Positions 1-64,000 are shown, counted from the first letter of the stretch. The stretch: DNA of 64,000 nt from Bryobacterales bacterium (GCA_963765185.1 CAVXWB010000142.1:1895-65894); one strand, 5' to 3'. Notes: generated by a model not told the origin, from the letters alone. Numbers and translations are program-made.

Positions 1-60
1 AAAGCCTCACCAGAAACAAGCACTTACCTTTGCACCGTCCGGCTTACGAGTAAACTCCCG

Positions 61-1704
61 CTAGGCCGACAAAGTAGCGTTGACCATGGCCTGCGCTTCT
101 TCGAGGATGCGGTGCAGATGATCCGCTCCCTGGAAGCTCTCCGCGTAGATCTTGTAAATATCCTCAGTCCCTGAAGGACGCGCCGCGAACCAACCGCTTT
201 CGGCCTGCACCTTCAGCCCGCCGATGGCGGCGCCGTTGCCTGGCGCGCTGGTGAGGATAGCCTGGATTTTCTCGCCGGCCAGATCCGTGGAATGGACCTG
301 CTGCGGCGAGAGTTTCCCGAGCGTCTCTTTTTGCCGAGGCGTAGCCGGCGCCTCGACGCGGTCGTAAACCGGCTCACCGAATTCGCGCGTGAGCTCGCGA
401 TAAATCTCGCCGGGATCGCGGCCCATTCGCGCCGTGATCTCGGCTGAAAGCAAAGCCGGGACGATTCCGTCTTTGTCGGTAGTCCACACGCTGCCATCCA
501 GACGGACAAAGGAAGCGCCCGCGCTCTCCTCTCCGCCGAAGCCAAGCGAGCCGTCGAGCAGGCCGTCCACGAACCACTTGAAGCCGACCGGTACCTCGTA
601 GAGCTTGCGGCCAAGCTTGGCGGTGACGCGATCGATCATCTGGCTGCTCACCACCGTCTTCCCCACTGCCGCTTCCTTGCGCCATTTTGGACGATGCTCA
701 AAAAGGTAGTGGATCGCCACCGAGAGGTAGTGATTGGGCGGCAGCAGCCCGGCGCTCTTGGTGACAATCCCGTGGCGGTCATGGTCCGTGTCGCAGGCGA
801 AGGCGATCTCGAAGCGATCCTTCAGGCCGATCAGGCTCTGCATCGCGTAAGGCGAGGATGGGTCCATGCGAATCTGGCCGTCCCAGTCGACAGTCATGAA
901 GCGGAAGGTCGGGTCGACGGCATCGTTGACCACCGTGAGGTTCAAGCCGTAACGCTCGGCAATCGGTTTCCAGTAGTGGACGCCGGCGCCGCCGAGCGGG
1001 TCGACACCCATGCTGAGCTTCGCGCCGCGAATGGCATCCATGTCGATCACATTGCCGAGGTCGGCAACGTAGGCGTTGAGATAGTCGTGCCGGTGAGTGG
1101 TGGAGGCGCGAAGAGCTTTCTCGTAAGGAATTCTTTTCACTCCCTGAAGGCCGCTCTCGAGAAACTCATTGGCCTTGGCTCCGATCCAGCCGGTGACGAC
1201 GGTCTCGGCCGGCCCTCCGTTGGGAGGATTGTATTTGAACCCGCCGTCGTGCGGAGGATTGTGCGAAGGGGTGATGACGATGCCGTCGGCGAGTCCTGTC
1301 TTGCGGCCGCGGTTGTAGGTGAGAATGGCGTGGGAGATGGTCGGGGTTGGGGTGTATTCATCGCCCTGGGCGAGCATGACTTCGACGCCGTTGGCCGCCA
1401 GCACTTCGAGCGCGCTGGCCAAAGCCGGCACGGAAAGGGCATGCGTGTCCATGCCGAGAAATAACGGGCCGTCGATCTTCTGTTGCTGCCGGTACATGTA
1501 AATCGCCTGACTGATGGCGAGGATGTGCCATTCGTTGAAGGCCTTGTCGAAGGCGGAGCCGCGATGCCCGGACGTGCCGAAGGAAACACGTTGCTCGGGC
1601 ACGGAAGGGTCGGGCGTTTCCGTGTAATAGGCCGTGATCAGTTTGGGGACGTTCACCAGCATCGATGCTTCGGCCGGCTTTCCTGCGAGAGGGCTCAGTT
1701 TCAT
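61..1704 (-). CDS. pgm: Phosphoglucomutase, alpha-D-glucose-phosphate specific
   Basis: 547-aa ORF. The N-terminus '[11 protein letters not shown]', the catalytic-serine loop '[10 protein letters not shown]' and the length match the E. coli Pgm type. Confidence 0.9.
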
Positions 1705-1734
1705 ATCTCAATTTGCTCTTTCAACTAGCGTAAC

Positions 1735-2559
1735 GTGGTTGGGCGGGACGAAGGCGCCCAAACCATGTATCCGGAATATCAACTTGAACTAAAGGGAGTG
1801 AAGGCGCCATCGCCCGCGGCTTCCGCGCCCATCACGAAAAATCCTGCCGCGGCTGCTGCGCCAGGCTCGGCTCGGGCTCTGGCGAAGACTGACTTTACCG
1901 GTTATTGGGTGTCGCTGGTTACGGAAGATTGGTTATATCGCATGGTTACTCCGGCGAAAGGAGATATTACGCTGGCCGTTCCGATCAGCCCCGAAGGCAA
2001 GAAAATCGCGGACGCCTGGCATCCCGCCAAGGATGAAGCGGCCGGTAATCAATGCAAGGCCGACGGTGCGGCGGGACTCATGCGCGTGCCGGGACGCCTG
2101 CACATTACTTGGGCGGACGACAACACGCTGCGCATCGAGACCGACGCCGGCACTCAGACTCGAACGCTACGCTTCGGAGCGGCTGCCGCGCAGGCCGGAC
2201 CTCCGCAGTGGCAGGGAGCTTCAGCGGCCCAATGGGAACGGCCGGGAGAGACGACGGGCGATTGGGCCGGGCTGGGCGCGCCTGGAAGCGGCGCGCCTGC
2301 GCCGGCAACTTCCTTGCACGTGGTCACCACCAATCTGCGCCCCGGCTACCTGCGCAAGAACGGCGTTCCTTATAGCGGCGACACGACTCTCACGGAGTAT
2401 TTCGACGTTGCCAGGCACCCTGACGGCGATCAATACCTGATCGTGACCACGGTGGTCGAGGACCCGCGGTATCTGACGCAGCCGTTCACCACCAGCACGC
2501 ACTTCAAGAAGCAAGCGGACGCGACAGGGTGGAATCCTTCGGCTTGCTCGGCACGCTGA
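1735..2559 (+). CDS. Hypothetical protein
   Basis: 274-codon ORF starting at GTG 1735, with an alternative ATG at 1765. Composition looks coding. No signal peptide or known domain was recognised. The start lies only 30 nt from the divergent pgm start, so it is uncertain. Confidence 0.45.
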   Translation: MVGRDEGAQTMYPEYQLELKGVKAPSPAASAPITKNPAAAAAPGSARALAKTDFTGYWVSLVTEDWLYRMVTPAKGDITLAVPISPEGKKIADAWHPAKDEAAGNQCKADGAAGLMRVPGRLHITWADDNTLRIETDAGTQTRTLRFGAAAAQAGPPQWQGASAAQWERPGETTGDWAGLGAPGSGAPAPATSLHVVTTNLRPGYLRKNGVPYSGDTTLTEYFDVARHPDGDQYLIVTTVVEDPRYLTQPFTTSTHFKKQADATGWNPSACSAR

Positions 2560-2560
2560 T

Positions 2561-3205
2561 TTAGGCGACGTTAATGGAAAGATATACGCCGGGATGGATG
2601 GGATCGCACAGGAAGTATCCACCGTTCAGGTAGTCGACGTAAACATTGTCGGTATAGAGCCAACCCACGGGCCACGGGTTAACCGCGGAGAACCAAAAAC
2701 CGCCGTATTGAAAACGTCCTCCGCCGCCGGCGAAATCCGCACGGGTTACGTGAAAGGTGTGCCCGCTCCCGAAACTGGCGCGAAAACGATCCTGTGGAAT
2801 ACTGCCGTGACCTGAGGCGGTTTGTGCCGGCCGGACCTGTTGTGCAGGCTTCGCCTGTTGCTGGGCGCGCTGCGGCTCGGCGGCGGCCTTAGCTTGTTGC
2901 TGAGCGCGTTGTGGCTGGGCTGCCGGTTTGGCTTGTTGCTGGGCGCGCTGCGGCTGGGCTGCCGGTTTGGCTTGCTGCTGGGCCGGTTTGGCCTGTTGCT
3001 GGGCATGCTGCGGCTGCGCTGCCGGTTTGGCCTGCGGCGCCGGCTTGGCCGGTTGCTGAGCGCGCTGCGGCGCTGGTTTGGCCGGTTGTGGCGCGGGCCT
3101 GGCCTGTTGTTGCTTCTCCGGCTCCTTTTCCTGCCCATAGGCGGGAGCGAAGGCTCCGGGAAGCACGAACAGCATTGCTGTACTGAGAACTGTAATTACT
3201 TTCAT
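2561..3205 (-). CDS. Secreted Pro/Gln/Ala-rich tandem-repeat protein
   Basis: Internal ATG at 3205 gives the signal peptide 'MKVITVLSTAMLFVLPGAFAPAYG'. It is followed by repeats of 'AQQQAKPAAQPQR' and a Gly/aromatic C-terminal domain. Confidence 0.7.
   Translation of the reverse strand: MKVITVLSTAMLFVLPGAFAPAYGQEKEPEKQQQARPAPQPAKPAPQRAQQPAKPAPQAKPAAQPQHAQQQAKPAQQQAKPAAQPQRAQQQAKPAAQPQRAQQQAKAAAEPQRAQQQAKPAQQVRPAQTASGHGSIPQDRFRASFGSGHTFHVTRADFAGGGGRFQYGGFWFSAVNPWPVGWLYTDNVYVDYLNGGYFLCDPIHPGVYLSINVA
2830..3115. repeat. In-frame ~39-bp tandem repeat array inside CDS 2561-3205
   Basis: The unit 'gctgggctgccggtttggcttgttgctgggcgcgctgcg' recurs head to tail with variants and one shortened copy. 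Confidence 0.75.
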
Positions 3206-3363
3206 GAGGGTTGCCTCGATTGCAACTCGGTTTGACAGAATGCAACCGGAAGGCCGCTCCGGATGGTCCATTGAATTCCGTCGCCAGGCGCTGAGGGAGA
3301 CCGTGTGGATCGACCTCATTCGGTCAGGTGACCGCTCCTCGTCAACGGGCATACAATATCCCC

Positions 3364-4317
3364 ATGAAACAGACCGCGCTGCTCTCTTTCGTTTTGGCGC
3401 TGACGGTCAGCGCTCCCGCCAACGCGCAAACCCAGACGCCAGCCTGCGACCGCGGATGTCTGGAAGGATTCGTGAATCAATACCTGGACGCGCTGGTTGC
3501 GCACGATCCTGCGCGTCTGCCGCTTACCCGCGATGCCAAGTACACCGAAAACGGAGTGCTGCTCAAGCTCGGCGATGGCATGTGGGGACCCAAGATCGTC
3601 ATGGGCAGCTACAAACTTTATTTCGCCGATCCTAAATCCGGCCAAGTGGGGTTCTACGGCAGCATGGAGGAGCATGGGCATCCCGCGATTCTTGGGCTCA
3701 GGCTGAAGATCGAGGATCGCAAGATCAGCGAAATGGAGACCATCGCGCTGCGCTCCACCGCGCGCGGAACGTTTTCCGCGGTGGGCGATCTCAAGGTCGC
3801 GCCGATCATGACTGAGGCTTTGACGCCGGCGCAGAAACGTTCCCGCGACGAGCTCATCACAGTGGCCAACTCCTATTTCGAAGGCATGGAACGCGGCACG
3901 GACAAGGACACTCCCTTCGACAAGGATTGCAAGCGCATCGAAAACGGGGTGGTCACGGCGAACGATCCGGGCAATACCAAGGAGATCAGCAGGCTGTCCT
4001 GCGGAGCGCAGTTTGCGACAGGCTTCACAAAAGTGATTACCAAGGTGCAGGAGCGGAGGTTCCCGGTGGTGGATGAGGAACGCGGCCTGGTGTGGGCGTT
4101 CGTGCGCTTCGACCACGCTGGCAAAGATAAGACGATCACTTACAACGACGGCTCCGTGCATCCGGTGAATACTCCGTTCGACGAACCTTTCTCATTCCAG
4201 ATCTGCGAGCTCTTTAAAATCCGCGACGGCAAGATTCTGCAAATCGAGGCGCTGGTCACGCCGGTGCCTTACGGCATGCCCACAGGCTGGGGCGGCAAGG
4301 CCAGTCTCAAGAAGTAG
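3364..4317 (+). CDS. Hypothetical secreted protein
   Basis: ATG 3364 gives the signal peptide 'MKQTALLSFVLALTVSAPANA'. The ORF is long and clean. The antisense ORF 3316-4161 looks like a GC shadow. Confidence 0.6.
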   Translation: MKQTALLSFVLALTVSAPANAQTQTPACDRGCLEGFVNQYLDALVAHDPARLPLTRDAKYTENGVLLKLGDGMWGPKIVMGSYKLYFADPKSGQVGFYGSMEEHGHPAILGLRLKIEDRKISEMETIALRSTARGTFSAVGDLKVAPIMTEALTPAQKRSRDELITVANSYFEGMERGTDKDTPFDKDCKRIENGVVTANDPGNTKEISRLSCGAQFATGFTKVITKVQERRFPVVDEERGLVWAFVRFDHAGKDKTITYNDGSVHPVNTPFDEPFSFQICELFKIRDGKILQIEALVTPVPYGMPTGWGGKASLKK

Positions 4318-4408
4318 AACCACAGAAGCAGACCCACCCCCGAGCTTCGCGGAGACATCTGCGTTATGCTAGGGCGGAAGACGAGCGCTAAGCGAAGGAG
4401 GATTCCGC

Positions 4409-5743
4409 ATGCGAATGCTGATTGCTGGTTTGGCTGTGGCGACGGCCGGGCTGGGTGCGGACATCACGTTCAGCAAGGACGTGCTTCCGATCCTGCAGAA
4501 GAACTGCCAGGCTTGCCACCGTCCGGGTGAGATCGGCCCCATGCCCTTGCTCACCTACTCAGACGCGCGGCCGTGGGCGAAATCCATCAAGGCCGCCGTG
4601 CTGACCAAGAAGATGCCTCCGTGGTTTGCGGACCCGAGCTACGGCCATTTCTCGAATGACCGGAAGCTGAGCGACGCGGACATCGCCAAGCTGGTGGCCT
4701 GGGTGGACGCCGGCGCTCCGGAGGGCGATGCCAAGGAGGCGCCCGCGCAGTTGGCCTGGACCGAGGGCTGGAGCATCAAGCCCGATGTCGTGTTCGAAAT
4801 GCCCAAGCCGTACACGGTCCCGAAGGACGGAACCATTGAATACACCTACTTCGTGGTGCCTTCCGGGTTCACGCAGGATACCTGGGTCACCGATGCGGAG
4901 ATTCGTCCGGGCAATCGCGCGGTGGTGCATCATGTGAGCGTGTACGTGCGCCCGCCGGGTTCATCCTGGATGAAGGATGCCAAGCCGGGCGAGGCCTACG
5001 TTCCGCCCAAGCGCGGAGCCGGCGGCGTGTCGTTGCCCTCCACCAGAGAGGCGGATCAAAGAGCCGCGGTCCCGGGCGTTGCCGCCAACGAGTGGTTCGT
5101 CGGCTACGTGCCGGGCATTACGCCGCAGCGCTACTTCGCGCCGGAGATGGGCGCGGCCAAGCTGATCCCGGCGGGTTCCGATCTGGTGTTCGAGATGCAC
5201 TACACGGCCAACGGCAAGGCGCCTGGGGACGACCAATCGAAAGTCGGCTTCATCCTGGCGAAGCAGCCTCCCAAATATCGCCTGCTGACGCTGGGCGTGG
5301 CGGACGCGAGTTTCGCGATTCCTCCCGGCGATCCCAATTACGAGGGCCATGCTTCGGCGACGTTCAATCAGCCGGTGACGGTGATTTATTTGCAGCCGCA
5401 CATGCATATGCGCGGAAAAGACATGGAAATGCGCTTCGAATATCCCACCGGGGAATCCGAGACCATGCTCAAGGTGCCGCACTACAGCTACCTGTGGCAG
5501 ACCATTTACTACGAAAAGGAACCGCTCCACGTGCCTAAGGATACTCGTGTGCAGGTGACCGCGCATTGGGATAATTCGGCGAATAATCCGATGAATCCCG
5601 ATCCCACGGCAACGGTTCGGTGGGGCGACCAGAGTTGGGATGAGATGCTGGTTCCTTTCGTCGGCGTGCTGGTGGAGCCTGGCGCGGATCCGGCGAAGGT
5701 GATGCGGCGCGGGAGCGGGCCGGCGGTGGCCGCGGCTCCGTAG
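4409..5743 (+). CDS. Secreted protein with an N-terminal CXXCH motif and a PHM/DBH-like copper monooxygenase His/Met pattern
   Basis: The signal peptide is followed by 'CQACH'. Downstream come 'VVHHVS', 'EMHYT', 'PHMHMRG' and 'SWDEML', in the order and spacing of the CuH/CuM ligands of peptidylglycine monooxygenase-type proteins. Confidence 0.65.
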   Translation: MRMLIAGLAVATAGLGADITFSKDVLPILQKNCQACHRPGEIGPMPLLTYSDARPWAKSIKAAVLTKKMPPWFADPSYGHFSNDRKLSDADIAKLVAWVDAGAPEGDAKEAPAQLAWTEGWSIKPDVVFEMPKPYTVPKDGTIEYTYFVVPSGFTQDTWVTDAEIRPGNRAVVHHVSVYVRPPGSSWMKDAKPGEAYVPPKRGAGGVSLPSTREADQRAAVPGVAANEWFVGYVPGITPQRYFAPEMGAAKLIPAGSDLVFEMHYTANGKAPGDDQSKVGFILAKQPPKYRLLTLGVADASFAIPPGDPNYEGHASATFNQPVTVIYLQPHMHMRGKDMEMRFEYPTGESETMLKVPHYSYLWQTIYYEKEPLHVPKDTRVQVTAHWDNSANNPMNPDPTATVRWGDQSWDEMLVPFVGVLVEPGADPAKVMRRGSGPAVAAAP

Positions 5744-5899
5744 GACTGATCCCCTGCGAGGCCCCTCGTCTATCCACAAAGCGGTTTAGGTAACTGCGGG
5801 AGGTTTTACGATGGACGACTCCAGACGCCCGCCTGAGGGGCGCTTGTCCGAGACGCCGACTTTACGACCGGAAGCGATGTGACCTCGTTGCGCTTGAAG

Positions 5900-6373
5900 T
5901 CAGGCGGTTCGCTTTGGCGTCCCGGCGGCTTCGGCCGGTGGGGTGAATTCTTTTCCGGCCAAGCCCCAGGCCGCGAGCCACGGCCCGCCAACGAGGGATA
6001 CCAAGAGCGCCGCCGAGGGGATTCCGTTGAATTTGTTGAGAGGCTCGGCGAAGCGCCACGCCAAGGTGAAGTCGAGGCCGTCGCCGAGAGGCGCGGAGTA
6101 TAAGCTGCCAGTTAGCTGCCAGGAGTAAAAGTAGTAGGCAAAGGCTAGTCCGAAAAGCAGAAGTCCTCCCCAAAGCGCCCAATAGCGCGCTTTTCGGTAC
6201 GGATTGGCGCGCCGAATGCTGAGGGCAACCCACGCCGGTAACACCACCACGATGAGAACCGCAAACAGCATCAGTAGGAGGGGTCTGAATACCTCTAGGG
6301 GATTGGAGAACGAAAAGCTGTTTCCGTCCGTTAACACATTCCCATTATCGACGGTCTTGCGGATGTTCCCCAT
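5900..6373 (-). CDS. Hypothetical integral membrane protein
   Basis: 157-aa ORF with 3-4 hydrophobic segments. No family was recognised. Confidence 0.45.
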   Translation of the reverse strand: MGNIRKTVDNGNVLTDGNSFSFSNPLEVFRPLLLMLFAVLIVVVLPAWVALSIRRANPYRKARYWALWGGLLLFGLAFAYYFYSWQLTGSLYSAPLGDGLDFTLAWRFAEPLNKFNGIPSAALLVSLVGGPWLAAWGLAGKEFTPPAEAAGTPKRTA

Positions 6374-6614
6374 GGCGCACGGCCCGCAATTCGTCCAGGC
6401 GAATCCCGGAGATAAGCATAGCCCGACTCATTGCCCGCGTTGGGCGGTCGCGACGGGTTAGACTTCGTTCAAGTCGCCGTCACGTCAATTTACCGCATCA
6501 CGCCCAAACCTGATTGTGGCCCCGCGTCGAGATGAGGCGCCGGGTGTGTGATCCAGCGAGAGGGTGCGGAGAAGCAACACACCGGCGGCAGACCGCCGCG
6601 GATCACTCCTGCGA

Positions 6615-6905
6615 TTACAGCGCGAGTTGCGGCTGGTAGCGCCTGACTTTTATATCGTCCTGATGACGCCGGGCCTGCGCCAGATCGTAGGCCGCTTGGA
6701 CTCGCAGCCAGTGGTCCGCGTTCGACCATCCAGCTTTTTCCAGACGTATGGCCATCTCGGGCGATATTCCGGCTTGGCCGTTGATGACGCGTGACAGGGT
6801 GTGGCGGGCTACACCCAGGACTTTGGCCCCTTCGGTCACGCGCAGACCCGAAGGATCAAGACAGGCGTCCTTGATGGAGCGGCTGGGATGCGGCGGGTTT
6901 TTCAT
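6615..6905 (-). CDS. higA: HigA-family HTH antitoxin-like protein, with no adjacent HigB
   Basis: 96 aa. The segment '[56 protein letters not shown]' is typical of the HigA/VapI Xre-type HTH. Confidence 0.8.
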
Positions 6906-6947
6906 GGGTGTGCTCAGTCCTTCACTTTGCAGCTTAAGATTTATATA

Positions 6948-7721
6948 TTGAAGATCGCAACTTTCAACATTAACAACATCAACAAAAGGTTGGACAACCT
7001 GGTGGCCTGGCTTTGCGAGACGGAGCCGGATGTCGTTTGCCTCCAGGAGCTAAAAGCCGAGCAGCGGGCATTCCCTGAGCGTGCGCTTCTGGGCCTGGGG
7101 TATCGCTCCGTCTGGCAGGGCGAGCGTTCCTGGAACGGCGTGGCCATCCTCGCGCGAGACCACGAGCCGATACTGACTCGAGCGAGCCTGCCTGGTAATC
7201 CCGAGGATAGCCAAGCGCGGTACGTTGAGGCGGCCGTGAATGGAGTCTTGATTGCTTCGATCTACCTGCCGAACGGCAATCCTCAGCCAGGTCCGAAATT
7301 CAACTACAAGCTGGCGTGGTTCGAACGCCTCATCACACACGCGGCCGAGCTCATCGCCGCGGGTCTGCCGGTCGTGCTGGCGGGCGATTACAATGTCGTC
7401 CCAACCGCGCAAGACATCTATCCCACGCGATCTCTGGATAACAACGCGTTGATCCAACCGGAGAGCCGGCAGGCCTTCGCACGATTGCTCGATCAAGGCT
7501 GGACCGACGCCCTGCGGACGCTGCACCCGGAAGGCCCGCTTTGGACGTTCTGGGATTATGAGCGCGACCGGTGGCGCGCCGACAAGGGCATGCGGCTGGA
7601 TCACTTTCTACTCTCGCCGATATTGCGCGAGCGGCTCGTGGTTGGCGGTATAGACAAATGGGTGCGTGGCGTGGACAACGCAAGCGACCACGCTCCGGCC
7701 TGGATCGTGCTGGATCGTTGA
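6948..7721 (+). CDS. xth: Exodeoxyribonuclease III
   Basis: The in-frame TTG at 6948 gives '[15 protein letters not shown]', the canonical ExoIII N-terminus, and about 257 aa. The C-terminal '[10 protein letters not shown]' fits the family. Confidence 0.85.
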
Positions 7722-7805
7722 CATTGTCCCACGGAACAAATTTGGCGGAGAATCCGTTATTTGCCGTAGAGATTATCTTTGAAAAATGACGATCGAGGAT
7801 TTGTG

Positions 7806-8561
7806 ATGAGAAATCTCAAGATGATTCTTCTTTTGTGTCTGCTCTGTTCAGTTACGGCCGTGATGGCGCAGCAATATCCGTTGTGGGAGAGGCTGCTTCA
7901 CTATTACGGGGGCAAAACCGATGTCACGCCGGTGCCCTCGATGAAGATGGGCGATCACATGCAGATGTCGTTCAAGGGCAGGCCGCAACCGGGAGACGAG
8001 GAGCGCGCGATGCGGATCGTCGCTGCCGCTCATGGCGTAATTGCACATTACTCGGATGTGAATAGCGCGCTTCGAGACGGGTATAAGCCATTTCATCCCA
8101 CCGGCAAGCTGGGCGAAGAGGTTCACTACACCAACTATCGCTACAACCGGCTGGAGCAGCCCCACGTGAACTACGATCGTCCGGGATCGATCCTGTACAA
8201 ACGCACGCCGGAGGGCATGAAGGCTGTGGGCGTCATGTACACCGCCCCGCAAGATTCGACGCCGGAACATCTGAATGAAGTTGCGCCCATAAGCATCGCG
8301 ACCTGGCACCGTCACGTGGACTTCTGCGGAGGACCGCGAAGCTTGCCTCTCGAAGAGCAAGTGGGGCCGCGTGCGCAGTTTGGCCCGCAAGGGAGTATCC
8401 ACACCGAAGAGGCCTGCAAAGAGGCGCACGGACTTTGGATTCCGGTGGTTTTCGGATGGATGACTCATGTCTACCCCGACGCAAAGTCCCCCAACGACGT
8501 ATGGGCCGGAATGGACATGCGTATGGAAGCCAACACCGACGACGAAGAAATCAAGAAGTAG
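7806..8561 (+). CDS. Hypothetical secreted protein
   Basis: ATG 7806 gives the signal peptide 'MRNLKMILLLCLLCSVTAVMA'. No domain was recognised. Confidence 0.55.
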   Translation: MRNLKMILLLCLLCSVTAVMAQQYPLWERLLHYYGGKTDVTPVPSMKMGDHMQMSFKGRPQPGDEERAMRIVAAAHGVIAHYSDVNSALRDGYKPFHPTGKLGEEVHYTNYRYNRLEQPHVNYDRPGSILYKRTPEGMKAVGVMYTAPQDSTPEHLNEVAPISIATWHRHVDFCGGPRSLPLEEQVGPRAQFGPQGSIHTEEACKEAHGLWIPVVFGWMTHVYPDAKSPNDVWAGMDMRMEANTDDEEIKK

Positions 8562-8565
8562 GCGT

Positions 8566-10617
8566 TTACGATTCCTCGCGCTGGGTGCCGAGGTAGCGGC
8601 TGGCCAGCACCGATTCGGCGACGGCGGAGCCGAGCAGGAGCAGCATGACGTACCACCACAGATTTTCCGGCGTCTTGTTCGGCTTGGGCGCGGATTGACC
8701 GGGCGCCGTCGCGGCCTCCTGCGAGGATTGGCCGCCTTTGCCCTGCCACAGGGCCAAGACGTCGTCGGGGATCACGTCCAGGTTGGATTCCTTGGGATCG
8801 GGATTGACGCCGATTTCGTCCTGACGGCCATTGGCCAGGCGGATCTGGTAATAGCCGGCTTCGGTGAGCTGGAACGACTGCGCGGAAGCGGCCTCGCCCA
8901 GGGTGAGAGGGCGCTTGCCTTCGGGGTCGGTGACCTCGACGCCTTGGGCCTGGGTGCCTTTGGCCTGCTCCTTGGCTGTGCGGAGCTCCAGGTAAGCGTC
9001 CACGGGGCGCGCGCCGCCCTGGCGTTCACTGCCCGCGAGATAGCGCGCGGTCTGCTCAATGAAGGGGACGAAGGCGGGATGCAAGGGAAAATCGTTGGTG
9101 AGGTTGTCGAGCCCGGAGGTGAGCAGCACCACGCGGCCCTCGCCGATGCGCTTCTCCAGCAACAGCGGCGTCTGGTCGGCTAAGCGAACGATCACGCGAG
9201 CGGCATCCGGGCCAGAGCCGGGATCGACATCGAGAGCGTAGAAAAACTTCACGCCGGCCCAGCCGTCGGCCTTCGCCACGGCGGGGTAGGAGGAGTCGCT
9301 GGAGCCGACCCCCATGTAACGATCGGGAGCGCGGTTGTAGTCGCGGGTCTCGACGATGTGCGCGCCGAAAATGGGAATCTGCGAGCGGGCGCCGGCGGAG
9401 GTGCCGGCGGCGATCAGGAGGCTGCCGCCGGAGCGCACGTAGTCGGTGAGCGAGTTTTCGAGCAGGGAGGGGACCGAATTAACATCCGAGAGAACGATGA
9501 AGGCGTAATTGGACGGCTGGCGGTCGGCGGCCTCATTGACGTTGATGGATTCGAGGATAAAGGCCGATTGGGCGGCCGCCGAGAGCGCGGCTCCGACGTA
9601 GAGCGGCGAACGATTGTCGCCGTAGTTATGGATCAGCAAAACTTTTTGCGGGTCGGAACGCTCGACGGCAAAGCGGCGCAGGTCGTCGGCGGGAAAGCCG
9701 TCGGCCGAGTCGATCTTGACCTCGCAGCGGCTGAAGCCGTAGGGCACTTCGAGCGCGGGGAAGTCGACGGTGGCGCGTCCGTTGGCGGGGACCTCGACGC
9801 TCTTGGCGGCGGTGGTTTTGCCGTTCACGACCAGCGACACGGAGCGTTGTGCGGCGGGAGTGCCGTAGCCGGCGATCACGGCTTGGACGTGAATCGGCTT
9901 GACATCTTTGCCCCACACTTGGCCGGGAGCATCCACGGATTCGACGGTCCAGTTGGGTTGGGCCTTGGTGACCACGGGATGCGTTACCAGCGTGACGTTG
10001 GCGGGCAGCGCCATGTCGGAGAAGGTGGCGGCCAGGTCGCCGCGCTGCATGTCGCTGAACACATGCAGCTCGATGGGAGTGCGCACCGACTCGGCCATGG
10101 AACGCACGGCGCGCGACAGCTCGCCGAAGGTCCCGTGGCTATCGCCGGGCTGAATGGCCTGCACGGCGGCGCGCAATCCGCCCTGATCTTCAATGGGCTG
10201 GGTCATGAGCCGCAACTGCGAGCCGAACTCCGCCACCTGGCCGCGCGCGGCGCCTTTTCCGGCGAGCACGCTCATGGCTGCGTCCTTGGCATCCGCCAAA
10301 CGCGTTCCGGCGCGCATGCTGAAAGAATTGTCGACCACCAGCAGCACCAGCCGGTTGCTGGCCAGCGCGGCCGGGTTGCGGTTGATATAGGGGCTGGCGA
10401 AGGCGAGGATCAACAGCAACAGCACCAACAGCCGCAGCGACAGCAGCAAGAGATAGTTGAGCCGGCGATGACGGGTGGAGGCTTGCGTACGCGACTCCCA
10501 GAACATCAACGACGGCACGCCTTTGGGCGGGTTTTTTTGCCGCTTCAACAGATGCAGGTAAAGCGGAAGCCCGAGCCCCACCAGGCCGGCCAGGAACCAG
10601 GGCGCGAAGAGTCCCAT
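8566..10617 (-). CDS. BatA-type N-terminal double-TM protein with a VWA domain
   Basis: The N-terminus 'FAPWFLAGLVGLGLPLYLHLLKRQK' has the double-transmembrane signature. It is followed by 'LVLLVVDNSFSM', a VWA MIDAS-like strand. Confidence 0.75.
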   Translation of the reverse strand: MGLFAPWFLAGLVGLGLPLYLHLLKRQKNPPKGVPSLMFWESRTQASTRHRRLNYLLLLSLRLLVLLLLILAFASPYINRNPAALASNRLVLLVVDNSFSMRAGTRLADAKDAAMSVLAGKGAARGQVAEFGSQLRLMTQPIEDQGGLRAAVQAIQPGDSHGTFGELSRAVRSMAESVRTPIELHVFSDMQRGDLAATFSDMALPANVTLVTHPVVTKAQPNWTVESVDAPGQVWGKDVKPIHVQAVIAGYGTPAAQRSVSLVVNGKTTAAKSVEVPANGRATVDFPALEVPYGFSRCEVKIDSADGFPADDLRRFAVERSDPQKVLLIHNYGDNRSPLYVGAALSAAAQSAFILESINVNEAADRQPSNYAFIVLSDVNSVPSLLENSLTDYVRSGGSLLIAAGTSAGARSQIPIFGAHIVETRDYNRAPDRYMGVGSSDSSYPAVAKADGWAGVKFFYALDVDPGSGPDAARVIVRLADQTPLLLEKRIGEGRVVLLTSGLDNLTNDFPLHPAFVPFIEQTARYLAGSERQGGARPVDAYLELRTAKEQAKGTQAQGVEVTDPEGKRPLTLGEAASAQSFQLTEAGYYQIRLANGRQDEIGVNPDPKESNLDVIPDDVLALWQGKGGQSSQEAATAPGQSAPKPNKTPENLWWYVMLLLLGSAVAESVLASRYLGTQREES

Positions 10618-10818
10618 TTAATTGCAGTCTCCAGTCGTAAGCAAGCCGCCGCCGTCCTCGCGGATCGGAGAGAATTCCGATTATAAACTCATTCTATGCC
10701 AGGATCGCGTCCGGAACGCTTTCCGGCTTCTTGCGCGGCGAGACGCGAGAGCGCGGGATTGGTAGCGGCCGCCGGGGACTTGTAGCATTTCGTATATGCA
10801 ACCTGCTGCGATACGCCT

Positions 10819-11013
10819 GTGCTCATTTCCGGCTTCGAGTGGGATGATGAGAGTGTCTCCGGAACGCGCAGGAGGAGATACATCGCATTGGGCGAGACGT
10901 TGGACGGCCGCTTGGCGTTGGTCGTGTTTCGGCGCCTGTCTGGAGGCTTGGTGAGAGTGATCACAGCCAGGAACATGGAGGCGAGTGAGCGGCGGTTGTT
11001 CCGCCGCAAGTAA
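10819..11013 (+). pseudogene. brnT: BrnT (DUF497)-like toxin with an internal deletion
   Basis: 64 codons. It keeps 'FEWDDE' and the C-terminal 'RYIALGE..LALVVF...VRVITARNMEASERRLF' but lacks the central 'KHG.sFeeA..vF' block expected between them. Confidence 0.5.
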
Positions 11014-11014
11014 C

Positions 11015-11344
11015 ATGAGTATGAAGAAGAAACGACTTTCTCCCGCCAAGGTGCCAATACCGAAGTTTAAATCCGACCGTGAGGCCGCGGACTATTTCGA
11101 GAGCCACTCCGTGGCAAGTGTGTGGGATCAATTGGCCGAAGCTCCCCAGGCCAGGCCGGTGCCCGCGCTGCGGAAGAAGATTCGCGACCGCCGCGCCCAG
11201 GCGAAATCTCCGATCTCGCTGCGCTTGGCCCCCGAGCAGATCGCCGCGGCGAAGCAGATTGCGGCGGCCAAGTCGGTGGGCTACCAGACGCAACTCAGGA
11301 TGTGGATCGCCGAAGGGCTCCGCCGCGAAGCTAAGCGTGCCTAA
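11015..11344 (+). CDS. CopG/BrnA-class antitoxin
   Basis: The ATG lies 1 nt after the brnT-like stop. 'ISLRLAPEQIAAAKQIAAAKSVGYQTQLRMWIAEGL' matches the RHH antitoxins that pair with DUF497 toxins. Confidence 0.6.
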   Translation: MSMKKKRLSPAKVPIPKFKSDREAADYFESHSVASVWDQLAEAPQARPVPALRKKIRDRRAQAKSPISLRLAPEQIAAAKQIAAAKSVGYQTQLRMWIAEGLRREAKRA

Positions 11345-11374
11345 CCCATGCGCCCCGTTCGCGTAAATACATAA

Positions 11375-11638
11375 TGTAAATATGAGCCGACGCGTCGCAG
11401 CCTTGCGCGCCATGGAATCGCGTTCGAGGATGCGATCAGGATTTTCGACGGCCTCACCCTGGAGAGGGTGGATGACCGCTTTGACTACGGCGAGATTCGA
11501 GTCTACGCCGTCGGGATCGTAAACGATCTTGAGGTCTCGGTGATCTACACCGAGGTATCCGAGGCCGAGCGCCGTATTATTTCGGCATGGAGGGCAGAAC
11601 AGCATGAACGAGAAGCCTACTGGCAAAGCATCGCCTAA
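11375..11638 (+). pseudogene. brnT: BrnT (DUF497)-like toxin, 5'-truncated with no start codon
   Basis: The open frame encodes 'HGIAFEDAIRIFDG..ERVDDRFDYGEIRVYAVGIVNDLEVSVIYTE..RIISAWRAEQHEREAY'. It lacks the FEWD N-terminus and has no ATG, GTG or TTG after the upstream stop at 11372-11374. Confidence 0.65.
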
Positions 11639-11903
11639 GCCATCGTCTAAGACGCCCACGAACTGGAAACGCCTTCGTTCGTTGAGCGATCGGGAGATCA
11701 GGAAGGCCATCGAGAAAGATCCGGAGGCGCGTCCGACTGACGCCGGTTTCTGGAGAAAGGCCGAAGTCGTTTTGCCGCAGCCCAAGCAAACCGTTACGAT
11801 GCGGCTGGATGCGGATCTGCTGGCATGGTTGCGCCGGCAAAAGGGCTACCAGACGCGGATCAACGCCGTGCTGCGAACCTACATGGATGCCCAGAAACCG
11901 TGA
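11604..11903 (+). CDS. brnA: BrnA-family antitoxin
   Basis: 99 aa. 'VTMRLDADLLAWLRRQKGYQTRINAVLRTYM' is the BrnA C-terminal signature. The gene overlaps the 3' end of the truncated brnT. Confidence 0.75.
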   Translation: MNEKPTGKASPKPSSKTPTNWKRLRSLSDREIRKAIEKDPEARPTDAGFWRKAEVVLPQPKQTVTMRLDADLLAWLRRQKGYQTRINAVLRTYMDAQKP

Positions 11904-12171
11904 TCGGGTGTCGCCGCGGCCGGCCTCTTGAAACGATCCCCACTTGCGCTTCCTGCCCCGGCGATGAGCACCGGAAGCTCAAGCCCCCGCCTGTGTTTCC
12001 AATGACGGCCCCTTCGTGCATGGAGCGAGCGTATCAGGTCCCACCGGGTCGGCTTGCGATAGATGAGAACGAGATCCGGCCTGATGTGGCAGTCGCGGCG
12101 AATCGTTCGATTCGCCGAACAGTTATGAGTTATTCTGGATTTCGAGGATCTTGGTAAACCCGCGAGCTTTC

Positions 12172-12579
12172 ATGATCCGCAATACCGCTATCTTTCTCTT
12201 CGCTGGGATTTGTGTTTTCATGTCGTCCTGTGGAGGCAACGAAACGACTTGGTCCGTGGACGTTCAATCTCCCGATGGGAAATACATTGCAAGAGGTCGC
12301 ACGGACATACAGGGCGGATGGGGAACGGATGGTCGCCAGACCACTGTAGACCTGAACTGGACCACGGGTTCGCAGGCGGCGACGGACATATTGGTGCTGC
12401 CAGATGGCCCTTACGAGCGGGCTGGCGCGAGCGTGTTGCAGATAAGATGGATCGCTCCAACGCATTTGGAGCTGACGTATAACGGGCACGAAGCTCCACT
12501 TTTTCAGGCCGTCCGGTGCGACGGCGTTGACATTTCGTTTCGAGAGGTTGCGGAGGATGCGCCCGCCCCGCGGCGTTAG
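12172..12579 (+). CDS. Hypothetical lipoprotein
   Basis: ATG 12172 gives 'MIRNTAIFLFAGICVFMSSCGG', a lipobox-like 'MSSC'. Confidence 0.5.
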   Translation: MIRNTAIFLFAGICVFMSSCGGNETTWSVDVQSPDGKYIARGRTDIQGGWGTDGRQTTVDLNWTTGSQAATDILVLPDGPYERAGASVLQIRWIAPTHLELTYNGHEAPLFQAVRCDGVDISFREVAEDAPAPRR

Positions 12580-12719
12580 CCCGAGAGTGCCCGCGGATAA
12601 ATGTGTTCGGTTTATCGAAACGGTGCAACGTCTCACTAAGCTCGGCAACTGCAAATGTCTCGTGCGTGCGGCGCGGCTTACGCTGCTGGGCTCCGCCTGG
12701 CCGTGTCGCTACCCGCTTC

Positions 12720-15044
12720 CTAAACGATGCCCCACTTGCGGCGCAGCCACCACTCGGAGAAGCGCAGCAGGATCAACACCAGGAAGACGATGGGCAGATC
12801 CCACAGATCCTTGGTCTCGCGGCTGGTGACGCCGGCCTCCGAAAAGGGAATGCCTTGGGCGAGTTTGCCGAGGTCGGCGGGCTTCCAGTATTTTCCGCCG
12901 GTTTGGGCGGCGAGTTGTTCGAGCAGATTGCGGTTCTGTTCGGTGTGGAAATTCTCCGCTACGCCGTCCATGCGCTGAAAGGTCAGTACGTCGCGGCCTA
13001 ATTCCTTGAAGGCGTGCGTATTCGGATCGGGGCGCTGGGCCGTTACTTCGGTCAGGTAAGCGCCGGCTTTGGGCGCGGACCAGGCGGTTTGAAACTGGCC
13101 CGGATTATCCGGCACCGGAGTCATCTCCACCAGGGCGCTGATGCCGCTGGGACCCAGGATATGCGCTTCGACCTTGGCATCGGGAGCGGGGTTGTACTGT
13201 TGATCGCGAACCGCGGCGGTGATGGTTACCGCGCCGTTGTCGAGCAGCATCTGTGCGGGAACAGACGCCGCCACGTGGCCAGGGGTATCGGACACCAGCC
13301 ACCGCAGCAGCTGCTGCCAGAACAAATCGTGAGCGGTGTCGCCCAAGGGCGAACTCATCTGCCAGCGCCAACTGCCTCCGGTGGCCATAATGGCGGTGCG
13401 GCCGAGACCGAAGCTCTCGGTAATCAGCAAGGGCAATTTGCGGCCTTCAGGCGTAATCATGTTGGCCAGAACGGCAGCGCCCGGCTTGGGAGTGCCGGGA
13501 TCTTCATAGTCCATCAGGTAGGGCAGCTTCTTCCACTTGGCGGCGTTGGCGGCGGGGTCGTCCACCAGGCGGGTAATGATGCTATCCACGCCATCGGGCG
13601 CCAGCTCGGCGGTTGTATGCGCGGTGCCGTTCATCGGATCGGCCTCGCGATGAAACGTACCCGGCTGGGTCGGCAGCGTGGTCGGCAGCAGGTCGGTTAG
13701 CTTGGAGGCGTTCCAGCCTCCATCCGCCAGCGAGAACTGACCGCCCAGCAGCAGCAGGCCGCCGCCGCGGCGATCCACGAACTCGTGGATTAATTCCTGC
13801 TGGACGGGAGTGAAATAGCCTGCTTCCACCGACCCAATCATCAATCCCTGGTAAGTGAAAAGATCCTCCGGGCGAGAAGGAAAGCCGCCGGCCAGTTCTT
13901 TGGAATCGGCGATGCCCTGGCGGTAAACCTTGTTTTCGGTGGTACGAACCATGGAGGCGATCTGCACCATGCGGTCGTCCTCTTCCGCCTGGCGGATAAA
14001 CTTGTACTCCCAACGCGGCTCACCTTCGATGTACAGGATGCGGCGCGGATCGGAGCTAACGTTCACGACGCGGGTTACGGTATTGTTGGCCGAGTTCTGC
14101 TCACCGGGGAGTGGAGCGGCCGCGATTTGGAGCGTTCTGGCGCCTGCGCCACCGATATCGAACATCAAAGTCTCGGTCTGGAGGTTACCGTCCGGCCCGA
14201 GGGTGATCGCGCGTGAAGCCAGGAGCTTGCCTTGGGGTGTGGTGACGTCGCGCACGGTCAGGTTGATCTTGGCGCCGGCGTAGCCGCGTTGGTGAAACGC
14301 GATCTTGGCGGCGAGGCGCGAGTCGGCCAAAGCGCGGGGAGCAATGACGGCGTCCTCCAGCTCCACGTCATGCTCGGCGCGCTCCCGTCCGAAGCCCACG
14401 GTGTGCACGGGAATGTGGCGGGCGCGCAGCGCGCTGATGGCGTCCGCGCTGATGCCCCCGGTGTTGTCGTCGCCGTCGCTGAGCAGCACCACTGCACCGA
14501 TGGGCAGATCGGAAGTCTCCTCGCTCAACTGCTTGAGGCTGTCGCCGATGCGGGTGGAGGGCGCGTTGGGTTGGAGATCCTTGAGGTTTTCAATACGGGC
14601 GGGCACGTCATCGACGCGGTAAAGGCGGGTTTGAAACACGCGGTTCAGGCTGTCCAGGACGCCGTTCTGAAGCGCCTTGACGGCTTGGGCCTGGCGCGTG
14701 GAACCGTCCTCGGATATACCCATGCTGCGGGAGTCGTCCACCAGCACGGCGATGATGTTTTGCTGGGGCTTCAGCTCGGCGACAGTGATCGCAGGCTGCC
14801 ACAGCAGCACCAGCACCAACGCGGCCAGCAGCGTCTGCAAGCCCCAGATTACCCAGACTCGCCAACCGCGCATGTTCGGCGCGGCTTCCGCCCGGCGGGA
14901 GCGGATCAGCCAGGCCAGGGCGGCGCCCGCGGCCACGATCAGCAGCGCGAGAATCCAATGTGGCCAGGCCCCCAAAAGGGCGAATTGGCCACGCGTATAC
15001 ATGTAACGCGGATATTTAAAAAAGAACTCGAAGATCTGACTCAA
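12720..15044 (-). CDS. Membrane-anchored VWA-domain protein (aerotolerance/Bat-type large protein)
   Basis: 774 aa with N-terminal TM segments, the VWA strand 'IIAVLVDDSRSMG' and a C-terminal TM 'LPIVFLVLILLRF'. Confidence 0.7.
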   Translation of the reverse strand: MSQIFEFFFKYPRYMYTRGQFALLGAWPHWILALLIVAAGAALAWLIRSRRAEAAPNMRGWRVWVIWGLQTLLAALVLVLLWQPAITVAELKPQQNIIAVLVDDSRSMGISEDGSTRQAQAVKALQNGVLDSLNRVFQTRLYRVDDVPARIENLKDLQPNAPSTRIGDSLKQLSEETSDLPIGAVVLLSDGDDNTGGISADAISALRARHIPVHTVGFGRERAEHDVELEDAVIAPRALADSRLAAKIAFHQRGYAGAKINLTVRDVTTPQGKLLASRAITLGPDGNLQTETLMFDIGGAGARTLQIAAAPLPGEQNSANNTVTRVVNVSSDPRRILYIEGEPRWEYKFIRQAEEDDRMVQIASMVRTTENKVYRQGIADSKELAGGFPSRPEDLFTYQGLMIGSVEAGYFTPVQQELIHEFVDRRGGGLLLLGGQFSLADGGWNASKLTDLLPTTLPTQPGTFHREADPMNGTAHTTAELAPDGVDSIITRLVDDPAANAAKWKKLPYLMDYEDPGTPKPGAAVLANMITPEGRKLPLLITESFGLGRTAIMATGGSWRWQMSSPLGDTAHDLFWQQLLRWLVSDTPGHVAASVPAQMLLDNGAVTITAAVRDQQYNPAPDAKVEAHILGPSGISALVEMTPVPDNPGQFQTAWSAPKAGAYLTEVTAQRPDPNTHAFKELGRDVLTFQRMDGVAENFHTEQNRNLLEQLAAQTGGKYWKPADLGKLAQGIPFSEAGVTSRETKDLWDLPIVFLVLILLRFSEWWLRRKWGIV

Positions 15045-15114
15045 AGACCGGCCCCCGAGCTGTTGACGGGATGCCTGCTCGCGGACGGTGAGAGAAGGCG
15101 CGCGCGGTTCATGC

Positions 15115-15921
15115 CTAGTGGGTCATTGCGTAGGTGATGTAGTTAAGGACGATGCGAAACGCAAGTCCCGAAAACTTCTCGGGGTACTGCGGCTCATCGG
15201 AGTGTTCCCAGGCGTCGCCCAGATGCATGTTGTGGCAGATCGCCACCATGATGCGCCCGTGGCTGTTGCGGATGGCGCGCCACTTGGGCACGTAGCCGTC
15301 CTTCTCATAGGTGATGCCGCTGCTGACGTACTGCTCGCCCGGGATCTGAAACTTTTCGTTGATGTCGTATAAGACGTGGTAGATTTCGTCGAGATCCTTG
15401 AGATCCTCCACTTGTGCGTCGGGCAGCACCTGGCGCATGCCGGCCATGAAATGCTCCCAGTCGTCGGTGCCGTGGAAATGGTCCACCATCAGGAAGCCGC
15501 CCTTCATAAGATAATCGTGCAGGCGTTTGGCTTCCTCGTCGGAGAAGGCCCAAGACTCCACGTTGATGGCGTAGATCCAGGGATAGTCGAAGAGATGGTC
15601 GCTATCGATATCGGCGACGTTCAGGGGCGAGGGAGAGTTGATGCGGGTCAAACGCCGCAGGGCAATCAGGCAATCGTTGTCGGCCTTGGGATAGTCCTGC
15701 GACCAACCGCCGCCAAAGCCGCGATACCCGAAGCCGCCACCGCCGCCATAGAGGGTGTTGTACTGGAGCCGGCTCCAATAAAATTCCGAGGGCACGCTGG
15801 GTCCGGACTCGTAGTAGGATTGCCGGCGGCGCCCCTGCGCCCGTCCCTTTTCGAGCGCGACGAGTCCGAGGCCGAGCAGAACCAGGAGGGGAATGACGGA
15901 GATGGGCCGCACCAGCTTCAT
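15115..15921 (-). CDS. DUF4159-like secreted protein
   Basis: Signal peptide, then 'FYWSRLQY...GGGWSQDYPKADNDCLIALRRLTRI'. I recall this pattern as DUF4159, usually found next to BatA/VWA genes. The assignment is from memory. Confidence 0.6.
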   Translation of the reverse strand: MKLVRPISVIPLLVLLGLGLVALEKGRAQGRRRQSYYESGPSVPSEFYWSRLQYNTLYGGGGGFGYRGFGGGWSQDYPKADNDCLIALRRLTRINSPSPLNVADIDSDHLFDYPWIYAINVESWAFSDEEAKRLHDYLMKGGFLMVDHFHGTDDWEHFMAGMRQVLPDAQVEDLKDLDEIYHVLYDINEKFQIPGEQYVSSGITYEKDGYVPKWRAIRNSHGRIMVAICHNMHLGDAWEHSDEPQYPEKFSGLAFRIVLNYITYAMTH

Positions 15922-15968
15922 CGATGGTTACCTCGTTTGCTGCTTGAAGCGTAGCATAAGCGCGAAGG

Positions 15969-16241
15969 GTGCGGCGGGCCGTCGGGCGCCCGAGCGTGCG
16001 TTATCATGACCACGTGCTGGATCTTCGCCGCATTACGATCGATCCGGACGTGATGGGCGGGAAACCGTGCGTTCGAGGAATGCGGGTAACCGTCGGCATG
16101 ATCGTGGAATCGATTGCCGCCGGCCACACGGTTGAAGAGCTGCTGGCCGATTTCCCTTACCTTGAGGAGCAGGATATCCGGGAGGCTCCTGCCTTCGCCG
16201 CCAGTCTTGCTCAGGGACGCGAAGTTCATCTCGCCGGTTGA
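15969..16241 (+). CDS. DUF433-domain protein (antitoxin-like)
   Basis: 'ITIDPDVMGGKPCVRGMRVTVGMIVESIAAGHTVEELLADFPYLEEQDIREA' is the DUF433 core. The start codon is uncertain. Confidence 0.7.
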   Translation: MRRAVGRPSVRYHDHVLDLRRITIDPDVMGGKPCVRGMRVTVGMIVESIAAGHTVEELLADFPYLEEQDIREAPAFAASLAQGREVHLAG

Positions 16242-16441
16242 TCGACGTCTTGCTGGGTGCCGGCCCTTGCAGCCGTGAGTTCGTGTTGATCACGAACGAT
16301 CTGGATTCCGCGAGGATACCTGCCCCCACGTTGAACAAAAAACCCAGCATCATCCTGCTGCGCGGCGAGCCGCCGGCTCCGGAGTTACGTGGCGAGGGGC
16401 TGATCGGCGCGATCGCCGCGAGCCTCGGCCTCTGCCGCTGA
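16238..16441 (+). pseudogene. Truncated DUF5615 (PIN/Mut7-C-like) partner of DUF433
   Basis: 67 codons overlapping the DUF433 stop. It retains 'VLITNDLD' and 'KPSIILLRGE' but appears to lack the middle of the domain. The expected length of about 110 aa is from memory. Confidence 0.35.
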
Positions 16442-16513
16442 AGTGACCGTGCGGTTGGCCCGAGGCGATGCCTGCGATACTATTGGGCGAAGGCTGATTT
16501 TCGGCAATCTTTC

Positions 16514-17944
16514 ATGCAACGACGCGACTTTTTGAAGTTAGCCGGCCTTGCGGCCGCGGGTAGCCGTTTAGAGGCCGAGCCGCAGCCATCCTTTCTCGCG
16601 CCGGCCGCCTCGCAAGACGTGGCCAAGACCGATTTCACGCTGCAAATCGGACCGGTCACGGTGGAACTGGCGCCCAATCGCATTCTCAGTACCGTCGGAT
16701 ACAACGGCACCTCGCCGGGTCCGCTGCTGCGGATGAAGGAGGGCGTGCCGGTCACGGTGAACGTGGTCAATGACACCGACGTGCCGGAGACTGTGCATTT
16801 TCACGGATTGCTGATTCCCTCCGACGTGGACGGATCGGAGGAAGAAGGCACCCCGGTCGTGCCTCCGCACGGAAGCCGCAGCTATCAGTTCACGCCCACG
16901 CCGGCCGGCACGCGCTGGTACCACACCCACACCATGTCGATGGACGACCTGCATCGCGGCAGTTATACCGGCATGTTCGGCTTTCTGATTATCGAAGGAG
17001 CCAATAATCCCGGCCGCTTCGATCAGGAACATTACCTGGCGTTGCGCGATTGGGAGCCCTATTTCACCAACCAGGCCATGGATAACGACGATCTCGACGC
17101 CACCGGGCCGCAACCGGAGAGGCCGGCGGTGATGGATACGCGGCAACCGGGGCTGGAGGTGCCGGCCGATATTTTTTCCATCAACGACAAGGCGCTCGGC
17201 GCCGGCGATCCGATCCGCGTGAAGTCCGGCGAACGCGTGATGTTTCATTTTCTGAACGCCAGCGCCATCGAGAACCGGCACCTGGCGCTGCCCGGCCACA
17301 AATTCAACGTGATCGCGCTGGACGGAAATCCCGTGCCCACGCCGGCGGCCGTGGACGTGTTGATGCTGGGTCCGGGCGAGCGCATCGATGCCTGGGTGGA
17401 GATGAACCAGCCCGGGGTTTGGATCCTGGGCGCGCCCGAGGACCCGGTGCGCGAAGGCGGCCTGGGCATCGTCATCGAATACGCCAATCAACACCGCACC
17501 CCGCAGTGGACGCCGCCGCCCAAATCCATTTGGGACTATACCATCTTCGGCAAGCCGCCGTCGCAACCGGCGCCCACCGAGCGATTGGACATGGTGTTTG
17601 AAAAGGTGCCGCGCGGCGCCGGCAAATTCAACAGCTTCACCGTCAACGGCAAATCCTATCCGCACGACCAGGAGTTTCTGCTCAAGCAGGGCACGCGCTA
17701 CCGGCTGACGTTTCATAACCGCACCGACGACGCGCATCCGTTGCACGTGCATCGCCACCAACTCGAGATCGCCGAGATTTATGGCAAAGCCACTTCGGGC
17801 GTGATCAAGGATACGGTGGTGGTGCCCACCTATGGGCGCGCCAGCGTGGACTTTACCGCCGACCAGCCGGGACCGACGTTGTTTCACTGCCATATCCAAC
17901 AGCACATGGATTACGGCTTCAAAGCGTTGCTGCGCTATTCCTAA
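16514..17944 (+). CDS. Multicopper oxidase with a Tat signal
   Basis: It has the twin-arginine signal 'MQRRDFLKLAG' and the copper motifs 'HFHGL', 'WYHTH', 'HPLHVHRH' and 'HCHIQQHMDYGF'. Confidence 0.85.
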   Translation: MQRRDFLKLAGLAAAGSRLEAEPQPSFLAPAASQDVAKTDFTLQIGPVTVELAPNRILSTVGYNGTSPGPLLRMKEGVPVTVNVVNDTDVPETVHFHGLLIPSDVDGSEEEGTPVVPPHGSRSYQFTPTPAGTRWYHTHTMSMDDLHRGSYTGMFGFLIIEGANNPGRFDQEHYLALRDWEPYFTNQAMDNDDLDATGPQPERPAVMDTRQPGLEVPADIFSINDKALGAGDPIRVKSGERVMFHFLNASAIENRHLALPGHKFNVIALDGNPVPTPAAVDVLMLGPGERIDAWVEMNQPGVWILGAPEDPVREGGLGIVIEYANQHRTPQWTPPPKSIWDYTIFGKPPSQPAPTERLDMVFEKVPRGAGKFNSFTVNGKSYPHDQEFLLKQGTRYRLTFHNRTDDAHPLHVHRHQLEIAEIYGKATSGVIKDTVVVPTYGRASVDFTADQPGPTLFHCHIQQHMDYGFKALLRYS

Positions 17945-17961
17945 TAACTCGGTGACGGAGC

Positions 17962-18357
17962 ATGCTCCCACGATTCAGCTTGGCTGCGCTGCTGTTGCTT
18001 CCCGCGGCTCCGTTGCCGGCGCACCATTCGGCGGCGGCGGAGTTCGACACCTCCAAACCGGTTGTGCTGCACGGTACGGTCACGAAGGTGGCGTGGATGA
18101 ACCCGCATGTCCACATCTGGGTGGATGTCACGGACGCCAACGGGAAGACGACGAATTGGGATTTGGAAAGCGTGGCGCCGAACTATCTCCAGCGTCTGGG
18201 CTGGACCAAGCAGTCTCTGAAGGCCGGCGATATGGTCACCATTCGGGCGTACAAGGCCAAGGACCAGCCCAACCTGGCGAAGACGGATACGATTACTTTG
18301 CCCGACGGCAGGCGCATCACCACGGGCCACGCCGACGATGGCGCAGCCCGGCGTTGA
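17962..18357 (+). CDS. Small His-rich periplasmic protein (DUF6152-like, copy 1)
   Basis: The signal peptide ends '...PLPA|HHSAAAEFD'. 'VTKVAWMNPHVHIWVDV' is present. It is homologous to 49179-49556 and 53960-54337. The DUF number is recalled, not verified. Confidence 0.65.
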   Translation: MLPRFSLAALLLLPAAPLPAHHSAAAEFDTSKPVVLHGTVTKVAWMNPHVHIWVDVTDANGKTTNWDLESVAPNYLQRLGWTKQSLKAGDMVTIRAYKAKDQPNLAKTDTITLPDGRRITTGHADDGAARR

Positions 18358-18445
18358 TCGAATTCAAGATGCCGCATGGGCTGTTGCGTTAAGCTTGGTG
18401 ATGATTTTCGGCGGGAATCGAAATCTCGAAGAGAAGGAGCTCCGA

Positions 18446-19652
18446 ATGTTCCGTATTTTGATGAACTCGCGCAAAACGGAGCGCGGCGCGATCCGTTCCT
18501 GGCTGGGATTGGCGGTGCGCGCCGCACCCTTTGCGCTTCTAAGCATCGCGTTCCTGATCAACCTGACGATCGGCTTCGATCCGGCACTCGCCCAAGCTCC
18601 GGCTGCGCGTCCCCACGCCGCCGACCCGCGATCCTAACACGCCCGGTTATGTCACGGCGAAAGACTTGCCTGACGGCGCCAACGCTCCGGCCAAGGCGGA
18701 CGGAAACTTCATCCTGGGGCCCACTCACAACCCCGCGCCGGAGATGACCGCGCAGGACGGCGTGCCGCAGGGAACGGTGTCCACTTTCACCATGGCGTCG
18801 GCCGACAGCAAGATCTATCCCGGCATCGCGCGCGAGGCCGGCACGTTTGGCGCGGCGGATCCCGCCGATCCCGCCAAGTTGATCGTCACCACCAGCCACC
18901 CCGCTCCCTACACCCGGCGAGTGGCTGTGTATGTTCCCAAACAATACGTCCCCGGCACGGCGGCGCCGTTCATCGTCGGGGCGGACGGACCTGACCCGGC
19001 GCTGTTCACGGCTCTGGATAATCTGATCGCGCAGCATCGGGTGCCCGCGATGATCGCTATCTCCATCAGCAACGGCTCGGGCGATGCCCAGGGAAGCGAA
19101 CGCGGCCTGGAATACGACACCATGTCGGGATTGTACGCGGAGTTCGTCGAGAGCGAAGTGCTGCCTCTGGTGGAGAAGCAATACAACGTGAAACTGACCA
19201 AAGATCCGGAGGGCCGCGCGACGATGGGCGGCAGTTCCGGCGGCTCCTGCGCCTTGATCATGGCCTGGTATCACCCGGAACTTTACCACCGCGTTCTCAC
19301 TTATTCGGGCACGTACGTGAACCAGCAGTGGCCGCCGAACGCCCAGACCTCGCACGGCGCTTGGGAGTTTCATGAGCACCTCATCCCCAACACTCCCGCC
19401 AAGCCGCTGCGCATCTGGATGGAAGTCGGCGACAAGGACCTGTTCAATCCGAACGTCATGCGCGACAACATGCACGACTGGGTCGTGGCCAATGAGAACA
19501 TGGCCAAGGTGCTGGCAGCCAAGGGCTATCATTATCAGTTTGTGTTTGCGCGCAACGCCGGGCACACCGACCGCGCCGTGAAACAACAAACGTTGCCTGA
19601 GGCTTTGGAATATATTTGGCAGGGGTATCCTATCGCGGGCCCGAAGAATTGA
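18446..19652 (+). pseudogene. Esterase-family alpha/beta hydrolase with one apparent frameshift near 18611
   Basis: AAGGAG plus ATG 18446 and a signal peptide lie in one frame. The mature protein lies in another frame: 'PTPPTRDPNTPGY...GGSSGGSCALIMAWYHPELYHRV'. The frames meet at the C4 run 18611-18614. Confidence 0.7.
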
Positions 19653-19686
19653 TTTGCGTAAATGTCAGTCGTATAGAAAGGTGCAC

Positions 19687-20424
19687 ATGCTGAAACACGC
19701 CCTTGTGAGATGCGCATTGCCGATGTGCCTGGCCGCGGCGGTGGGGGTTCAAATCGCTTCCAGCCAGCAACCCGCCGCGCCGCAGGCGAGGGGACAGACC
19801 AAGGCGCCGCGGTTCATTCCGGAAGATCACCGGCCTCCGCTGTTCCTGAAAGAAACCTTCAAGGAGACGCCCAAAGGCACCTCCGAAACGCCCGTCGTAG
19901 CGGAGTATGTGACGAATCCGAATCTCGAGCTGAAATTGTATGGGCCGGGCGGCAAGGATATTCAGATCGTCCATCACGACTCGCCCAAGGATGAGCCTTC
20001 CTATATCTGGACCGGCCTCTGCGCGGCGCCTTGCGCGCTGGCGCTACGCGATAAAAACAACTACGTGGATCTGACCGGGCTCGCGAAGATCCGCTGGCGC
20101 ACCAAACAGGCCGGCTTCCATTTGCTGCGGCCGATTCTGAAGCTCGCCGACGGGACCTGGCTGGTGGGCGATCACACCGATGGATATACGGTCGACTGGC
20201 GCGAGTCCGAGATGTCGATCGGGGACATCCGCTGGCGGCACCTCGATGCCGAACACGTCACTGAAGGCAACGACGGGCGCTGGGTGGAAAATCCGGATCT
20301 GAGCAAGGTGGACGAGATCGGTTTCACGGATCTCACCATCGGCAGCGGCCACGGCGCTGGGGGTTCTTCGCGCATCGACTGGATCGAGGTTTACGGGGCC
20401 CCGGTCGCGCGCGCGAATCCATAA
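19687..20424 (+). CDS. Hypothetical secreted protein
   Basis: ATG 19687 gives the signal peptide 'MLKHALVRCALPMCLAAAVGVQIASS'. Confidence 0.55.
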   Translation: MLKHALVRCALPMCLAAAVGVQIASSQQPAAPQARGQTKAPRFIPEDHRPPLFLKETFKETPKGTSETPVVAEYVTNPNLELKLYGPGGKDIQIVHHDSPKDEPSYIWTGLCAAPCALALRDKNNYVDLTGLAKIRWRTKQAGFHLLRPILKLADGTWLVGDHTDGYTVDWRESEMSIGDIRWRHLDAEHVTEGNDGRWVENPDLSKVDEIGFTDLTIGSGHGAGGSSRIDWIEVYGAPVARANP

Positions 20425-20427
20425 TCC

Positions 20428-20904
20428 TTGGGCGTTTCGCGGACGAGGGTGCGGCAAGGACTCCTCCTTGCAGTGCGCTCCATCTTGCTGGGATGGGTGA
20501 TGCTGCTTTTGATCGCGTACCTATTGGAGCGTCCACTCTTGATTTTGATTGCAGGAAAGCTCGGCGCGAGTTGGTTGCCGACCGTTCGCCTGATGCTTGA
20601 CTGCTCGGCGTTGGCCGGAACCGGCTGGGTGATCGGACGGCTGGGCCGGGCGAATCCCATCCTTGCCGTAGCTGCTTTTGCGGCGACGCTCACTCTTCGA
20701 GATTTCGGAGAACTGGTGGAGATCAGGGTCCCTTGGCTGCTCCAATTGGCGGGCGACGCTCTTCGCGATCCGCGCTATTGGGATTCGTTGGGCTCCACTG
20801 CGGTCACCCAAACATTTCTGTTCGGCAGCTTGATCGCAGGTGCGCTGCTGAGCCGGCGCGCTCCCGCAACCGTACTATCGATCGTGGATGGGATGCCGAA
20901 GTAG
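20428..20904 (+). CDS. Hypothetical membrane protein
   Basis: 158-aa ORF with about 4 hydrophobic segments. Confidence 0.45.
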   Translation: MGVSRTRVRQGLLLAVRSILLGWVMLLLIAYLLERPLLILIAGKLGASWLPTVRLMLDCSALAGTGWVIGRLGRANPILAVAAFAATLTLRDFGELVEIRVPWLLQLAGDALRDPRYWDSLGSTAVTQTFLFGSLIAGALLSRRAPATVLSIVDGMPK

Positions 20905-21053
20905 ATTGTGCATCGGGTGGCGGATGCGGTGAATTACTGGGTTTCGCGGCAGATGCGGTCGCTGAGTGTGCGGATTGCGCTGGGCGTCCCAGATCTGGGG
21001 CGTGCTGCCGTCCGCCGGATTCGCCAACGACGATTTTGCGGCACGACTGAGTT

Positions 21054-23426
21054 TTACACGGATTCGAACAGCGCGCGATATTGCTCGGCCGCCCGACGCC
21101 GATCAAAGTCGCGTTCCACCATGCGGCGGCCGTTGGCTGCGAGTCGCTGCCGAAGGCCGGGGTCGGCGATCAGCAGATCCAGGGCGGCGGCGAAATTCTC
21201 GATCTCCGCCGCGTCCTGCGGCACCAGAATGCCTGTCTCCGGCGTGACCACTTCCGGAATCCCTCCCACCGCCGACGCCACCACCGGACGCGATGCGGCA
21301 AACGCCTCCAGAACGATCAGCGGGAGACCTTCCGCCTTCGACGGCAGGATCAGCACCTCGCAAGCGGCCAGTTCCGGGGCGATATCCGCCACGTAGCCGC
21401 GGAACTCGAAGAGACGCTCAAGGTGGTGGGCGCGCACCCGCCGTCGCAATCCGGCCAACTCCGGCCCATCGCCGGCCACCACGAAGCGGAAATCGTCGCG
21501 CCCGCGGCGATGCCGCAGCCGGAGCGCGATCTCCGCCAGCAACCAGGGACGCTTCACCGCATCCAGACGGCCCGCGAACAGAATGACGTGCGGGCCGTCC
21601 GCCGCGCCGGCGTGTTCCACATCGAAGCGCTCCTCATTGAAGCGTTTCGCATCGAAACGCTCCAGGTCCACGCCGTTCAAAATCAGCCGGATCTTGCTTT
21701 CGGCGATTCCCTGTGCGATCAGCTCCCGCCGAACGGTCGCCGAGGTCGCTACGCGCACATCCAGCGCCGCGTCCACTTCTCGCGTGGCCGTCACCAGGTT
21801 CCAATCCGCGTCCGCCGAATGGATCAGATCGAGGGTGCGAATGCGGGGCAGCCGCTGCTTGATTTGCGGCAACACGCTGTAGGCGGAGAGCGAATTCTGG
21901 AGCACCAGCGCATCCAGTTCCCAGTTGACGCAGACGGAATAGACGCCGGCCGCGAGTTTCTCGGCATCCACCAGCTTGCGCAGATCGTAGACGTGGCCGG
22001 CACGCTCCGTCCACTGCCCCCGCCAGGAATCGTCGGCGGACTGGGTGGCGATCAGAAACGTTTCGTAGTCGGCGGGATTGAGCGCGCCGGCCAGATCCAA
22101 GAGCACGCGCTCGGCTCCGCCCGGCCCCAGATGCGGCGTGACCAATCCGATGCGCCGCCGGGAGGAGCGCGGCTCCGGCATGTAGAACAAGGGCGCCGCG
22201 ACAATCGCGCCGGACTCCACCGACGAAGGCTGAAACTGGAGGTAGAAGCTCAGGTCAAACAGACGGCGGCCTGAAATGCGAAGGGCCGCGCGATTCACGC
22301 GCTGTTTGAGACGCAGCGGAATCAACCGCCCTGCCGAGCGCAATGGATGCCGCGTCCAGGCTGCGAGCGAGAGCAGACCGGCGTTGGCAAGATGGCGATG
22401 AATGGTTTCGAAGCTCTGCGGCAACGGCGGCGTCGCCGCAGCCGGGGATGGGCGCAACGGCGCAGGATTTCGTCCCCCGAGGTTTTGTTCGAAACCACGC
22501 CGCGACAGCGCCACTGAGCCGTCCGCGAGTTCGAGAGTGTCGTGGCCGCCCCAGACCGCCAGCGCCGCCAATTCCGCGCTCTCCGGGGCTAGCGGTGCCC
22601 CGCCCCGTGCCACCAGAAACGCCGGACACCCGGGCCCGTCACCCCTCTGCCAATCGAGGATGCTCTGCCGCCCGATCTGCGCCTGATCCGCCACGATCCC
22701 GACCGCGGGCGCCCATCGCGCCTTCACCCGCGCGCGGGCCTCGTACTCGTATAATTCCGGATGTTTGGCGCGGATGTAGCCGGTCAGTTTCGCATGCTGC
22801 GCGCGGGCCGTATCGAGAAGCGATGGGCCGTGTTTCCGGTAGCCGAACAGAACGCGGGGGACATGAAGTCCGTAACGCCCTCGCGCGCCCAGGTTCAGCC
22901 AGAATTCCCAGTCCTCATAGCCGCTTGGGGCCATGGATTGGTCGTACCCGCCGGCCTCCGCCCAATCGCTTTTGCGGATCAGCGCGGCGTAGGTCAGCAC
23001 ATTGCGGTCGAGCAGTTGGTAGAGGTTGTAATCGGGCACCCGCTCGACATAATTTTCGGCGCCGAATACGCGGTAATCGGTGAAGGCGAAGGCGGCGCTG
23101 GGATGGGCTTCGAGCGCAGCGCCGGCGGCCGCGGCATAGTCCGGTTCAAGAACGTCATCGGCATCGAGCGGAATGATCCACTCGTGACAGGCGGCCTCGA
23201 ACCCGGCGTTGCGCGCCGCCGCCAGTCCGCGATTGGGCTGCTCGATATAAAGATCCGCAAGCGCGCGCGCGTTCGCCAGCACCTGCCGGCCCTCCGGCGA
23301 ATCGGTGCCGTCGTCGACCAGCACCAGCTCCACCGCACAGCCCCGCTGAGCGCGCGCGCTGGCGATGGCTTCGAGCAGGTACGCAGGCGGGTTATAGCAG
23401 GGGACGACGATGGAGACGCCGCGCAT
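21054..23426 (-). CDS. Bifunctional glycosyltransferase (N-terminal GT2, C-terminal GT4)
   Basis: 'VSIVVPCYNPPAYLLEAIASARAQ...VLVDDGTDS' is the GT2 part. The C-terminal 'EGLPLIVLEAFAASRPVVASAVGGIPEVV' is a GT4 EX7E-type motif. Confidence 0.8.
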   Translation of the reverse strand: MRGVSIVVPCYNPPAYLLEAIASARAQRGCAVELVLVDDGTDSPEGRQVLANARALADLYIEQPNRGLAAARNAGFEAACHEWIIPLDADDVLEPDYAAAAGAALEAHPSAAFAFTDYRVFGAENYVERVPDYNLYQLLDRNVLTYAALIRKSDWAEAGGYDQSMAPSGYEDWEFWLNLGARGRYGLHVPRVLFGYRKHGPSLLDTARAQHAKLTGYIRAKHPELYEYEARARVKARWAPAVGIVADQAQIGRQSILDWQRGDGPGCPAFLVARGGAPLAPESAELAALAVWGGHDTLELADGSVALSRRGFEQNLGGRNPAPLRPSPAAATPPLPQSFETIHRHLANAGLLSLAAWTRHPLRSAGRLIPLRLKQRVNRAALRISGRRLFDLSFYLQFQPSSVESGAIVAAPLFYMPEPRSSRRRIGLVTPHLGPGGAERVLLDLAGALNPADYETFLIATQSADDSWRGQWTERAGHVYDLRKLVDAEKLAAGVYSVCVNWELDALVLQNSLSAYSVLPQIKQRLPRIRTLDLIHSADADWNLVTATREVDAALDVRVATSATVRRELIAQGIAESKIRLILNGVDLERFDAKRFNEERFDVEHAGAADGPHVILFAGRLDAVKRPWLLAEIALRLRHRRGRDDFRFVVAGDGPELAGLRRRVRAHHLERLFEFRGYVADIAPELAACEVLILPSKAEGLPLIVLEAFAASRPVVASAVGGIPEVVTPETGILVPQDAAEIENFAAALDLLIADPGLRQRLAANGRRMVERDFDRRRAAEQYRALFESV

Positions 23427-23436
23427 GGCCCGGAGC

Positions 23437-24828
23437 CTACTGCGCTCCGCGCCCCAGCAGCATGGTTTTCGCGGTGTGAAAGATGATGTAGGCGTCCAGC
23501 GACAGCGCCAGGTTTTTGATGTAGTACAGGTCGTACTCCAGCTTCTTGAGGCTGTCCTCGATGGTGTCGCCGTACTTGTGGTTGATCTGCGCCCAGCCTG
23601 TGATGCCCGGCTTGATGCAGTGCCGCTGCACGTAGAAAGGAATCCGCTCCTGCAGCACCTCGACGAATTCGGGGCGCTCAGGCCGCGGACCCACCACCGA
23701 CATCTCTCCGCGAATCACGTTGAACAACTGCGGCAGTTCGTCCAGGCGCAAGCGCCGGAGCCACCGTCCCAGGGGCGTAATGCGCGGATCGTCGCGCGTG
23801 GCCCACACCGCCCCCGTGCGCGCTTCCGCGTCCTGGTACATGGAACGGAACTTGAACAGCGTGAAGGTGGAGCCGCCCAAACCCACGCGGGTCTGGCGGA
23901 ACAGCGCCGGTCCGGGCGAGGTCGCCCTTACCAGCACAGCCGTCAATCCCATGATCGGAAGCGTCACCACCATCCCGATCAGACCCAACAGCCAGGAATA
24001 AACGCTTTGCAGCGCGACACTTTGCGGGCGCGGTCCCAGTTCAGTGGAGAAGATGAGCTGGGACGGACGCAAGTCCAGCGTGGAGACCCGGTGAAACAGC
24101 GTTTCGAACGTCACCGCGGCTTCTTCAATGTGCACGCCCGACAACCGCAATTGCAGCAACTGCTCCATGGGCAGCCGGTTGCGGCGCTCGGTCAGACCCA
24201 CCACGATCCGGTCCGGCTTTTGGTCGGCGACGGTCTCCCGCAAGGCCGCCATTCCTCCCAAAAGTCGCACGCCGCAAATCTCCTCCGGCGCGTCCTCATC
24301 CTGATCCAGGTATCCCAGCGCAGCCAGACCAAGGTCGGGACGCTGGGCGACATGGGAGATGATTTCGCGCACGGCCTGCGAGGAGCCGAGAAACAGGATC
24401 CGCTGCGCCCCCAATGCCTTCGAAACCACCTCAGCGAACAGAATCCGCCACGCCGGCAGCAACACCAGCACGCCTATACTGCCGTACACCATCAACCACT
24501 TCGGCAGCAGGAAGCTGGAGCGGCCATAGCTCAGCGCCGCCTGCAACACGAAAGCCATGCCCAGCACCAGGCTGATCTGCTGCAATAACAGAATCCGCGA
24601 GCGCACGCGGTAATCCTCATACAGGTCGTGAAAGTAGATTCCCAGGATGATGACGCCGACCACCAGGGCGATGTGCCACAACCCCCCGTCGTCGATCAGG
24701 AAGACATCGGGCGCCACATCAAAGGTCAGATACGCCGCTAACACATAGCAGGAAAAGACCAGTACGATCTCGGACACCACCAGAGCGATCACGTTGCTCG
24801 GAATGGAGACTTTAAAGAGCCGAATCAT
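23437..24828 (-). CDS. Polyprenyl glycosylphosphotransferase (WbaP/EpsB-type initiating sugar transferase)
   Basis: There are N-terminal TM segments and the bacterial sugar-transferase core 'FKFRSMYQDAE...DELPQLFNVIRGEMSVVGPRPERPEFV'. Confidence 0.85.
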   Translation of the reverse strand: MIRLFKVSIPSNVIALVVSEIVLVFSCYVLAAYLTFDVAPDVFLIDDGGLWHIALVVGVIILGIYFHDLYEDYRVRSRILLLQQISLVLGMAFVLQAALSYGRSSFLLPKWLMVYGSIGVLVLLPAWRILFAEVVSKALGAQRILFLGSSQAVREIISHVAQRPDLGLAALGYLDQDEDAPEEICGVRLLGGMAALRETVADQKPDRIVVGLTERRNRLPMEQLLQLRLSGVHIEEAAVTFETLFHRVSTLDLRPSQLIFSTELGPRPQSVALQSVYSWLLGLIGMVVTLPIMGLTAVLVRATSPGPALFRQTRVGLGGSTFTLFKFRSMYQDAEARTGAVWATRDDPRITPLGRWLRRLRLDELPQLFNVIRGEMSVVGPRPERPEFVEVLQERIPFYVQRHCIKPGITGWAQINHKYGDTIEDSLKKLEYDLYYIKNLALSLDAYIIFHTAKTMLLGRGAQ

Positions 24829-24962
24829 CTATAAAAAGGAACCCGCACTTCAGCTTATCGAATCTTGGCACGCTGGGTTGCAGGACAAGTCGCGTTTTGC
24901 GCATGCTTTGCGGCTAGTACCCTGGCCTTGACGTGCGCCTCCGTGCATGGTAGTTTCCTCAC

Positions 24963-25718
24963 GTGAGAAACTGTTTGCCTGGTTTGGTCATTTTGTTGGC
25001 TTTGGCCGCCGTGCCGGCGCCGGGTCAGGGAGAAGCAGAAGCGGCCTCGCTCCGCGCCGCCAAGCCGCAGCCGGGTCCAGCCCCCCGCACCGCGGACGGC
25101 AAGCCCGATTTTTCCGGAGTCTGGAGCCCGGAGCACAACTTCATTTACGACATCTCCGTCTCGCTCAAGAAGGGTGAGACGCTGCCTTTGCAGCCCTGGG
25201 CCGCAGATCTGGCCAAGACCCGCATGTCCAAGGACGATCCCGAGGCCAACTGCCTGCCCACTGGAGTGCCTCGCCAGAACCCGTATCCCTGGAGAATCGT
25301 CCAGACTCCCACGCACATCTTTTTCCTCTTCGAGGGCAATATCCACAGCTATCGGCAGATCTTCATGGACGGCCGCAAGCATCCCGCCGATCCCGACCCC
25401 ACCTGGTACGGCGACTCGATCGGCCATTTCGAGGACGACACCCTGGTGATCGATTCCGTCGGCTTCAACGATAAATTCTGGTTCGACTTCGCCGGCCATC
25501 CGCACACCGAGCAATTGCACGTGGTGGAGCGCTTCCGCCGGCCCGATTTGGGCCATCTGGAGTACGAAGCGACCATCACCGATCCGGGCGCCTACACCAA
25601 ACCCTTCACCATGTATGGGCACTCCACCATGGAAGCGGGCGTCGATTTGCAGGAATATATCTGCAACGAGAATAATCAGGACGTGCCGCATATCGTCGGC
25701 AAAGACAACCGTAAGTAA
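24963..25718 (+). CDS. Secreted protein, single-domain member of the family repeated at 44-56 kb
   Basis: Signal peptide plus 'DGKPDFSGVW...NCLPTGVP...DPDPTWYGDSIGHFEDDTLVIDSVGFND...HTEQLHVVERFRRPD...DPGAYTKPF...EYICNENNQD'. It aligns with the C-terminal domains of 49583-50674, 52870-53919 and 54364-55428. Confidence 0.65.
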   Translation: MRNCLPGLVILLALAAVPAPGQGEAEAASLRAAKPQPGPAPRTADGKPDFSGVWSPEHNFIYDISVSLKKGETLPLQPWAADLAKTRMSKDDPEANCLPTGVPRQNPYPWRIVQTPTHIFFLFEGNIHSYRQIFMDGRKHPADPDPTWYGDSIGHFEDDTLVIDSVGFNDKFWFDFAGHPHTEQLHVVERFRRPDLGHLEYEATITDPGAYTKPFTMYGHSTMEAGVDLQEYICNENNQDVPHIVGKDNRK

Positions 25719-25728
25719 ATTGCCCGCG

Positions 25729-25986
25729 ATGACAGAAACGCTTTCCATACGAATCGATTCCGAGACGAAGGCCCGCCTGGACGCGCTTTCCAAGCGCTCA
25801 AAGCGCTCGAAGTCGTTCCTCGCCGCCGAGGCAATCGCGGCATACGTCGAGTCCGAAGCCTGGCAAATCGGAGAACTGGAGGCGGGGATCGCGGAACTCG
25901 ATTCCGGCCGGACGGTGAGCCACGAAAAGGTATCAAAGTGGCTGAAATCCTGGGGCCGGCCGGGTGCGACAAAAGCCCCACGATGA
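25729..25986 (+). CDS. Ribbon-helix-helix antitoxin (ParD/CopG type)
   Basis: 'MTETLSIRIDSETKARLDALSKRSKRSKSFLAAEAIAAYVE' is an RHH fold signature. An ATGA overlap joins it to the downstream toxin remnant. Confidence 0.7.
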   Translation: MTETLSIRIDSETKARLDALSKRSKRSKSFLAAEAIAAYVESEAWQIGELEAGIAELDSGRTVSHEKVSKWLKSWGRPGATKAPR

Positions 25987-26226
25987 AGGTGGTTTGGTCC
26001 CGCCGGGCGATTCGGCATCTCGTTAGCCTGCGAGAGCACACCGAAAAGGATTCCGAGCAAAATGCCGCCCTGGTTGCGAGCCGGATTCTCAGTGCTGTCG
26101 AACTGCTCCAAACTCACCCGGAGTCGGGCCGGCCAGGCCGCCCCGTGGGACACGCGAGCTTGGCATGATGGCCTGGAGTTAATTGCGGTCTTCCACGGGC
26201 GCCAGGCGCGGCCGGTCAGGCGATAA
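25983..26226 (+). pseudogene. ParE/RelE-family toxin remnant (internal loss plus frameshift)
   Basis: The N-terminal part 'MKVVWSRRAIRHLVSLREH...HPESGRPGR' stops at 26168. The family C-terminus 'LELIAVFHGRQARP' follows in another frame at 26173-26226. The middle of the fold is missing. Confidence 0.6.
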
Positions 26227-26233
26227 ATCCCTC

Positions 26234-26281
26234 TTGACGACCCGGCTATTACGCGATACGATACTACGTACTGCGTAATAG
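26234..26281 (+). promoter_or_regulatory. Putative padR promoter with an overlapping inverted-repeat operator
   Basis: TTGACG (26234-26239), a 17-nt spacer and TACGAT (26257-26262). The perfect 9-bp inverted repeat 'ctattacgc' (26246-26254) / 'gcgtaatag' (26273-26281) ends 3 nt before the padR ATG. Confidence 0.4.
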
Positions 26282-26284
26282 ATC

Positions 26285-26572
26285 ATGTCCGATCCAAGCC
26301 TTCTTGTACTATCCAGCCTCGCCGACGGCGATAAACACGGCTACGCCATGATGGAAGACATCGAGCGTTTCTCCGGATTCCGTCTTGGCCCCGGCACTCT
26401 GTACGGCGCGATCACTCGCCTGGAGCAGCGCGGCTGGATTCGCCCGGTGTCTTCGGACGACCGCCGTCAGCCCTACACGCTCACCCCCGCCGGGCGAGCT
26501 TATCTCAAGGACCAGTTGGAGAATCTGGAACGCGTGGTCAAGACCGGATTGAGGAGGCTGCGCCACGCATGA
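26285..26572 (+). CDS. PadR-family transcriptional regulator
   Basis: 'LVLSSLADGDKHGYAMMEDIERFSGFRLGPGTLYGAITRLEQRGWI' is the PadR winged-helix signature. Confidence 0.85.
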   Translation: MSDPSLLVLSSLADGDKHGYAMMEDIERFSGFRLGPGTLYGAITRLEQRGWIRPVSSDDRRQPYTLTPAGRAYLKDQLENLERVVKTGLRRLRHA

Positions 26573-27927
26573 GCCGTCTGATCCATTTCCTGGCGCGGCT
26601 GTATCCGCCGTCCTGGCGGCAACGCTACGGCGCGGAGTTCGCCGCGCTTCTCGAAGACGTGCGCCCGGATGGGCGGACCGCCGCAAACGTTTTTGCAGGA
26701 GCACTCGCCATGCACATTCGAAACTGGAAGTCCTGGAAGATTCTCGCGGCCTCGGCGGTGTTCGGCGCCGCGGTGATGGCGAGCCTCTTCGCCGCGATCC
26801 CGAATTCGTACGTCTCCAGCGCTGTGCTGAAGGTCGGGAGCGAGGGGAGCCGGCAGGATACGGTTGACGCCATCCAGCGGATTGCGATGAACGTGGAGAG
26901 CCGCGTCGGGCTCGTGAAGTTGATCACGACCTATAACCTATACCGGAGCGAGCGTTCCAGGAAACCATTGGAAGATGTGATCGAGGAGATGAAGAAACGC
27001 ATCACCATCACGCCAGCGGGCCCGGATGCCACTGCCTTTGCGATCGGATTCACTTACAAGGACCCGCGTGCCGCTCAGCAAGTAACACGGGGCCTGGTAT
27101 CTGGATTTATCGACGAGAACGCGCGGCAATCGCGGCCGTCGGAGCCAGCGCAAGGCATCAACCTCCAGATCCTCGATCCTGCCAGCTTGCCGGAAACCTC
27201 GATGCGCCGCACTCCCGAGCTCGTCGGCAGCGGCATCGCCTGTTTTCTCCTGATGTTTGGCGGGCTCTCCGTGTGGCGCTCGGTTTCCAGCCGGCGCTAC
27301 GCACAGGCCGGCGCATCCATTTCGTCGCCCGGATTTCCCGCAGGGAGCGCGGCGGCATCGGCGCGTTCGCCATGGAAAATTCTTGGCGCGATCGTATTGC
27401 TGATTGCTGTCGCCGCGCTGTCCTTCCAACTGGCGACTGCAAGCTACGAGTCCACGGCAGTGATCAGAGTCGTTCCTCCGGCGAGTCCACAAGCCCTTGC
27501 TTCCCTCGCCCAATCCGTCGAGGATCGTTTTCCCCTCACGCGCATCATTACCACCTACAACCTCTATCCGGGTGAGCGAGCCAGTCTGTTAAGCGGCGAC
27601 GTCGTCGAGGAGATGAAAAAACACATCCGCATCGAACCGGTGCCCCGTGGCTCGAAAAGTGTGGCTGGCATTCTGATTCGATTCTCTTACCCCGATCACT
27701 ACCTCGCGCAGAAGGTGACGGACGAACTGACATCGCAATTCATAAAAGCGAGCTCCGCTGGTAACTCCACAGCCTCGCTCTCCGTCGTTGATCCCGCCAG
27801 CCTTCCGGAGCCCAGCCTTTTCGCCGTCGAACCGCGGTTCGGTGTCGGTTTATTCCTGGGACTCCTGCTCGGCCTGATCCTGGCTGTACTTGCCTCGCTC
27901 TTTCGCCGCTCCCGGGCTCCTGTATGA
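26569..27927 (+). CDS. Membrane protein with two tandem Wzz/PCP-like (chain-length-determinant-type) modules
   Basis: A 4-nt overlap joins it to padR. The N-terminus is 'LYPPSWRQRYGAEF'. Two copies follow of TM + 'ITTYNLY..ER....V.EEMKK.I.I.P' + 'F.Y.D...AQ.VT' + 'DPASLPE.S' + TM. Confidence 0.65.
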   Translation: MSRLIHFLARLYPPSWRQRYGAEFAALLEDVRPDGRTAANVFAGALAMHIRNWKSWKILAASAVFGAAVMASLFAAIPNSYVSSAVLKVGSEGSRQDTVDAIQRIAMNVESRVGLVKLITTYNLYRSERSRKPLEDVIEEMKKRITITPAGPDATAFAIGFTYKDPRAAQQVTRGLVSGFIDENARQSRPSEPAQGINLQILDPASLPETSMRRTPELVGSGIACFLLMFGGLSVWRSVSSRRYAQAGASISSPGFPAGSAAASARSPWKILGAIVLLIAVAALSFQLATASYESTAVIRVVPPASPQALASLAQSVEDRFPLTRIITTYNLYPGERASLLSGDVVEEMKKHIRIEPVPRGSKSVAGILIRFSYPDHYLAQKVTDELTSQFIKASSAGNSTASLSVVDPASLPEPSLFAVEPRFGVGLFLGLLLGLILAVLASLFRRSRAPV

Positions 27928-28610
27928 CTCGCTACATTCTTGCCGTCGACACCACCTCGGAGTACGGAAGCATCGCCCTGGCCCACGCGGAACGCGTCAC
28001 GGGTGCAGAACGCGTGATCGAAGAAGTCTCTCTCCACGCCCCCGGCGGATTCGCGCACATTCTTTTCGATGAGATCGCGCGTCTGCTCGCCCGGCACGGC
28101 CTCACTCTGGCGCAAATCGACTGCTTCGCGTCCGCGGCCGGACCGGGATCGTTCACGGGTGTGCGCGTCGGCTTGACAGCGGTGAAGGGGCTGGCCGAGG
28201 CTAACCAGCGCAAGGCCGTGGCGGTCTCGAATCTGGAAGCGCTGGCATGGTTCGGCTCGCGTCCTCTGCGAGCTCCGGTGCTCGACGCGCGCCGGGGCGA
28301 GATTTACGGCGCTGTCTACGATGCCGGGCTGCGCATCGTTCAGGAGGAAACGGTCATGCCATTTGAGGCATGGTTGTCAGTCCTGGCGCACGGCGGGCTG
28401 CCGCAGGGCGATGTCGAGCTCATCACCAACGGCTTTGCGTTGCCCGCCCACCCGTACCCGGAAATCCACGCGCCGCGAGCGCTGGCCGGGGCCATCGCCC
28501 AAATCGCCGCACTCCGCTTTTCCGAAGGACTTGCCCTGGACCCGGCTCAAATCGACGCAAACTACGTCCGCCGCTCCGACGCCGAGTTGCTGTGGCGCGA
28601 TCGCTCCTAA
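27924..28610 (+). CDS. tsaB: tRNA threonylcarbamoyladenosine biosynthesis protein TsaB
   Basis: 'ILAVDTTSEYGSIAL' and 'GPGSFTGVRVGLTAVKGLA'. The length is 228 aa. Confidence 0.85.
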   Translation: MTRYILAVDTTSEYGSIALAHAERVTGAERVIEEVSLHAPGGFAHILFDEIARLLARHGLTLAQIDCFASAAGPGSFTGVRVGLTAVKGLAEANQRKAVAVSNLEALAWFGSRPLRAPVLDARRGEIYGAVYDAGLRIVQEETVMPFEAWLSVLAHGGLPQGDVELITNGFALPAHPYPEIHAPRALAGAIAQIAALRFSEGLALDPAQIDANYVRRSDAELLWRDRS

Positions 28611-28794
28611 CAGGTTGCGGCAGAAAGGACCGCCTCGCGCAAAACCTGGACGCCGTCACCCGGTTCCATTCATGCGATTCTCCGCCGTGGGTTTCTGGTC
28701 GCGGGTCTATGCCCCTCTTCGCCCGCCGCAAGGAGCGCATTCACCAGATTCGCAATCTGAGCTGCGCATCCGCTCCCTCGCGGTCGCGGTTCTG

Positions 28795-29838
28795 TTACCG
28801 AACCGTGCCGCGCAACACGCGCGTGTAGAAATCTTCCGTACGCGCGGCGGTCTCCTCCACCGAGAAGCGCCGTGCGCGTTCACGCGCGCGGAGCCCCATC
28901 GCGTGCAGTCTCTCCCGATTCGCGGCCGCTTCGAAGATTGCACCGGCGAGAGCAGAGGCGTCTCCGGGAACGACCAGCCAGCCGGTTTCCCCCGCGACGA
29001 TCATCTCCGCCAGCCCTCCCGTATTCGAAGCCACCACGGGCAAGCCCATAGCCATTGCCTCCAGGGCCGCCAATCCCCATCCTTCCGAGCGCGAGGGCAT
29101 CACGAACAGATCCAGCGCGGTGAGCAATTGTCGCGGCTCCGCGAGCGATCCCGGGAGAATTACGCGATCGCTTGAAAGGATGGAGCTGCGCAACGGGCCA
29201 TCGCCGGCCAAAATCATTTTCAGACGCGGCAGCCGGCTCTCCAGCAACTGCGCGGCTTTCGCGGCGATATCCTGCCCCTTCTCGTGCGTGAACGCGCCCA
29301 GGTGCCCGGCGGCGAAATCCTCGTCGTGCAAGTTCCAATCTCTCCGCGCCCGGGCGCGTTGCTCCGCACCGGGGAGCGACGCAGGAATCTCGACGCCGGT
29401 GGGAATCACCTCAATCCGTTCCGCGGGAACGCCGGCGCTAAGCAACGCGCGTTCCACGGCTTTGGACACCGCGATCACCCCGTCGCACGTCCATGCATAT
29501 TTCAGCAAGTGAACCAGCGGATGCCTGGGTACAAACGCGACGTGCCGCGTGGCTACACGTTTGACCGGAGGCCGTGCCGTCCCTAGCGCTGCGAACCAGG
29601 CCATATTCTGCGCCCGTCCCGTGTGGGTGTGCATAAGGTCGACTCTTTTCGCCCGTGCCCGCAGGTCCGCCCACGACAGCGGCGCAACCTCGAATCCCTG
29701 TTGATGCGCGCGCCGCCCCAGTTCGCTTGCGGGGGGAGTGGCAATCGTCTGTGCGTGGCCTCGCTCGCGCAACCCCCGCGCCAGCGTAAGCAGCGCCTGC
29801 TGTCCTCCCCGGAACTCCGTCCCGGTGTCGATGTGCAC
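28795..29838 (-). CDS. Glycosyltransferase family 4
   Basis: 'EGWGLAALEAMAMGLPVVASNTGGLAEMI' and the N-terminus 'TGTEFRGGQQALLTLARGLRERGH'. Confidence 0.8.
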   Translation of the reverse strand: MHIDTGTEFRGGQQALLTLARGLRERGHAQTIATPPASELGRRAHQQGFEVAPLSWADLRARAKRVDLMHTHTGRAQNMAWFAALGTARPPVKRVATRHVAFVPRHPLVHLLKYAWTCDGVIAVSKAVERALLSAGVPAERIEVIPTGVEIPASLPGAEQRARARRDWNLHDEDFAAGHLGAFTHEKGQDIAAKAAQLLESRLPRLKMILAGDGPLRSSILSSDRVILPGSLAEPRQLLTALDLFVMPSRSEGWGLAALEAMAMGLPVVASNTGGLAEMIVAGETGWLVVPGDASALAGAIFEAAANRERLHAMGLRARERARRFSVEETAARTEDFYTRVLRGTVR

Positions 29839-29911
29839 GATTGAAAGCGTGTTTCAATTTTCCCATTCCTCCGAGCAGGCCCGCACGCGGAGGCGCGGTC
29901 CAGTGCGGGCT

Positions 29912-29939
29912 TTGTCATGCCGATGCGTCCCGTTATAAT
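29912..29939 (+). promoter_or_regulatory. Near-consensus sigma-70-type promoter abutting the modB start codon
   Basis: TTGTCA (29912-29917), a 16-nt spacer and TATAAT (29934-39). The ATG at 29945 lies 5 nt after the -10 box, which implies a leaderless or near-leaderless transcript. Confidence 0.35.
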
Positions 29940-29944
29940 TGACC

Positions 29945-30601
29945 ATGCCCATCGACTGGTTCCCGCTGTGGCTGAGCCTCCGCGTGGCCTTGGTCTCCAC
30001 CGTGGTGGCGCTGGCGGCGGGGTTGTGGATCGCCTACATCCTGGCCAATCGCGAGTTCCGCGGCAAGGAGGTGCTGGATGCGGCGGTGACGCTCCCGCTG
30101 GTGCTGCCGCCCACCGTGCTGGGCTATTACTTGCTGGTGTTGCTGGGCCGCTCCAGTCCTCTCGGGAAGTTGTGGGAAGCGGTGTTCGGCTCGCCGCTGG
30201 TGTTCACCTGGAAGGCTGCGGTGGTGGCCGCGATCCTGTATTCGCTGCCGCTGCTGGCGAAATCCTCGCGAGCCGCGCTTGAAAGCGTGGACCGAAATTG
30301 TGAGCGCGCGGCGCGCACCCTGGGGGCCAGCGAGTGGAAGCTGTTCTGGCGCGTGACGCTGCCGATGGCCCAGCGCTCGATTCTGGCCGCCACGGCGCTG
30401 GCCTTCGCGCGGTCTTTGGGCGAATTCGGAGCCACTCTGATGATCGCCGGCAACATTCCCGGCCGCACCCAAACCATGGCAGTTGCGATTTACGACGCCC
30501 TGGAATACGGCAATTCCACCCTGGCGCTCGAAATGGTGCTGGTCATCTCCGGAATCGCGCTGGCGATCCTGACCCTGGCGACGCGTCTCGAAAATCGCTG
30601 A
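29945..30601 (+). CDS. modB: Molybdate ABC transporter permease
   Basis: 'LWLSLRVALVSTVVALAAGLWIAYILA...LDAAVTLPLVLPPTVLGYYLL' is a ModB/CysTW-type permease of ModB length. Confidence 0.8.
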   Translation: MPIDWFPLWLSLRVALVSTVVALAAGLWIAYILANREFRGKEVLDAAVTLPLVLPPTVLGYYLLVLLGRSSPLGKLWEAVFGSPLVFTWKAAVVAAILYSLPLLAKSSRAALESVDRNCERAARTLGASEWKLFWRVTLPMAQRSILAATALAFARSLGEFGATLMIAGNIPGRTQTMAVAIYDALEYGNSTLALEMVLVISGIALAILTLATRLENR

Positions 30602-30610
30602 GCGACAACC

Positions 30611-31678
30611 ATGATTCAGGCGCGCATCCGCAAGACCTTTCCGGCTCGCAAGGACTCTTCCGGGTTCTCGCTGGATGTGGATTTCCGCGCGGCCGCCGGC
30701 GTCACCGTGCTGTTCGGACCCAGCGGCTCGGGCAAGACCATGCTGCTCGATTCCATTGCCGGTTTCGTCCGTCCCGACGATGGGCGCATTCTTCTGGACG
30801 ATGCTATCCTGTTCGACGGCGCGGCGCGCGTGCATCTGTCGCCGCAGGCGCGCAATTGCGGCTACGTGTTCCAGAGCTACGCCCTGTTCCCGCACATGAC
30901 GCTGCGCGAGAATCTGGCCTTCGCGGCGGAGCGCCGGCCGCGTCTGGAACGGCACCGCCGGGTGAATGAAATGCTGGAGCGCTTCCGTCTGACCGAAGCC
31001 GCGGGACGGCGTCCGCACGAGCTTTCCGGAGGCCAGCGCCAGCGCTGCTCCATCGCACGCGCCTTGATCGGGGCTCCCAAATTGCTGCTGCTGGACGAGC
31101 CTACGCAGGGCCTGGACGCGCCGCTGCGCGTGGAGTTCTACGAAACCCTGCGCCAGGTTCGCGTGGATTTCCAAACGCCCGTGCTGCTGGTGACGCACGA
31201 TCTGGATGAGTGCTTCGAGCTGGCCGAGGAGATGATCGTGCTGCGCGAGGGCAAGATCGTGCAGAGCGGCGCGCCGCGCCAGATTCTCGATTCCCCCGCG
31301 AGCCTGGATGTGGCCCGGCTTCTCGGAGCATTCAATCTCCTGGCCGGCGAAATCCGCACTCTCGATCCGGGACGCAACTCCAGCAGGTTGAAGATCGGCG
31401 AGTTTGAAATCGACGGCCCATACTTTCCGGGGCGGCTGAAGGGCGATCGCGTCACCATTTGTGTTCGCCCGGAGCAGCTCACGGCGCTGGCGCGCAACGG
31501 CCGTCCCGGCCCCAACCAGATTCCGGCGACGCTGGAGCGCGCAGTCCAGAAACCGCAGTACGTGCGCCTGGAGTTCGCCGGCGGCATCTCTGTCGATTTG
31601 CCCCGGGCACAGTACGAACAGCGTCACAGCGACGAGTGGGTGATCCAGTTCCCTGTGACTTCGCTGCGGGCTTTGTAG
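30611..31678 (+). CDS. modC: Molybdate-type ABC transporter ATP-binding protein with a C-terminal TOBE-like domain
   Basis: Walker A 'GPSGSGKT', signature 'LSGGQRQR', Walker B 'LLLLDEP' and about 120 aa of C-terminal extension. No modA is adjacent. Confidence 0.7.
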   Translation: MIQARIRKTFPARKDSSGFSLDVDFRAAAGVTVLFGPSGSGKTMLLDSIAGFVRPDDGRILLDDAILFDGAARVHLSPQARNCGYVFQSYALFPHMTLRENLAFAAERRPRLERHRRVNEMLERFRLTEAAGRRPHELSGGQRQRCSIARALIGAPKLLLLDEPTQGLDAPLRVEFYETLRQVRVDFQTPVLLVTHDLDECFELAEEMIVLREGKIVQSGAPRQILDSPASLDVARLLGAFNLLAGEIRTLDPGRNSSRLKIGEFEIDGPYFPGRLKGDRVTICVRPEQLTALARNGRPGPNQIPATLERAVQKPQYVRLEFAGGISVDLPRAQYEQRHSDEWVIQFPVTSLRAL

Positions 31679-31758
31679 TACCGCCCACGCCGGCCGGGGG
31701 GCCGGCTGCGGTCCAGGGGTACCGCCCCACCTTGGCGCGGTACCATAGAGGAAGATAT

Positions 31759-34065
31759 ATGCGCGTCGGCCGATGGCTGATTCTGGCGGCCATAATCGTC
31801 ATCGTTTTCTTCGTTGGGGATACCTATTTCAGGCACCGTACCAACTTAGATCCGCTGGCCGCGCCCCGGCCTCTGGATCTGAAGTACCAAGCCAGCATGG
31901 ACGAATGGTGCGACACGCAGCACGACGGCGCCAAGGAGACCTTCAAGATTTGCGCCAAAAACGCCAGGGAAATCAAGGAACCCTCGCGCATGGAGCTGGA
32001 CGGCGTGAGCCTGTGGCTGTTCCACAAAGACGACACCGAGTACGACCTGATCCAGACCGATAAGGCCGAATTCGACAAGGTCACCAAAAATCTTTATTCG
32101 GACAGTCAGGTGGACATCAGCATGGGCGTGCCCGTGGATGGTCCGCAACACGGCAGGCTGCTGAAGATTCACACCTCCGGAGTGCACTTCGACAAGGAAT
32201 CCGGCCGCGCCAGCACGGATCGGGCCGCGACCTTCGAGTTCGATCAAGGCACCGGCTCGGCCGTGGGCGCCGAGTACGACCCGGACACGCGCCAACTGCA
32301 CCTGCACAGCCACGCGGTCCTGGACTGGCGCGGCAAGACCGCGGACGCCAAGCCCATGCACATCGAAGCGGCCGAGGCCTATTATCTGGAGCGCGAATCG
32401 AAGGTCGTGCTGATGCAGTGGTCCAAACTCGAGCGCGAAGACTTGAAAATGGATGCGGGCATGTCGACGGTGCTGATGGAGCACAACGACATCAAGCGCG
32501 TGGATGCGCAATCCGGCCGCGGCGTGCAGGACAAGGACGGGCGCACGGTGGACTTCGCCGCGGACCATCTGGGCCTGGACTTCGGCGAGCACATGATCGT
32601 CACCCACATTGAAGGCACCGAGCATGCAAAGCTGATCTCGACCTCGCCTTCGGGCCGCACCACGGCCACCGGGAATCACCTGGACCTGGCCTTCGACGTC
32701 GCCAACGGAGAAAGCACCTTGACCGGCGCGGTCACCACCGGCGATAGCGTCGCGGAATCGGTCCCCGCGCCCTCGCCGGGAAGCTCCGCCGAGACCCGCG
32801 TCCTGCGCAGCGAGACCATCCGCATGAAGATGCGTCCGGGCGGAAAGGATATCGCCAGCGCGGAGACCGACGGCGCGTCCACGCTCGATTTTCTCCCCAC
32901 TCGCCCGGATCAGCCCAAGCGCGTGCTCAAGGGCGATAAAGTCTGGATCACTTACGGAGCGGACAACCGGATCGAGTCTTTCCGCTCCACCAACGTGACC
33001 ACGCGCACGGAAAAACCGGCCACGCCGAAGGAGTCCGCCCCTCCGCCGGCGATCACATCGAGTAAGGAGATTCTCGCGACCTTCGATCCGCACACTGGCG
33101 AGCTGGCCCGCGTGGAGCAGAAGGTCGATTTTCGCTACCAGGAAGGCGACCGCGTCGCTCGCGCCGATACCGCGATTCTGGAACAGCAGAAGGATGTGAT
33201 GACGCTAGAGGGCAACGCCAGGCTGGCGGATACAACCGGCTCGACCACCGCGGAGAAGATCGTGATCGATCAGAAATCGGGAGACTTCACGGCGGATGGA
33301 AACGTGGCCTCGACGCGGCAGCCGGACAAGGACGGCAAGTCGTCGGCGATGCTTTCCACCGACGAAGTCCTGGAGGCGCGCGCGCAGCGCATGATCTCAA
33401 CCGGGCACGGAAAGGACCAGAAGATTCACTACGAAGGGAAGGCCAAAGATCAAGCCATGGCCTGGCAGGGTGCCAATCGCGTTACAGCGGACAAGCTGGA
33501 TATCGACCGGCAGCGCCATATATTGGAAGCGCACGGAAAGGTGAGCAGCCAGTTCGTGGATAGGGCCAAGAATGGCGACGGCAAGGACGGCAAAACCGCG
33601 GCAAATTCCAAACCCGGCCCCCCGGTGTTCACGATGGTCACGGCGCCGGATCTGGTGTACTCGGACGAGACCAGGCTAGCCTTCTACCAGGGCGGCGTGG
33701 AGCTAAAGCGTCTTCCGGACATGACGGTAACCTCGCGCGAGCTGCGGGCGTATCTCAAGGATTCCGATTCGGATTCCTCTTCCTCTCTGGATAAGGCGGT
33801 CGCCGACGGCGCCGTCAAAGTGGTGAGCACGCAGACGGCTTCCGCCGGCAAGCCCGCGCGCATCCGCACCAGCACCAGCGAGCACATGGAATACTACGCC
33901 GATGAAGGGAAGGTCGTCATCCAGGACGGAAAGCCCGTGCTGGTGGATAGCATCAAGGGCAAGGCCGCGGGCCAACAATTGATCTGGTATGCGAACGATG
34001 ATACGCTGATCGTTTACGGTGCGGAAGCGGTGCCGGCGCAGAGCACCATCCGCAAGAAGAAGTAG
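31759..34065 (+). CDS. Large membrane-anchored LptC/LptA (OstA-like) repeat protein
   Basis: AGGAAG plus ATG 31759 gives the TM anchor '[19 protein letters not shown]'. Repeated OstA-like segments follow, for example '[25 protein letters not shown]' and '[21 protein letters not shown]'. It lies immediately upstream of lptB. Confidence 0.55.
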
Positions 34066-34069
34066 GCCT

Positions 34070-34843
34070 GTGCGCACTCTTCAAACCACGGAAATCACGA
34101 AATCGTATCGCGGGCGCAAGGTCGTCGATAACGTCTCCATCTGGGTCAAGCAGGGCGAAGTGGTGGGGCTGCTGGGGCCCAACGGCGCGGGCAAAACCAC
34201 GTCGTTTTACATGATCGTGGGCCTGATTTCCCCGGATTCCGGCCGCGTCATGCTGGACGATCTGGACATTACTCCGCTGGCCATGTATCAGAGGGCGCGC
34301 AAGGGCATCAGCTATCTTCCGCAAGAGGCCTCGGTGTTCCGCAAGTTGTCGGTTGAGGACAATTTGATGGCGATTCTGCAAGCCTCCCGGCGCGACCTCA
34401 ACCGGCGCCAGCGCCGCGACCGGATGAACCGGCTGATCGAGCAGCTGGGTCTGGAGCAGGTCCGCAAGAGCAAAGGCTATGTGCTCTCCGGCGGCGAACG
34501 GCGGCGCGTGGAGATCGCGCGCAGCCTGGTGATCGAACCCAGCTTCCTGCTTCTGGACGAGCCCTTCTCCGGCATCGATCCCATCCAGGTGCTGGAGCTC
34601 CAGAAGATCATCTTCGACCTGAAACAGAGCGGCATCGGTATCCTGATGACCGATCACAACGTGCGTGAGACGCTGGCGGTGACCGACCGCGCCTACATCA
34701 TCAACGACGGGCGGATTTTCCGCTCCGGCTCGCCCGAGGCCCTGGGCTCGGATCCCGAGGTTCGCCGCGTCTATCTGGGAGAAAACTTCAATCTGGAGTG
34801 GCAAAGCGGCCGGTGGCAGGTTCCCGCCGGCGAGGGTTCATGA
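34070..34843 (+). CDS. lptB: LPS export ABC transporter ATP-binding protein LptB
   Basis: GTG 34070 gives '[52 protein letters not shown]', followed by '[13 protein letters not shown]'. Confidence 0.9.
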
Positions 34844-35409
34844 CGGGAACGCCGTTCCGTCTGCTCGTGCTGGCCGCGGCGTCGCTTACGCTCCACGCCG
34901 CCGATCCGGCCCTGGAGAGCGCCAGCGCCAAGCTGGAAAAGTTGGAGAACGGTCAGGCGAAGCCCGGCGAAGTGGTGTTTCTCACGCCCGCCGAAATCAA
35001 CGCGTGGGTGGCGGCCAAAGTTCCGGAAGCGGTTCCGCAAGGAATCCGCGATCCGAAAATTGAGCTGGGCACCGACGCGGCCACCGCTTCGGCCCAGGTG
35101 GATTTTCTGAAGATGGAGCAGGCTCGCGGCAAAACCATCGGCTGGGCCATGGGGTTGATGCTCGAGGGCGAGCGTCCGCTCAAGGTTTCGGTCCGCGTGG
35201 CCTCCTCAGGCGGAAAAATCACGGTGTCCCTTACCCGCGTTGAAATTTCGGGTGTGGGCATCGAAGGCACCGCGCTTGATTTTCTGATCAAAACGTTCTT
35301 CCTGCCACTGTATCCCGATGCAAAAATCGACGAGCCCGTCGACCTCGACTTCAATATCGACCGCGTGCAGATCCGCCCCGATGGACTGCGGATCACGATC
35401 AAGAAGTGA
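34840..35409 (+). CDS. Hypothetical secreted protein
   Basis: An ATGA overlap joins it to lptB. The signal peptide is '[20 protein letters not shown]'. Confidence 0.55.
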
Positions 35410-35861
35410 CCAGGCGAGACGCCGCGCTGAGGCTATCGGCACCAGCGTCAACCAACTTGTGCGCGAGTATCTGGAGCAGTTTGCGGGAAAGTCCGATCCC
35501 AATGCGGATGCCGAGGAGTTCGACCGCGAGGAATTGCACGAGCGGAGATGAGCGGCCTAGCGTTTTTCGACTTGCCGGAGGAGCAGAACCGGGGGATCGC
35601 GCTTTTTGCCGAGCCCCTGCAAGTATTAGAAGAGTACTTCGCGGCAGCGACCCGCAAGCTCGGATTATCGGCCGAAATGGCGCAGCGGAAAGTCGAGAAG
35701 CGCACTGCAGAGTCGTGCGCTTTGGGGGAAAGGACGTGATCGCGGCAATCGAATTCCATCGGCTGACGCGACCGGCTGGCGCGGAGACGCTCTATAGCGA
35801 AGATCTTCCGCACGGAGCGGTCCTGGGCGGAGTGCGCGTGGTCAATCCGTTTGTAATCTAG
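35410..35861 (+). pseudogene. Degraded VapB/VapC (RHH antitoxin plus PIN toxin) remnant
   Basis: The antitoxin tail 'AEAIGTSVNQLVREYLEQFAG' has no start. PIN pieces 'MSGLAFFD', 'LQVLEEYFAAATRKLGLSAEMAQRKVE' and 'AGAETLYSEDLPHGAVLGGVRVVNPF' lie in two frames with segments missing. Confidence 0.55.
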
Positions 35862-37230
35862 GGAACGAATTTAGCGGCGCTTGCGGCCGCGCGGCCCATG
35901 CGGATGCAGTCCGGGATGCCGATGCCGGTGTAGCCGTTGCCGGCCAGGTAGAGGCCGGGGATGGCGGCGGCTCGCGATTGAATTTCTTTTAATCGCGCGG
36001 AATGGCCCACCGTGTATTGCGCCATCGATCGGGGCCATCGCGAAATGGAAGTAAACAGGGGCGCCGAGGTGAGGCCGAGAATCGTGCGCAGTTCCTCGCG
36101 CGCCATACCGGTGAGAGTTTCATCGGATTCATCGAGCACGCGGTCGTCGCCGGCCCCTCCAAAAAAGCAGCGCAGCAGAATCCGGTCCGCAGGCGCGCGA
36201 CCCTCGAACTTGGCGTCAACAAAGGTGCACGCGGCCATGCGCCGGCGCTCCACGCGAGGGATCAGGAATCCATGACCGGCGCGCCGGCCATCGAAAGTGC
36301 CGGCGTCGTAACACATGGCGACGGTGACCGAAGAGGTGTACGGAATCTCGTTGAGCAGCCCTCCCAGTGCTGCGTCAAGAGGAGCAACCAGCCCGGCCGC
36401 GGCCCATGCCGGACACGCCAGAATTACGCTCGATGCTTCCATCCACTCTCCACTCACGCGGACGCGGAATCCATTCCCGCTACGCTCGATTGTTTCCACC
36501 GTGCCGCGCCGCACCGTGAGCCCCTCGGCCAGCTTCGCGGTCAACGTGCCCAGCCCGCCCTTGAGAGTCCGAAACAGCGGACCGCTTCCGCCTCCTTGTG
36601 ATTTTGGCGCGCGCTTCTGCTTCAGCACCGCGCGGGCGAGGCTCCCGGACTTCAATTCCATCTCGGCGAACGCGCCCAGCACGCTGACCACGCTCATCTC
36701 GCGGGGATCGCCACCGTACACGCCGGAGAGCAGAGGCTCGGCCAGATAGTCGAGCGTCTCCTGTCCGAAGTGGTCGACGACAAAATCGGCGACGGAGCGG
36801 TCGGGATTCGGACACGGGCTTGCGGAACAGCTCCAGGCCCATGCGCAGCTTGGTTCCCCATCCCAGCAGCGGTGACTTCGAGCAGGGGCCAGACCCGCGT
36901 GGGCACGATCATGCGAATGCCCTCGGGCAAGCGGACCAGCCGGCCGCGGCGCAGGATATAGGTGACCCGAGTGGCGTCGTTGGACCCGATGACTTCCTGC
37001 TCCAGGCCCAGCTCCTTGATCAGCGCCAGCGCTTCCGGCTTTTGGGAGATGAAGCTGTCGGGGCCGCCTTCGATGATGCAGCCGTCGCGAGCCGTGGTTT
37101 GAATGACGCCGCCCAGCCGCGGCAGCTTTTCGATCAGCGTATACGGCGCGCCGGCTTTGGCCAGATCGTAGGCTGCGGAGAGACCGGCGATGCCTCCGCC
37201 AACAATGACAACGCCGACGCCTTGAGACAC
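35858..37230 (-). pseudogene. hemY: Protoporphyrinogen/coproporphyrinogen III oxidase (HemY family) with two apparent frameshifts
   Basis: The N-terminus 'VVIVGGGIAGLSAAYDL...IVPTRVWPLL' is in frame A. 'SPLLGWGTKLRMGLELFRKP' is in frame B. 'PDRSVADFVVDHFGQETLDYLAEPLLSGVYGGD...YLAGNGYTGIGIPDCI' is in frame C. The junctions are near 36876-36884 and 36800-36822. Confidence 0.8.
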
Positions 37231-37239
37231 GCGGGGCCG

Positions 37240-38292
37240 TTACAGCTTGAATTCGCGCACGATTTCCACGCACGCCTTGACGTTTTCGACGGGCGTTTCT
37301 GGGAGGATGCCGTGGCCGAGATTGAAGATGTGGCCGGGGCGCGAGCCGGTGCGGCGCAGCAGCTCGTGTATGCGCATGCGCAGCTCCGGAAGAGGCGCGA
37401 ACAGCGCCGCCGGGTCGAGGTTGCCCTGGACCGCGGAGCGGTAGCTGATGTCCATCCAGGCCTGGTCGATATTGACGCGCCAGTCGACGCCCATCACGTC
37501 GCCGCCGGCGGCGTGCAGCTCGCGGAAGAACCCTGCGGCGCCGGTGCCGAAGTGGATCACCGGGACTCCGGCGGAGCGGATGCGCTCAATCAGCGCGCGC
37601 GAATAAGGGGCCACAAAGCGCACATAATCGTCGGGGCCCAGCGCGCCCACCCAACTGTCGAAGACCTGAATGATGCGCGCGCCCGCGGCCACCTGCAAGA
37701 CTCCGAACGCACCTAGCACATCCACCAACTTGCCCATCAAGCCGGCGCCACAAGGTCTCGTCGCGGTACATCATTTGCTTGGTGCGGACGAAATTGCGCG
37801 AAGGACCGCCTTCCACCATGTAGCTGGCCATGGTGAAGGGTGCGCCGACGAAGCCGATCACCGGAACGCGTCCCGCCAGCGCCTTGGTGACAAGCTGGAT
37901 GGTCTCGCCCGACGTAGCCCAGATCGTCGGTGTTCGAAATGGAGAGGCTGTCGATATCGCTCGAGTTGCGCACGGGATTGTCGATAATCGGGTCCCTCGC
38001 CCGTAGCGAAGCGCAGCTTGAGGCCCATGGGCTCAACCGGCAGAAGCAGATCGGCGAAAATGATGGCGGCGTCGACGTCCAGAATCTCCACCGGCTGCAG
38101 CGTGATCTGCGCGGCCAAATCCGGGCGTTTGCACAGTTCCAGGATTCCGTGCTTGGCGCGGATGTCCCGGTATTGCTTCATATAGCGGCCGGCCTGACGC
38201 ATGAACCAGACTGGCCGGACGTCGGTGGGCCTACGGCGGCAAGCTTCAAGAAAGCGGCTGTTCATGGGAGCCACACGCATGTTAAGTTCCAC
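37240..38292 (-). pseudogene. hemE: Uroporphyrinogen decarboxylase with three apparent frameshifts
   Basis: Four consecutive pieces are '[13 protein letters not shown]...FATGEGP', '[27 protein letters not shown]', '[34 protein letters not shown]...ETLWRRL' and 'MGKLVDVLG...IFNLGHGILPETP'. They lie in frames 0, 2, 1 and 0. The junctions are near 37990, 37909 and 37740. Confidence 0.8.
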
Positions 38293-38407
38293 TTACTCCT
38301 ATTGGTAACGTTCTCAAAATAGGGTTCCGGGCGCGGATCGCCCGCCCGTGATTAGGGGTGCCTGCAACCCAACTTAGCACACAGGAGGGCGGCGAATCCG
38401 CATTTTT

Positions 38408-38764
38408 TTACGATTTTGGCCGGCCGCGGCGGATGCGCTTCAGGATTTGCGGAGCCTTGGCGGCGAGCGCTGGAGGAAGGTCCGCCTCAAAGTATAATTC
38501 GGGCATATGGTAAAGCTGGAGGCGCTCCGATAACTGTACTTTTATGAACTGTTTAGCATGGTTGATGGCTTCCAGAGTCGCGGCCTGCTCCGGCTCCGTG
38601 CCGGCGAGTGATAGACGCACGTTGGCGCGGCGAAAATCGGGCGAAAGGAGGACTTCCGTGACGGTGGCGATGCCGACGCGCGGATCGGACAACTCGTAGG
38701 AGATCAGCTCGGTAAGCTCCTCGCGGAGGCTCTCAGAGACGCGTTCGTTGCGATGAGGGTCCAA
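38408..38764 (-). CDS. rbfA: Ribosome-binding factor A
   Basis: 118 aa. 'RNERVSESLREELTELISYELSDPRVGIATVTEVLLSPDFRRANV' is present. Confidence 0.9.
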   Translation of the reverse strand: MDPHRNERVSESLREELTELISYELSDPRVGIATVTEVLLSPDFRRANVRLSLAGTEPEQAATLEAINHAKQFIKVQLSERLQLYHMPELYFEADLPPALAAKAPQILKRIRRGRPKS

Positions 38765-38786
38765 ATTTCAGAATACAATAGCTAGG

Positions 38787-39470
38787 GTGAAAGCGGTCCT
38801 TTTTTCGCTGCTCGGCTTTTGCGCCTCAGGCTGGACGCAATCGATCAGCGTGTACTCCGAGTTCGCCCAGATCGACGCGTCCGGCAAGGTAATCGCCCCG
38901 GAGACGCCTCGGGAGATCTTGTCACCCGCGGTCGTACGCAATGGATTTACTTCGTTTCAGGTAGTGGTGGAGGCTCCGGCGGAAGCCAAGTGGTGGCTCT
39001 TCGTGGGGCAGAATCCGGAGAACTCGGTCAAGGTGACGATGTACCGTGAAGCAGGGGCGTCGCTGGAGCCGGTGGATCTGCCCTTGGCCAGCGCGGGAAC
39101 GCAGGTGTTTTGGATGGATTTGTGGGCGGAGGGGAACGCACCGGTCCAAAGGATCAAAGTCGAGGCGGAGCTGAACATCAACGGCGATTGGGTCACGTAT
39201 CCGATCGAGGGCCGGGTGATGGAGGCGCGAATTCCGCCGGGGCGAGTCCCTTCTGCGTCCTTGCGCAACTACATCTGTGGGTTGGCGGCATCGATTCCAC
39301 CGCTGGAGGGCCCTCGCCTCCGCAACAGCGAACAGGACGTGAAGCTGGTGGACGCCCACCCGGCGGTGAAGGAGGACGTCAAGAAACTGCTGGGCGGATG
39401 CGATGCGAAGCCCCCGTCCGATCCCGAGTGGTACCTGCCCATTCGTGACTACCTGTTGCGCCTGCGCTAG
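38787..39470 (+). CDS. Hypothetical secreted protein
   Basis: A GTG start gives 'MKAVLFSLLGFCASGWTQS'. No domain was recognised. Confidence 0.5.
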   Translation: MKAVLFSLLGFCASGWTQSISVYSEFAQIDASGKVIAPETPREILSPAVVRNGFTSFQVVVEAPAEAKWWLFVGQNPENSVKVTMYREAGASLEPVDLPLASAGTQVFWMDLWAEGNAPVQRIKVEAELNINGDWVTYPIEGRVMEARIPPGRVPSASLRNYICGLAASIPPLEGPRLRNSEQDVKLVDAHPAVKEDVKKLLGGCDAKPPSDPEWYLPIRDYLLRLR

Positions 39471-39544
39471 ACTGAGTACTGCGACAGGCGTTCTTGTTAA
39501 GGTGCGGAGCGCACAGCGGTAGCGTTGTGCGCGTTTCAAGAAGT

Positions 39545-39634
39545 GGAGAGATGGCCGAGTGGTTGAAGGCGCACGCTTGGAAAGCGTGTTTAGGGGAAAC
39601 TCTAACGAGGGTTCGAATCCCTCTCTCTCCGCCA
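39545..39634 (+). tRNA. tRNA-Ser(GGA), class II with a long variable arm and encoded CCA
   Basis: Acceptor GGAGAGA/TCTCTCC, anticodon stem CACGC/GCGTG with loop TTGGAAA, long variable arm, T-arm GAGGG-TTCGAAT-CCCTC, discriminator G and CCA. Confidence 0.9.
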
Positions 39635-39668
39635 GATTCGGAATTCCTTCCTGGAGACTGAGGGTCCC

Positions 39669-40415
39669 ATGAGCGACGGCCGTCATTTCCCCATTCAGTC
39701 GTTTATCTGGTCCGTCGTGTTGGTCGCAGCCGCAGCCGGCAGCGTCTATCTGGCGTATGAGCTGGTGATCGTGCCGCGGCGGGCGCTGCAGGACCAGATC
39801 CGCGATCAGAAGGAGACCATTGGCAAGCTCGAACAAGACAAGCAGCGCCTGGAAGTCTACCTGAAGATCCTGAAGCATATCGACCGCCGGGCCCGGGTCG
39901 AGGTCCTGCGGCAGACCAAGGACCCACAAGGGAACCTGCAAACCACGATCCGCTTCACCGAGACCGACGACGCCGGCAAACCGATTGCTGTTTCCCGAGA
40001 ACTGACTCTACCGGGGCAAGACGTCTATTTCGATACCCTGGTGATCAAATTCGACGACCATTTCGTCGAGGAAGACGATCCCTTGAAAGGCCACGCGCTC
40101 ATGCTCTTCCGGCGGATCTTTTCGAGCACCATGCGGGCCGAAGATGGCTTCGTCATCGACCGGGAGGGCCAGGCGCCCGAGATCTACGCCGAGCGGCAAG
40201 CTCCCAGCGAATTCGAGAAAGATCTCTGGAAACGCTTCTGGGAACTTGCCAACGACGAAAAACTGGCCAAGGAGCGCGGCGTGCGGGCGATCCACGGCGA
40301 CGCGCCCTACATGCGCCTGGAGCCCGATCGGGTCTACGAGATCTCCCTGAGGTCGACCGGAGAAGTCATCATCACGCCCGGAGCGCGGTTATCTCCCGCG
40401 CAGACGACTCCGTAG
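39669..40415 (+). CDS. Hypothetical membrane-anchored protein
   Basis: 248-aa ORF with an N-terminal TM 'FIWSVVLVAAAAGSVYLAY'. No domain was recognised. Confidence 0.55.
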   Translation: MSDGRHFPIQSFIWSVVLVAAAAGSVYLAYELVIVPRRALQDQIRDQKETIGKLEQDKQRLEVYLKILKHIDRRARVEVLRQTKDPQGNLQTTIRFTETDDAGKPIAVSRELTLPGQDVYFDTLVIKFDDHFVEEDDPLKGHALMLFRRIFSSTMRAEDGFVIDREGQAPEIYAERQAPSEFEKDLWKRFWELANDEKLAKERGVRAIHGDAPYMRLEPDRVYEISLRSTGEVIITPGARLSPAQTTP

Positions 40416-40516
40416 CGCCCACCGAACAGCGCGACGAAGAGAGCGGATATTCGTGGTGCATGCGGGCGGACCCGCTCCGCATTATGCACGATGACTGCGG
40501 GGATCGAGGACTGCGG

Positions 40517-40912
40517 CTAATCCGGGCGAACCAGGTCCGCGTATTCCTTGTGCTGGCGGATGTACCACGCGACGAACGGACACAGAGGAATGACCTTCAG
40601 ATCCCGCTCGCGGGCAAATTCAAGCGCGGCGCGCACAACCTTGCTTCCCAGGCCCCGCCCTTCGATTTCCGGAGGCGTCTCCGCGTGGGTCAGGGTGATT
40701 TCTTGCGGGGTGCGCCGGTAATTGAGGAAGGCGATCTGCCCGCCGGTGTGCAATTCAAATCGATTCTCCGCTTCGTTGTTCGACACCTCGGCGGGAATTG
40801 CCGTGCTCTCTTCACCCATCGCCCAAGCGGGAGAATCGCTTGCTGGAAACGATTCTCGGGAGGCTTCCTCGACAGGATCGAAAGAGCCGTCCGGATTGTC
40901 GTTAATCTCCAT
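40517..40912 (-). CDS. GNAT-family acetyltransferase (YjdJ-like small type)
   Basis: 'ENRFELHTGGQIAFLNYRR...ITLTHAETPPEIEGRGLGSKVVRAALEFARERDLKVIPLCPFV'. The start is taken at MEIND (40912). Confidence 0.65.
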   Translation of the reverse strand: MEINDNPDGSFDPVEEASRESFPASDSPAWAMGEESTAIPAEVSNNEAENRFELHTGGQIAFLNYRRTPQEITLTHAETPPEIEGRGLGSKVVRAALEFARERDLKVIPLCPFVAWYIRQHKEYADLVRPD

Positions 40913-41126
40913 ACGCCCTTCAAACCGGACGGCTGCACTTCCCGGCGGGGTCAACGTCGGAGTCGGAGGTCACCGGCGCGAACTCAGACCGGCTTAATGC
41001 AGCCGTTCGGCGGAAACGGCGCTGCGTCCAGGGTGGGACTAAGAGCCATTCCCAATTTCTTAGATGCCCCAGATTCAAAACGGTTGCAGAACTGGGGGCG
41101 CGTTGGAAGGGATCAACAGCGGACGC

Positions 41127-41408
41127 CTAACCGGTGGCGGTCCTTTCATCTGAACGGCTGCGTTTCAATTCGGCCACGCCGGCCCTTTTCGCTTCGTTGA
41201 AGGATCGATGCAGAGTTCCCGCGACCGTCCCAACGGTCTTGGATGCTCCTTCAACCTTGGCGGTAAGACTGTCCGCCGCTGTTTCGACCAGCCGCGCGGT
41301 CCACGCGAACGCCGCCGGTACGATCAGCGCCGCGCCCAGGATGCCCAACCCGATGCCCGCCACTACCAGGCCCGAGCCGGCAATCGCCATCTTCTGCTTG
41401 GTTTCCAT
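41127..41408 (-). CDS. Small membrane protein
   Basis: ATG 41408 gives 'METKQKMAIAGSGLVVAGIGLGILGAALIVPAAFAW', followed by an amphipathic tail. Confidence 0.4.
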   Translation of the reverse strand: METKQKMAIAGSGLVVAGIGLGILGAALIVPAAFAWTARLVETAADSLTAKVEGASKTVGTVAGTLHRSFNEAKRAGVAELKRSRSDERTATG

Positions 41409-41594
41409 TTTTCTCGTGACCTCCTCACCCTTATTGAACCAGACTTGACAACGCGCCTGCCTTTCACACAACGCAGCAACTCCTCTCGCCGGCGGCGCTC
41501 TCTCTGGACCCGGCCGTCAAGCCGCCTTTGCGGCTTCGTTTCAAGGAAGTCGACCAAACCGCAAATCCGGTAAAACGCCGGCCCAGACAGCGCT

Positions 41595-42423
41595 CTACGC
41601 GGCCCTGCGCCTCCCCGCCTTCTTCTTGGGTGCGTGGGCGCCGCCCTCAATGGTTGCCCCCGCCGCGGAGGCATCCAAACTGCGCTTCAGCGCGTCCATC
41701 AGATCCATCACGGGTGGCTTGCGGGGTTGTTTGAGAACCGTGATCTTTTGCCCCTTTCGTTTCTGATCGATCAGCCGCTCGACGTTTTCACGGTATTCAT
41801 CCTTGAACACCTGCGGTTTGAAGGGCGCCTTAAGATGATTCACCAGACTCTTCGCCAACTCGAGTTCCTTGGCTGAGTACGTCGCCTTGGGTGCATCCCC
41901 GCGATTGCTCGTGTGCAATTCGTCCGGATAATAGAGCGTGTGGAGGATGAGGCCATCCCGGAGGGACGGATCAGGGCGATGTGTTCCCGGCTGTGCATCG
42001 CGATTTTGCCAATGGCGTCTTGTTTGGTGCCGGTCAAGGCTGCTGAGAAAAGACAGTACGGTTTGCTGGAACTTGTCTCGGCCGCCACGTAATAAGAGGC
42101 TTCGAAGTAGATAGGATCGACTTCGTCGTTAGCCACGAATTGCAAAATGTCTATAGCCGTGGCGGTCGTGGGGGCGATCTTTTTGAGTTCCTCATCTTCG
42201 ACGATGACGTATTCGCCTTTGCCGACTTCGTAACCCTTTACTATGTCGGACCGCTCGATGCGCCTGTTTTACTCGGCACAGTACCAGACCTCTTTTACGC
42301 GGGATTTGTCCTTCTTGGCAGCAGGTGGAAATGGATGGTTTCATTCCGCGCCGCCGAAAACAAGCGCACCGGAAAAGAAACCAGACCGAAGCTAATAAAT
42401 CCCTTCCAGACAATGCCTGCCAT
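41595..42423 (-). pseudogene. ku: Ku (NHEJ DNA-end-binding protein) with two frameshifts and an in-frame TAA
   Basis: 'MAGIVWKGFISFGLVSFPVRLFSAARNETIHFHLL' is in frame 0. 'KKDKSRVKEVWYCAE*NRRIERSDIVKGYEVGKGEYVIVEDEEL...FVANDEVDPIYFEASYYV...HIALIRPS' is in frame 1, with a stop at 42269-42271. 'DGLILHTLYYPDELHTSN...' is in frame 2. The junctions are near 42317 and 41960. Confidence 0.8.
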
Positions 42424-42512
42424 AGCAAGAGCCGCTCCCCCTCGTAGTATAAAGGGCGCAGGCGCCGGTCGGCGAAATCCTGCCCGTCATCAGCGGCTAT
42501 AGTGGGGATAGA

Positions 42513-44177
42513 ATGGCGCTCGAAGAATACAACCGGAAGCGCGATTTCACCAAGACGTCCGAACCCAGACCAGGGCGCGTAAAAAGCCGCGAGCAGAAAC
42601 TCTCCTACCTCATCCAGAAACACGACGCGACCCGCCTGCATTACGACTTCCGGCTGGAACTGAACGGAGTTCTGCTTAGCTGGGCCGTCACCAAGGGACC
42701 AAGCCTCGATCCCGCCGACAAGCGGCTGGCCGTTCGCACGGAAGATCATCCGCTTTCCTACGGCAGCTTCGAAGGAACCATCCCCGAGGGCCAATATGGC
42801 GGCGGCCCGGTGATGCTCTGGGATACCGGCTGGTGGGAACCGGAGGGCGATCCCCGCGCGGGCCTGAAAAAGGGCCATCTCAGATTCATTCTCCATGGCG
42901 ATCGATTGAAAGGCCGGTGGAACCTCATCCGCATGCGAAGCGACGGAAAGAAGGAGAACTGGCTGTTGATCAAGGAAGATGACGACCAGGCCAGCCGTGG
43001 CTCCAACAGCGAATTCCTGGAGGGTTTGTCCTTCAGCGTCACGAGCGGACGCTCGATGGAAGAAATAGCCCGCGGCGACAATGCCAAACGTAAAGCCAGG
43101 GCATCGGCGGTGCGCGAGGCCACAACCATTCCTGCGTCGGAAGCGGCGGCCAGGCCGGCAATCAAATCGGCAAAGCCGGGCACTCTTGTCGTCAGCGGCG
43201 TCGCCATTACACATCCCGATCGCGTCATTTCGGAAACCGGCCATGTCACGAAGGGCCAGCTTGCCGAATATTATTCCGCCGTCGCGCCCTTCCTTCTGCC
43301 TCAAATCATCCGGCACCCTCTAAGCCTTCTGCGGTGTCCGTCAGGCATCGGCGGCAAATGCTTCTTTCAGCGCAATCCCGGCAGAGGCCTGGGTGCGGAT
43401 GTAAAGCCGTTCGAATTCAGGCACAAGGGCAAGAAATACGAATACCTCTTTATCGACGACGAGAAAGGACTGTTGGAACTGATCCAGATGAGTGCGATCG
43501 AACTGCACCCCTGGGGCGCACCCGTCAATGCGATCGATTATCCGGATCGCATGATCTTCGATCTCGACCCGGCGCCGGACGTGCCATTCGAGGCGCTCAA
43601 GCTGGCCGCGCAGGATCTGCGCCAGCGTCTGCAGCGCAAGGGGCTCGAATCAACCCTGAAATGCACGGGCGGCAAGGGATTGCACGTCACCGTTCCGCTG
43701 GCCGGCAAGGACAAATGGCCGGCCGTGAAAGCCTTTGCCGGATCGCTGGCCGGGGAGATGGTCGCCGCCGAGCCCGCGGCCTATGTCGCCACCATGAGCA
43801 AGGCAAAACGGACCTCTAAAATCTTCATCGACTACTTCCGCAACGACTATACCGCAACGGCCATCGCAGACTACGGCGTCCGCGCCCGGCCCGGTGCGCC
43901 GGTAGCCCTGCCCCTCGACTGGAAGGAATTGAAGACTCTCAAATCCTCGAGCCAGTTCACGATGAAGGACGTCCTCAAGCGCCTTCGAAACCGGAAACCC
44001 GAATCGGTCTCAAAGAGAACCCAACAGGTTCTCCCTGCTCAATTGCTGACCCAAAAAGAAACCCGTACAAGATCGAAGCCTATCGCGGGCGGCGGCAGTC
44101 CTGAACTTGCGAGCCTCAGCGCCTTCCCCGGCTCGACCCCAAACGGATCTCCGAATTATTTCTTGTCGAACAGTTGA
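42513..44177 (+). CDS. ligD: LigD-type NHEJ protein with 3'-phosphoesterase and polymerase/primase domains and no ligase domain
   Basis: 'EYNRKRDFTKTSEP...QKHDATRLHYDFRLE' is the PE domain. 'ITHPDRV...LLRCPSGI...IELHPW...DLDP...TGGKGLHV' is the polymerase domain. No KxDG adenylation motif was seen. Confidence 0.8.
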   Translation: MALEEYNRKRDFTKTSEPRPGRVKSREQKLSYLIQKHDATRLHYDFRLELNGVLLSWAVTKGPSLDPADKRLAVRTEDHPLSYGSFEGTIPEGQYGGGPVMLWDTGWWEPEGDPRAGLKKGHLRFILHGDRLKGRWNLIRMRSDGKKENWLLIKEDDDQASRGSNSEFLEGLSFSVTSGRSMEEIARGDNAKRKARASAVREATTIPASEAAARPAIKSAKPGTLVVSGVAITHPDRVISETGHVTKGQLAEYYSAVAPFLLPQIIRHPLSLLRCPSGIGGKCFFQRNPGRGLGADVKPFEFRHKGKKYEYLFIDDEKGLLELIQMSAIELHPWGAPVNAIDYPDRMIFDLDPAPDVPFEALKLAAQDLRQRLQRKGLESTLKCTGGKGLHVTVPLAGKDKWPAVKAFAGSLAGEMVAAEPAAYVATMSKAKRTSKIFIDYFRNDYTATAIADYGVRARPGAPVALPLDWKELKTLKSSSQFTMKDVLKRLRNRKPESVSKRTQQVLPAQLLTQKETRTRSKPIAGGGSPELASLSAFPGSTPNGSPNYFLSNS

Positions 44178-45231
44178 TTGTAGTCGCGATTGTTCTCGCA
44201 GACGAATTCGTCGGCCTTAGTCATGTCGGTGCGGAGCTGGAAGACTCGGCTCACCGTCCAGGGCTTCGCAAAAACATGGGGTCCTCCATCGTCGCATCGT
44301 ACTGGAGGGTATTGAAGTCCGGCCGGCGGAAGCGCTCGACGATATGCAGAGCGTCCGTGTGCCGGTAGCCGCTGATCTCAGTTTTGTCGTTGTACCCGAC
44401 TGAGTCCACCACCAGCGTATCGCCCTCCCAATGACCGATCGAATCGCCCATCCACGTGGGGTCTGGATCTACCGGATGCGGGCCTCCGTCCGTGGGGATG
44501 ATGCGAAAAGTACCTGGGAACCCGTTCAGAATCGCCAGGACATGTGCGCCCTGAACGAACTCAGAATGATAAGGCGCGGCCACGCCCTGCGGCCCGGCCA
44601 ACGGCATGCAATCCGAATATTGGCCCGTATCGTCGGGGCCGCGGACCACCTTGAACTTCTCCGCGCCGGGCTTCTAGGGCGGTTTTCCGCTGGCCGGCAT
44701 TCGCGCCGGCCCGCCGCGCCCGGCCGCCGCCTCGCCCAAACTCCCGACAAGTCGGGTTTGCCATCCGCTGTACGAGGCGTTGCCTTCTCGGTTCACTTCC
44801 CAGGCAGCTATGCCGAACCGGAGTGGTACCCGCAACGTTCACCGTCACCGTGCGTGTCAACTTCTGATCGTTCGGCCCGAGCACCGTCAATGTATAGGTC
44901 GTCGTCCTGGAGGGGAGCCACCTTCACGACTCCGCGCGCAGCGACGCGACCGAGATCCGGGTCAATCGTAATCCCAGTGGGGTCTTCCGTCGACCACGTG
45001 AGGGTCGCCGATTGGCCCGGCGGATCGAACGCGGCTCGGCTCCTGAAATCCACGTTTCGCGCGGCAACGCCTTCGGGCAAAATTGTACGGGTTTCCTTTG
45101 CCGGCCGAGACGATCCCCGATTGAGGCGTTCCAGCGGGCGCCTGGGCCGTCGTGGCAGGCGCCTCAGCCGCCGCCAGCCCTATCGAGCATGCCGCCAAAA
45201 CCGCGCCGAATATACTTCTTGCGATTGCCAT
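44157..45231 (-). pseudogene. Decayed fourth copy of the Ig-like plus C-domain secreted protein family
   Basis: It has an RBS, ATG 45231 and a signal peptide. Homologous pieces then lie in at least four different frames: 'SATLTWSTEDPTGITIDPDLGRV', 'TVLGPNDQKLTRTVTVNVAGT', 'KFKVVRGPDDTGQYSDCMP...HWEGDTLVVDSVGYND' and 'DEFVCENNRDY'. There is an in-frame TAG at 44674-44676. Confidence 0.7.
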
Positions 45232-45300
45232 TCTATTTGCCTCCTTGCCTATTCGTCCGCCACGGGTCCGACCGGAGCTTCAGTTCCTTGACAATTAATT

Positions 45301-48300
45301 TTAGAACGTGAAGCGGGCGATCAGCGTACCCGTGCGGCCCGTAAGATAAGGCGCCGTGGCCGTGGTCGGCTGGCTCCCAGGAGTGGCGAAGGTGTTGATG
45401 ACTCCGAAGCCGCTTGAATTGACCCCCGCGGTCTTTGTCACGGCGTTCTGCGGGTTCGTCGCGATTGGGGCCGGCATGAGGGTCCGGTTGAATATATTGA
45501 CGAACTCGGCTCGGATGTGGAAGTTCATTCGTTCCTTGATCCGGAAGTTGCGTCCAATGTTCGCATTCTCGCTCGGAGTGCGTGGAGCGCGGAAATTGCT
45601 ATAGAGGGTTGAGACCGCCGGACAGGTTGCGTTGGTGGGGCAGGCAGCCCAGGCTGCCGGATTCAGAACCTGCGTGGTGCCCGGATTGTAACTGTGGATA
45701 TTGTTGATGTCGACGTTGTACAAAGGCTGGCCGGGAACCAGTGTGTCTTCGCTGGGCAGGAAATTCGCCGTGGGGCTGGCTGGAGGCGTCAGAAACAAGC
45801 CGCTTTGGTAGAGCGCGTACCCCCCGATCTCCCAGCCTCTGGTAATTTGGTTTTCCCAGTTGTTCAGGAAGGAAGCCTTCGGAGTGGTGTAGACGAGGTT
45901 GAAGGTCAGCGCCCGCGGAGGAATATTTTGCAGCGCCCACGGATTGCCCGCAGGGTTGAAGAAGTCCTGCCGGGTGGGCCGGGTGAAGCCCTTCGCCCAG
46001 GTGAAAGCGCCGCCAGCCTGAAGGCCATGCGAGAGCCGCTTCGTCGCCTTCATCTGTAATGCGTCGTACTTGGAATCGCCGGTGGCGGATCCCGTCGGCT
46101 CAAGCGCTCCGAACTGTGGGAAGGGGACCAGAACGCCCGACAGCGCGGTACTGGTGGGAAACCCTGCATATGGCAAAATGCTGCTGATACCGACGGAAGC
46201 CAGTTTCTGAACTACCGCGGTGCTGCTGATCGAGTCGGCCAACAGGACGCGATCGGTATTGTTGCTATAAGTTGAGTTGGCGCACACTCCGCCCCCGGTG
46301 GAGCAGGGACCGGTCCCGGGGTAAGGATACAAACCATATTGTGCGTAAGTGGCCGGAGAGATTTGGCTCATCTCCCCGAGTGGGCCCGACAGCCAAGCTA
46401 CGCGATTGCCCACGTACGCCGCCTCCATGACGAAGTTCCTGGTGATCTCGCGCTGGATGCCGGCGCTGAACTGGTTTTCCCGGGGCGGCCGGTTTTGATT
46501 CGCGTCGGGCATCACAGGCCTGGTCCCGGTTCCGGACCCAACGGTCCCCACCACCGGATAGATGTTGTTGTTGGAAACTGGCCATGTTGGCGGTACGATT
46601 GCGCCCGGCGTCTCGATGTTGACGAATTGCGATGCCAGGGGAACGTAGGAGGGGCTGTTGGCGGTCACCGGATAAATTCCGTTGGAACTGACAATGCCGC
46701 CGGCGGTCCCGAACACTTCCGTGTACTGGATTCCCCATCCGCCGCGAAATACCGTCTTGGAATCGATCTGATAGGCGATGCCGAGCCGCGGCCCGATCGC
46801 GTAAGGATAACTGGGCTGGTAGAATTGGCAGCCGCAGGTGTTGGCATAGATCGTCGCGCCCGGATGACCTCCGGCATCGGCGTTCGCCAAAGTCTCATCG
46901 AACTGCCCCAAACGCCCGTATTGCTCATGGGGTTGCGTGGCCAAATCATACCGCAGGCCGTAATCCAGGGTGAGCTTACGGGTCACCTTCCAGGAATCTT
47001 GAAGGAACAGCGCCCATTGCTGATACCCCATGCGGTAATCGTATGGCGCGCTCTGCGTAGTGGAATTATAGTCGCCCAGCAGGAAACTGGCGAAGCCGAA
47101 ACCCGTGCTAAATCCGTTGAGGCTATTGGCCGGAGTGAAGGGAGCCGAGGTCGCATTCGTGCCGGTGGCGAGCGTTACGCCGGCGTATTCTTGGATGGGA
47201 GCTCCCTGGAAGTAGACTTCCGCGCCGAGTTTGTAGGTGTGCTTGCCATGGACCCACGTCACGTTGGCGTTATATGTCGGCTTGTTGTCGTGGTAGAGAC
47301 TCTGAATTTGACCGAGCGTCCCGATGTTTTCCATGCCGCCCGCGCCCGTGCAGGGCCAGCCTCCGGTGCACATCCCCGTAATGGAGGGGAACTGGCGGTT
47401 CTGTACAAAGCCACTGAGCCCAAACTGTGAGGGATTAAAACTTGTGAACGCCGCCTTGTCGCTGAAACTGGTGTAATAGTAGCCCGCGCCAAGGTGCAAC
47501 AGGATGGTCGGCGTCAGGGTGCGGTCGTAGTTCAGCCGTTCCGTCCAGCCCTCAATGCAGTTGCACCGGTACTCGCCGATCTCAAACGGCAGGCCATCCG
47601 CGCCTTGCGGAGCGCCTATGCCCCCGGAGACATGGTTCACGAGATTGGTCTCCTGATAATAGAAAGACAACTTGTCCTTGCTGGAGATATTATGGTCGAT
47701 CTTAACTGACGGTATGACCGTGTAACGATTGCTTGGGACGGAGCCGAGGTAATTCCCGGTGAGATTGGAGTTCTGCGCCGTGACACCCAGTGTTTGGAAC
47801 AGACTTAGAAGCTTCACCGTGACTGGATCGAAGCGGGTCAGCGGAATCATGTTGTTCTGGAACGGTGTCGCGTATCCCTGGCCAGCCAGGGAACCAGAGG
47901 TAGCTACCTGTCGCGTGAGGGGATCGTAGATCTCATTCGCGAACATTACGGCGCCGTTGGGATCCTTTTGAACGGCCGGAACACCCAACGCCGTAGTCGG
48001 AATCCCGAGGCCGGCGCAAAGACTGCAAGTCCCGTTCGCTGAAATCGCACTGAAATTGCCCTGGAGATAAGCGGGCGCCGGCACTGTATCGCTATTGAGA
48101 ATCTGCGAGGTCTCAAGGTACTCCTCATAGTTAAAGAAGAAGAAGCTCCTGTTGTGCCCGTTATAGATTTTGGGGATGGTGATGGGACCGCCCAGGGTAC
48201 CGCCGAAATCGTTGCGCCGGTTCCTCTGCCGGACCTTTCCCACGCCCGACGTGTTCACACTGAAAGGATCGCCGGCATTCAGATCTTCGTTGACAAAGTA

Positions 48301-49077
48301 GTCGTAGCCGCTGCCATGATATTGGTTGGTACCGGACTTCATGGTGAAGTTCATTAACACGTTTCCCGTGGTTCCGAATTCAGGAGCGTAGTTGCTGGTC
48401 TGGAACGCAACTTCCTGAATCGCGTCCACGCCGGGCTGGGCCATCGATTCATAAGCCAGCGCGTGAGGCGTTGCGTCCTGGCCTTCGATGCGGATCGATG
48501 CCTGCGAGGTCTGGCCGTTGAAATTGCCCAGGCTGTAGCCGGGCGTGTTGGCGTTAGTGTAACCGGAAGAGCCAGGCAGCGTCAGCACTACGTTGAATGG
48601 ATTACGGATGGCGTCGGGGCCGTTGTTTGCGGCCCCAATGCCCAGTAGAGGAAGATTGTCCATTTGCGTCAGCGTGACGTTGTGCGTCAACTCTGCGGTC
48701 TCGGTCTTCAGCAGTGAAGCTTCGGCGGTGACGGTTACCGACTCGGTGGCGTTGCCTATTGCAGACCGATGTCTTCTTTCAGGACCTGCGTAGCCGCAAC
48801 GGCCAGATTCGTGTGGGTGAAGGTCTTGAATCCCTGCACCTTAACCGTGACGACATAGGTGCCGACCGGCAAATCCGAGATCGTATAATTCCCGGCGGTA
48901 CTCGACGCCCCAGTATAATTCAATCCCGTTTGCCGTGTTTTTGGCTTCTACGGTCGCTCCGGCGACGACAGCTCGCGTAGAGTCGGTAATGGTGCCAGTG
49001 ATGGTTGCGTTGCCGCCTTGGCCGAATGCCGCCGCGCTGACGAGGAATAGACAGACGAGGCCTAACCCTACTCGCAT
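45301..49077 (-). pseudogene. TonB-dependent receptor with a carboxypeptidase-regulatory-like N-terminus and two compensating frameshifts
   Basis: ATG 49077 gives the signal peptide and 'ITGTITDSTRAVVAGATVEAKNTANG'. 'NYTGASSTAGNYTISDLPVGTYVVTVKVQGFKTFTHTNLAVAATQVLKEDIGLQ' is in another frame. 'IGNATESVTVTAEASLLKTE...' plus the 1129-aa barrel ORF, ending in the typical C-terminal 'ARFTF', return to the original frame. Confidence 0.8.
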
Positions 49078-49178
49078 AAACTCGCTCCCCTTTTTTTTAA
49101 AACAACCTCAGCTTCCGAGACTAACCCAGACTGTGCGCCTATCGACCAGCGCACAAATATCATCCTGCCCCTCAAGCG

Positions 49179-49556
49179 TTATGACTTGATGGTGCGGCCA
49201 TCGCCCAGTTTCATGAGCGAACTGATCATGGCATGGTCGCCGCTCTTGGCTTTTCCGCCCGTGCAACTAATGACATCGCCTTCCTTCACCGTGGAGTGCG
49301 TCCACCCATAGGACTTCAGGTGGTTCAGGCTCATCATTTCCACGTCCCAATGCTCGATCTCACCCTTCTCGTTTTTGACATCCAGGTAGATGTGCGCATG
49401 CGGATTGGTCCAGTCGAACTTCGTGACCGTGCCCGTAACGGTGACCGGGTTGGCCATGTCGTACATGGCGGTTGAATGATGCGCGAACATCGGCGGAGTC
49501 ATCAGCAGCAGACCGGCGAAAAGCGCCAAAGCAATCAATTGCAATCTCATCTTCAT
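49179..49556 (-). CDS. Small His-rich periplasmic protein (DUF6152-like, copy 2)
   Basis: 'MKMRLQLIALALFAGLLLMTPPMFA|HHSTAMYD...VTKFDWTNPHAHIYLDV'. It is nearly identical to 53960-54337. Confidence 0.7.
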   Translation of the reverse strand: MKMRLQLIALALFAGLLLMTPPMFAHHSTAMYDMANPVTVTGTVTKFDWTNPHAHIYLDVKNEKGEIEHWDVEMMSLNHLKSYGWTHSTVKEGDVISCTGGKAKSGDHAMISSLMKLGDGRTIKS

Positions 49557-50600
49557 TCCAAAAACCTCCAAATCGAGAGTTCCTATTTCTTAAAATAGAC
49601 CGTGTAGTCGCGGTTGTTCTCGCAGACGAATTCGTCCACCTTGGCCAGATCCGTGCGCAGCGCGAAAGTCCGGTTCACCGCAAATGGCCGCTCGAAGACA
49701 TTGGGATCTTCGATCACCGCCTGATACTGCAAACTGCCGAACTCGGGACGGCTGAAGCGTTCCACGATGTGCAGCGCTTCGGTGTGTTTATAGCCGTTGA
49801 TTTCCGTCTTGTCGTTGAAGCCAACGGTGTCCACCACCAGGGTGTCACCCTCCCAGTGGGCCACCGAATCTCCCATCCAAGTGGGGTCTGGATCTTGCGG
49901 ATGAACGCCGTCGATCGGGATGGTGCGGAAGGTTCCCGGATACTCATAAAGGATCGCCAGACTGTGTGCGCTTTGTACCAATTGGAACTGATAGGGAACA
50001 CCAAAGGCGCCGGGCCCGGCCACCGGCATGCAGTCGGAATACTGCCCCGTGTCGTCGGGACCACGAACGACCTTGAATTTCTCCGCGCCCGCCTTTAACG
50101 TCGGCGTGGTCGGAAGGCTCCCTGAAGAATCCGCCGCAGCAGCGGCAACTGGCGCGGCTCCCGCTCGGCCGCCTCTACCGCCGCGGCCACCTCCTCCGCC
50201 ACCTCCAAAGTTGTAAACTCCTGAGAGATCCGGCTTGCCGGCCATCCTGGGGACTTCCTTTTTCGCGGACACGGCAGGCGCATTCGCACCGACGGCTACT
50301 GTTCCGGCGACATTGACTGTGATGGAGCGGGTTAGGGCGCCATCCGCCCCAGTGATGGTTAGCGTGTAGGTGGTGGTCGCCGCCGGAGTGACTTTAGTCG
50401 TTCCCCGGGGCGTAACCCGGCCCACGCCCTGATCGATGTCTACGCCATTGGGATTCTCGGTAGCCCAGGTCAGAAGAGCCGATTCCCCCGGCTTCAAGTT
50501 AGCGGGCTCCGCCGTAAAGTTCATGATCCGGGCCGGGGGCCGAACTCGCTGCTGAATCTGGCCCGAGGACCCGCGGCCTCCGGCATCCTGAGCCGGTGGC
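49179..50600. repeat. Direct segmental duplication, copy 1 (pairs with 53960-55350)
   Basis: By-eye alignment shows only scattered substitutions and one Gly-linker indel across the small-protein gene plus most of the Ig/C-domain gene. The boundaries are approximate. Confidence 0.75.
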
Positions 50601-50674
50601 GGGGGGACTTGGGCTACCAACGGTAACCACAGCGCCCCGAGCAGCGTGGCGATCACTCGGTTTTTCGTAACCAC
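49583..50674 (-). CDS. Secreted Ig-like plus conserved C-domain protein (copy A)
   Basis: It has a signal peptide, the Ig-like 'LLTWATENPNGVDIDQGVGRVTPRGTTKVTPAATTTYTLT', a Gly-rich linker and the C-domain 'SDCMPVAGP...DPDPTWMGDSVAHWEGDTLVVDTVGFND...HTEALHIVERF...DEFVCENNRDY'. Confidence 0.7.
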   Translation of the reverse strand: MVTKNRVIATLLGALWLPLVAQVPPPPAQDAGGRGSSGQIQQRVRPPARIMNFTAEPANLKPGESALLTWATENPNGVDIDQGVGRVTPRGTTKVTPAATTTYTLTITGADGALTRSITVNVAGTVAVGANAPAVSAKKEVPRMAGKPDLSGVYNFGGGGGGGRGGRGGRAGAAPVAAAAADSSGSLPTTPTLKAGAEKFKVVRGPDDTGQYSDCMPVAGPGAFGVPYQFQLVQSAHSLAILYEYPGTFRTIPIDGVHPQDPDPTWMGDSVAHWEGDTLVVDTVGFNDKTEINGYKHTEALHIVERFSRPEFGSLQYQAVIEDPNVFERPFAVNRTFALRTDLAKVDEFVCENNRDYTVYFKK

Positions 50675-50736
50675 CTCCCGCCCTTTGCTAACCTTAGAAG
50701 CCTGTGGTAGTTTAACGCTACGTTTCAGGACTTGGG

Positions 50737-50764
50737 TTGATAAACCTTATCAAACGAATTGATA
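50737..50764. promoter_or_regulatory. Operator-like array of TTGATA(A)/T(T)ATCAA half-sites upstream of copy A
   Basis: 'TTGATAAaccTTATCAAacgaaTTGATA' lies 63-90 nt upstream of the 50674 start. The same TATCAA-N5-TTGATA core occurs at 55508-55525. Confidence 0.35.
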
Positions 50765-50788
50765 CGACCAAGATCGGGTCGTGGGCTA

Positions 50789-51790
50789 TCACGCGTTCGC
50801 GGTGTCAGGCCGCATTTCGGAGTGTTGCTTCTCCGGCGCCACCATCGGGGAAAGTGCCGCAACCTTGGCGTTCGCAGGAGAAGCAAGGTTCTCTGTGTGT
50901 TCTAGAAACAGGTCCGCCATGATGCTCCTCAACCATCTGTTCGCGCAATCGTTGCTGTAACGCTCGTGCCAATGCTGCGTGATGAAATACGCCGGCATTT
51001 CGAATGGAAGTTCGAACATCTTGATATCCGCGACGCTGGCCAAGTGTTGTCCAAGCTGCGCGGGAATAACCGCCAGAAAGTCCATCGTGGTGATGATGGA
51101 AGTGATACCCAGAAAGCTCGGCACTGTCAGACCGATCCTTCGCTTGATGTTCTTCTGCTCCAGTGTCTTTCCGACGATGCCGTGTCCTGTTCCGGAAGTC
51201 GCTATTTCAAGGTGAGTCTCACTCTGGAACTGCTCCAAGGTCAATTTGTCCCGCACCCTCGGGTGATCGCCGCGAACCGCACAAATGAAGCGATCTTTGA
51301 ATAGTCTTTGTCGGCAAAACCCGCCGCCCATCGGCATGATGAACCCTACCGCCAGATCCGCTTCGCCGGATTCGAGGAGCCTGGGGGTATTGTTCGACAT
51401 CCTTGTGAGCTCGACCCGCAACAAGGGGGCAACCCGCTGAAACCGCCGCATCAGCTTCGGAAGCAAGGTCACCTGGGCGATATCGGTGGAATGGATATGG
51501 AAGACGCGATCCGCGCTGATCGGCAGAAAGCTCGCATGGTGTTCGAGTACCGACTGTAGAATTTCTTCGGCTCTCTTAAGGTGGCCGATGATTTCGGCTC
51601 CATAAGGCGTCGCTTCCATCCCCGTTGAGGTCCTTACGAAGAGTGGATCGTGAAAGTGATCGCGGAGCTTGGCCAAAGTCATGCTAACCGTGGACTGGCT
51701 CAATCCGAGGCGCTTGGCGGTCTTTGAGACGCTTCGCGTCTTTTGGAGAACGCTGACGACGCCCAGAAGTTTCAAGTCGATGTTAGGCAT
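50789..51790 (-). CDS. LysR-family transcriptional regulator
   Basis: 'IDLKLLGVVSVLQKTRSVSKTAKRLGLSQSTVSMTLAKLRDHFHDPLFVR' is the LysR HTH, followed by a substrate-binding domain of LysR length. The start is taken at MPNIDL. Confidence 0.8.
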   Translation of the reverse strand: MPNIDLKLLGVVSVLQKTRSVSKTAKRLGLSQSTVSMTLAKLRDHFHDPLFVRTSTGMEATPYGAEIIGHLKRAEEILQSVLEHHASFLPISADRVFHIHSTDIAQVTLLPKLMRRFQRVAPLLRVELTRMSNNTPRLLESGEADLAVGFIMPMGGGFCRQRLFKDRFICAVRGDHPRVRDKLTLEQFQSETHLEIATSGTGHGIVGKTLEQKNIKRRIGLTVPSFLGITSIITTMDFLAVIPAQLGQHLASVADIKMFELPFEMPAYFITQHWHERYSNDCANRWLRSIMADLFLEHTENLASPANAKVAALSPMVAPEKQHSEMRPDTANA

Positions 51791-51890
51791 CTCGAGGTAC
51801 GCCTCATGCAAAGTACCCGCTGGATGCCCGACCGGTCATGGTGTTCGACAGCATTGTCGCCCCCGATCCAACACTATATACTACAAGCTG

Positions 51891-52370
51891 CTACACGTAC
51901 GGAATGCCTTTCCCCGCGGCCCCCACCAAGGTCCAAATTGCAATCGACAAGATGGCGGCGAACTTGGCTTTCCGAGCGGTCGTATCGCCCGCGATAACCC
52001 ACCTGCGTTGGATCGTGAGCTGAGATGCGATTCCCAACAGGATCAGGCCCATCTTGATCGGAAACGAAATGCTTTCAAAACATTTCATCGGTTCCGAAAA
52101 CGCCATCGGAATCCCGGAGGCGATCAGCACGCCGATGCTTGCCAGCATCCACGGCTCCATCTGGCGCGCCAGCTGTGCGGCCGGGACATACCGTTTGCCC
52201 ACCCCGAATACACTCAGGTTGACGATCAGCACGCTCCCCAGCAGCACCGCCAACGCCAGCAGATGAAAGGTCTCGATGAGGGGGAATGCCCAGATCGTGT
52301 CGCGCACGGTGGTCCCCAGCCAGGTATTGCCGCACCATTCGAAATAAGGCAGGAAAGATTCGCCTAGCAT
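51891..52370 (-). CDS. Small 4-TM membrane protein (DUF6644-like family, member 4)
   Basis: It has 'WAFPLIETFHLLALAVLLG' and the C-terminal 'IWTLVGAAGKGIPY'. The motif is shared with three neighbours. The DUF number is recalled, not verified. Confidence 0.55.
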   Translation of the reverse strand: MLGESFLPYFEWCGNTWLGTTVRDTIWAFPLIETFHLLALAVLLGSVLIVNLSVFGVGKRYVPAAQLARQMEPWMLASIGVLIASGIPMAFSEPMKCFESISFPIKMGLILLGIASQLTIQRRWVIAGDTTARKAKFAAILSIAIWTLVGAAGKGIPYV

Positions 52371-52377
52371 AAGCTAC

Positions 52378-52866
52378 TCAAGCGTAGGCGAGCGCCCGTC
52401 CCATGGCGACGACGCCGATCCAAACGAGTAGCGAGGATGCGCCCGCCAGCCTCGCGCGCCATGGCGTCGGGGAGCCATGATCCCACGCATCCACGCCGCG
52501 AAATACGGTGTGGTGAAAGATCAGCGCGTTCACCCCCGCCACACCCAGCAGCACGACTTTTGCGCGGAAGAAAGGGCTGTTGTAACACTTCACGGCTTCG
52601 GAGGCGAACAGCACCACTCCGCTCGAAATCATGACGGCGAAGCCGGTCCATATCCACGGCAGAAACTGCGCCGCCACCTGGGAAACGGGCCGCCGCCGCA
52701 TTACCAGGCCGAGCAGGCGCAAATCCAGAATCGCGGCGGGCCAAAGCATCACGCTCAGGGCCAGAGAGTGAATGCTCTCGATCACGGGGAACTGCCAGGC
52801 GGAATGCTTTACGCCGCTCGCCAACGGCAGGTTCTGAATCCACTCGCAAACGCTGAGGACCGACAC
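52378..52866 (-). CDS. Small 4-TM membrane protein (same family, member 3)
   Basis: It has 'WQFPVIESIHSLALSV' and the C-terminal 'VWIGVVAMGRALAY'. Confidence 0.55.
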   Translation of the reverse strand: MSVLSVCEWIQNLPLASGVKHSAWQFPVIESIHSLALSVMLWPAAILDLRLLGLVMRRRPVSQVAAQFLPWIWTGFAVMISSGVVLFASEAVKCYNSPFFRAKVVLLGVAGVNALIFHHTVFRGVDAWDHGSPTPWRARLAGASSLLVWIGVVAMGRALAYA

Positions 52867-52869
52867 TGG

Positions 52870-53919
52870 TTATTTTTTAGCGTCCTTTCCGAACAATTTG
52901 GTGTAGTCCGGGTTGTTTTCGCACACGAATTCGTCCACTCTTTCTTCGTCCGGACGGGCCGGAAGAACGCGCGTGGGAAGCGTCCAAGGGCTCTGAAACA
53001 CGTTGGGATCGTCCACGGTGACGTCGTACTGAAGGCCATTCGCCACGCGCTTGTACCGCTCCACCACGTGCAAAGCCTCGGTGTGCATGTAACCGCTCAC
53101 CTCGGTCTTGTCGTTGAACCCGATCGAATCCACCACCAGCGTGTCCCCATCCCAGCGACCCACGGCTTCTCCCATCCATGTGGGATCCGGGTCCGGCCCA
53201 TGCGGGCGGCCATCGAGCGGGATGAATCGGAACGTGTTGGGATACTCGAAGATCATCACCAGGAAATTCTGTTTCTGAACGATCTGGAACGGGTAAGGAG
53301 TCACGAAGGTCTGCGGGATTCCGAGGGGGACGCAGTCGGTGCCTAAAGTGGTCCTGCCTCCGACAAAATTTCCGCTGCGGTCGACTTTGAATTTCTCCGC
53401 TCCTGGCTTCAGCACGGGCGGCATGAGATCGCGGACGCCGGCCGACCCGTAAACTCCCGTCAGATCGGGCTTGCCATCCGGCATGCGCGGGTCTTTGGAA
53501 GCGACCGGTGGGGCCTTGATCGCCCCCGCCGGAGCCGTGCCGGAGACGGTCACCGTAACGGATTGTGTGAGAGCGGTGTTATTCGGTCCGCCCACCTTCA
53601 ACGTATAAACGGTGGTCGCGGTGGGAAAGACCTGCCGGCTGCCGCGGGCGGCCACGCGGCCCACCTCTTGATCGATCGTCACGCCGCTTGGATTCTCCGT
53701 GGCCCAGATGAGAAGAACCGGCTGCCCGCTTTGGACGGATTCGGGTTTTGCCGCGAAGCTGACAATCCGCGCGGCCGGTACCACGCGCGCGGGCCGCGGC
53801 GCCGCCGTTTGGCCGGCCACCGGCGCTCCACTGGGGTTCTGAGGCGTGGAACTGGACTGCGCCCAAACGGGTGCGAAGACAACGCAAAAAACCACACCGA
53901 CACGGCGAATGCTGGCCAC
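52870..53919 (-). CDS. Secreted Ig-like plus conserved C-domain protein (copy B, divergent)
   Basis: GGAGG plus GTG 53919 gives the signal peptide 'VASIRRVGVVFCVVFAPVWA'. The domain order matches copy A: 'LLIWATENPSGVTIDQEVGRV', 'DCVPLGIP', 'DPDPTWMGEAVGRWDGDTLVVDSIGFND' and 'DEFVCENNPDY'. Confidence 0.7.
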   Translation of the reverse strand: MASIRRVGVVFCVVFAPVWAQSSSTPQNPSGAPVAGQTAAPRPARVVPAARIVSFAAKPESVQSGQPVLLIWATENPSGVTIDQEVGRVAARGSRQVFPTATTVYTLKVGGPNNTALTQSVTVTVSGTAPAGAIKAPPVASKDPRMPDGKPDLTGVYGSAGVRDLMPPVLKPGAEKFKVDRSGNFVGGRTTLGTDCVPLGIPQTFVTPYPFQIVQKQNFLVMIFEYPNTFRFIPLDGRPHGPDPDPTWMGEAVGRWDGDTLVVDSIGFNDKTEVSGYMHTEALHVVERYKRVANGLQYDVTVDDPNVFQSPWTLPTRVLPARPDEERVDEFVCENNPDYTKLFGKDAKK

Positions 53920-53959
53920 GTGGCACCTCCCTCGGAAACTAGCTGTGCAGAACGGACGT

Positions 53960-54337
53960 TTATGACTTAATGGTGCGGCCATCGCCCAGTTTCATGACCG
54001 AACTGATCATGGCATGGTCGCCACTCTTGGCTTTTCCACCCGTGCAACTGATAACATCGCCCTCCTTCACTGTGGAGTGCGTCCACCCATAGGACTTCAG
54101 GTGGTTCAGGCTCATCATCTCCACGTCCCAATGTTCGATCTCACCCTTCTCGTTTTTGACGTCCAGGTAGATGTGCGCATGGGGATTGGTCCAGTCGAAC
54201 TTCGTGACCGTGCCCGTAACGGTGACCGGGTTGGCCATGTCGTACATGGCGGTTGAATGATGCGCGAAGATCGGCGGAGTCATCAGCAGCAGACCGGCGA
54301 AAAGCGCCAAAGCAATCAATTGTAATCTTATTTTCAT
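53960..54337 (-). CDS. Small His-rich periplasmic protein (DUF6152-like, copy 3)
   Basis: 'MKIRLQLIALALFAGLLLMTPPIFA|HHSTAMYD...'. It has only a few substitutions relative to 49179-49556. Confidence 0.7.
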   Translation of the reverse strand: MKIRLQLIALALFAGLLLMTPPIFAHHSTAMYDMANPVTVTGTVTKFDWTNPHAHIYLDVKNEKGEIEHWDVEMMSLNHLKSYGWTHSTVKEGDVISCTGGKAKSGDHAMISSVMKLGDGRTIKS

Positions 54338-55350
54338 TCTAAAATCCTTCGAATCGGGAGTTCCTACTTCTTAAAATAGACCGTATAATCGCGGTTGTTC
54401 TCGCAGACGAATTCGTCCACCTTGGCGAGATCCGAGCGCAGCCCGAAAGTCCGGTTCACTGCAAATGGCCGCTCGAAGACGTTGGGATCTTCGATCACCG
54501 CCTGATACTGCAAACTGTCGAAATTGGGACGGCTGAAGCGTTCCACGATGTGCAGCGCTTCGGTGTGTTTATAGCCGTTGATTTCCGTCTTGTCGTTGAA
54601 GCCAACGCTGTCCACCACCAAGGTGTCGCCCTCCCAATGGGCCACCGAATCTCCCATCCATGTGGGGTCGGGATCTTGCGGATGAACACCGTCGATTGGG
54701 ATGGTGCGGAAGGTTCCCGGATACTCATAAAGGATCGCCAGACTGTGTGTGTTTAGCACCAGTTGGAACTGATAGGGAACGCTAAAAGCGCCGGGCCCGG
54801 CCACCGGCATGCAGTCGGAATACTGTCCCGTGTCGTCGGGGCCACGCACGATCTTGAATTTCTCCGCGCCCGCCTTTAACGTCGGCGTGGTCGGAAGGGC
54901 TCCCGGAGCCTGCGCCGCAGCGGCGCCTCCGCGGCCGCCACCCCTGCCGCCGCCGCCACTTCCGTAAACTCCCGAGAGATCCGGCTTACCATTGGCCAGC
55001 CTGGGGACTTCCTTTTTCGCCGGCGCGGCAGGCGTATTCGCACTGGCGGCTACTGTTCCGGCGACATTGACTGTGATGGAACGCGTTAGCGGGCCATCCG
55101 GCCCACCGATGGTTAGCGTGTATGTCGTGGTCGCCATAGGAGTGACTTTAATTGTCCCCCTGGGCGTAACCCGGCCCACCCCTTGATCGATGCCGACGCT
55201 ATTGGGATTCTCGGTAGCCCAGGTCAGAAGAGCCGATTCCCCCGGCTTCAAGTTAGCGGGCTCCGCCGCAAAGCTCATGATCCGGGCCGGCGGCCGGATT
55301 CGCTGTTGAATCTGCCCCGAGGGCCCGCGACCTCCGGTATCCGGAGCCGG
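53960..55350. repeat. Direct segmental duplication, copy 2 (pairs with 49179-50600)
   Basis: See copy 1. The orientation is the same and the copies are about 4.8 kb apart. Confidence 0.75.
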
Positions 55351-55428
55351 TGGTTGAGGCGCTTGAGCCCCTAATCGGAAACAGGCGATCAGAATCGCGG
55401 CTATCTGGGCTTGAGTGCAGTGTTTCAT
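54364..55428 (-). CDS. Secreted Ig-like plus conserved C-domain protein (copy C)
   Basis: ATG 55428 gives 'MKHCTQAQIAAILIACFRLGAQA'. The rest is nearly identical to copy A. Confidence 0.7.
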   Translation of the reverse strand: MKHCTQAQIAAILIACFRLGAQAPQPPAPDTGGRGPSGQIQQRIRPPARIMSFAAEPANLKPGESALLTWATENPNSVGIDQGVGRVTPRGTIKVTPMATTTYTLTIGGPDGPLTRSITVNVAGTVAASANTPAAPAKKEVPRLANGKPDLSGVYGSGGGGRGGGRGGAAAAQAPGALPTTPTLKAGAEKFKIVRGPDDTGQYSDCMPVAGPGAFSVPYQFQLVLNTHSLAILYEYPGTFRTIPIDGVHPQDPDPTWMGDSVAHWEGDTLVVDSVGFNDKTEINGYKHTEALHIVERFSRPNFDSLQYQAVIEDPNVFERPFAVNRTFGLRSDLAKVDEFVCENNRDYTVYFKK

Positions 55429-55507
55429 CAGGTCACCGTAGTGGATCGACGCAGCAGGGGGCCATGCATCGAACAGCGTATCACTAAATATGGTGGAGGG
55501 CATCCCC

Positions 55508-55534
55508 TATCAAGCACATTGATAATCTCTATCA
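55508..55534. promoter_or_regulatory. Operator-like array of TATCAA/TTGATAA half-sites upstream of copy C
   Basis: 'TATCAAgcacaTTGATAAtctcTATCA' lies 80-105 nt upstream of the 55428 start, outside the duplicated segment. Confidence 0.35.
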
Positions 55535-55557
55535 TCGGGGCTCAGTCTGCTCAGCGT

Positions 55558-55956
55558 TCAGAAGAAGGCAATGCCGCGCGCCGCCAACAGCACGCCGGCC
55601 CACAGGGTCAACGTCAGAGGAGTGGCAATCTTCGAGCGCACTTGACTCGTCGCCGCCAGCATGACCAGCAATAGCATCTTCACGCGAAACGATTGACTGC
55701 CGGCACAAAGCAGCGGCTCGTCCGCGAATAGCAGTGCGCCCGTCACAAGCATGACCGCCCCACCGGTCCATAGAATGGCAGGCCGCGGACGCCCCTCTCC
55801 GTTGCTTCGGTAGAGCGACGAGAGTAATACAGCGCCGCCAAACCATGCCAGACCGAGCACGTGCAGCCCGCCGATCACCGGATAAGCCCATGTCGAGCCC
55901 GCCAGGACCGCGCTAAACGCCGTCGAATGGACCCACTGAGCGAGAGCTAGCAGCAT
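55558..55956 (-). CDS. Small 4-TM membrane protein (same family, member 2)
   Basis: ATG 55956 lies 2 nt after the upstream stop. It has 'WAYPVIGGLHVLGLAW' and the C-terminal 'LWAGVLLAARGIAFF'. Confidence 0.55.
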   Translation of the reverse strand: MLLALAQWVHSTAFSAVLAGSTWAYPVIGGLHVLGLAWFGGAVLLSSLYRSNGEGRPRPAILWTGGAVMLVTGALLFADEPLLCAGSQSFRVKMLLLVMLAATSQVRSKIATPLTLTLWAGVLLAARGIAFF

Positions 55957-55958
55957 AT

Positions 55959-56357
55959 TCAGATGTCGAAATCCGCGATAGCCCGCGCCGCCAGCACCAC
56001 GCCTGTCCACAGCACCAGGGATACAATCGCGATCGCCTTATGCCTTCGAGGCACGAAATATGAGATTAGCGCCAGCACTGCCAGCGCCATCTTCACACCA
56101 AACGCTGGGTTGAGCCGGTAACGTTCCCAATCGGCGAACCACATCAAAGCGCCGGTCGCCAGAAGGATCGCGAGCCCGCTTTGCGCCCACGGCTTAAAGA
56201 TTCGATCAAGCTCTTCACTCGTCTGAGGCGCGATGGCCGCCCCGAGCCTGCGCAGGTCCGTAAAGAGGATCGTACCAGCCAGCAACGCGACGCCTGATAA
56301 ATGCGCCGCTTCAATCACCGGAAATGCCCAGGAGTTCTTCAGCGGAACCATCCACAT
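55959..56357 (-). CDS. Small 4-TM membrane protein (same family, member 1)
   Basis: AAGGAG plus ATG 56357. It has 'WAFPVIEAAHLSGVALL' and the C-terminal 'LWTGVVLAARAIADF'. Confidence 0.55.
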   Translation of the reverse strand: MWMVPLKNSWAFPVIEAAHLSGVALLAGTILFTDLRRLGAAIAPQTSEELDRIFKPWAQSGLAILLATGALMWFADWERYRLNPAFGVKMALAVLALISYFVPRRHKAIAIVSLVLWTGVVLAARAIADFDI

Positions 56358-56827
56358 GCTCCTTAGTTCTTCACCTGGATTTCTGTTTTTGCTCCCTCAA
56401 CTATGTGAGTGTACACCCTCGGGCGCATCTGGTTGGTATCGAGGTGCCCTGCGCAATTATGCCTGGTAGGGAAATGTCGGGAGCGGGCCTCGATCGCTCG
56501 AAGACCGCCTTGCCCGCGCCATCTGCGCGACCGCCCCCGGCGTGGCGCGCGCCAACTTCGCGATACGCACTGCGCTCCGGAACGAAGCGCATCGCGACTA
56601 CATGTTTAGGCTGGAAGGGATCTGCGCGACATGCGGGGAGGCTTCCGCCCGCGACCTGGATTTGACGGTGGAAGGCAGCGCGCTGAAACTGGCGCGGCCG
56701 GTAAAGCAAAATTACGGAGCCAAAGATTGTCTCCACCGACGAGGCTACGCAAATCCGCCAAACCGCAGGTGCCTCCCGCCACGATTCACCCCGCCGTGAT
56801 CACCCAGGGCGGGCTGGGAACATCCTC

Positions 56828-56923
56828 TTATTCCGCCGTGCTCTTCTTACGGCGCATCGCGATCATCCCCAGAAAACAGACCGCCAGCACCGCACAAACG
56901 AATCGAACTGTTGCAGCGTCCAT
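56828..56923 (-). CDS. Candidate 31-aa single-TM peptide
   Basis: AAGGAG lies 8 nt upstream of ATG 56923. The product is 'MDAATVRFVCAVLAVCFLGMIAMRRKKSTAE'. The ORF starts 24 nt downstream of the PilZ gene stop. Confidence 0.3.
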   Translation of the reverse strand: MDAATVRFVCAVLAVCFLGMIAMRRKKSTAE

Positions 56924-56947
56924 CGTTCATCTCCTTTTCAGGTCGCT

Positions 56948-57301
56948 TCAGGCGACCGCCAATAATTTCGAGTGGTTCGGGGTGGGCTGAGGCGTGGGCC
57001 CCGCGACGGCTTCCCGCAGGAGCCGTTTCAACTCCGATTTCTCAAGCCATGACAAAATCAACAGGCCAGCGCTGTATTCCCCTTCGTCCGGTTCACAACG
57101 GCGCACTTCCGTCATCATCAGCTCATCGCCGACTTCCAGCTCTACCAGGCTCCCAACCTCCAAGTCAGCGCTTGATTTGATCCTCATGTCATCTGAAGAC
57201 ACATCGACGAATCTTCCGGTGCAGACGGTGCCATTTTTCTGCATTGCCGTAATGAGAACAGGCTGGTTGAATTTCACTCGGGATTCGGATCGTTGTTCCA
57301 T
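56948..57301 (-). CDS. PilZ-domain-like protein
   Basis: The N-terminal 'QRSESR' has RxxxR spacing. 'DVSSDDM' follows in the place of D/NxSxxG. The size is that of a beta-barrel protein (117 aa). Confidence 0.55.
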   Translation of the reverse strand: MEQRSESRVKFNQPVLITAMQKNGTVCTGRFVDVSSDDMRIKSSADLEVGSLVELEVGDELMMTEVRRCEPDEGEYSAGLLILSWLEKSELKRLLREAVAGPTPQPTPNHSKLLAVA

Positions 57302-57694
57302 ACGCCATTGTGCGAGCCGGGCGGTCGTGAATCAATAGAACTGGCGGGCTGAATTGAACGAGTGAACTCACCTAGGTACGGGGCAACACTACGTACCAGA
57401 GTCCGATGCTTTCCCCGAGTGTGAGAATAAGCGACATTCCCGGCCACGCCGGCGGGCCCCGGATGGACGATTCGGCGCTCCCCACCTCGAGACCGCTATC
57501 TAGGCCGTCAGCAGAGGAATCGCAGGAGGGGGTGGACAGGACACTTTCCTTTGCGTCAGCTTCTCGGCGTTGCGCCAGGTGGCAGGCGCTTTGGATGATC
57601 CAGTCACGACTCACCGCTATGTCCAGTCAATAAGGGTCTGAACGGGGGCTCGCTGCGACAACCGTGCAGGTAGTCCCCAGGTGGTCGGCGGTCT

Positions 57695-58200
57695 TTACTC
57701 CGAGGTCAGTGAAAGCCGGTGCCCGTTATGCAACCACGCTGGTCGGATGTTGTCCCGAGCCAGAGTGTTCATCACACGAGCGGGACTACCAAGATCGACC
57801 CATCCCGATGTCATATCGGGGACTGCCAACAATCGATTCGGATGAAGAGCCAAAACGTGGCTCGAAAGGTCTACGGCGGGCATCAGCCGGTATGCGGCTT
57901 CCAGTTCAATCTTTTCCATCGCCTTATTAATGGACAGAATCACCTCCGGACATTGTGAACGGAACAAATCAACGAAGGCGCCGGCACGTCCCACGGTCAC
58001 AAACGTGTTCCAGAGGCAACCGCGGAGTAAGAGTGCTCGGGCTTGCTGCAAGGATGGCTTTTCCCAAAACCGGTTCACGCGTAACAGCGGGGCTGGCGCA
58101 TTCGAAATCGCCGAGCCGAGCTCTATCCACCCGTATTCGACTTCCGCGTAGTGGGGCCTTGGCACCCAGGAGGACGACCGAATCCGGATATTTCTCGGCG
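57695..58200 (-). pseudogene. 5'-truncated sugar-phosphate nucleotidyltransferase (ManC-like) remnant with a frameshift
   Basis: 'EKYPDSVVLLGAKA' is in one frame and 'PHYAEVEYGWIELG...RFWEKPS...WNTFVTVG...SGWVDLGSPARV' in another. They meet at the G4 run 58153-58156. The N-terminal GxGxR nucleotide-binding region is absent. Confidence 0.5.
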
Positions 58201-58533
58201 CCCGGCGATCACGAGCTTCTTCCGTCCAGTCTTCTCCACCCAGTCGACGATACGCGGGTCTTCCCACGAATTGAGAGTCGTCCGGTCGATCGGCGCGACT
58301 GCCTTGGTCGCCTCGGCCAGAGGCGCGACCAGACCCTGACGCTCCTTGAAGGCAGTCGTGGTCTGCATCGGCACTTTGAAGATCGCTGCCGCCTTGACCA
58401 GGGCCACGGCATGGTTGATGAGCTCGCTCGCCTCGTGTGAGCGAATGGTGAGCATCTGCAGATATTGGTGGTCGATCATCAGCAGCGAATGATTATCCGG
58501 GCTGAGCAGCGTCTTGGCTGGATTGGCAGGCAT
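58201..58533 (-). pseudogene. 3'-truncated isochorismatase-family hydrolase remnant
   Basis: 'LLMIDHQ...AAIFKVPMQTTT...RTTLNSWEDPRIVDWVEKTGRKKLVIAG' is followed by unrelated sequence. The catalytic-Cys half is missing. Confidence 0.55.
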
Positions 58534-59056
58534 TGCATTTCTCCCTTAGAAGCATGTTCCGCGGAAGAGAAATGCAATCACCACTCCAAAAGCGGATTGC
58601 ACGTCTTCAAGCTGATCGGACAACGCATAGAGTCCCTCGATACAGCGTGCGAGGGCCTGTATTTCGACGATTTGTCGTCATTTCGTCGGTTTTCTTGACC
58701 GCTCCAATCTTCGAAACCTTTTCTTACGGCGATCATCGAGGGCACTGAGGTGAGTTGGCCGTGGCCGGCGCATTGGTCGCCGTCGCCGGAGCGGCAGCAC
58801 TTCTGAACGTGAAACGGACCGCCTTTTGAACTAAATGCACCAGGCGTTCGCTATGCGATTTCCTAACCCTTCCACCTCGAACCTGCAGAAGTTCATGCGC
58901 TGGAACAAGTCTTCCGGGACCTATCCCATTGCCTTGGCCGCAGACGTTCGCGGCTTTCGCCTACGACGCCGTGTAGGTCGGGATGATCAAGTGGCGCGTG
59001 CCCACGGCCGTCGCTTACGTTGACCCATGCTGGCTTTTTGGGTCAACGACGGACGT

Positions 59057-59929
59057 TTACCGCCGGCTCGGTTCGAACCGGCCCTCCCGGTAATCGATAT
59101 TCGCTTGCCGGATCTGCTCTTCGGTGTTCATGACGAAGGGACCCCGTGCCACAACCGGCTCGCGAAGAGGGCGGCCCGCAAAGAGCAGAACGCGCAAGGG
59201 CGTAGTTCCGCCAGCGATGCTCACTTCTGAAAGGCCGTCGTCGTCTGTTCGGGTCAACCAGACCACATCACCGGCGTGTACCGGCGATTGGTCGCCGCCG
59301 GGCCGTCGCCCTCCAACGAGGCCATCGCCTTCCAGCACGACAAGGAACGCGTTGTAATCGGCAGGCAGTTCCTGCCGAATGCGCGCCCCGGCTTCAAGTC
59401 GCACTTCGAGCATTGTGACCGGCGTATAGTTCTTGGTCGGCGCGATCACGTCTCCTGACTTTCCGGAGAAAACGCGAATTTCAGCACCCTGCTCGCGCCG
59501 CAGCGGCAGATCGGCGGCGACCAGGTTTTGAGTTCGTGGTTCGACCATTTTGTCGGCGGCGGGTAGATTGACCCAGAGCTGCAGAGAGTGAACCGTTACA
59601 CCAACAGGCGGTTGTTCATTGTGAATGATGCCGCGCCCCGCAGTCATCCATTGCACATTTCCGGGCAAGAGTGAGCCCTTGTTGCCGTAGTTGTCGTAAT
59701 GATCAAGCCGCCCATCGATCACATAGGTGACAGTCTCCATGCCCCTGTGTGGGTGCCTGTCAAACACGCCGCGCGGAAACCGGTCCTCCATCAGCAGCAG
59801 AAAAGGATCAGTTGCCATGGGATCACCTGGCGGAATGAGCGGACGAACACGATGTTGTGGCGTCATACCCGTTTGTACTGTTGGACGGTCGATTCGCGCA
59901 ACGCTGCGTTGAAGAATAGTGACGTTCAT
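59057..59929 (-). CDS. Pirin-family protein
   Basis: 'FDRHPHRGMETVTYVIDGRLDHYDNYGNKGSLLPGNVQWMTAGRGIIHNE' is the pirin cupin signature. Confidence 0.85.
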   Translation of the reverse strand: MNVTILQRSVARIDRPTVQTGMTPQHRVRPLIPPGDPMATDPFLLLMEDRFPRGVFDRHPHRGMETVTYVIDGRLDHYDNYGNKGSLLPGNVQWMTAGRGIIHNEQPPVGVTVHSLQLWVNLPAADKMVEPRTQNLVAADLPLRREQGAEIRVFSGKSGDVIAPTKNYTPVTMLEVRLEAGARIRQELPADYNAFLVVLEGDGLVGGRRPGGDQSPVHAGDVVWLTRTDDDGLSEVSIAGGTTPLRVLLFAGRPLREPVVARGPFVMNTEEQIRQANIDYREGRFEPSRR

Positions 59930-60349
59930 AATATTGCCTCCCGGCACGTTCATCGCCAGACATCATGGCGTCGTGACTTTAGAATCAAAGCGCCCTATAG
60001 GGACCGTTTAGCATGCATTGACGAAATACGAACGGCCGCGACGCATGCGCAACAGCGCGTCGGTTACCCGGCGTCAGCCATCCCACGGGTAGAATTATCT
60101 CCTTTCCTGCGAGGGCCTGACCGTCTCTGAAATACTCGACGCCACGCGGAAAAATCCAAGCCAGAGCCCGCCCTGCAAAGTGTCGGCGAGCGGAGTCGTG
60201 GCGAAGCCATCACCTCCCAGCCCGGCCCAGGGGATCCGTTCGACCAGACTCCCCTCAAGCAAATAAAAAGGCCCCGTTCTGCGTGCGCAGACTACAGCAA
60301 GATCACCTTTGACGCTGTTGAGATTGGATGCCGACTGGGACAACCTGGG

Positions 60350-61432
60350 TCACGCCCCCGCTGCTCGCACCGCCGACGCTGAGCTTTGCCCGCGACGGAT
60401 GCCCAGCCGCCTCATCTTGGAGATCAACGTCGTCCGCGGCAGGCCCAGCCGGGCGGCTGCGCCATTGGACCGCCGATCACACCATCCGTCTGCTGGAGAA
60501 TCTGAAGGATGTGCGAGCGCTCCGCCTCTTCCAGCGTGACGGCGCGGACAGCATACCTGGCAGGTACTTCGGGCAGCGAACCATTCAGCACTGGACCAGT
60601 CGAGAGAATCACCGAACGCTCGATGAAGTTTTGCAACTCCCGGACGTTGCCCGGCCATGAATGCTCGACCAGAGCCGCCATGAAATCCTCTGAAATGGCC
60701 GTAATCGGCTTGTGCATGCGAGCAGCGTAATCCATCGCAAAATGTTGGACTAACAAACGGATATCTTCGGGGCGATCACGCAGCGGCGGCAGTTCAATGG
60801 GGAACACGCTGAGCCGATAGAAGAGGTCGGCGCGGAATTGCCGTTCGTCGACCATCTCAGCGAGATTCCGATGCGTGGCGCAGATCACGCGCACATCGGC
60901 GTGAATCGTGGCCGCACCGCCTAGACGCTCGAACTGTCTTTCCTGCATGACGCGAAGAAGCTTTGGCTGCAACTCCAGCGGAAGGTCGCCGATTTCGTCC
61001 AGGAACAAGCGTACCGCGGTTGGCCCGCTCGAACCGTCCGATACTGCGCGTCGACCGCCCCAGTGAAAGCGCCACGCTCGTGTCCGAACAGTTCGCTTTC
61101 CAGCAAGCCAGCAGGAATGGCGGCGCAATTCACCTTCACAAACGGGCCGTTCGATCGGTCGCTGCACTTGTGAATGGCTTCCGCAATCAGTTCCTTTCCA
61201 GTTCCTGTTTCCCCGTTGATCAACACCGTGGCGTCGGTCGGCGCCACGATGCGCACCATGTCCGAGTACGTGCCGAAGAGCTGCGCTGTTACCGATAATG
61301 CGGGGTAATCCGCTGCCGCAAAGTTCGCTGAGTGTCGAGCGCGATTTTCCCCGATGTCGAATCCTCGACTTCAAAGGACGCGTTACTGTTGACTGCGGGC
61401 ACTTCACGTGCCCAGCTTGCTGGTGTCGCCAT
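60350..61432 (-). pseudogene. Sigma-54-dependent activator (AAA+ plus Fis-type HTH, no receiver domain) with at least four apparent frameshifts
   Basis: The pieces 'IIGNSAAL', '[30 protein letters not shown]...[17 protein letters not shown]', '[12 protein letters not shown]', '[30 protein letters not shown]...WPGNVRELQN' and 'GAAARLGLPRTTLISKMRRLGI' lie in alternating frames. Confidence 0.75.
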
Positions 61433-61447
61433 ACTATTTACTCCTTT

Positions 61448-61711
61448 CTAACTTCCGCATCGTTGTCTCGTAATCCACTCGCGAACGTACGCCGGGCAAT
61501 TCTGAAGTGTGATGCCGTTTGATTCGCAGCTCTCAAGGAAGATGACGCCATCTTCGTTCACCAGCGTCAGGTCTCTCAGGTCCAAGGCTATACGGCGCCC
61601 ATTCGCTTCTGAGCGAATTACTGATTGCAGCCCGGCCGTGGCTTCTTCGTCCATTTGGCCGCTCAGCGTAAAGACCACTTCCCCGTGTTCCGACCTTTGA
61701 ATCCTCAGCAT
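61448..61711 (-). CDS. Small STAS-like (anti-sigma antagonist fold) protein
   Basis: 'MLRIQRSEHGEVVFTLSGQMDEEATAGLQSVI...IALDLRDLTLVNEDGVIFL'. The stop lies 15 nt upstream of the activator ATG. Confidence 0.5.
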   Translation of the reverse strand: MLRIQRSEHGEVVFTLSGQMDEEATAGLQSVIRSEANGRRIALDLRDLTLVNEDGVIFLESCESNGITLQNCPAYVREWITRQRCGS

Positions 61712-61856
61712 CCTACCTCGCCATCGAGATTGCAAGCTTGAGGCCAATTGTAAGTTGTTGAAATTACGACAATTGAAAGACATGCCAATTGTCCACTTTG
61801 GTCAATTAGCCAAACTTGGACAATTTGGGAGCCTGTCGAGAGTTTAGAAGCGATTC

Positions 61857-62536
61857 TTGTTGATTCTTAGCTTTCGTATTCAGCTTCGATTGGGCGCTTC
61901 CTACCGGCAGGCGCTGGAACCGGAAATCCAGCTTGAAGCGTCTCGATTCCGGCTTAGACTAGGTCATGCATACAAGGATTTGGACGAAATCCGCGATCTC
62001 GCCCTAGCCGAGCAGTGGTACCGCCGCAGTCTGGAACTGCGCGACAACGAAGATCACATGGGCCGGGCGCAGTGCACCGGCCAGTTGGGCAATGTGGCGC
62101 ACCACCGGTTCCGCGACGGGAGAACAGTAACCAGCCAGCTGAGGAATGCCTGACTCATCTCTCAAACGCGGAACGATATTACAGGCAGGCACTCGAAATG
62201 TTCCCGAGGAGCGCCGTCGAAGGACTGGCTGTCACCCACAGCCAACTCGGCATCATCTACTCAGAAGCTGGGCAGATCGACCTCGCGCTCCGCAACCACC
62301 GCGAGTCAATCCGCTATTACGAATCTATGCAAGATCGCTTAGGAGCCGGCAAGACCCGCCGCAACGCAGCCCGCGCACTCGCCGGCGCGGGCCGCTTCGA
62401 CAACGCCCGCGAGTGGGCGCAATCCGCCCTGCGCGATTTCCAAGCCTGCGGAAACGCGGACCAAGAGGTCGTCAAGACGCTGAAGCTTTTGGAACAGATC
62501 GAATCTGCTCGCCAAGCGAGCTCACCGCCGTCGTAA
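61857..62536 (+). pseudogene. C-terminal TPR-repeat fragment with a frameshift
   Basis: TPR-like 'AEQWYRRSLELRDNEDHMGRAQCTGQLGNVA' is in one frame. 'AERYYRQALEMFP...SQLGIIYSEAGQIDLALRNHRESIRYYE' is in another. The junction is near 62120. No credible N-terminal domain is present. Confidence 0.45.
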
Positions 62537-63134
62537 GCACATCCACGCCCACCACATTGATCAGCTCAATCCCCAGTAGCAGCGCCTTCACGCTCGGCTC
62601 CTCGGGTCCCTCGTCCAGGTCCTTCAGCGCCCGGCCCAATTCCTGCTGATCCTCCTTCGAAATATTTGCATCAGCGCCAGGCAATACGGCGGCAACGCCT
62701 TCAAAGCCTTGGTAAAATCGACCCTCTTCATCACCTCAGCCACGGCATCGGAGCGCGCCGCCGCGCGCTTGCGATCCACAGCCCGATCGGCCGCCGTGAG
62801 GAAGATCTGGAGGAACCCGCTGGGCCCGATGGCCACGTCCCGGTCGCCTGCCCGCACCACCAACAGCGACGTCCGGAAGAACGCCATCGCGCTCACTCCT
62901 GCCATCAAGACCTGGGCCCAGCGAGATGTCTCGAAGAGGTGATTCGCGCGGATCAAGCCGAGCGCCGCAATCGACGCCGCACAGTTTAAGAGCGATATAG
63001 AAACCCGCCGGCAAGCTCTTGATCGAGGCGCCAGAATCGTCCTTGTATCGGGAAATCAATTCGCTGGCACCGGCCACCCCGCCAGCGCTGCCACGGCGGG
63101 CCAGTCGATCCAACTCCAGTCCATATTGTTCCAA
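62472..63134 (-). pseudogene. Hypothetical gene split over three frames
   Basis: The ORFs 62736-63134, 62624-62956 and 62472-62684 abut head to tail on the same strand. No family was recognised. Confidence 0.3.
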
Positions 63135-63175
63135 GCTTATGCAGGGCGCGCGAATTGTGCTACGGTCACACCACT

Positions 63176-63484
63176 CTAGGTTATGATGATCAGCTGTTCG
63201 GGAGCATCGCCGGTGATCGTGATATACCCGGCGTTGAGCAGGCTCTTCAGGGCCTCGCCATATCGCGAGGGCTCCATGCCATTCTGGGCCTGCAACTCGA
63301 ACAAGCGGAGCGAATGAACAGCATTGCCGGCTAGGATTTCAAGCAGCGTCAGCGGGCTCGCCGGCTCGCGCTGTCCGAGCTTCTCCCGGTTTGTGTACTC
63401 GAAGGTATGGCCGAAACGTGCCTGGCTTGAAATCCGCCATCGGCACGATTGTATCACGCCCCCCGATTGACACCGCCTCTCCAT
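63176..63484 (-). CDS. Small putative winged-helix protein
   Basis: 'PLTLLEILAGNAVHSLRLFELQAQNGMEPSRYGEALKSLLNAGYITI' resembles a wHTH. The start is uncertain. Confidence 0.3.
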   Translation of the reverse strand: MERRCQSGGVIQSCRWRISSQARFGHTFEYTNREKLGQREPASPLTLLEILAGNAVHSLRLFELQAQNGMEPSRYGEALKSLLNAGYITITGDAPEQLIIIT

Positions 63485-63592
63485 GGGTGATACCGTAGGA
63501 GCCGGGTTTCGTAAATGTTTTGTTTTGTGCTTGTTGCGGTTACGCGACAGTGTAGTGTTTCAGATACAATCCCCTTCTGGAGTTGACGCGCC

Positions 63593-64000
63593 ATGGCTTA
63601 CACTTTGACTGTGAATGGCAAGAAGTCCACTGTGGACGTTCCTGCCGATATGCCCTTGTTATGGGTCCTACGAGACGTTCTCAAACTCCACGGCACGAAA
63701 TACGGCTGCGGAATTGCCCAGTGCGGAGCTTGCACTGTCCACCTCAACGGAAAGCGGTGCGATCGTGCCAAACGCAGATCGCGACGGTCGGCACCCAAGC
63801 GGTAACCACCATCGAAGGCATCTCGGCGGACGGCAATCATCCCGTGCAGATCGCCTGGGAACAGGTGGATGTGCCGCAATGCGGGTATTGCCAGGCCGGG
63901 CAGATCATGACGGCCACGGCCTCTGCTCGCCGCCAAACTCCAAGCCCACCGACGCGGACATTGATGCCGCCATGAACGGCAACCTGTGCCGCTGCGGAAC
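63593..64000 (+). pseudogene. (2Fe-2S)-binding small subunit of a molybdopterin hydroxylase (IorA/CoxS-like) with apparent frameshifts, running off the window
   Basis: '[54 protein letters not shown]' is in one frame. '[24 protein letters not shown]...[12 protein letters not shown]' is in a second and '[16 protein letters not shown]' in a third. Confidence 0.7.

Follow-up and report, generated by a model that had tools for sequence, protein, structure and literature searches.

The minus-strand gene cluster at positions 44157-56357 of a 64,000-nucleotide stretch of DNA from a Bryobacterales bacterium (hereafter the window) is a real and widely conserved bacterial cell-envelope gene module that was previously unstudied. 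It consists of two pairs of genes for four-transmembrane (4-TM) proteins of family DUF6644, two genes for small secreted proteins of family DUF6152, three intact genes joining an Ig-like domain to a conserved C-domain, one decayed copy of the latter, a LysR regulator and a TonB-dependent receptor. A preliminary description of the sequence had placed these genes at the positions and on the strand at which every one of them was located here, and the two DUF numbers given there were correct by Pfam matches; its thirteen elements are reduced to 12, thirteen being reached only when the split receptor is counted twice.

In transcription order, and all on the minus strand, the cluster opens with a short-subtype pair of DUF6644-type 4-TM proteins, for which an orthologous pair was found in locus L001. 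The first (55959..56357, 132 aa) carries the TM1 motif WAFPVIEAAH and matches PF20349 at 28.3 bits, DUF2214 at E 8e-5 and the DUF6644 family profile at E 4e-43; the second (55558..55956, 132 aa from the ATG at 55956), separated from it by 2 nt, had no match in the Pfam search and is assigned by an iterated family profile (E 3.6e-36), aligning with the invariant TM1 His of the family. There follow the secreted protein C (54364..55503, 379 aa, C-domain profile E 3.5e-77), with an Ig-like domain, a Gly-rich linker and a calycin-like C-domain; the secreted DUF6152 protein b (53960..54337, 125 aa, PF19649 99.4 bits), with a predicted mature N-terminus HHS; the secreted Ig-like and C-domain protein B (52870..53982, C-domain profile E 1.8e-77), a divergent paralogue 50% identical to protein A; and a long-subtype DUF6644 pair (52378..52866, 162 aa, PF20349 58.1 bits; 51891..52370, 159 aa, 54.9 bits), the gene order at the first of these being the same in the independent assemblies L171-L175. 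Three of the four 4-TM genes lie above the PF20349 cut-off of 27 bits. The remainder comprises the LysR-family regulator (50789..51811, HTH_1 and LysR_substrate), whose nearest NCBIfam model, BsrA, falls below its cut-off; the secreted protein A (49583..50674, 363 aa), of the same Ig-like and C-domain type and 85% identical to protein C; the DUF6152 protein a (49179..49571, PF19649 99.5 bits), 98% identical to b; the frameshifted TonB-dependent receptor (45301..49077, CarboxypepD_reg and OMP_b-brl_4 type, PF25183 459 bits); and the decayed Ig and C-domain gene D (44157..45231), recognised from tblastn pieces. Elsewhere in the window, on the plus strand, lie a third DUF6152 copy (17962..18357, family profile E 9.8e-50, mature N-terminus HHS) and a stand-alone C-domain paralogue lacking the Ig domain (24963..25718, C-domain profile E 8.9e-94), which had no Pfam match.

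Co-occurrence of the three families extends to other genomes. Across 80 genome loci seeded by the C-domain alone, DUF6152 was present in 50, and 59 of the 66 DUF6152 genes adjoined a C-domain gene. Seeding by DUF6644 alone, independently of the C-domain, yielded 30 metagenome loci with a minimum length of 5 kb, of which 27 contained DUF6152 and/or C-domain genes, with DUF6152 usually directly upstream of the DUF6644 pair. A DUF6644 pair was local in only nine of the 80 C-domain-seeded loci, most C–DUF6152 pairs being without one. Where DUF6644 ORFs occurred, each had an adjacent partner (30/30 ORFs). The cassette C–DUF6152–C–DUF6644–DUF6644, in which protein B occupies the second C position, recurred in 4/4 contexts of close homologues, and intergenic gaps within cassettes were -23 to 54 nt, gene calls in related loci being heuristic. 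Adjacency of the families is common to Acidobacteriota, Alphaproteobacteria and Gammaproteobacteria, the module is carried on plasmids of the cultured Novosphingobium humi and Croceibacterium atlanticum, and a gammaproteobacterium encodes a DUF6152–C-domain fusion gene (L012:17322-18554). A failure of the families to co-occur in other genomes was looked for in both seeded sets and was not seen; the proposal of a conserved, amplified and co-clustered system is borne out, the association being far beyond chance and kept in other genomes.

The histidine signature proposed for the small protein is real. Among 78 DUF6152 sequences from across phyla, the mature N-terminus begins with HH (A|HH) in 76 and the NPH His (W.NPH) is present in 77, such that the HHS N-terminus and the first His of the described NPH.H motif stand, and the second His, which is not conserved family-wide, does not. 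The AF2 model (pLDDT 88) was assigned an OB-fold by Foldseek. When a protein exported by bacteria begins, once mature, with His, that residue nearly always marks a copper site, as in CopC, YcnI, PmoB and lytic polysaccharide monooxygenases (LPMOs). DUF6152 probably binds metal via its first mature histidine. CusF and CcmE are likewise small exported OB-fold proteins whose canonical binding face carries conserved His and Trp; however, DUF6152 is without the Met ligands of CusF and the C-terminal His motif of CcmE, neither of those chaperones is known to use its N-terminus, and neither was among the top 50 Foldseek matches of the DUF6152 model.

The four membrane proteins share the motifs previously described for them, and across the family H33, K103 and W143 are invariant. 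Positive-inside K+R counts of 3.3 and 3.2 for loops 1 and 3, against 1.4, 1.2 and 0.9 for the N-tail, loop 2 and C-tail, give an N-out/C-out topology, with all three invariant residues in the outer (periplasmic) leaflet. The description of paired 4-TM proteins with one invariant TM1 His each holds throughout, the His facing the periplasmic leaflet, and this arrangement is consistent with a haem or metal that might be ligated between subunits. Weak Pfam matches among 30 members (DUF2214 in 10, CopD in 5, SirB in 2 and UPF0093, i.e. HemJ, in 2) point to a CopD/HemJ-type group, and a close homologue (P0198) has a precomputed PF05425 match; profile–profile comparison with YebZ, CopD and PcoD was not significant (E 0.2-0.7). 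UPF0093 presumably shares a Pfam clan with CopD and DUF2214, and in HemJ, too, TM1 bears a conserved His. The HemJ protein is a membrane-bound dimer containing b-type haem (PMC13564367). DUF6644 resembles HemJ and PgdH2 (UPF0093) in being a small multi-TM protein, but its matches are far below threshold, haem in DUF6644 is putative, and HemJ is a homo-oligomer acting on protoporphyrinogen without secreted partners.

The Ig/C-domain proteins A, B and C had no sequence match in Pfam, NCBIfam or PDB, and the C-domain family, with 9,728 representatives at 50% identity, is without a Pfam model. In the AF2 model of protein A, an Ig domain (49-122) is followed by a disordered linker (158-184) and a beta-barrel (about 190-340), and Foldseek matched the C-domain model to FABP5, CRABP2 and P2 with a probability of about 1 and a TM-score of about 0.5. 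The fold is therefore modelled as a calycin/FABP-like barrel, i.e. as ligand-binding. The preliminary description had reported invariant Cys, His and Met-containing blocks; in 395 wide-family sequences only two Cys were invariant (99% and 98%), the His pair of HTE.LH reached 81% and 77%, and the Met, at 46%, is not conserved. A His/Cys/Met metal domain is therefore not supported. The Cys pair suggests a disulfide. There are six C-domain paralogues in the window and up to eight or more per 20 kb elsewhere, an expansion which fits a substrate-diversified family. Barrel proteins also carry accessory Ig-like or CarboxypepD_reg-like N-terminal domains.

The surroundings of the module are catabolic or redox in character, and not those of copper or iron homeostasis. 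Among 146 same-strand neighbours there were four to five PQQ dehydrogenases and four CytoC_RC-type cytochromes, enrichment being judged against assumed background frequencies, along with tannase, SMP-30 lactonase, Zn-ADH, metallo-beta-lactamase-fold proteins and LysR. Esterases, GH39-like proteins and MFS transporters also neighbour the module. A dihaem cytochrome c family accounted for 15 ORFs in 12 of 164 loci, mostly within about 1.7 kb of a core gene, and the regulators beside the module were of the LysR, GntR, TetR and MarR types. Regulators for copper or iron, P-type ATPases and Cus-type genes were all absent from the 146 neighbours, and copper import in particular, as suggested earlier, finds no support in this context. 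The receptor had been taken as a system component but is facultative: in eight of 59 C-domain-seeded loci it sits no more than 500 bp from a core gene, it adjoins the module in some loci of three phyla or classes, and it is frameshifted in the window. The label of an uptake or redox system fits at least as well in its redox half as in its uptake half.

A possible explanation, preferred here but put forward tentatively, is that the module serves in the periplasm as a metal/haem redox relay whose substrates are organic ligands bound by the barrels. The gene content, association, fusions, predicted folds, invariant residues and topology are established; the functional steps below we infer. Sec-exported barrel proteins, here with the Ig-like domain on a flexible Gly-rich tether, would hold an organic ligand, and cleavage of the DUF6152 signal peptide would leave His-His as a free N-terminus, which with the invariant W.NPH His could form a histidine-brace-type transition-metal site, most likely for copper. 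Two different DUF6644 proteins would form a heterodimer, each placing one invariant His, Lys and Trp within the membrane's periplasmic half. The subunit interface would hold a cofactor ligated by His, most likely a single b-haem like that of HemJ, the remote relative. Through this pair, electrons would be exchanged between the quinone pool and the metal centre of DUF6152, and this centre, docked on or fused to a barrel protein, would oxidise or reduce the bound substrate; the receptor, where present, would import that substrate, each locus being completed by catabolic enzymes encoded nearby and by a small-molecule regulator, here LysR. This reading is supported by the PQQ dehydrogenase, cytochrome and catabolic neighbours, the organic-type regulators, the His conservation of DUF6152, the invariant His/Lys/Trp of DUF6644, the FABP-like barrel and the co-clustering. 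It is weakened by the absence from DUF6152 of a Cys ligand of the kind used by type-1 copper proteins, which are electron carriers, and by the histidine brace itself, none being known to us on an OB-fold. The conserved C-domain residues (Glu, Arg, Asp and the Cys pair) give no clue to a catalytic or ligand chemistry, one haem on its own is not enough to move electrons across a membrane, and, with so few C-domain-seeded loci containing a DUF6644 pair, the membrane link would need to act in trans.

Partial precedents for such a relay are found among cytochrome-b anchors and LPMOs. SdhC and SdhD each provide one His ligand to a single haem, cytochrome b561 YceJ partners the lipocalin-like YceI, and MsrQ partners MsrP; the module likewise has two small membrane subunits with one His each and a soluble periplasmic partner, including a lipocalin-like barrel as in YceI–YceJ. 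There is, however, no sequence relationship, the soluble partners are from unrelated families, and a DUF6644 quinone site is hypothetical. Like LPMOs with haem-b or PQQ-enzyme electron donors, DUF6152 is secreted, multi-copy, has His as residue 1 and a second conserved His, and is co-located with PQQ dehydrogenases and cytochromes. It differs in having an OB-fold rather than an Ig-like sandwich and in lacking carbohydrate-binding modules; its partner barrel hints at ligands that are small and hydrophobic, and any DUF6152 activity is hypothetical.

The main rival, somewhat unlikely as it stands, is an acquisition relay for copper or another metal with the logic of CopC/CopD, in which the receptor would import copper or a chelate, DUF6152 would capture Cu(II) through an N-terminal histidine brace like CopC, the DUF6644 heterodimer would correspond to 8-TM CopD split into 2 x 4-TM and serve import or cuproenzyme delivery, and the barrel proteins would be adaptors, the cuproenzymes served being membrane or periplasmic. 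The invariant mature N-terminal His, the weak CopD matches, the PF05425 match of P0198 and the receptor adjacency in a subset of loci favour it. In CopC–CopD systems (copABCD/pcoABCD, E. coli YobA–YebZ–YebY, B. subtilis YcnI–YcnJ), a periplasmic protein with His as first mature residue likewise adjoins a His-bearing polytopic membrane protein, and cop operons also encode a multicopper oxidase, a component located in the outer membrane and, in some cases, a third periplasmic protein that is small and has a disulfide. Fusions of CopC to CopD are common, whereas no DUF6152–DUF6644 fusions were seen. A parallel is offered by the E. coli AZY operon, in which a CopC and a CopD are joined by a third periplasmic protein, again small and disulfide-containing, whose role is unclear (PMC8689200). 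As noted in the preliminary description, the third DUF6152 copy follows a multicopper oxidase, as CopC follows CopA: it starts 18 bp downstream of a three-domain enzyme with a twin-arginine leader (16514..17944, plus strand; Cu-oxidase, Cu-oxidase_2 and Cu-oxidase_3). However, the oxidase orthologue in locus L024 has no DUF6152 downstream, which undermines this adjacency as a copper link. Against copper acquisition there are further the OB-fold of DUF6152 where CopC is a beta-sandwich, two 4-TM proteins in place of one 8-TM protein with no significant profile similarity, an invariant Lys in the presumed path that would be odd for a cation channel, neighbourhoods without copper-homeostasis genes or regulators, and copy numbers, massive for DUF6152 and most of all for the C-domain, that are unlike those of known metal chaperones.

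Less probable again is a role without redox chemistry, in which organic nutrients of a hydrophobic or aromatic kind would be captured and passed on, with the barrels as periplasmic or secreted binding proteins, SusD- or solute-binding-like, for substrates of TonB-dependent receptors, DUF6152 as a structural or docking partner and the DUF6644 pair as an inner-membrane permease or docking site. The calycin/FABP-like fold, the catabolic neighbours (tannase, GH39-like, lactonase, dehydrogenases, MFS transporters), the organic-effector type of the regulators, and the resemblance of the paralogue expansion and accessory N-terminal domains to nutrient-binding families are consistent with this. The module is also like SusC/SusD-type and other TonB-dependent nutrient-utilisation loci, where a receptor with an N-terminal CarboxypepD_reg domain precedes an expanded set of genes for binding proteins, and a local regulator governs catabolic enzymes that vary between loci. 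It nevertheless has no SusD homologue and a receptor in only a minority of loci, its barrels are mostly not lipoproteins (a lipobox-like N-terminus occurs in just 10 of 128), and a set of eight TM helices nearly devoid of conserved polar residues is unpromising as a transporter. The conserved DUF6152 His-His and NPH His and the invariant His/Lys/Trp set of DUF6644 would also be left unexplained.

Haem or tetrapyrrole handling is improbable. The receptor would import haem, the barrels and the OB-fold protein would bind it in the periplasm in the manner of CcmE, and the DUF6644 pair would hold it or pass it on at the membrane, with His as ligand, Trp stacked on it and Lys contacting the propionates, like CcmC/CcmF-type haem-handling proteins. 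CcmE is an OB-fold haem chaperone with an essential His, and its membrane partner CcmC has a periplasm-proximal His and Trp, an arrangement mirrored by DUF6152 and DUF6644; the remote link of DUF6644 to HemJ and the roughly 80% conservation of two barrel His residues agree with this. Neither a haem oxygenase, an ABC haem permease nor Fur-type regulation signals were found, a 14/19 Fur-like site at 55515 not being kept in orthologous spacers, the copy number is far above the need of haem uptake, and we know of no free N-terminal His acting as a haem-binding device.

That there is no system, expanded paralogues having merely accumulated side by side by chance in a single acidobacterial genome, might be suggested by the multi-copy state of all three families in these genomes, a recent duplication within the cluster and two apparently decayed members, but it is scarcely credible and already contradicted by the co-occurrence counts from either seed, the shared adjacency across Acidobacteriota, Alpha- and Gammaproteobacteria, the fusion gene and the tight cassette spacing.

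The duplication and decay can be traced in the window. Protein A and DUF6152 a are a recent duplicate of protein C and DUF6152 b at 90-96% nucleotide identity, the gene for A containing a 90% repeat of 54994-55293 and the DUF6152 genes forming a 96% repeat. Together with the LysR gene, which is found in independent assemblies and lies outside the conserved core, they constitute an insertion relative to syntenic locus L001. The receptor aligns end to end with its intact, 83%-identical L001 orthologue, against which two compensating frameshifts were called near 48941 and 48759; residues 46-106 are in another frame, leaving the CarboxypepD_reg domain split across two frames with an in-frame stop inside it. 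Copy D has at least three frameshifts, its tblastn pieces falling in frames -2, -3, -2 and -1 with 66-78% identity to the intact L001 orthologue.

The association of three protein families, a predicted barrel domain (C-domain), small secreted DUF6152 proteins and DUF6644 membrane proteins with four transmembrane helices (4-TM), was found to constitute a conserved linked module, with an expanded family of putative ligand barrels and with redox and catabolic genes among its neighbours. In the window the module occupies positions 44157-56357 of the minus strand, where ORF listing and HMM scans confirmed the inventory of genes drawn up in the preliminary description. In transcription order, these are a first 4-TM pair of a short type (55959-56357 and 55558-55956, with 2 nt between the genes), protein C, which combines an Ig-like domain with a C-domain (54364-55503), DUF6152-b (53960-54337), the Ig-like and C-domain protein B (52870-53982), a second DUF6644 pair of a long type (52378-52866 and 51891-52370), a LysR regulator (50789-51811) carrying both the N-terminal HTH_1 domain and the LysR substrate-binding domain (Pfam PF00126, 55.8 bits; PF03466, 74.4 bits), the Ig-like and C-domain protein A (49583-50674), DUF6152-a (49179-49571), a TonB-dependent receptor (45301-49077) and copy D, an apparently decayed Ig-like and C-domain gene with at least three frameshifts (44157-45231). 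Intergenic gaps within the cassettes range from -23 to 54 nt. The genes for protein A and DUF6152-a are a recent duplicate of those for protein C and DUF6152-b (90-96% nucleotide identity) and, along with the LysR gene, are inserted in comparison with L001, the syntenic locus on an 8.65-Mb contig; the order protein B, DUF6644, DUF6644, LysR was reproduced in independent assemblies.

The co-clustering first noted in this one stretch was reproduced elsewhere from two different seeds. The order C-domain, DUF6152, C-domain, DUF6644, DUF6644 was present in all four long-contig contexts of close homologues, three of which adjoin a receptor. Among 80 loci of GTDB species genomes for which a C-domain peptide pattern served as the only seed, and which were then searched with profiles for the other families, 50 contained DUF6152; 59 of the 66 DUF6152 genes directly adjoined a C-domain gene, and 63 of the 147 C-domain genes had a same-strand DUF6152 neighbour. 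DUF6644 was found in nine of these 80 loci, with every one of its ORFs (30/30) in an adjacent pair, bearing out the earlier statement that the 4-TM genes always occur in this way. In a reciprocal test on 80 metagenome loci seeded by DUF6644 alone (a five-sequence alignment), DUF6152 and/or C-domain genes were present in 27 of the 30 loci that reached 5 kb or more, the usual order being C-domain, DUF6152, DUF6644, DUF6644. The receptor, which had been proposed as part of the system, does adjoin core genes (those encoding a C-domain, DUF6152 or DUF6644) in some loci but is facultative, being located no more than 500 bp from a core gene in 8/59 C-domain-seeded loci and in 3/10 DUF6644-seeded loci of at least 12 kb, and the receptor subfamilies differ among phyla. 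Given these association counts and the facultative receptors, the core of the module is the C-domain together with DUF6152 (plus the DUF6644 pair), and the receptor and regulator are accessories.

Two further types of context extend this association. In a member of the Rariloculaceae (Gammaproteobacteria), DUF6152 and the C-domain are fused in a single ORF with a signal peptide and the signature AHHS...WRNPH (L012:17322-18554, plus strand), which adjoins a classical Plug+barrel TonB-dependent receptor, with a DUF6644 pair 3 kb away. The module is also carried on plasmids of cultured alphaproteobacteria. In Croceibacterium atlanticum 26DY36 (L165; NZ_CP011453.2), the locus comprises two DUF6152 genes, a C-domain gene, a TonB-dependent receptor and a MarR gene, flanked by two G8-domain proteins, and in Novosphingobium humi G5 (L166; NZ_CP103870.1), two DUF6644 genes are divergent from a GH39-like gene, a C-domain gene, DUF6152 and a TetR gene, near a beta-oxidation cluster. 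The occurrence of the module in these cultured strains makes both genetics and biochemistry feasible.

The C-domain represents a large family without a Pfam model, with 9,728 representatives at 50% identity (E ≤ 1e-3). No consistent family was returned from Pfam or NCBIfam, including when 65 diverse members were compared with Pfam at E up to 10, and no PDB chain was matched by single sequences or by the profile; nor did the Pfam and profile comparisons place the domain in a known lipocalin or FABP family. The domain is found on its own (about 250-290 aa), in tandem, or C-terminal to Ig-like or CarboxypepD_reg-like domains, in proteins whose signal peptides are mostly of the ordinary type, with a few lipoprotein-like. 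In protein A, AF2 predicts an Ig domain with confidence (residues 49-122), then a disordered linker (158-184) and, at about 190-340, a beta-barrel (pLDDT about 90). Foldseek searches with the full-length model, Ig domain included, returned FABP5, CRABP2, P2 and NanoLuc (probability 0.8-1.0, TM-score to target about 0.5, E 0.02-0.05) as well as Ig matches, and on the basis of this model the C-domain can be regarded, with moderate confidence, as a putative calycin-like ligand barrel. Across 395 wide-family sequences, two Cys are essentially invariant (99% and 98%) and are the only residues so conserved, so that they probably form a disulfide, and the Glu and Arg of the 'ER' motif are kept in 96% and 91%. 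The His/Cys/Met metal site envisaged for this domain in the preliminary description was not upheld by the same sequences, in which the two His of 'HTE.LH' stand at 81% and 77% and the Met at 46%.

Counting two copies outside the cluster, the window has six C-domain copies in its 64 kb. The first of these two is a stand-alone gene at 24963-25718 on the plus strand (E 8.9e-94), opposite which, on the minus strand, a longer and apparently spurious ORF extends over 24855-26153, and the second is a remote relative at 1735-2559 on the plus strand (E 3e-9). The linker of protein A is a Gly/Arg-rich low-complexity tract (GGGGGGRGGRGGRAG...), for which protein C has an equivalent stretch, and the linker DNA of the Ig-like and C-domain genes is repeated among the paralogues.

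The two family numbers suggested in the preliminary description for the smaller proteins, DUF6152 and DUF6644, were both correct. The DUF6152 model PF19649 (cut-off 27) matched the products of 53960-54337 and 49179-49571 at 99.4 and 99.5 bits respectively, and DUF6152-c, at 17962-18357 on the plus strand, matched the family profile with E 9.8e-50. Searches against PDB chains with single sequences and profiles returned nothing, and a search of full-text literature found no mention of DUF6152. Every top Foldseek match of the AF2 model (pLDDT 88) is an OB-fold, including LysRS anticodon-binding domains, SSB/PriB and Stn1. Ala-His-His is located at the predicted signal-peptide cut in 76/78 sequences from several phyla, the cleavage site being inferred from the Ala that is invariant at -1, and 77/78, also across several phyla, keep the W.NPH His; of the His signature originally described, the mature N-terminal His-His and the NPH His stood, and the second His of 'NPH.H' is not conserved. 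DUF6152 is thereby modelled as a secreted OB-fold protein in which three His are invariant, including the first residue of the predicted mature chain. An invariant His as first mature residue of an exported protein is a hallmark of the histidine-brace copper site, as in CopC, YcnI, PmoB and LPMOs. In sequence, DUF6152 shares with CopC-type proteins this predicted first residue and a further conserved His, but its model is an OB-fold rather than the CopC beta-sandwich, and it has no CopC match in Pfam.

The DUF6644 model PF20349 (cut-off 27) matched three of the four 4-TM proteins in the window, at 58.1, 54.9 and 28.3 bits, and the fourth (55558-55956), which has no Pfam match, was recovered by an iterated profile (E 3.6e-36) and aligns at the invariant His. 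The family has four transmembrane helices, with an N-out/C-out topology indicated by K+R counts, and three invariant residues, a His in TM1, a Lys at the periplasmic start of TM3 and a Trp in the outer half of TM4, all of which are predicted by this topology to be in the outer leaflet of each subunit. The two members of a pair belong to distinct subtypes in consistent order, which suggests a heterodimer. Fusion of two 4-TM modules was seen only at L033:2579-3559 and L053:2912-4039 (both plus strand), where the second gene of the pair consists of a different 4-TM module (weak DUF2231 match, motif HLHLLLNHFP) and a DUF6644 domain. Weak Pfam matches among 30 members were to DUF2214 (10/30), CopD (5/30), SirB (2/30) and UPF0093/HemJ (PF03653; 2/30, best E 0.03, with no match from any window protein). 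HemJ is a dimeric b-haem membrane protein (PMC13564367). Comparison of DUF6644 with PDB chains, again as single sequences and profiles, returned nothing, and a full-text literature search found no paper mentioning the family.

The genes surrounding the core vary between loci. Core genes have 239 same-strand neighbours at a distance of up to two genes; in a random 146 of these that were scanned, the commonest families were PQQ dehydrogenases, metallo-beta-lactamase-fold proteins, receptors, CytoC_RC-type cytochromes, tannase/feruloyl esterases, SMP-30 lactonases, Zn-ADH and LysR regulators, with no prominent genes of copper or iron homeostasis. When 512 neighbouring ORFs were clustered by BLAST, no further near-universal partner family emerged. 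PQQ dehydrogenases and a dihaem c-type cytochrome are enriched, relative to assumed background frequencies, yet occur in a minority of loci. The cytochrome family (about 410-440 aa, two CxxCH, resembling CytoC_RC in its N-terminal part and, weakly, DUF6544 in its C-terminal part) comprises 15 ORFs from 12 of 164 loci, mostly no more than about 1.7 kb from a core gene, for example L047:7815-9083 (plus), L047:6496-7869 (minus), L139:8482-9801 (minus), L151:1468-2754 (minus) and L156:8485-9771 (minus). It converges on the DUF6644 pair in three loci, with a gap of 8-11 bp, and may be a fourth, facultative partner; no member is encoded in the window.

DUF6152-c lies outside the cluster, in a same-strand run at 16514-20424 (plus strand) that consists of a multicopper oxidase with a twin-arginine leader, DUF6152-c, a 'putative esterase' of PF00756 (18666-19652) and an unassigned, secreted-looking protein of 256 aa (19654-20424). 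The adjacency of a small-protein copy to the oxidase, remarked on previously, is thus present in the window but was not kept in L024, where the oxidase orthologue is followed not by DUF6152 but by a 507-aa ORF, read by eye as a Mg-chelatase/ComM-like ATPase, and for this reason it is treated as a single case.

The module itself is widespread, and what we infer is its function. The most probable of the readings considered, proposed tentatively, is a periplasmic redox relay, to which the linkage of the families, the three His of DUF6152, the His/Lys/Trp set of DUF6644, the barrel expansion and the redox and catabolic neighbours all point. A cofactor, most likely b-haem, would be ligated between the DUF6644 subunits and would exchange electrons with a copper site on DUF6152; the latter would act on ligands held by the barrel proteins, with substrates delivered by the receptors. 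As in known envelope relays, a gate in the outer membrane is combined with carriers in the periplasm and a small membrane partner that bears His.

The main rival, a copper relay resembling CopC/CopD and close to the copper system guessed at in the preliminary description, is possible but doubtful. It draws on the N-terminal His of DUF6152, the weak CopD matches of DUF6644 relatives (all below threshold, best E 0.0026), the presence of a receptor, the single case of a neighbouring multicopper oxidase and the resemblance to the AZY operon of E. coli (PMC8689200). Copy numbers, neighbour genes, regulators and the invariant Lys of DUF6644 argue against it, as does the comparison of DUF6644 with an alignment of YebZ, C. 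metallidurans CopD and PcoD, which was not significant in hhalign, whole or in halves (E 0.2-0.7), so that membership of CopD was rejected. None of the window 4-TM proteins matches CopD (PF05425), and in place of a single polypeptide of ~8 TM helices next to or fused with CopC there are two 4-TM genes with a DUF6152 neighbour and no CopC. Either outcome would constitute a new class of envelope component, whether as a novel route for copper or as a novel redox module of the periplasm.

Binding and passage of nutrients, with no redox step, is an unlikely function for the module, and haem handling in the manner of CcmE/CcmC is decidedly improbable; no test run placed any of the proteins in the CopC, CopD, HemJ, CusF, LPMO or SusD families. 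That the genes form no system at all has a negligible chance of being correct. Returning to periplasmic redox chemistry, it is conceivable, albeit quite unlikely, that DUF6152 is the first OB-fold histidine-brace copper enzyme, wired to the membrane through DUF6644 b-haem and oxidising small hydrophobic or aromatic compounds in the periplasm. In such an oxidase, DUF6152 would be docked on, or fused to, the calycin barrel holding the substrate and would be reduced via b-haem between the two DUF6644 subunits, with electrons reaching the haem from quinol or else from the dihaem cytochromes and PQQ dehydrogenases associated with the module. If true, this would be a bacterial, membrane-wired counterpart of the LPMO/cellobiose-dehydrogenase partnership, and the thousands of barrel paralogues would give soil Acidobacteriota, sphingomonads and marine oligotrophs their breadth of substrates.

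No member of the three core families has been characterised, and the organisms in which the module is common, which rely on TonB-dependent uptake, are dominant in soil, in peat and in some marine communities. The N-terminal His-His on an OB-fold, as a candidate metal site, and the pair with one His per subunit, as a candidate haem or metal site, provide sharp predictions that are cheaply testable.

A Fur-box-like match of 14/19 (CACATTGATAATCTCTATC) at 55515-55533, in the 54-bp spacer upstream of protein C, was taken as chance since L001 and L085 have no such site in their orthologous spacers; 14/19 sites occur in shuffled sequence at a mean of about 0.17 per window. Rfam at gathering thresholds detected no riboswitch or leader in the cluster, the only match being a tRNA at 39545-39631, and scans for sigma-70 promoters and terminators were uninformative because their counts were at or below shuffled expectation.

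At the downstream end, the receptor (45301-49077) is a TBDR-type outer-membrane barrel with an N-terminal extension, matching OMP_b-brl_4 (PF25183, 459 bits), PF00593 (E 1.5e-5) and pieces of CarboxypepD_reg, with no plug domain detected by Pfam. Its reading frame is interrupted between about 48941 and 48759 by two frameshifts and a stop, and the CarboxypepD_reg domain is divided over two reading frames with an in-frame stop inside. An intact orthologous receptor of 1244 aa is 83% identical to it end to end, and an exact look-up of the truncated products found no independent assembly on record. The receptor and the downstream copy D are frameshifted while the remaining cluster genes are intact, reflecting either decay of that end or a locally poor assembly. 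Beyond copy D, a LigD-type gene on the plus strand (42513-44177), with 3'-phosphoesterase and primase-polymerase domains and no ligase domain in the ORF, converges on the end of this pseudogene, the two overlapping by ~20 nt.
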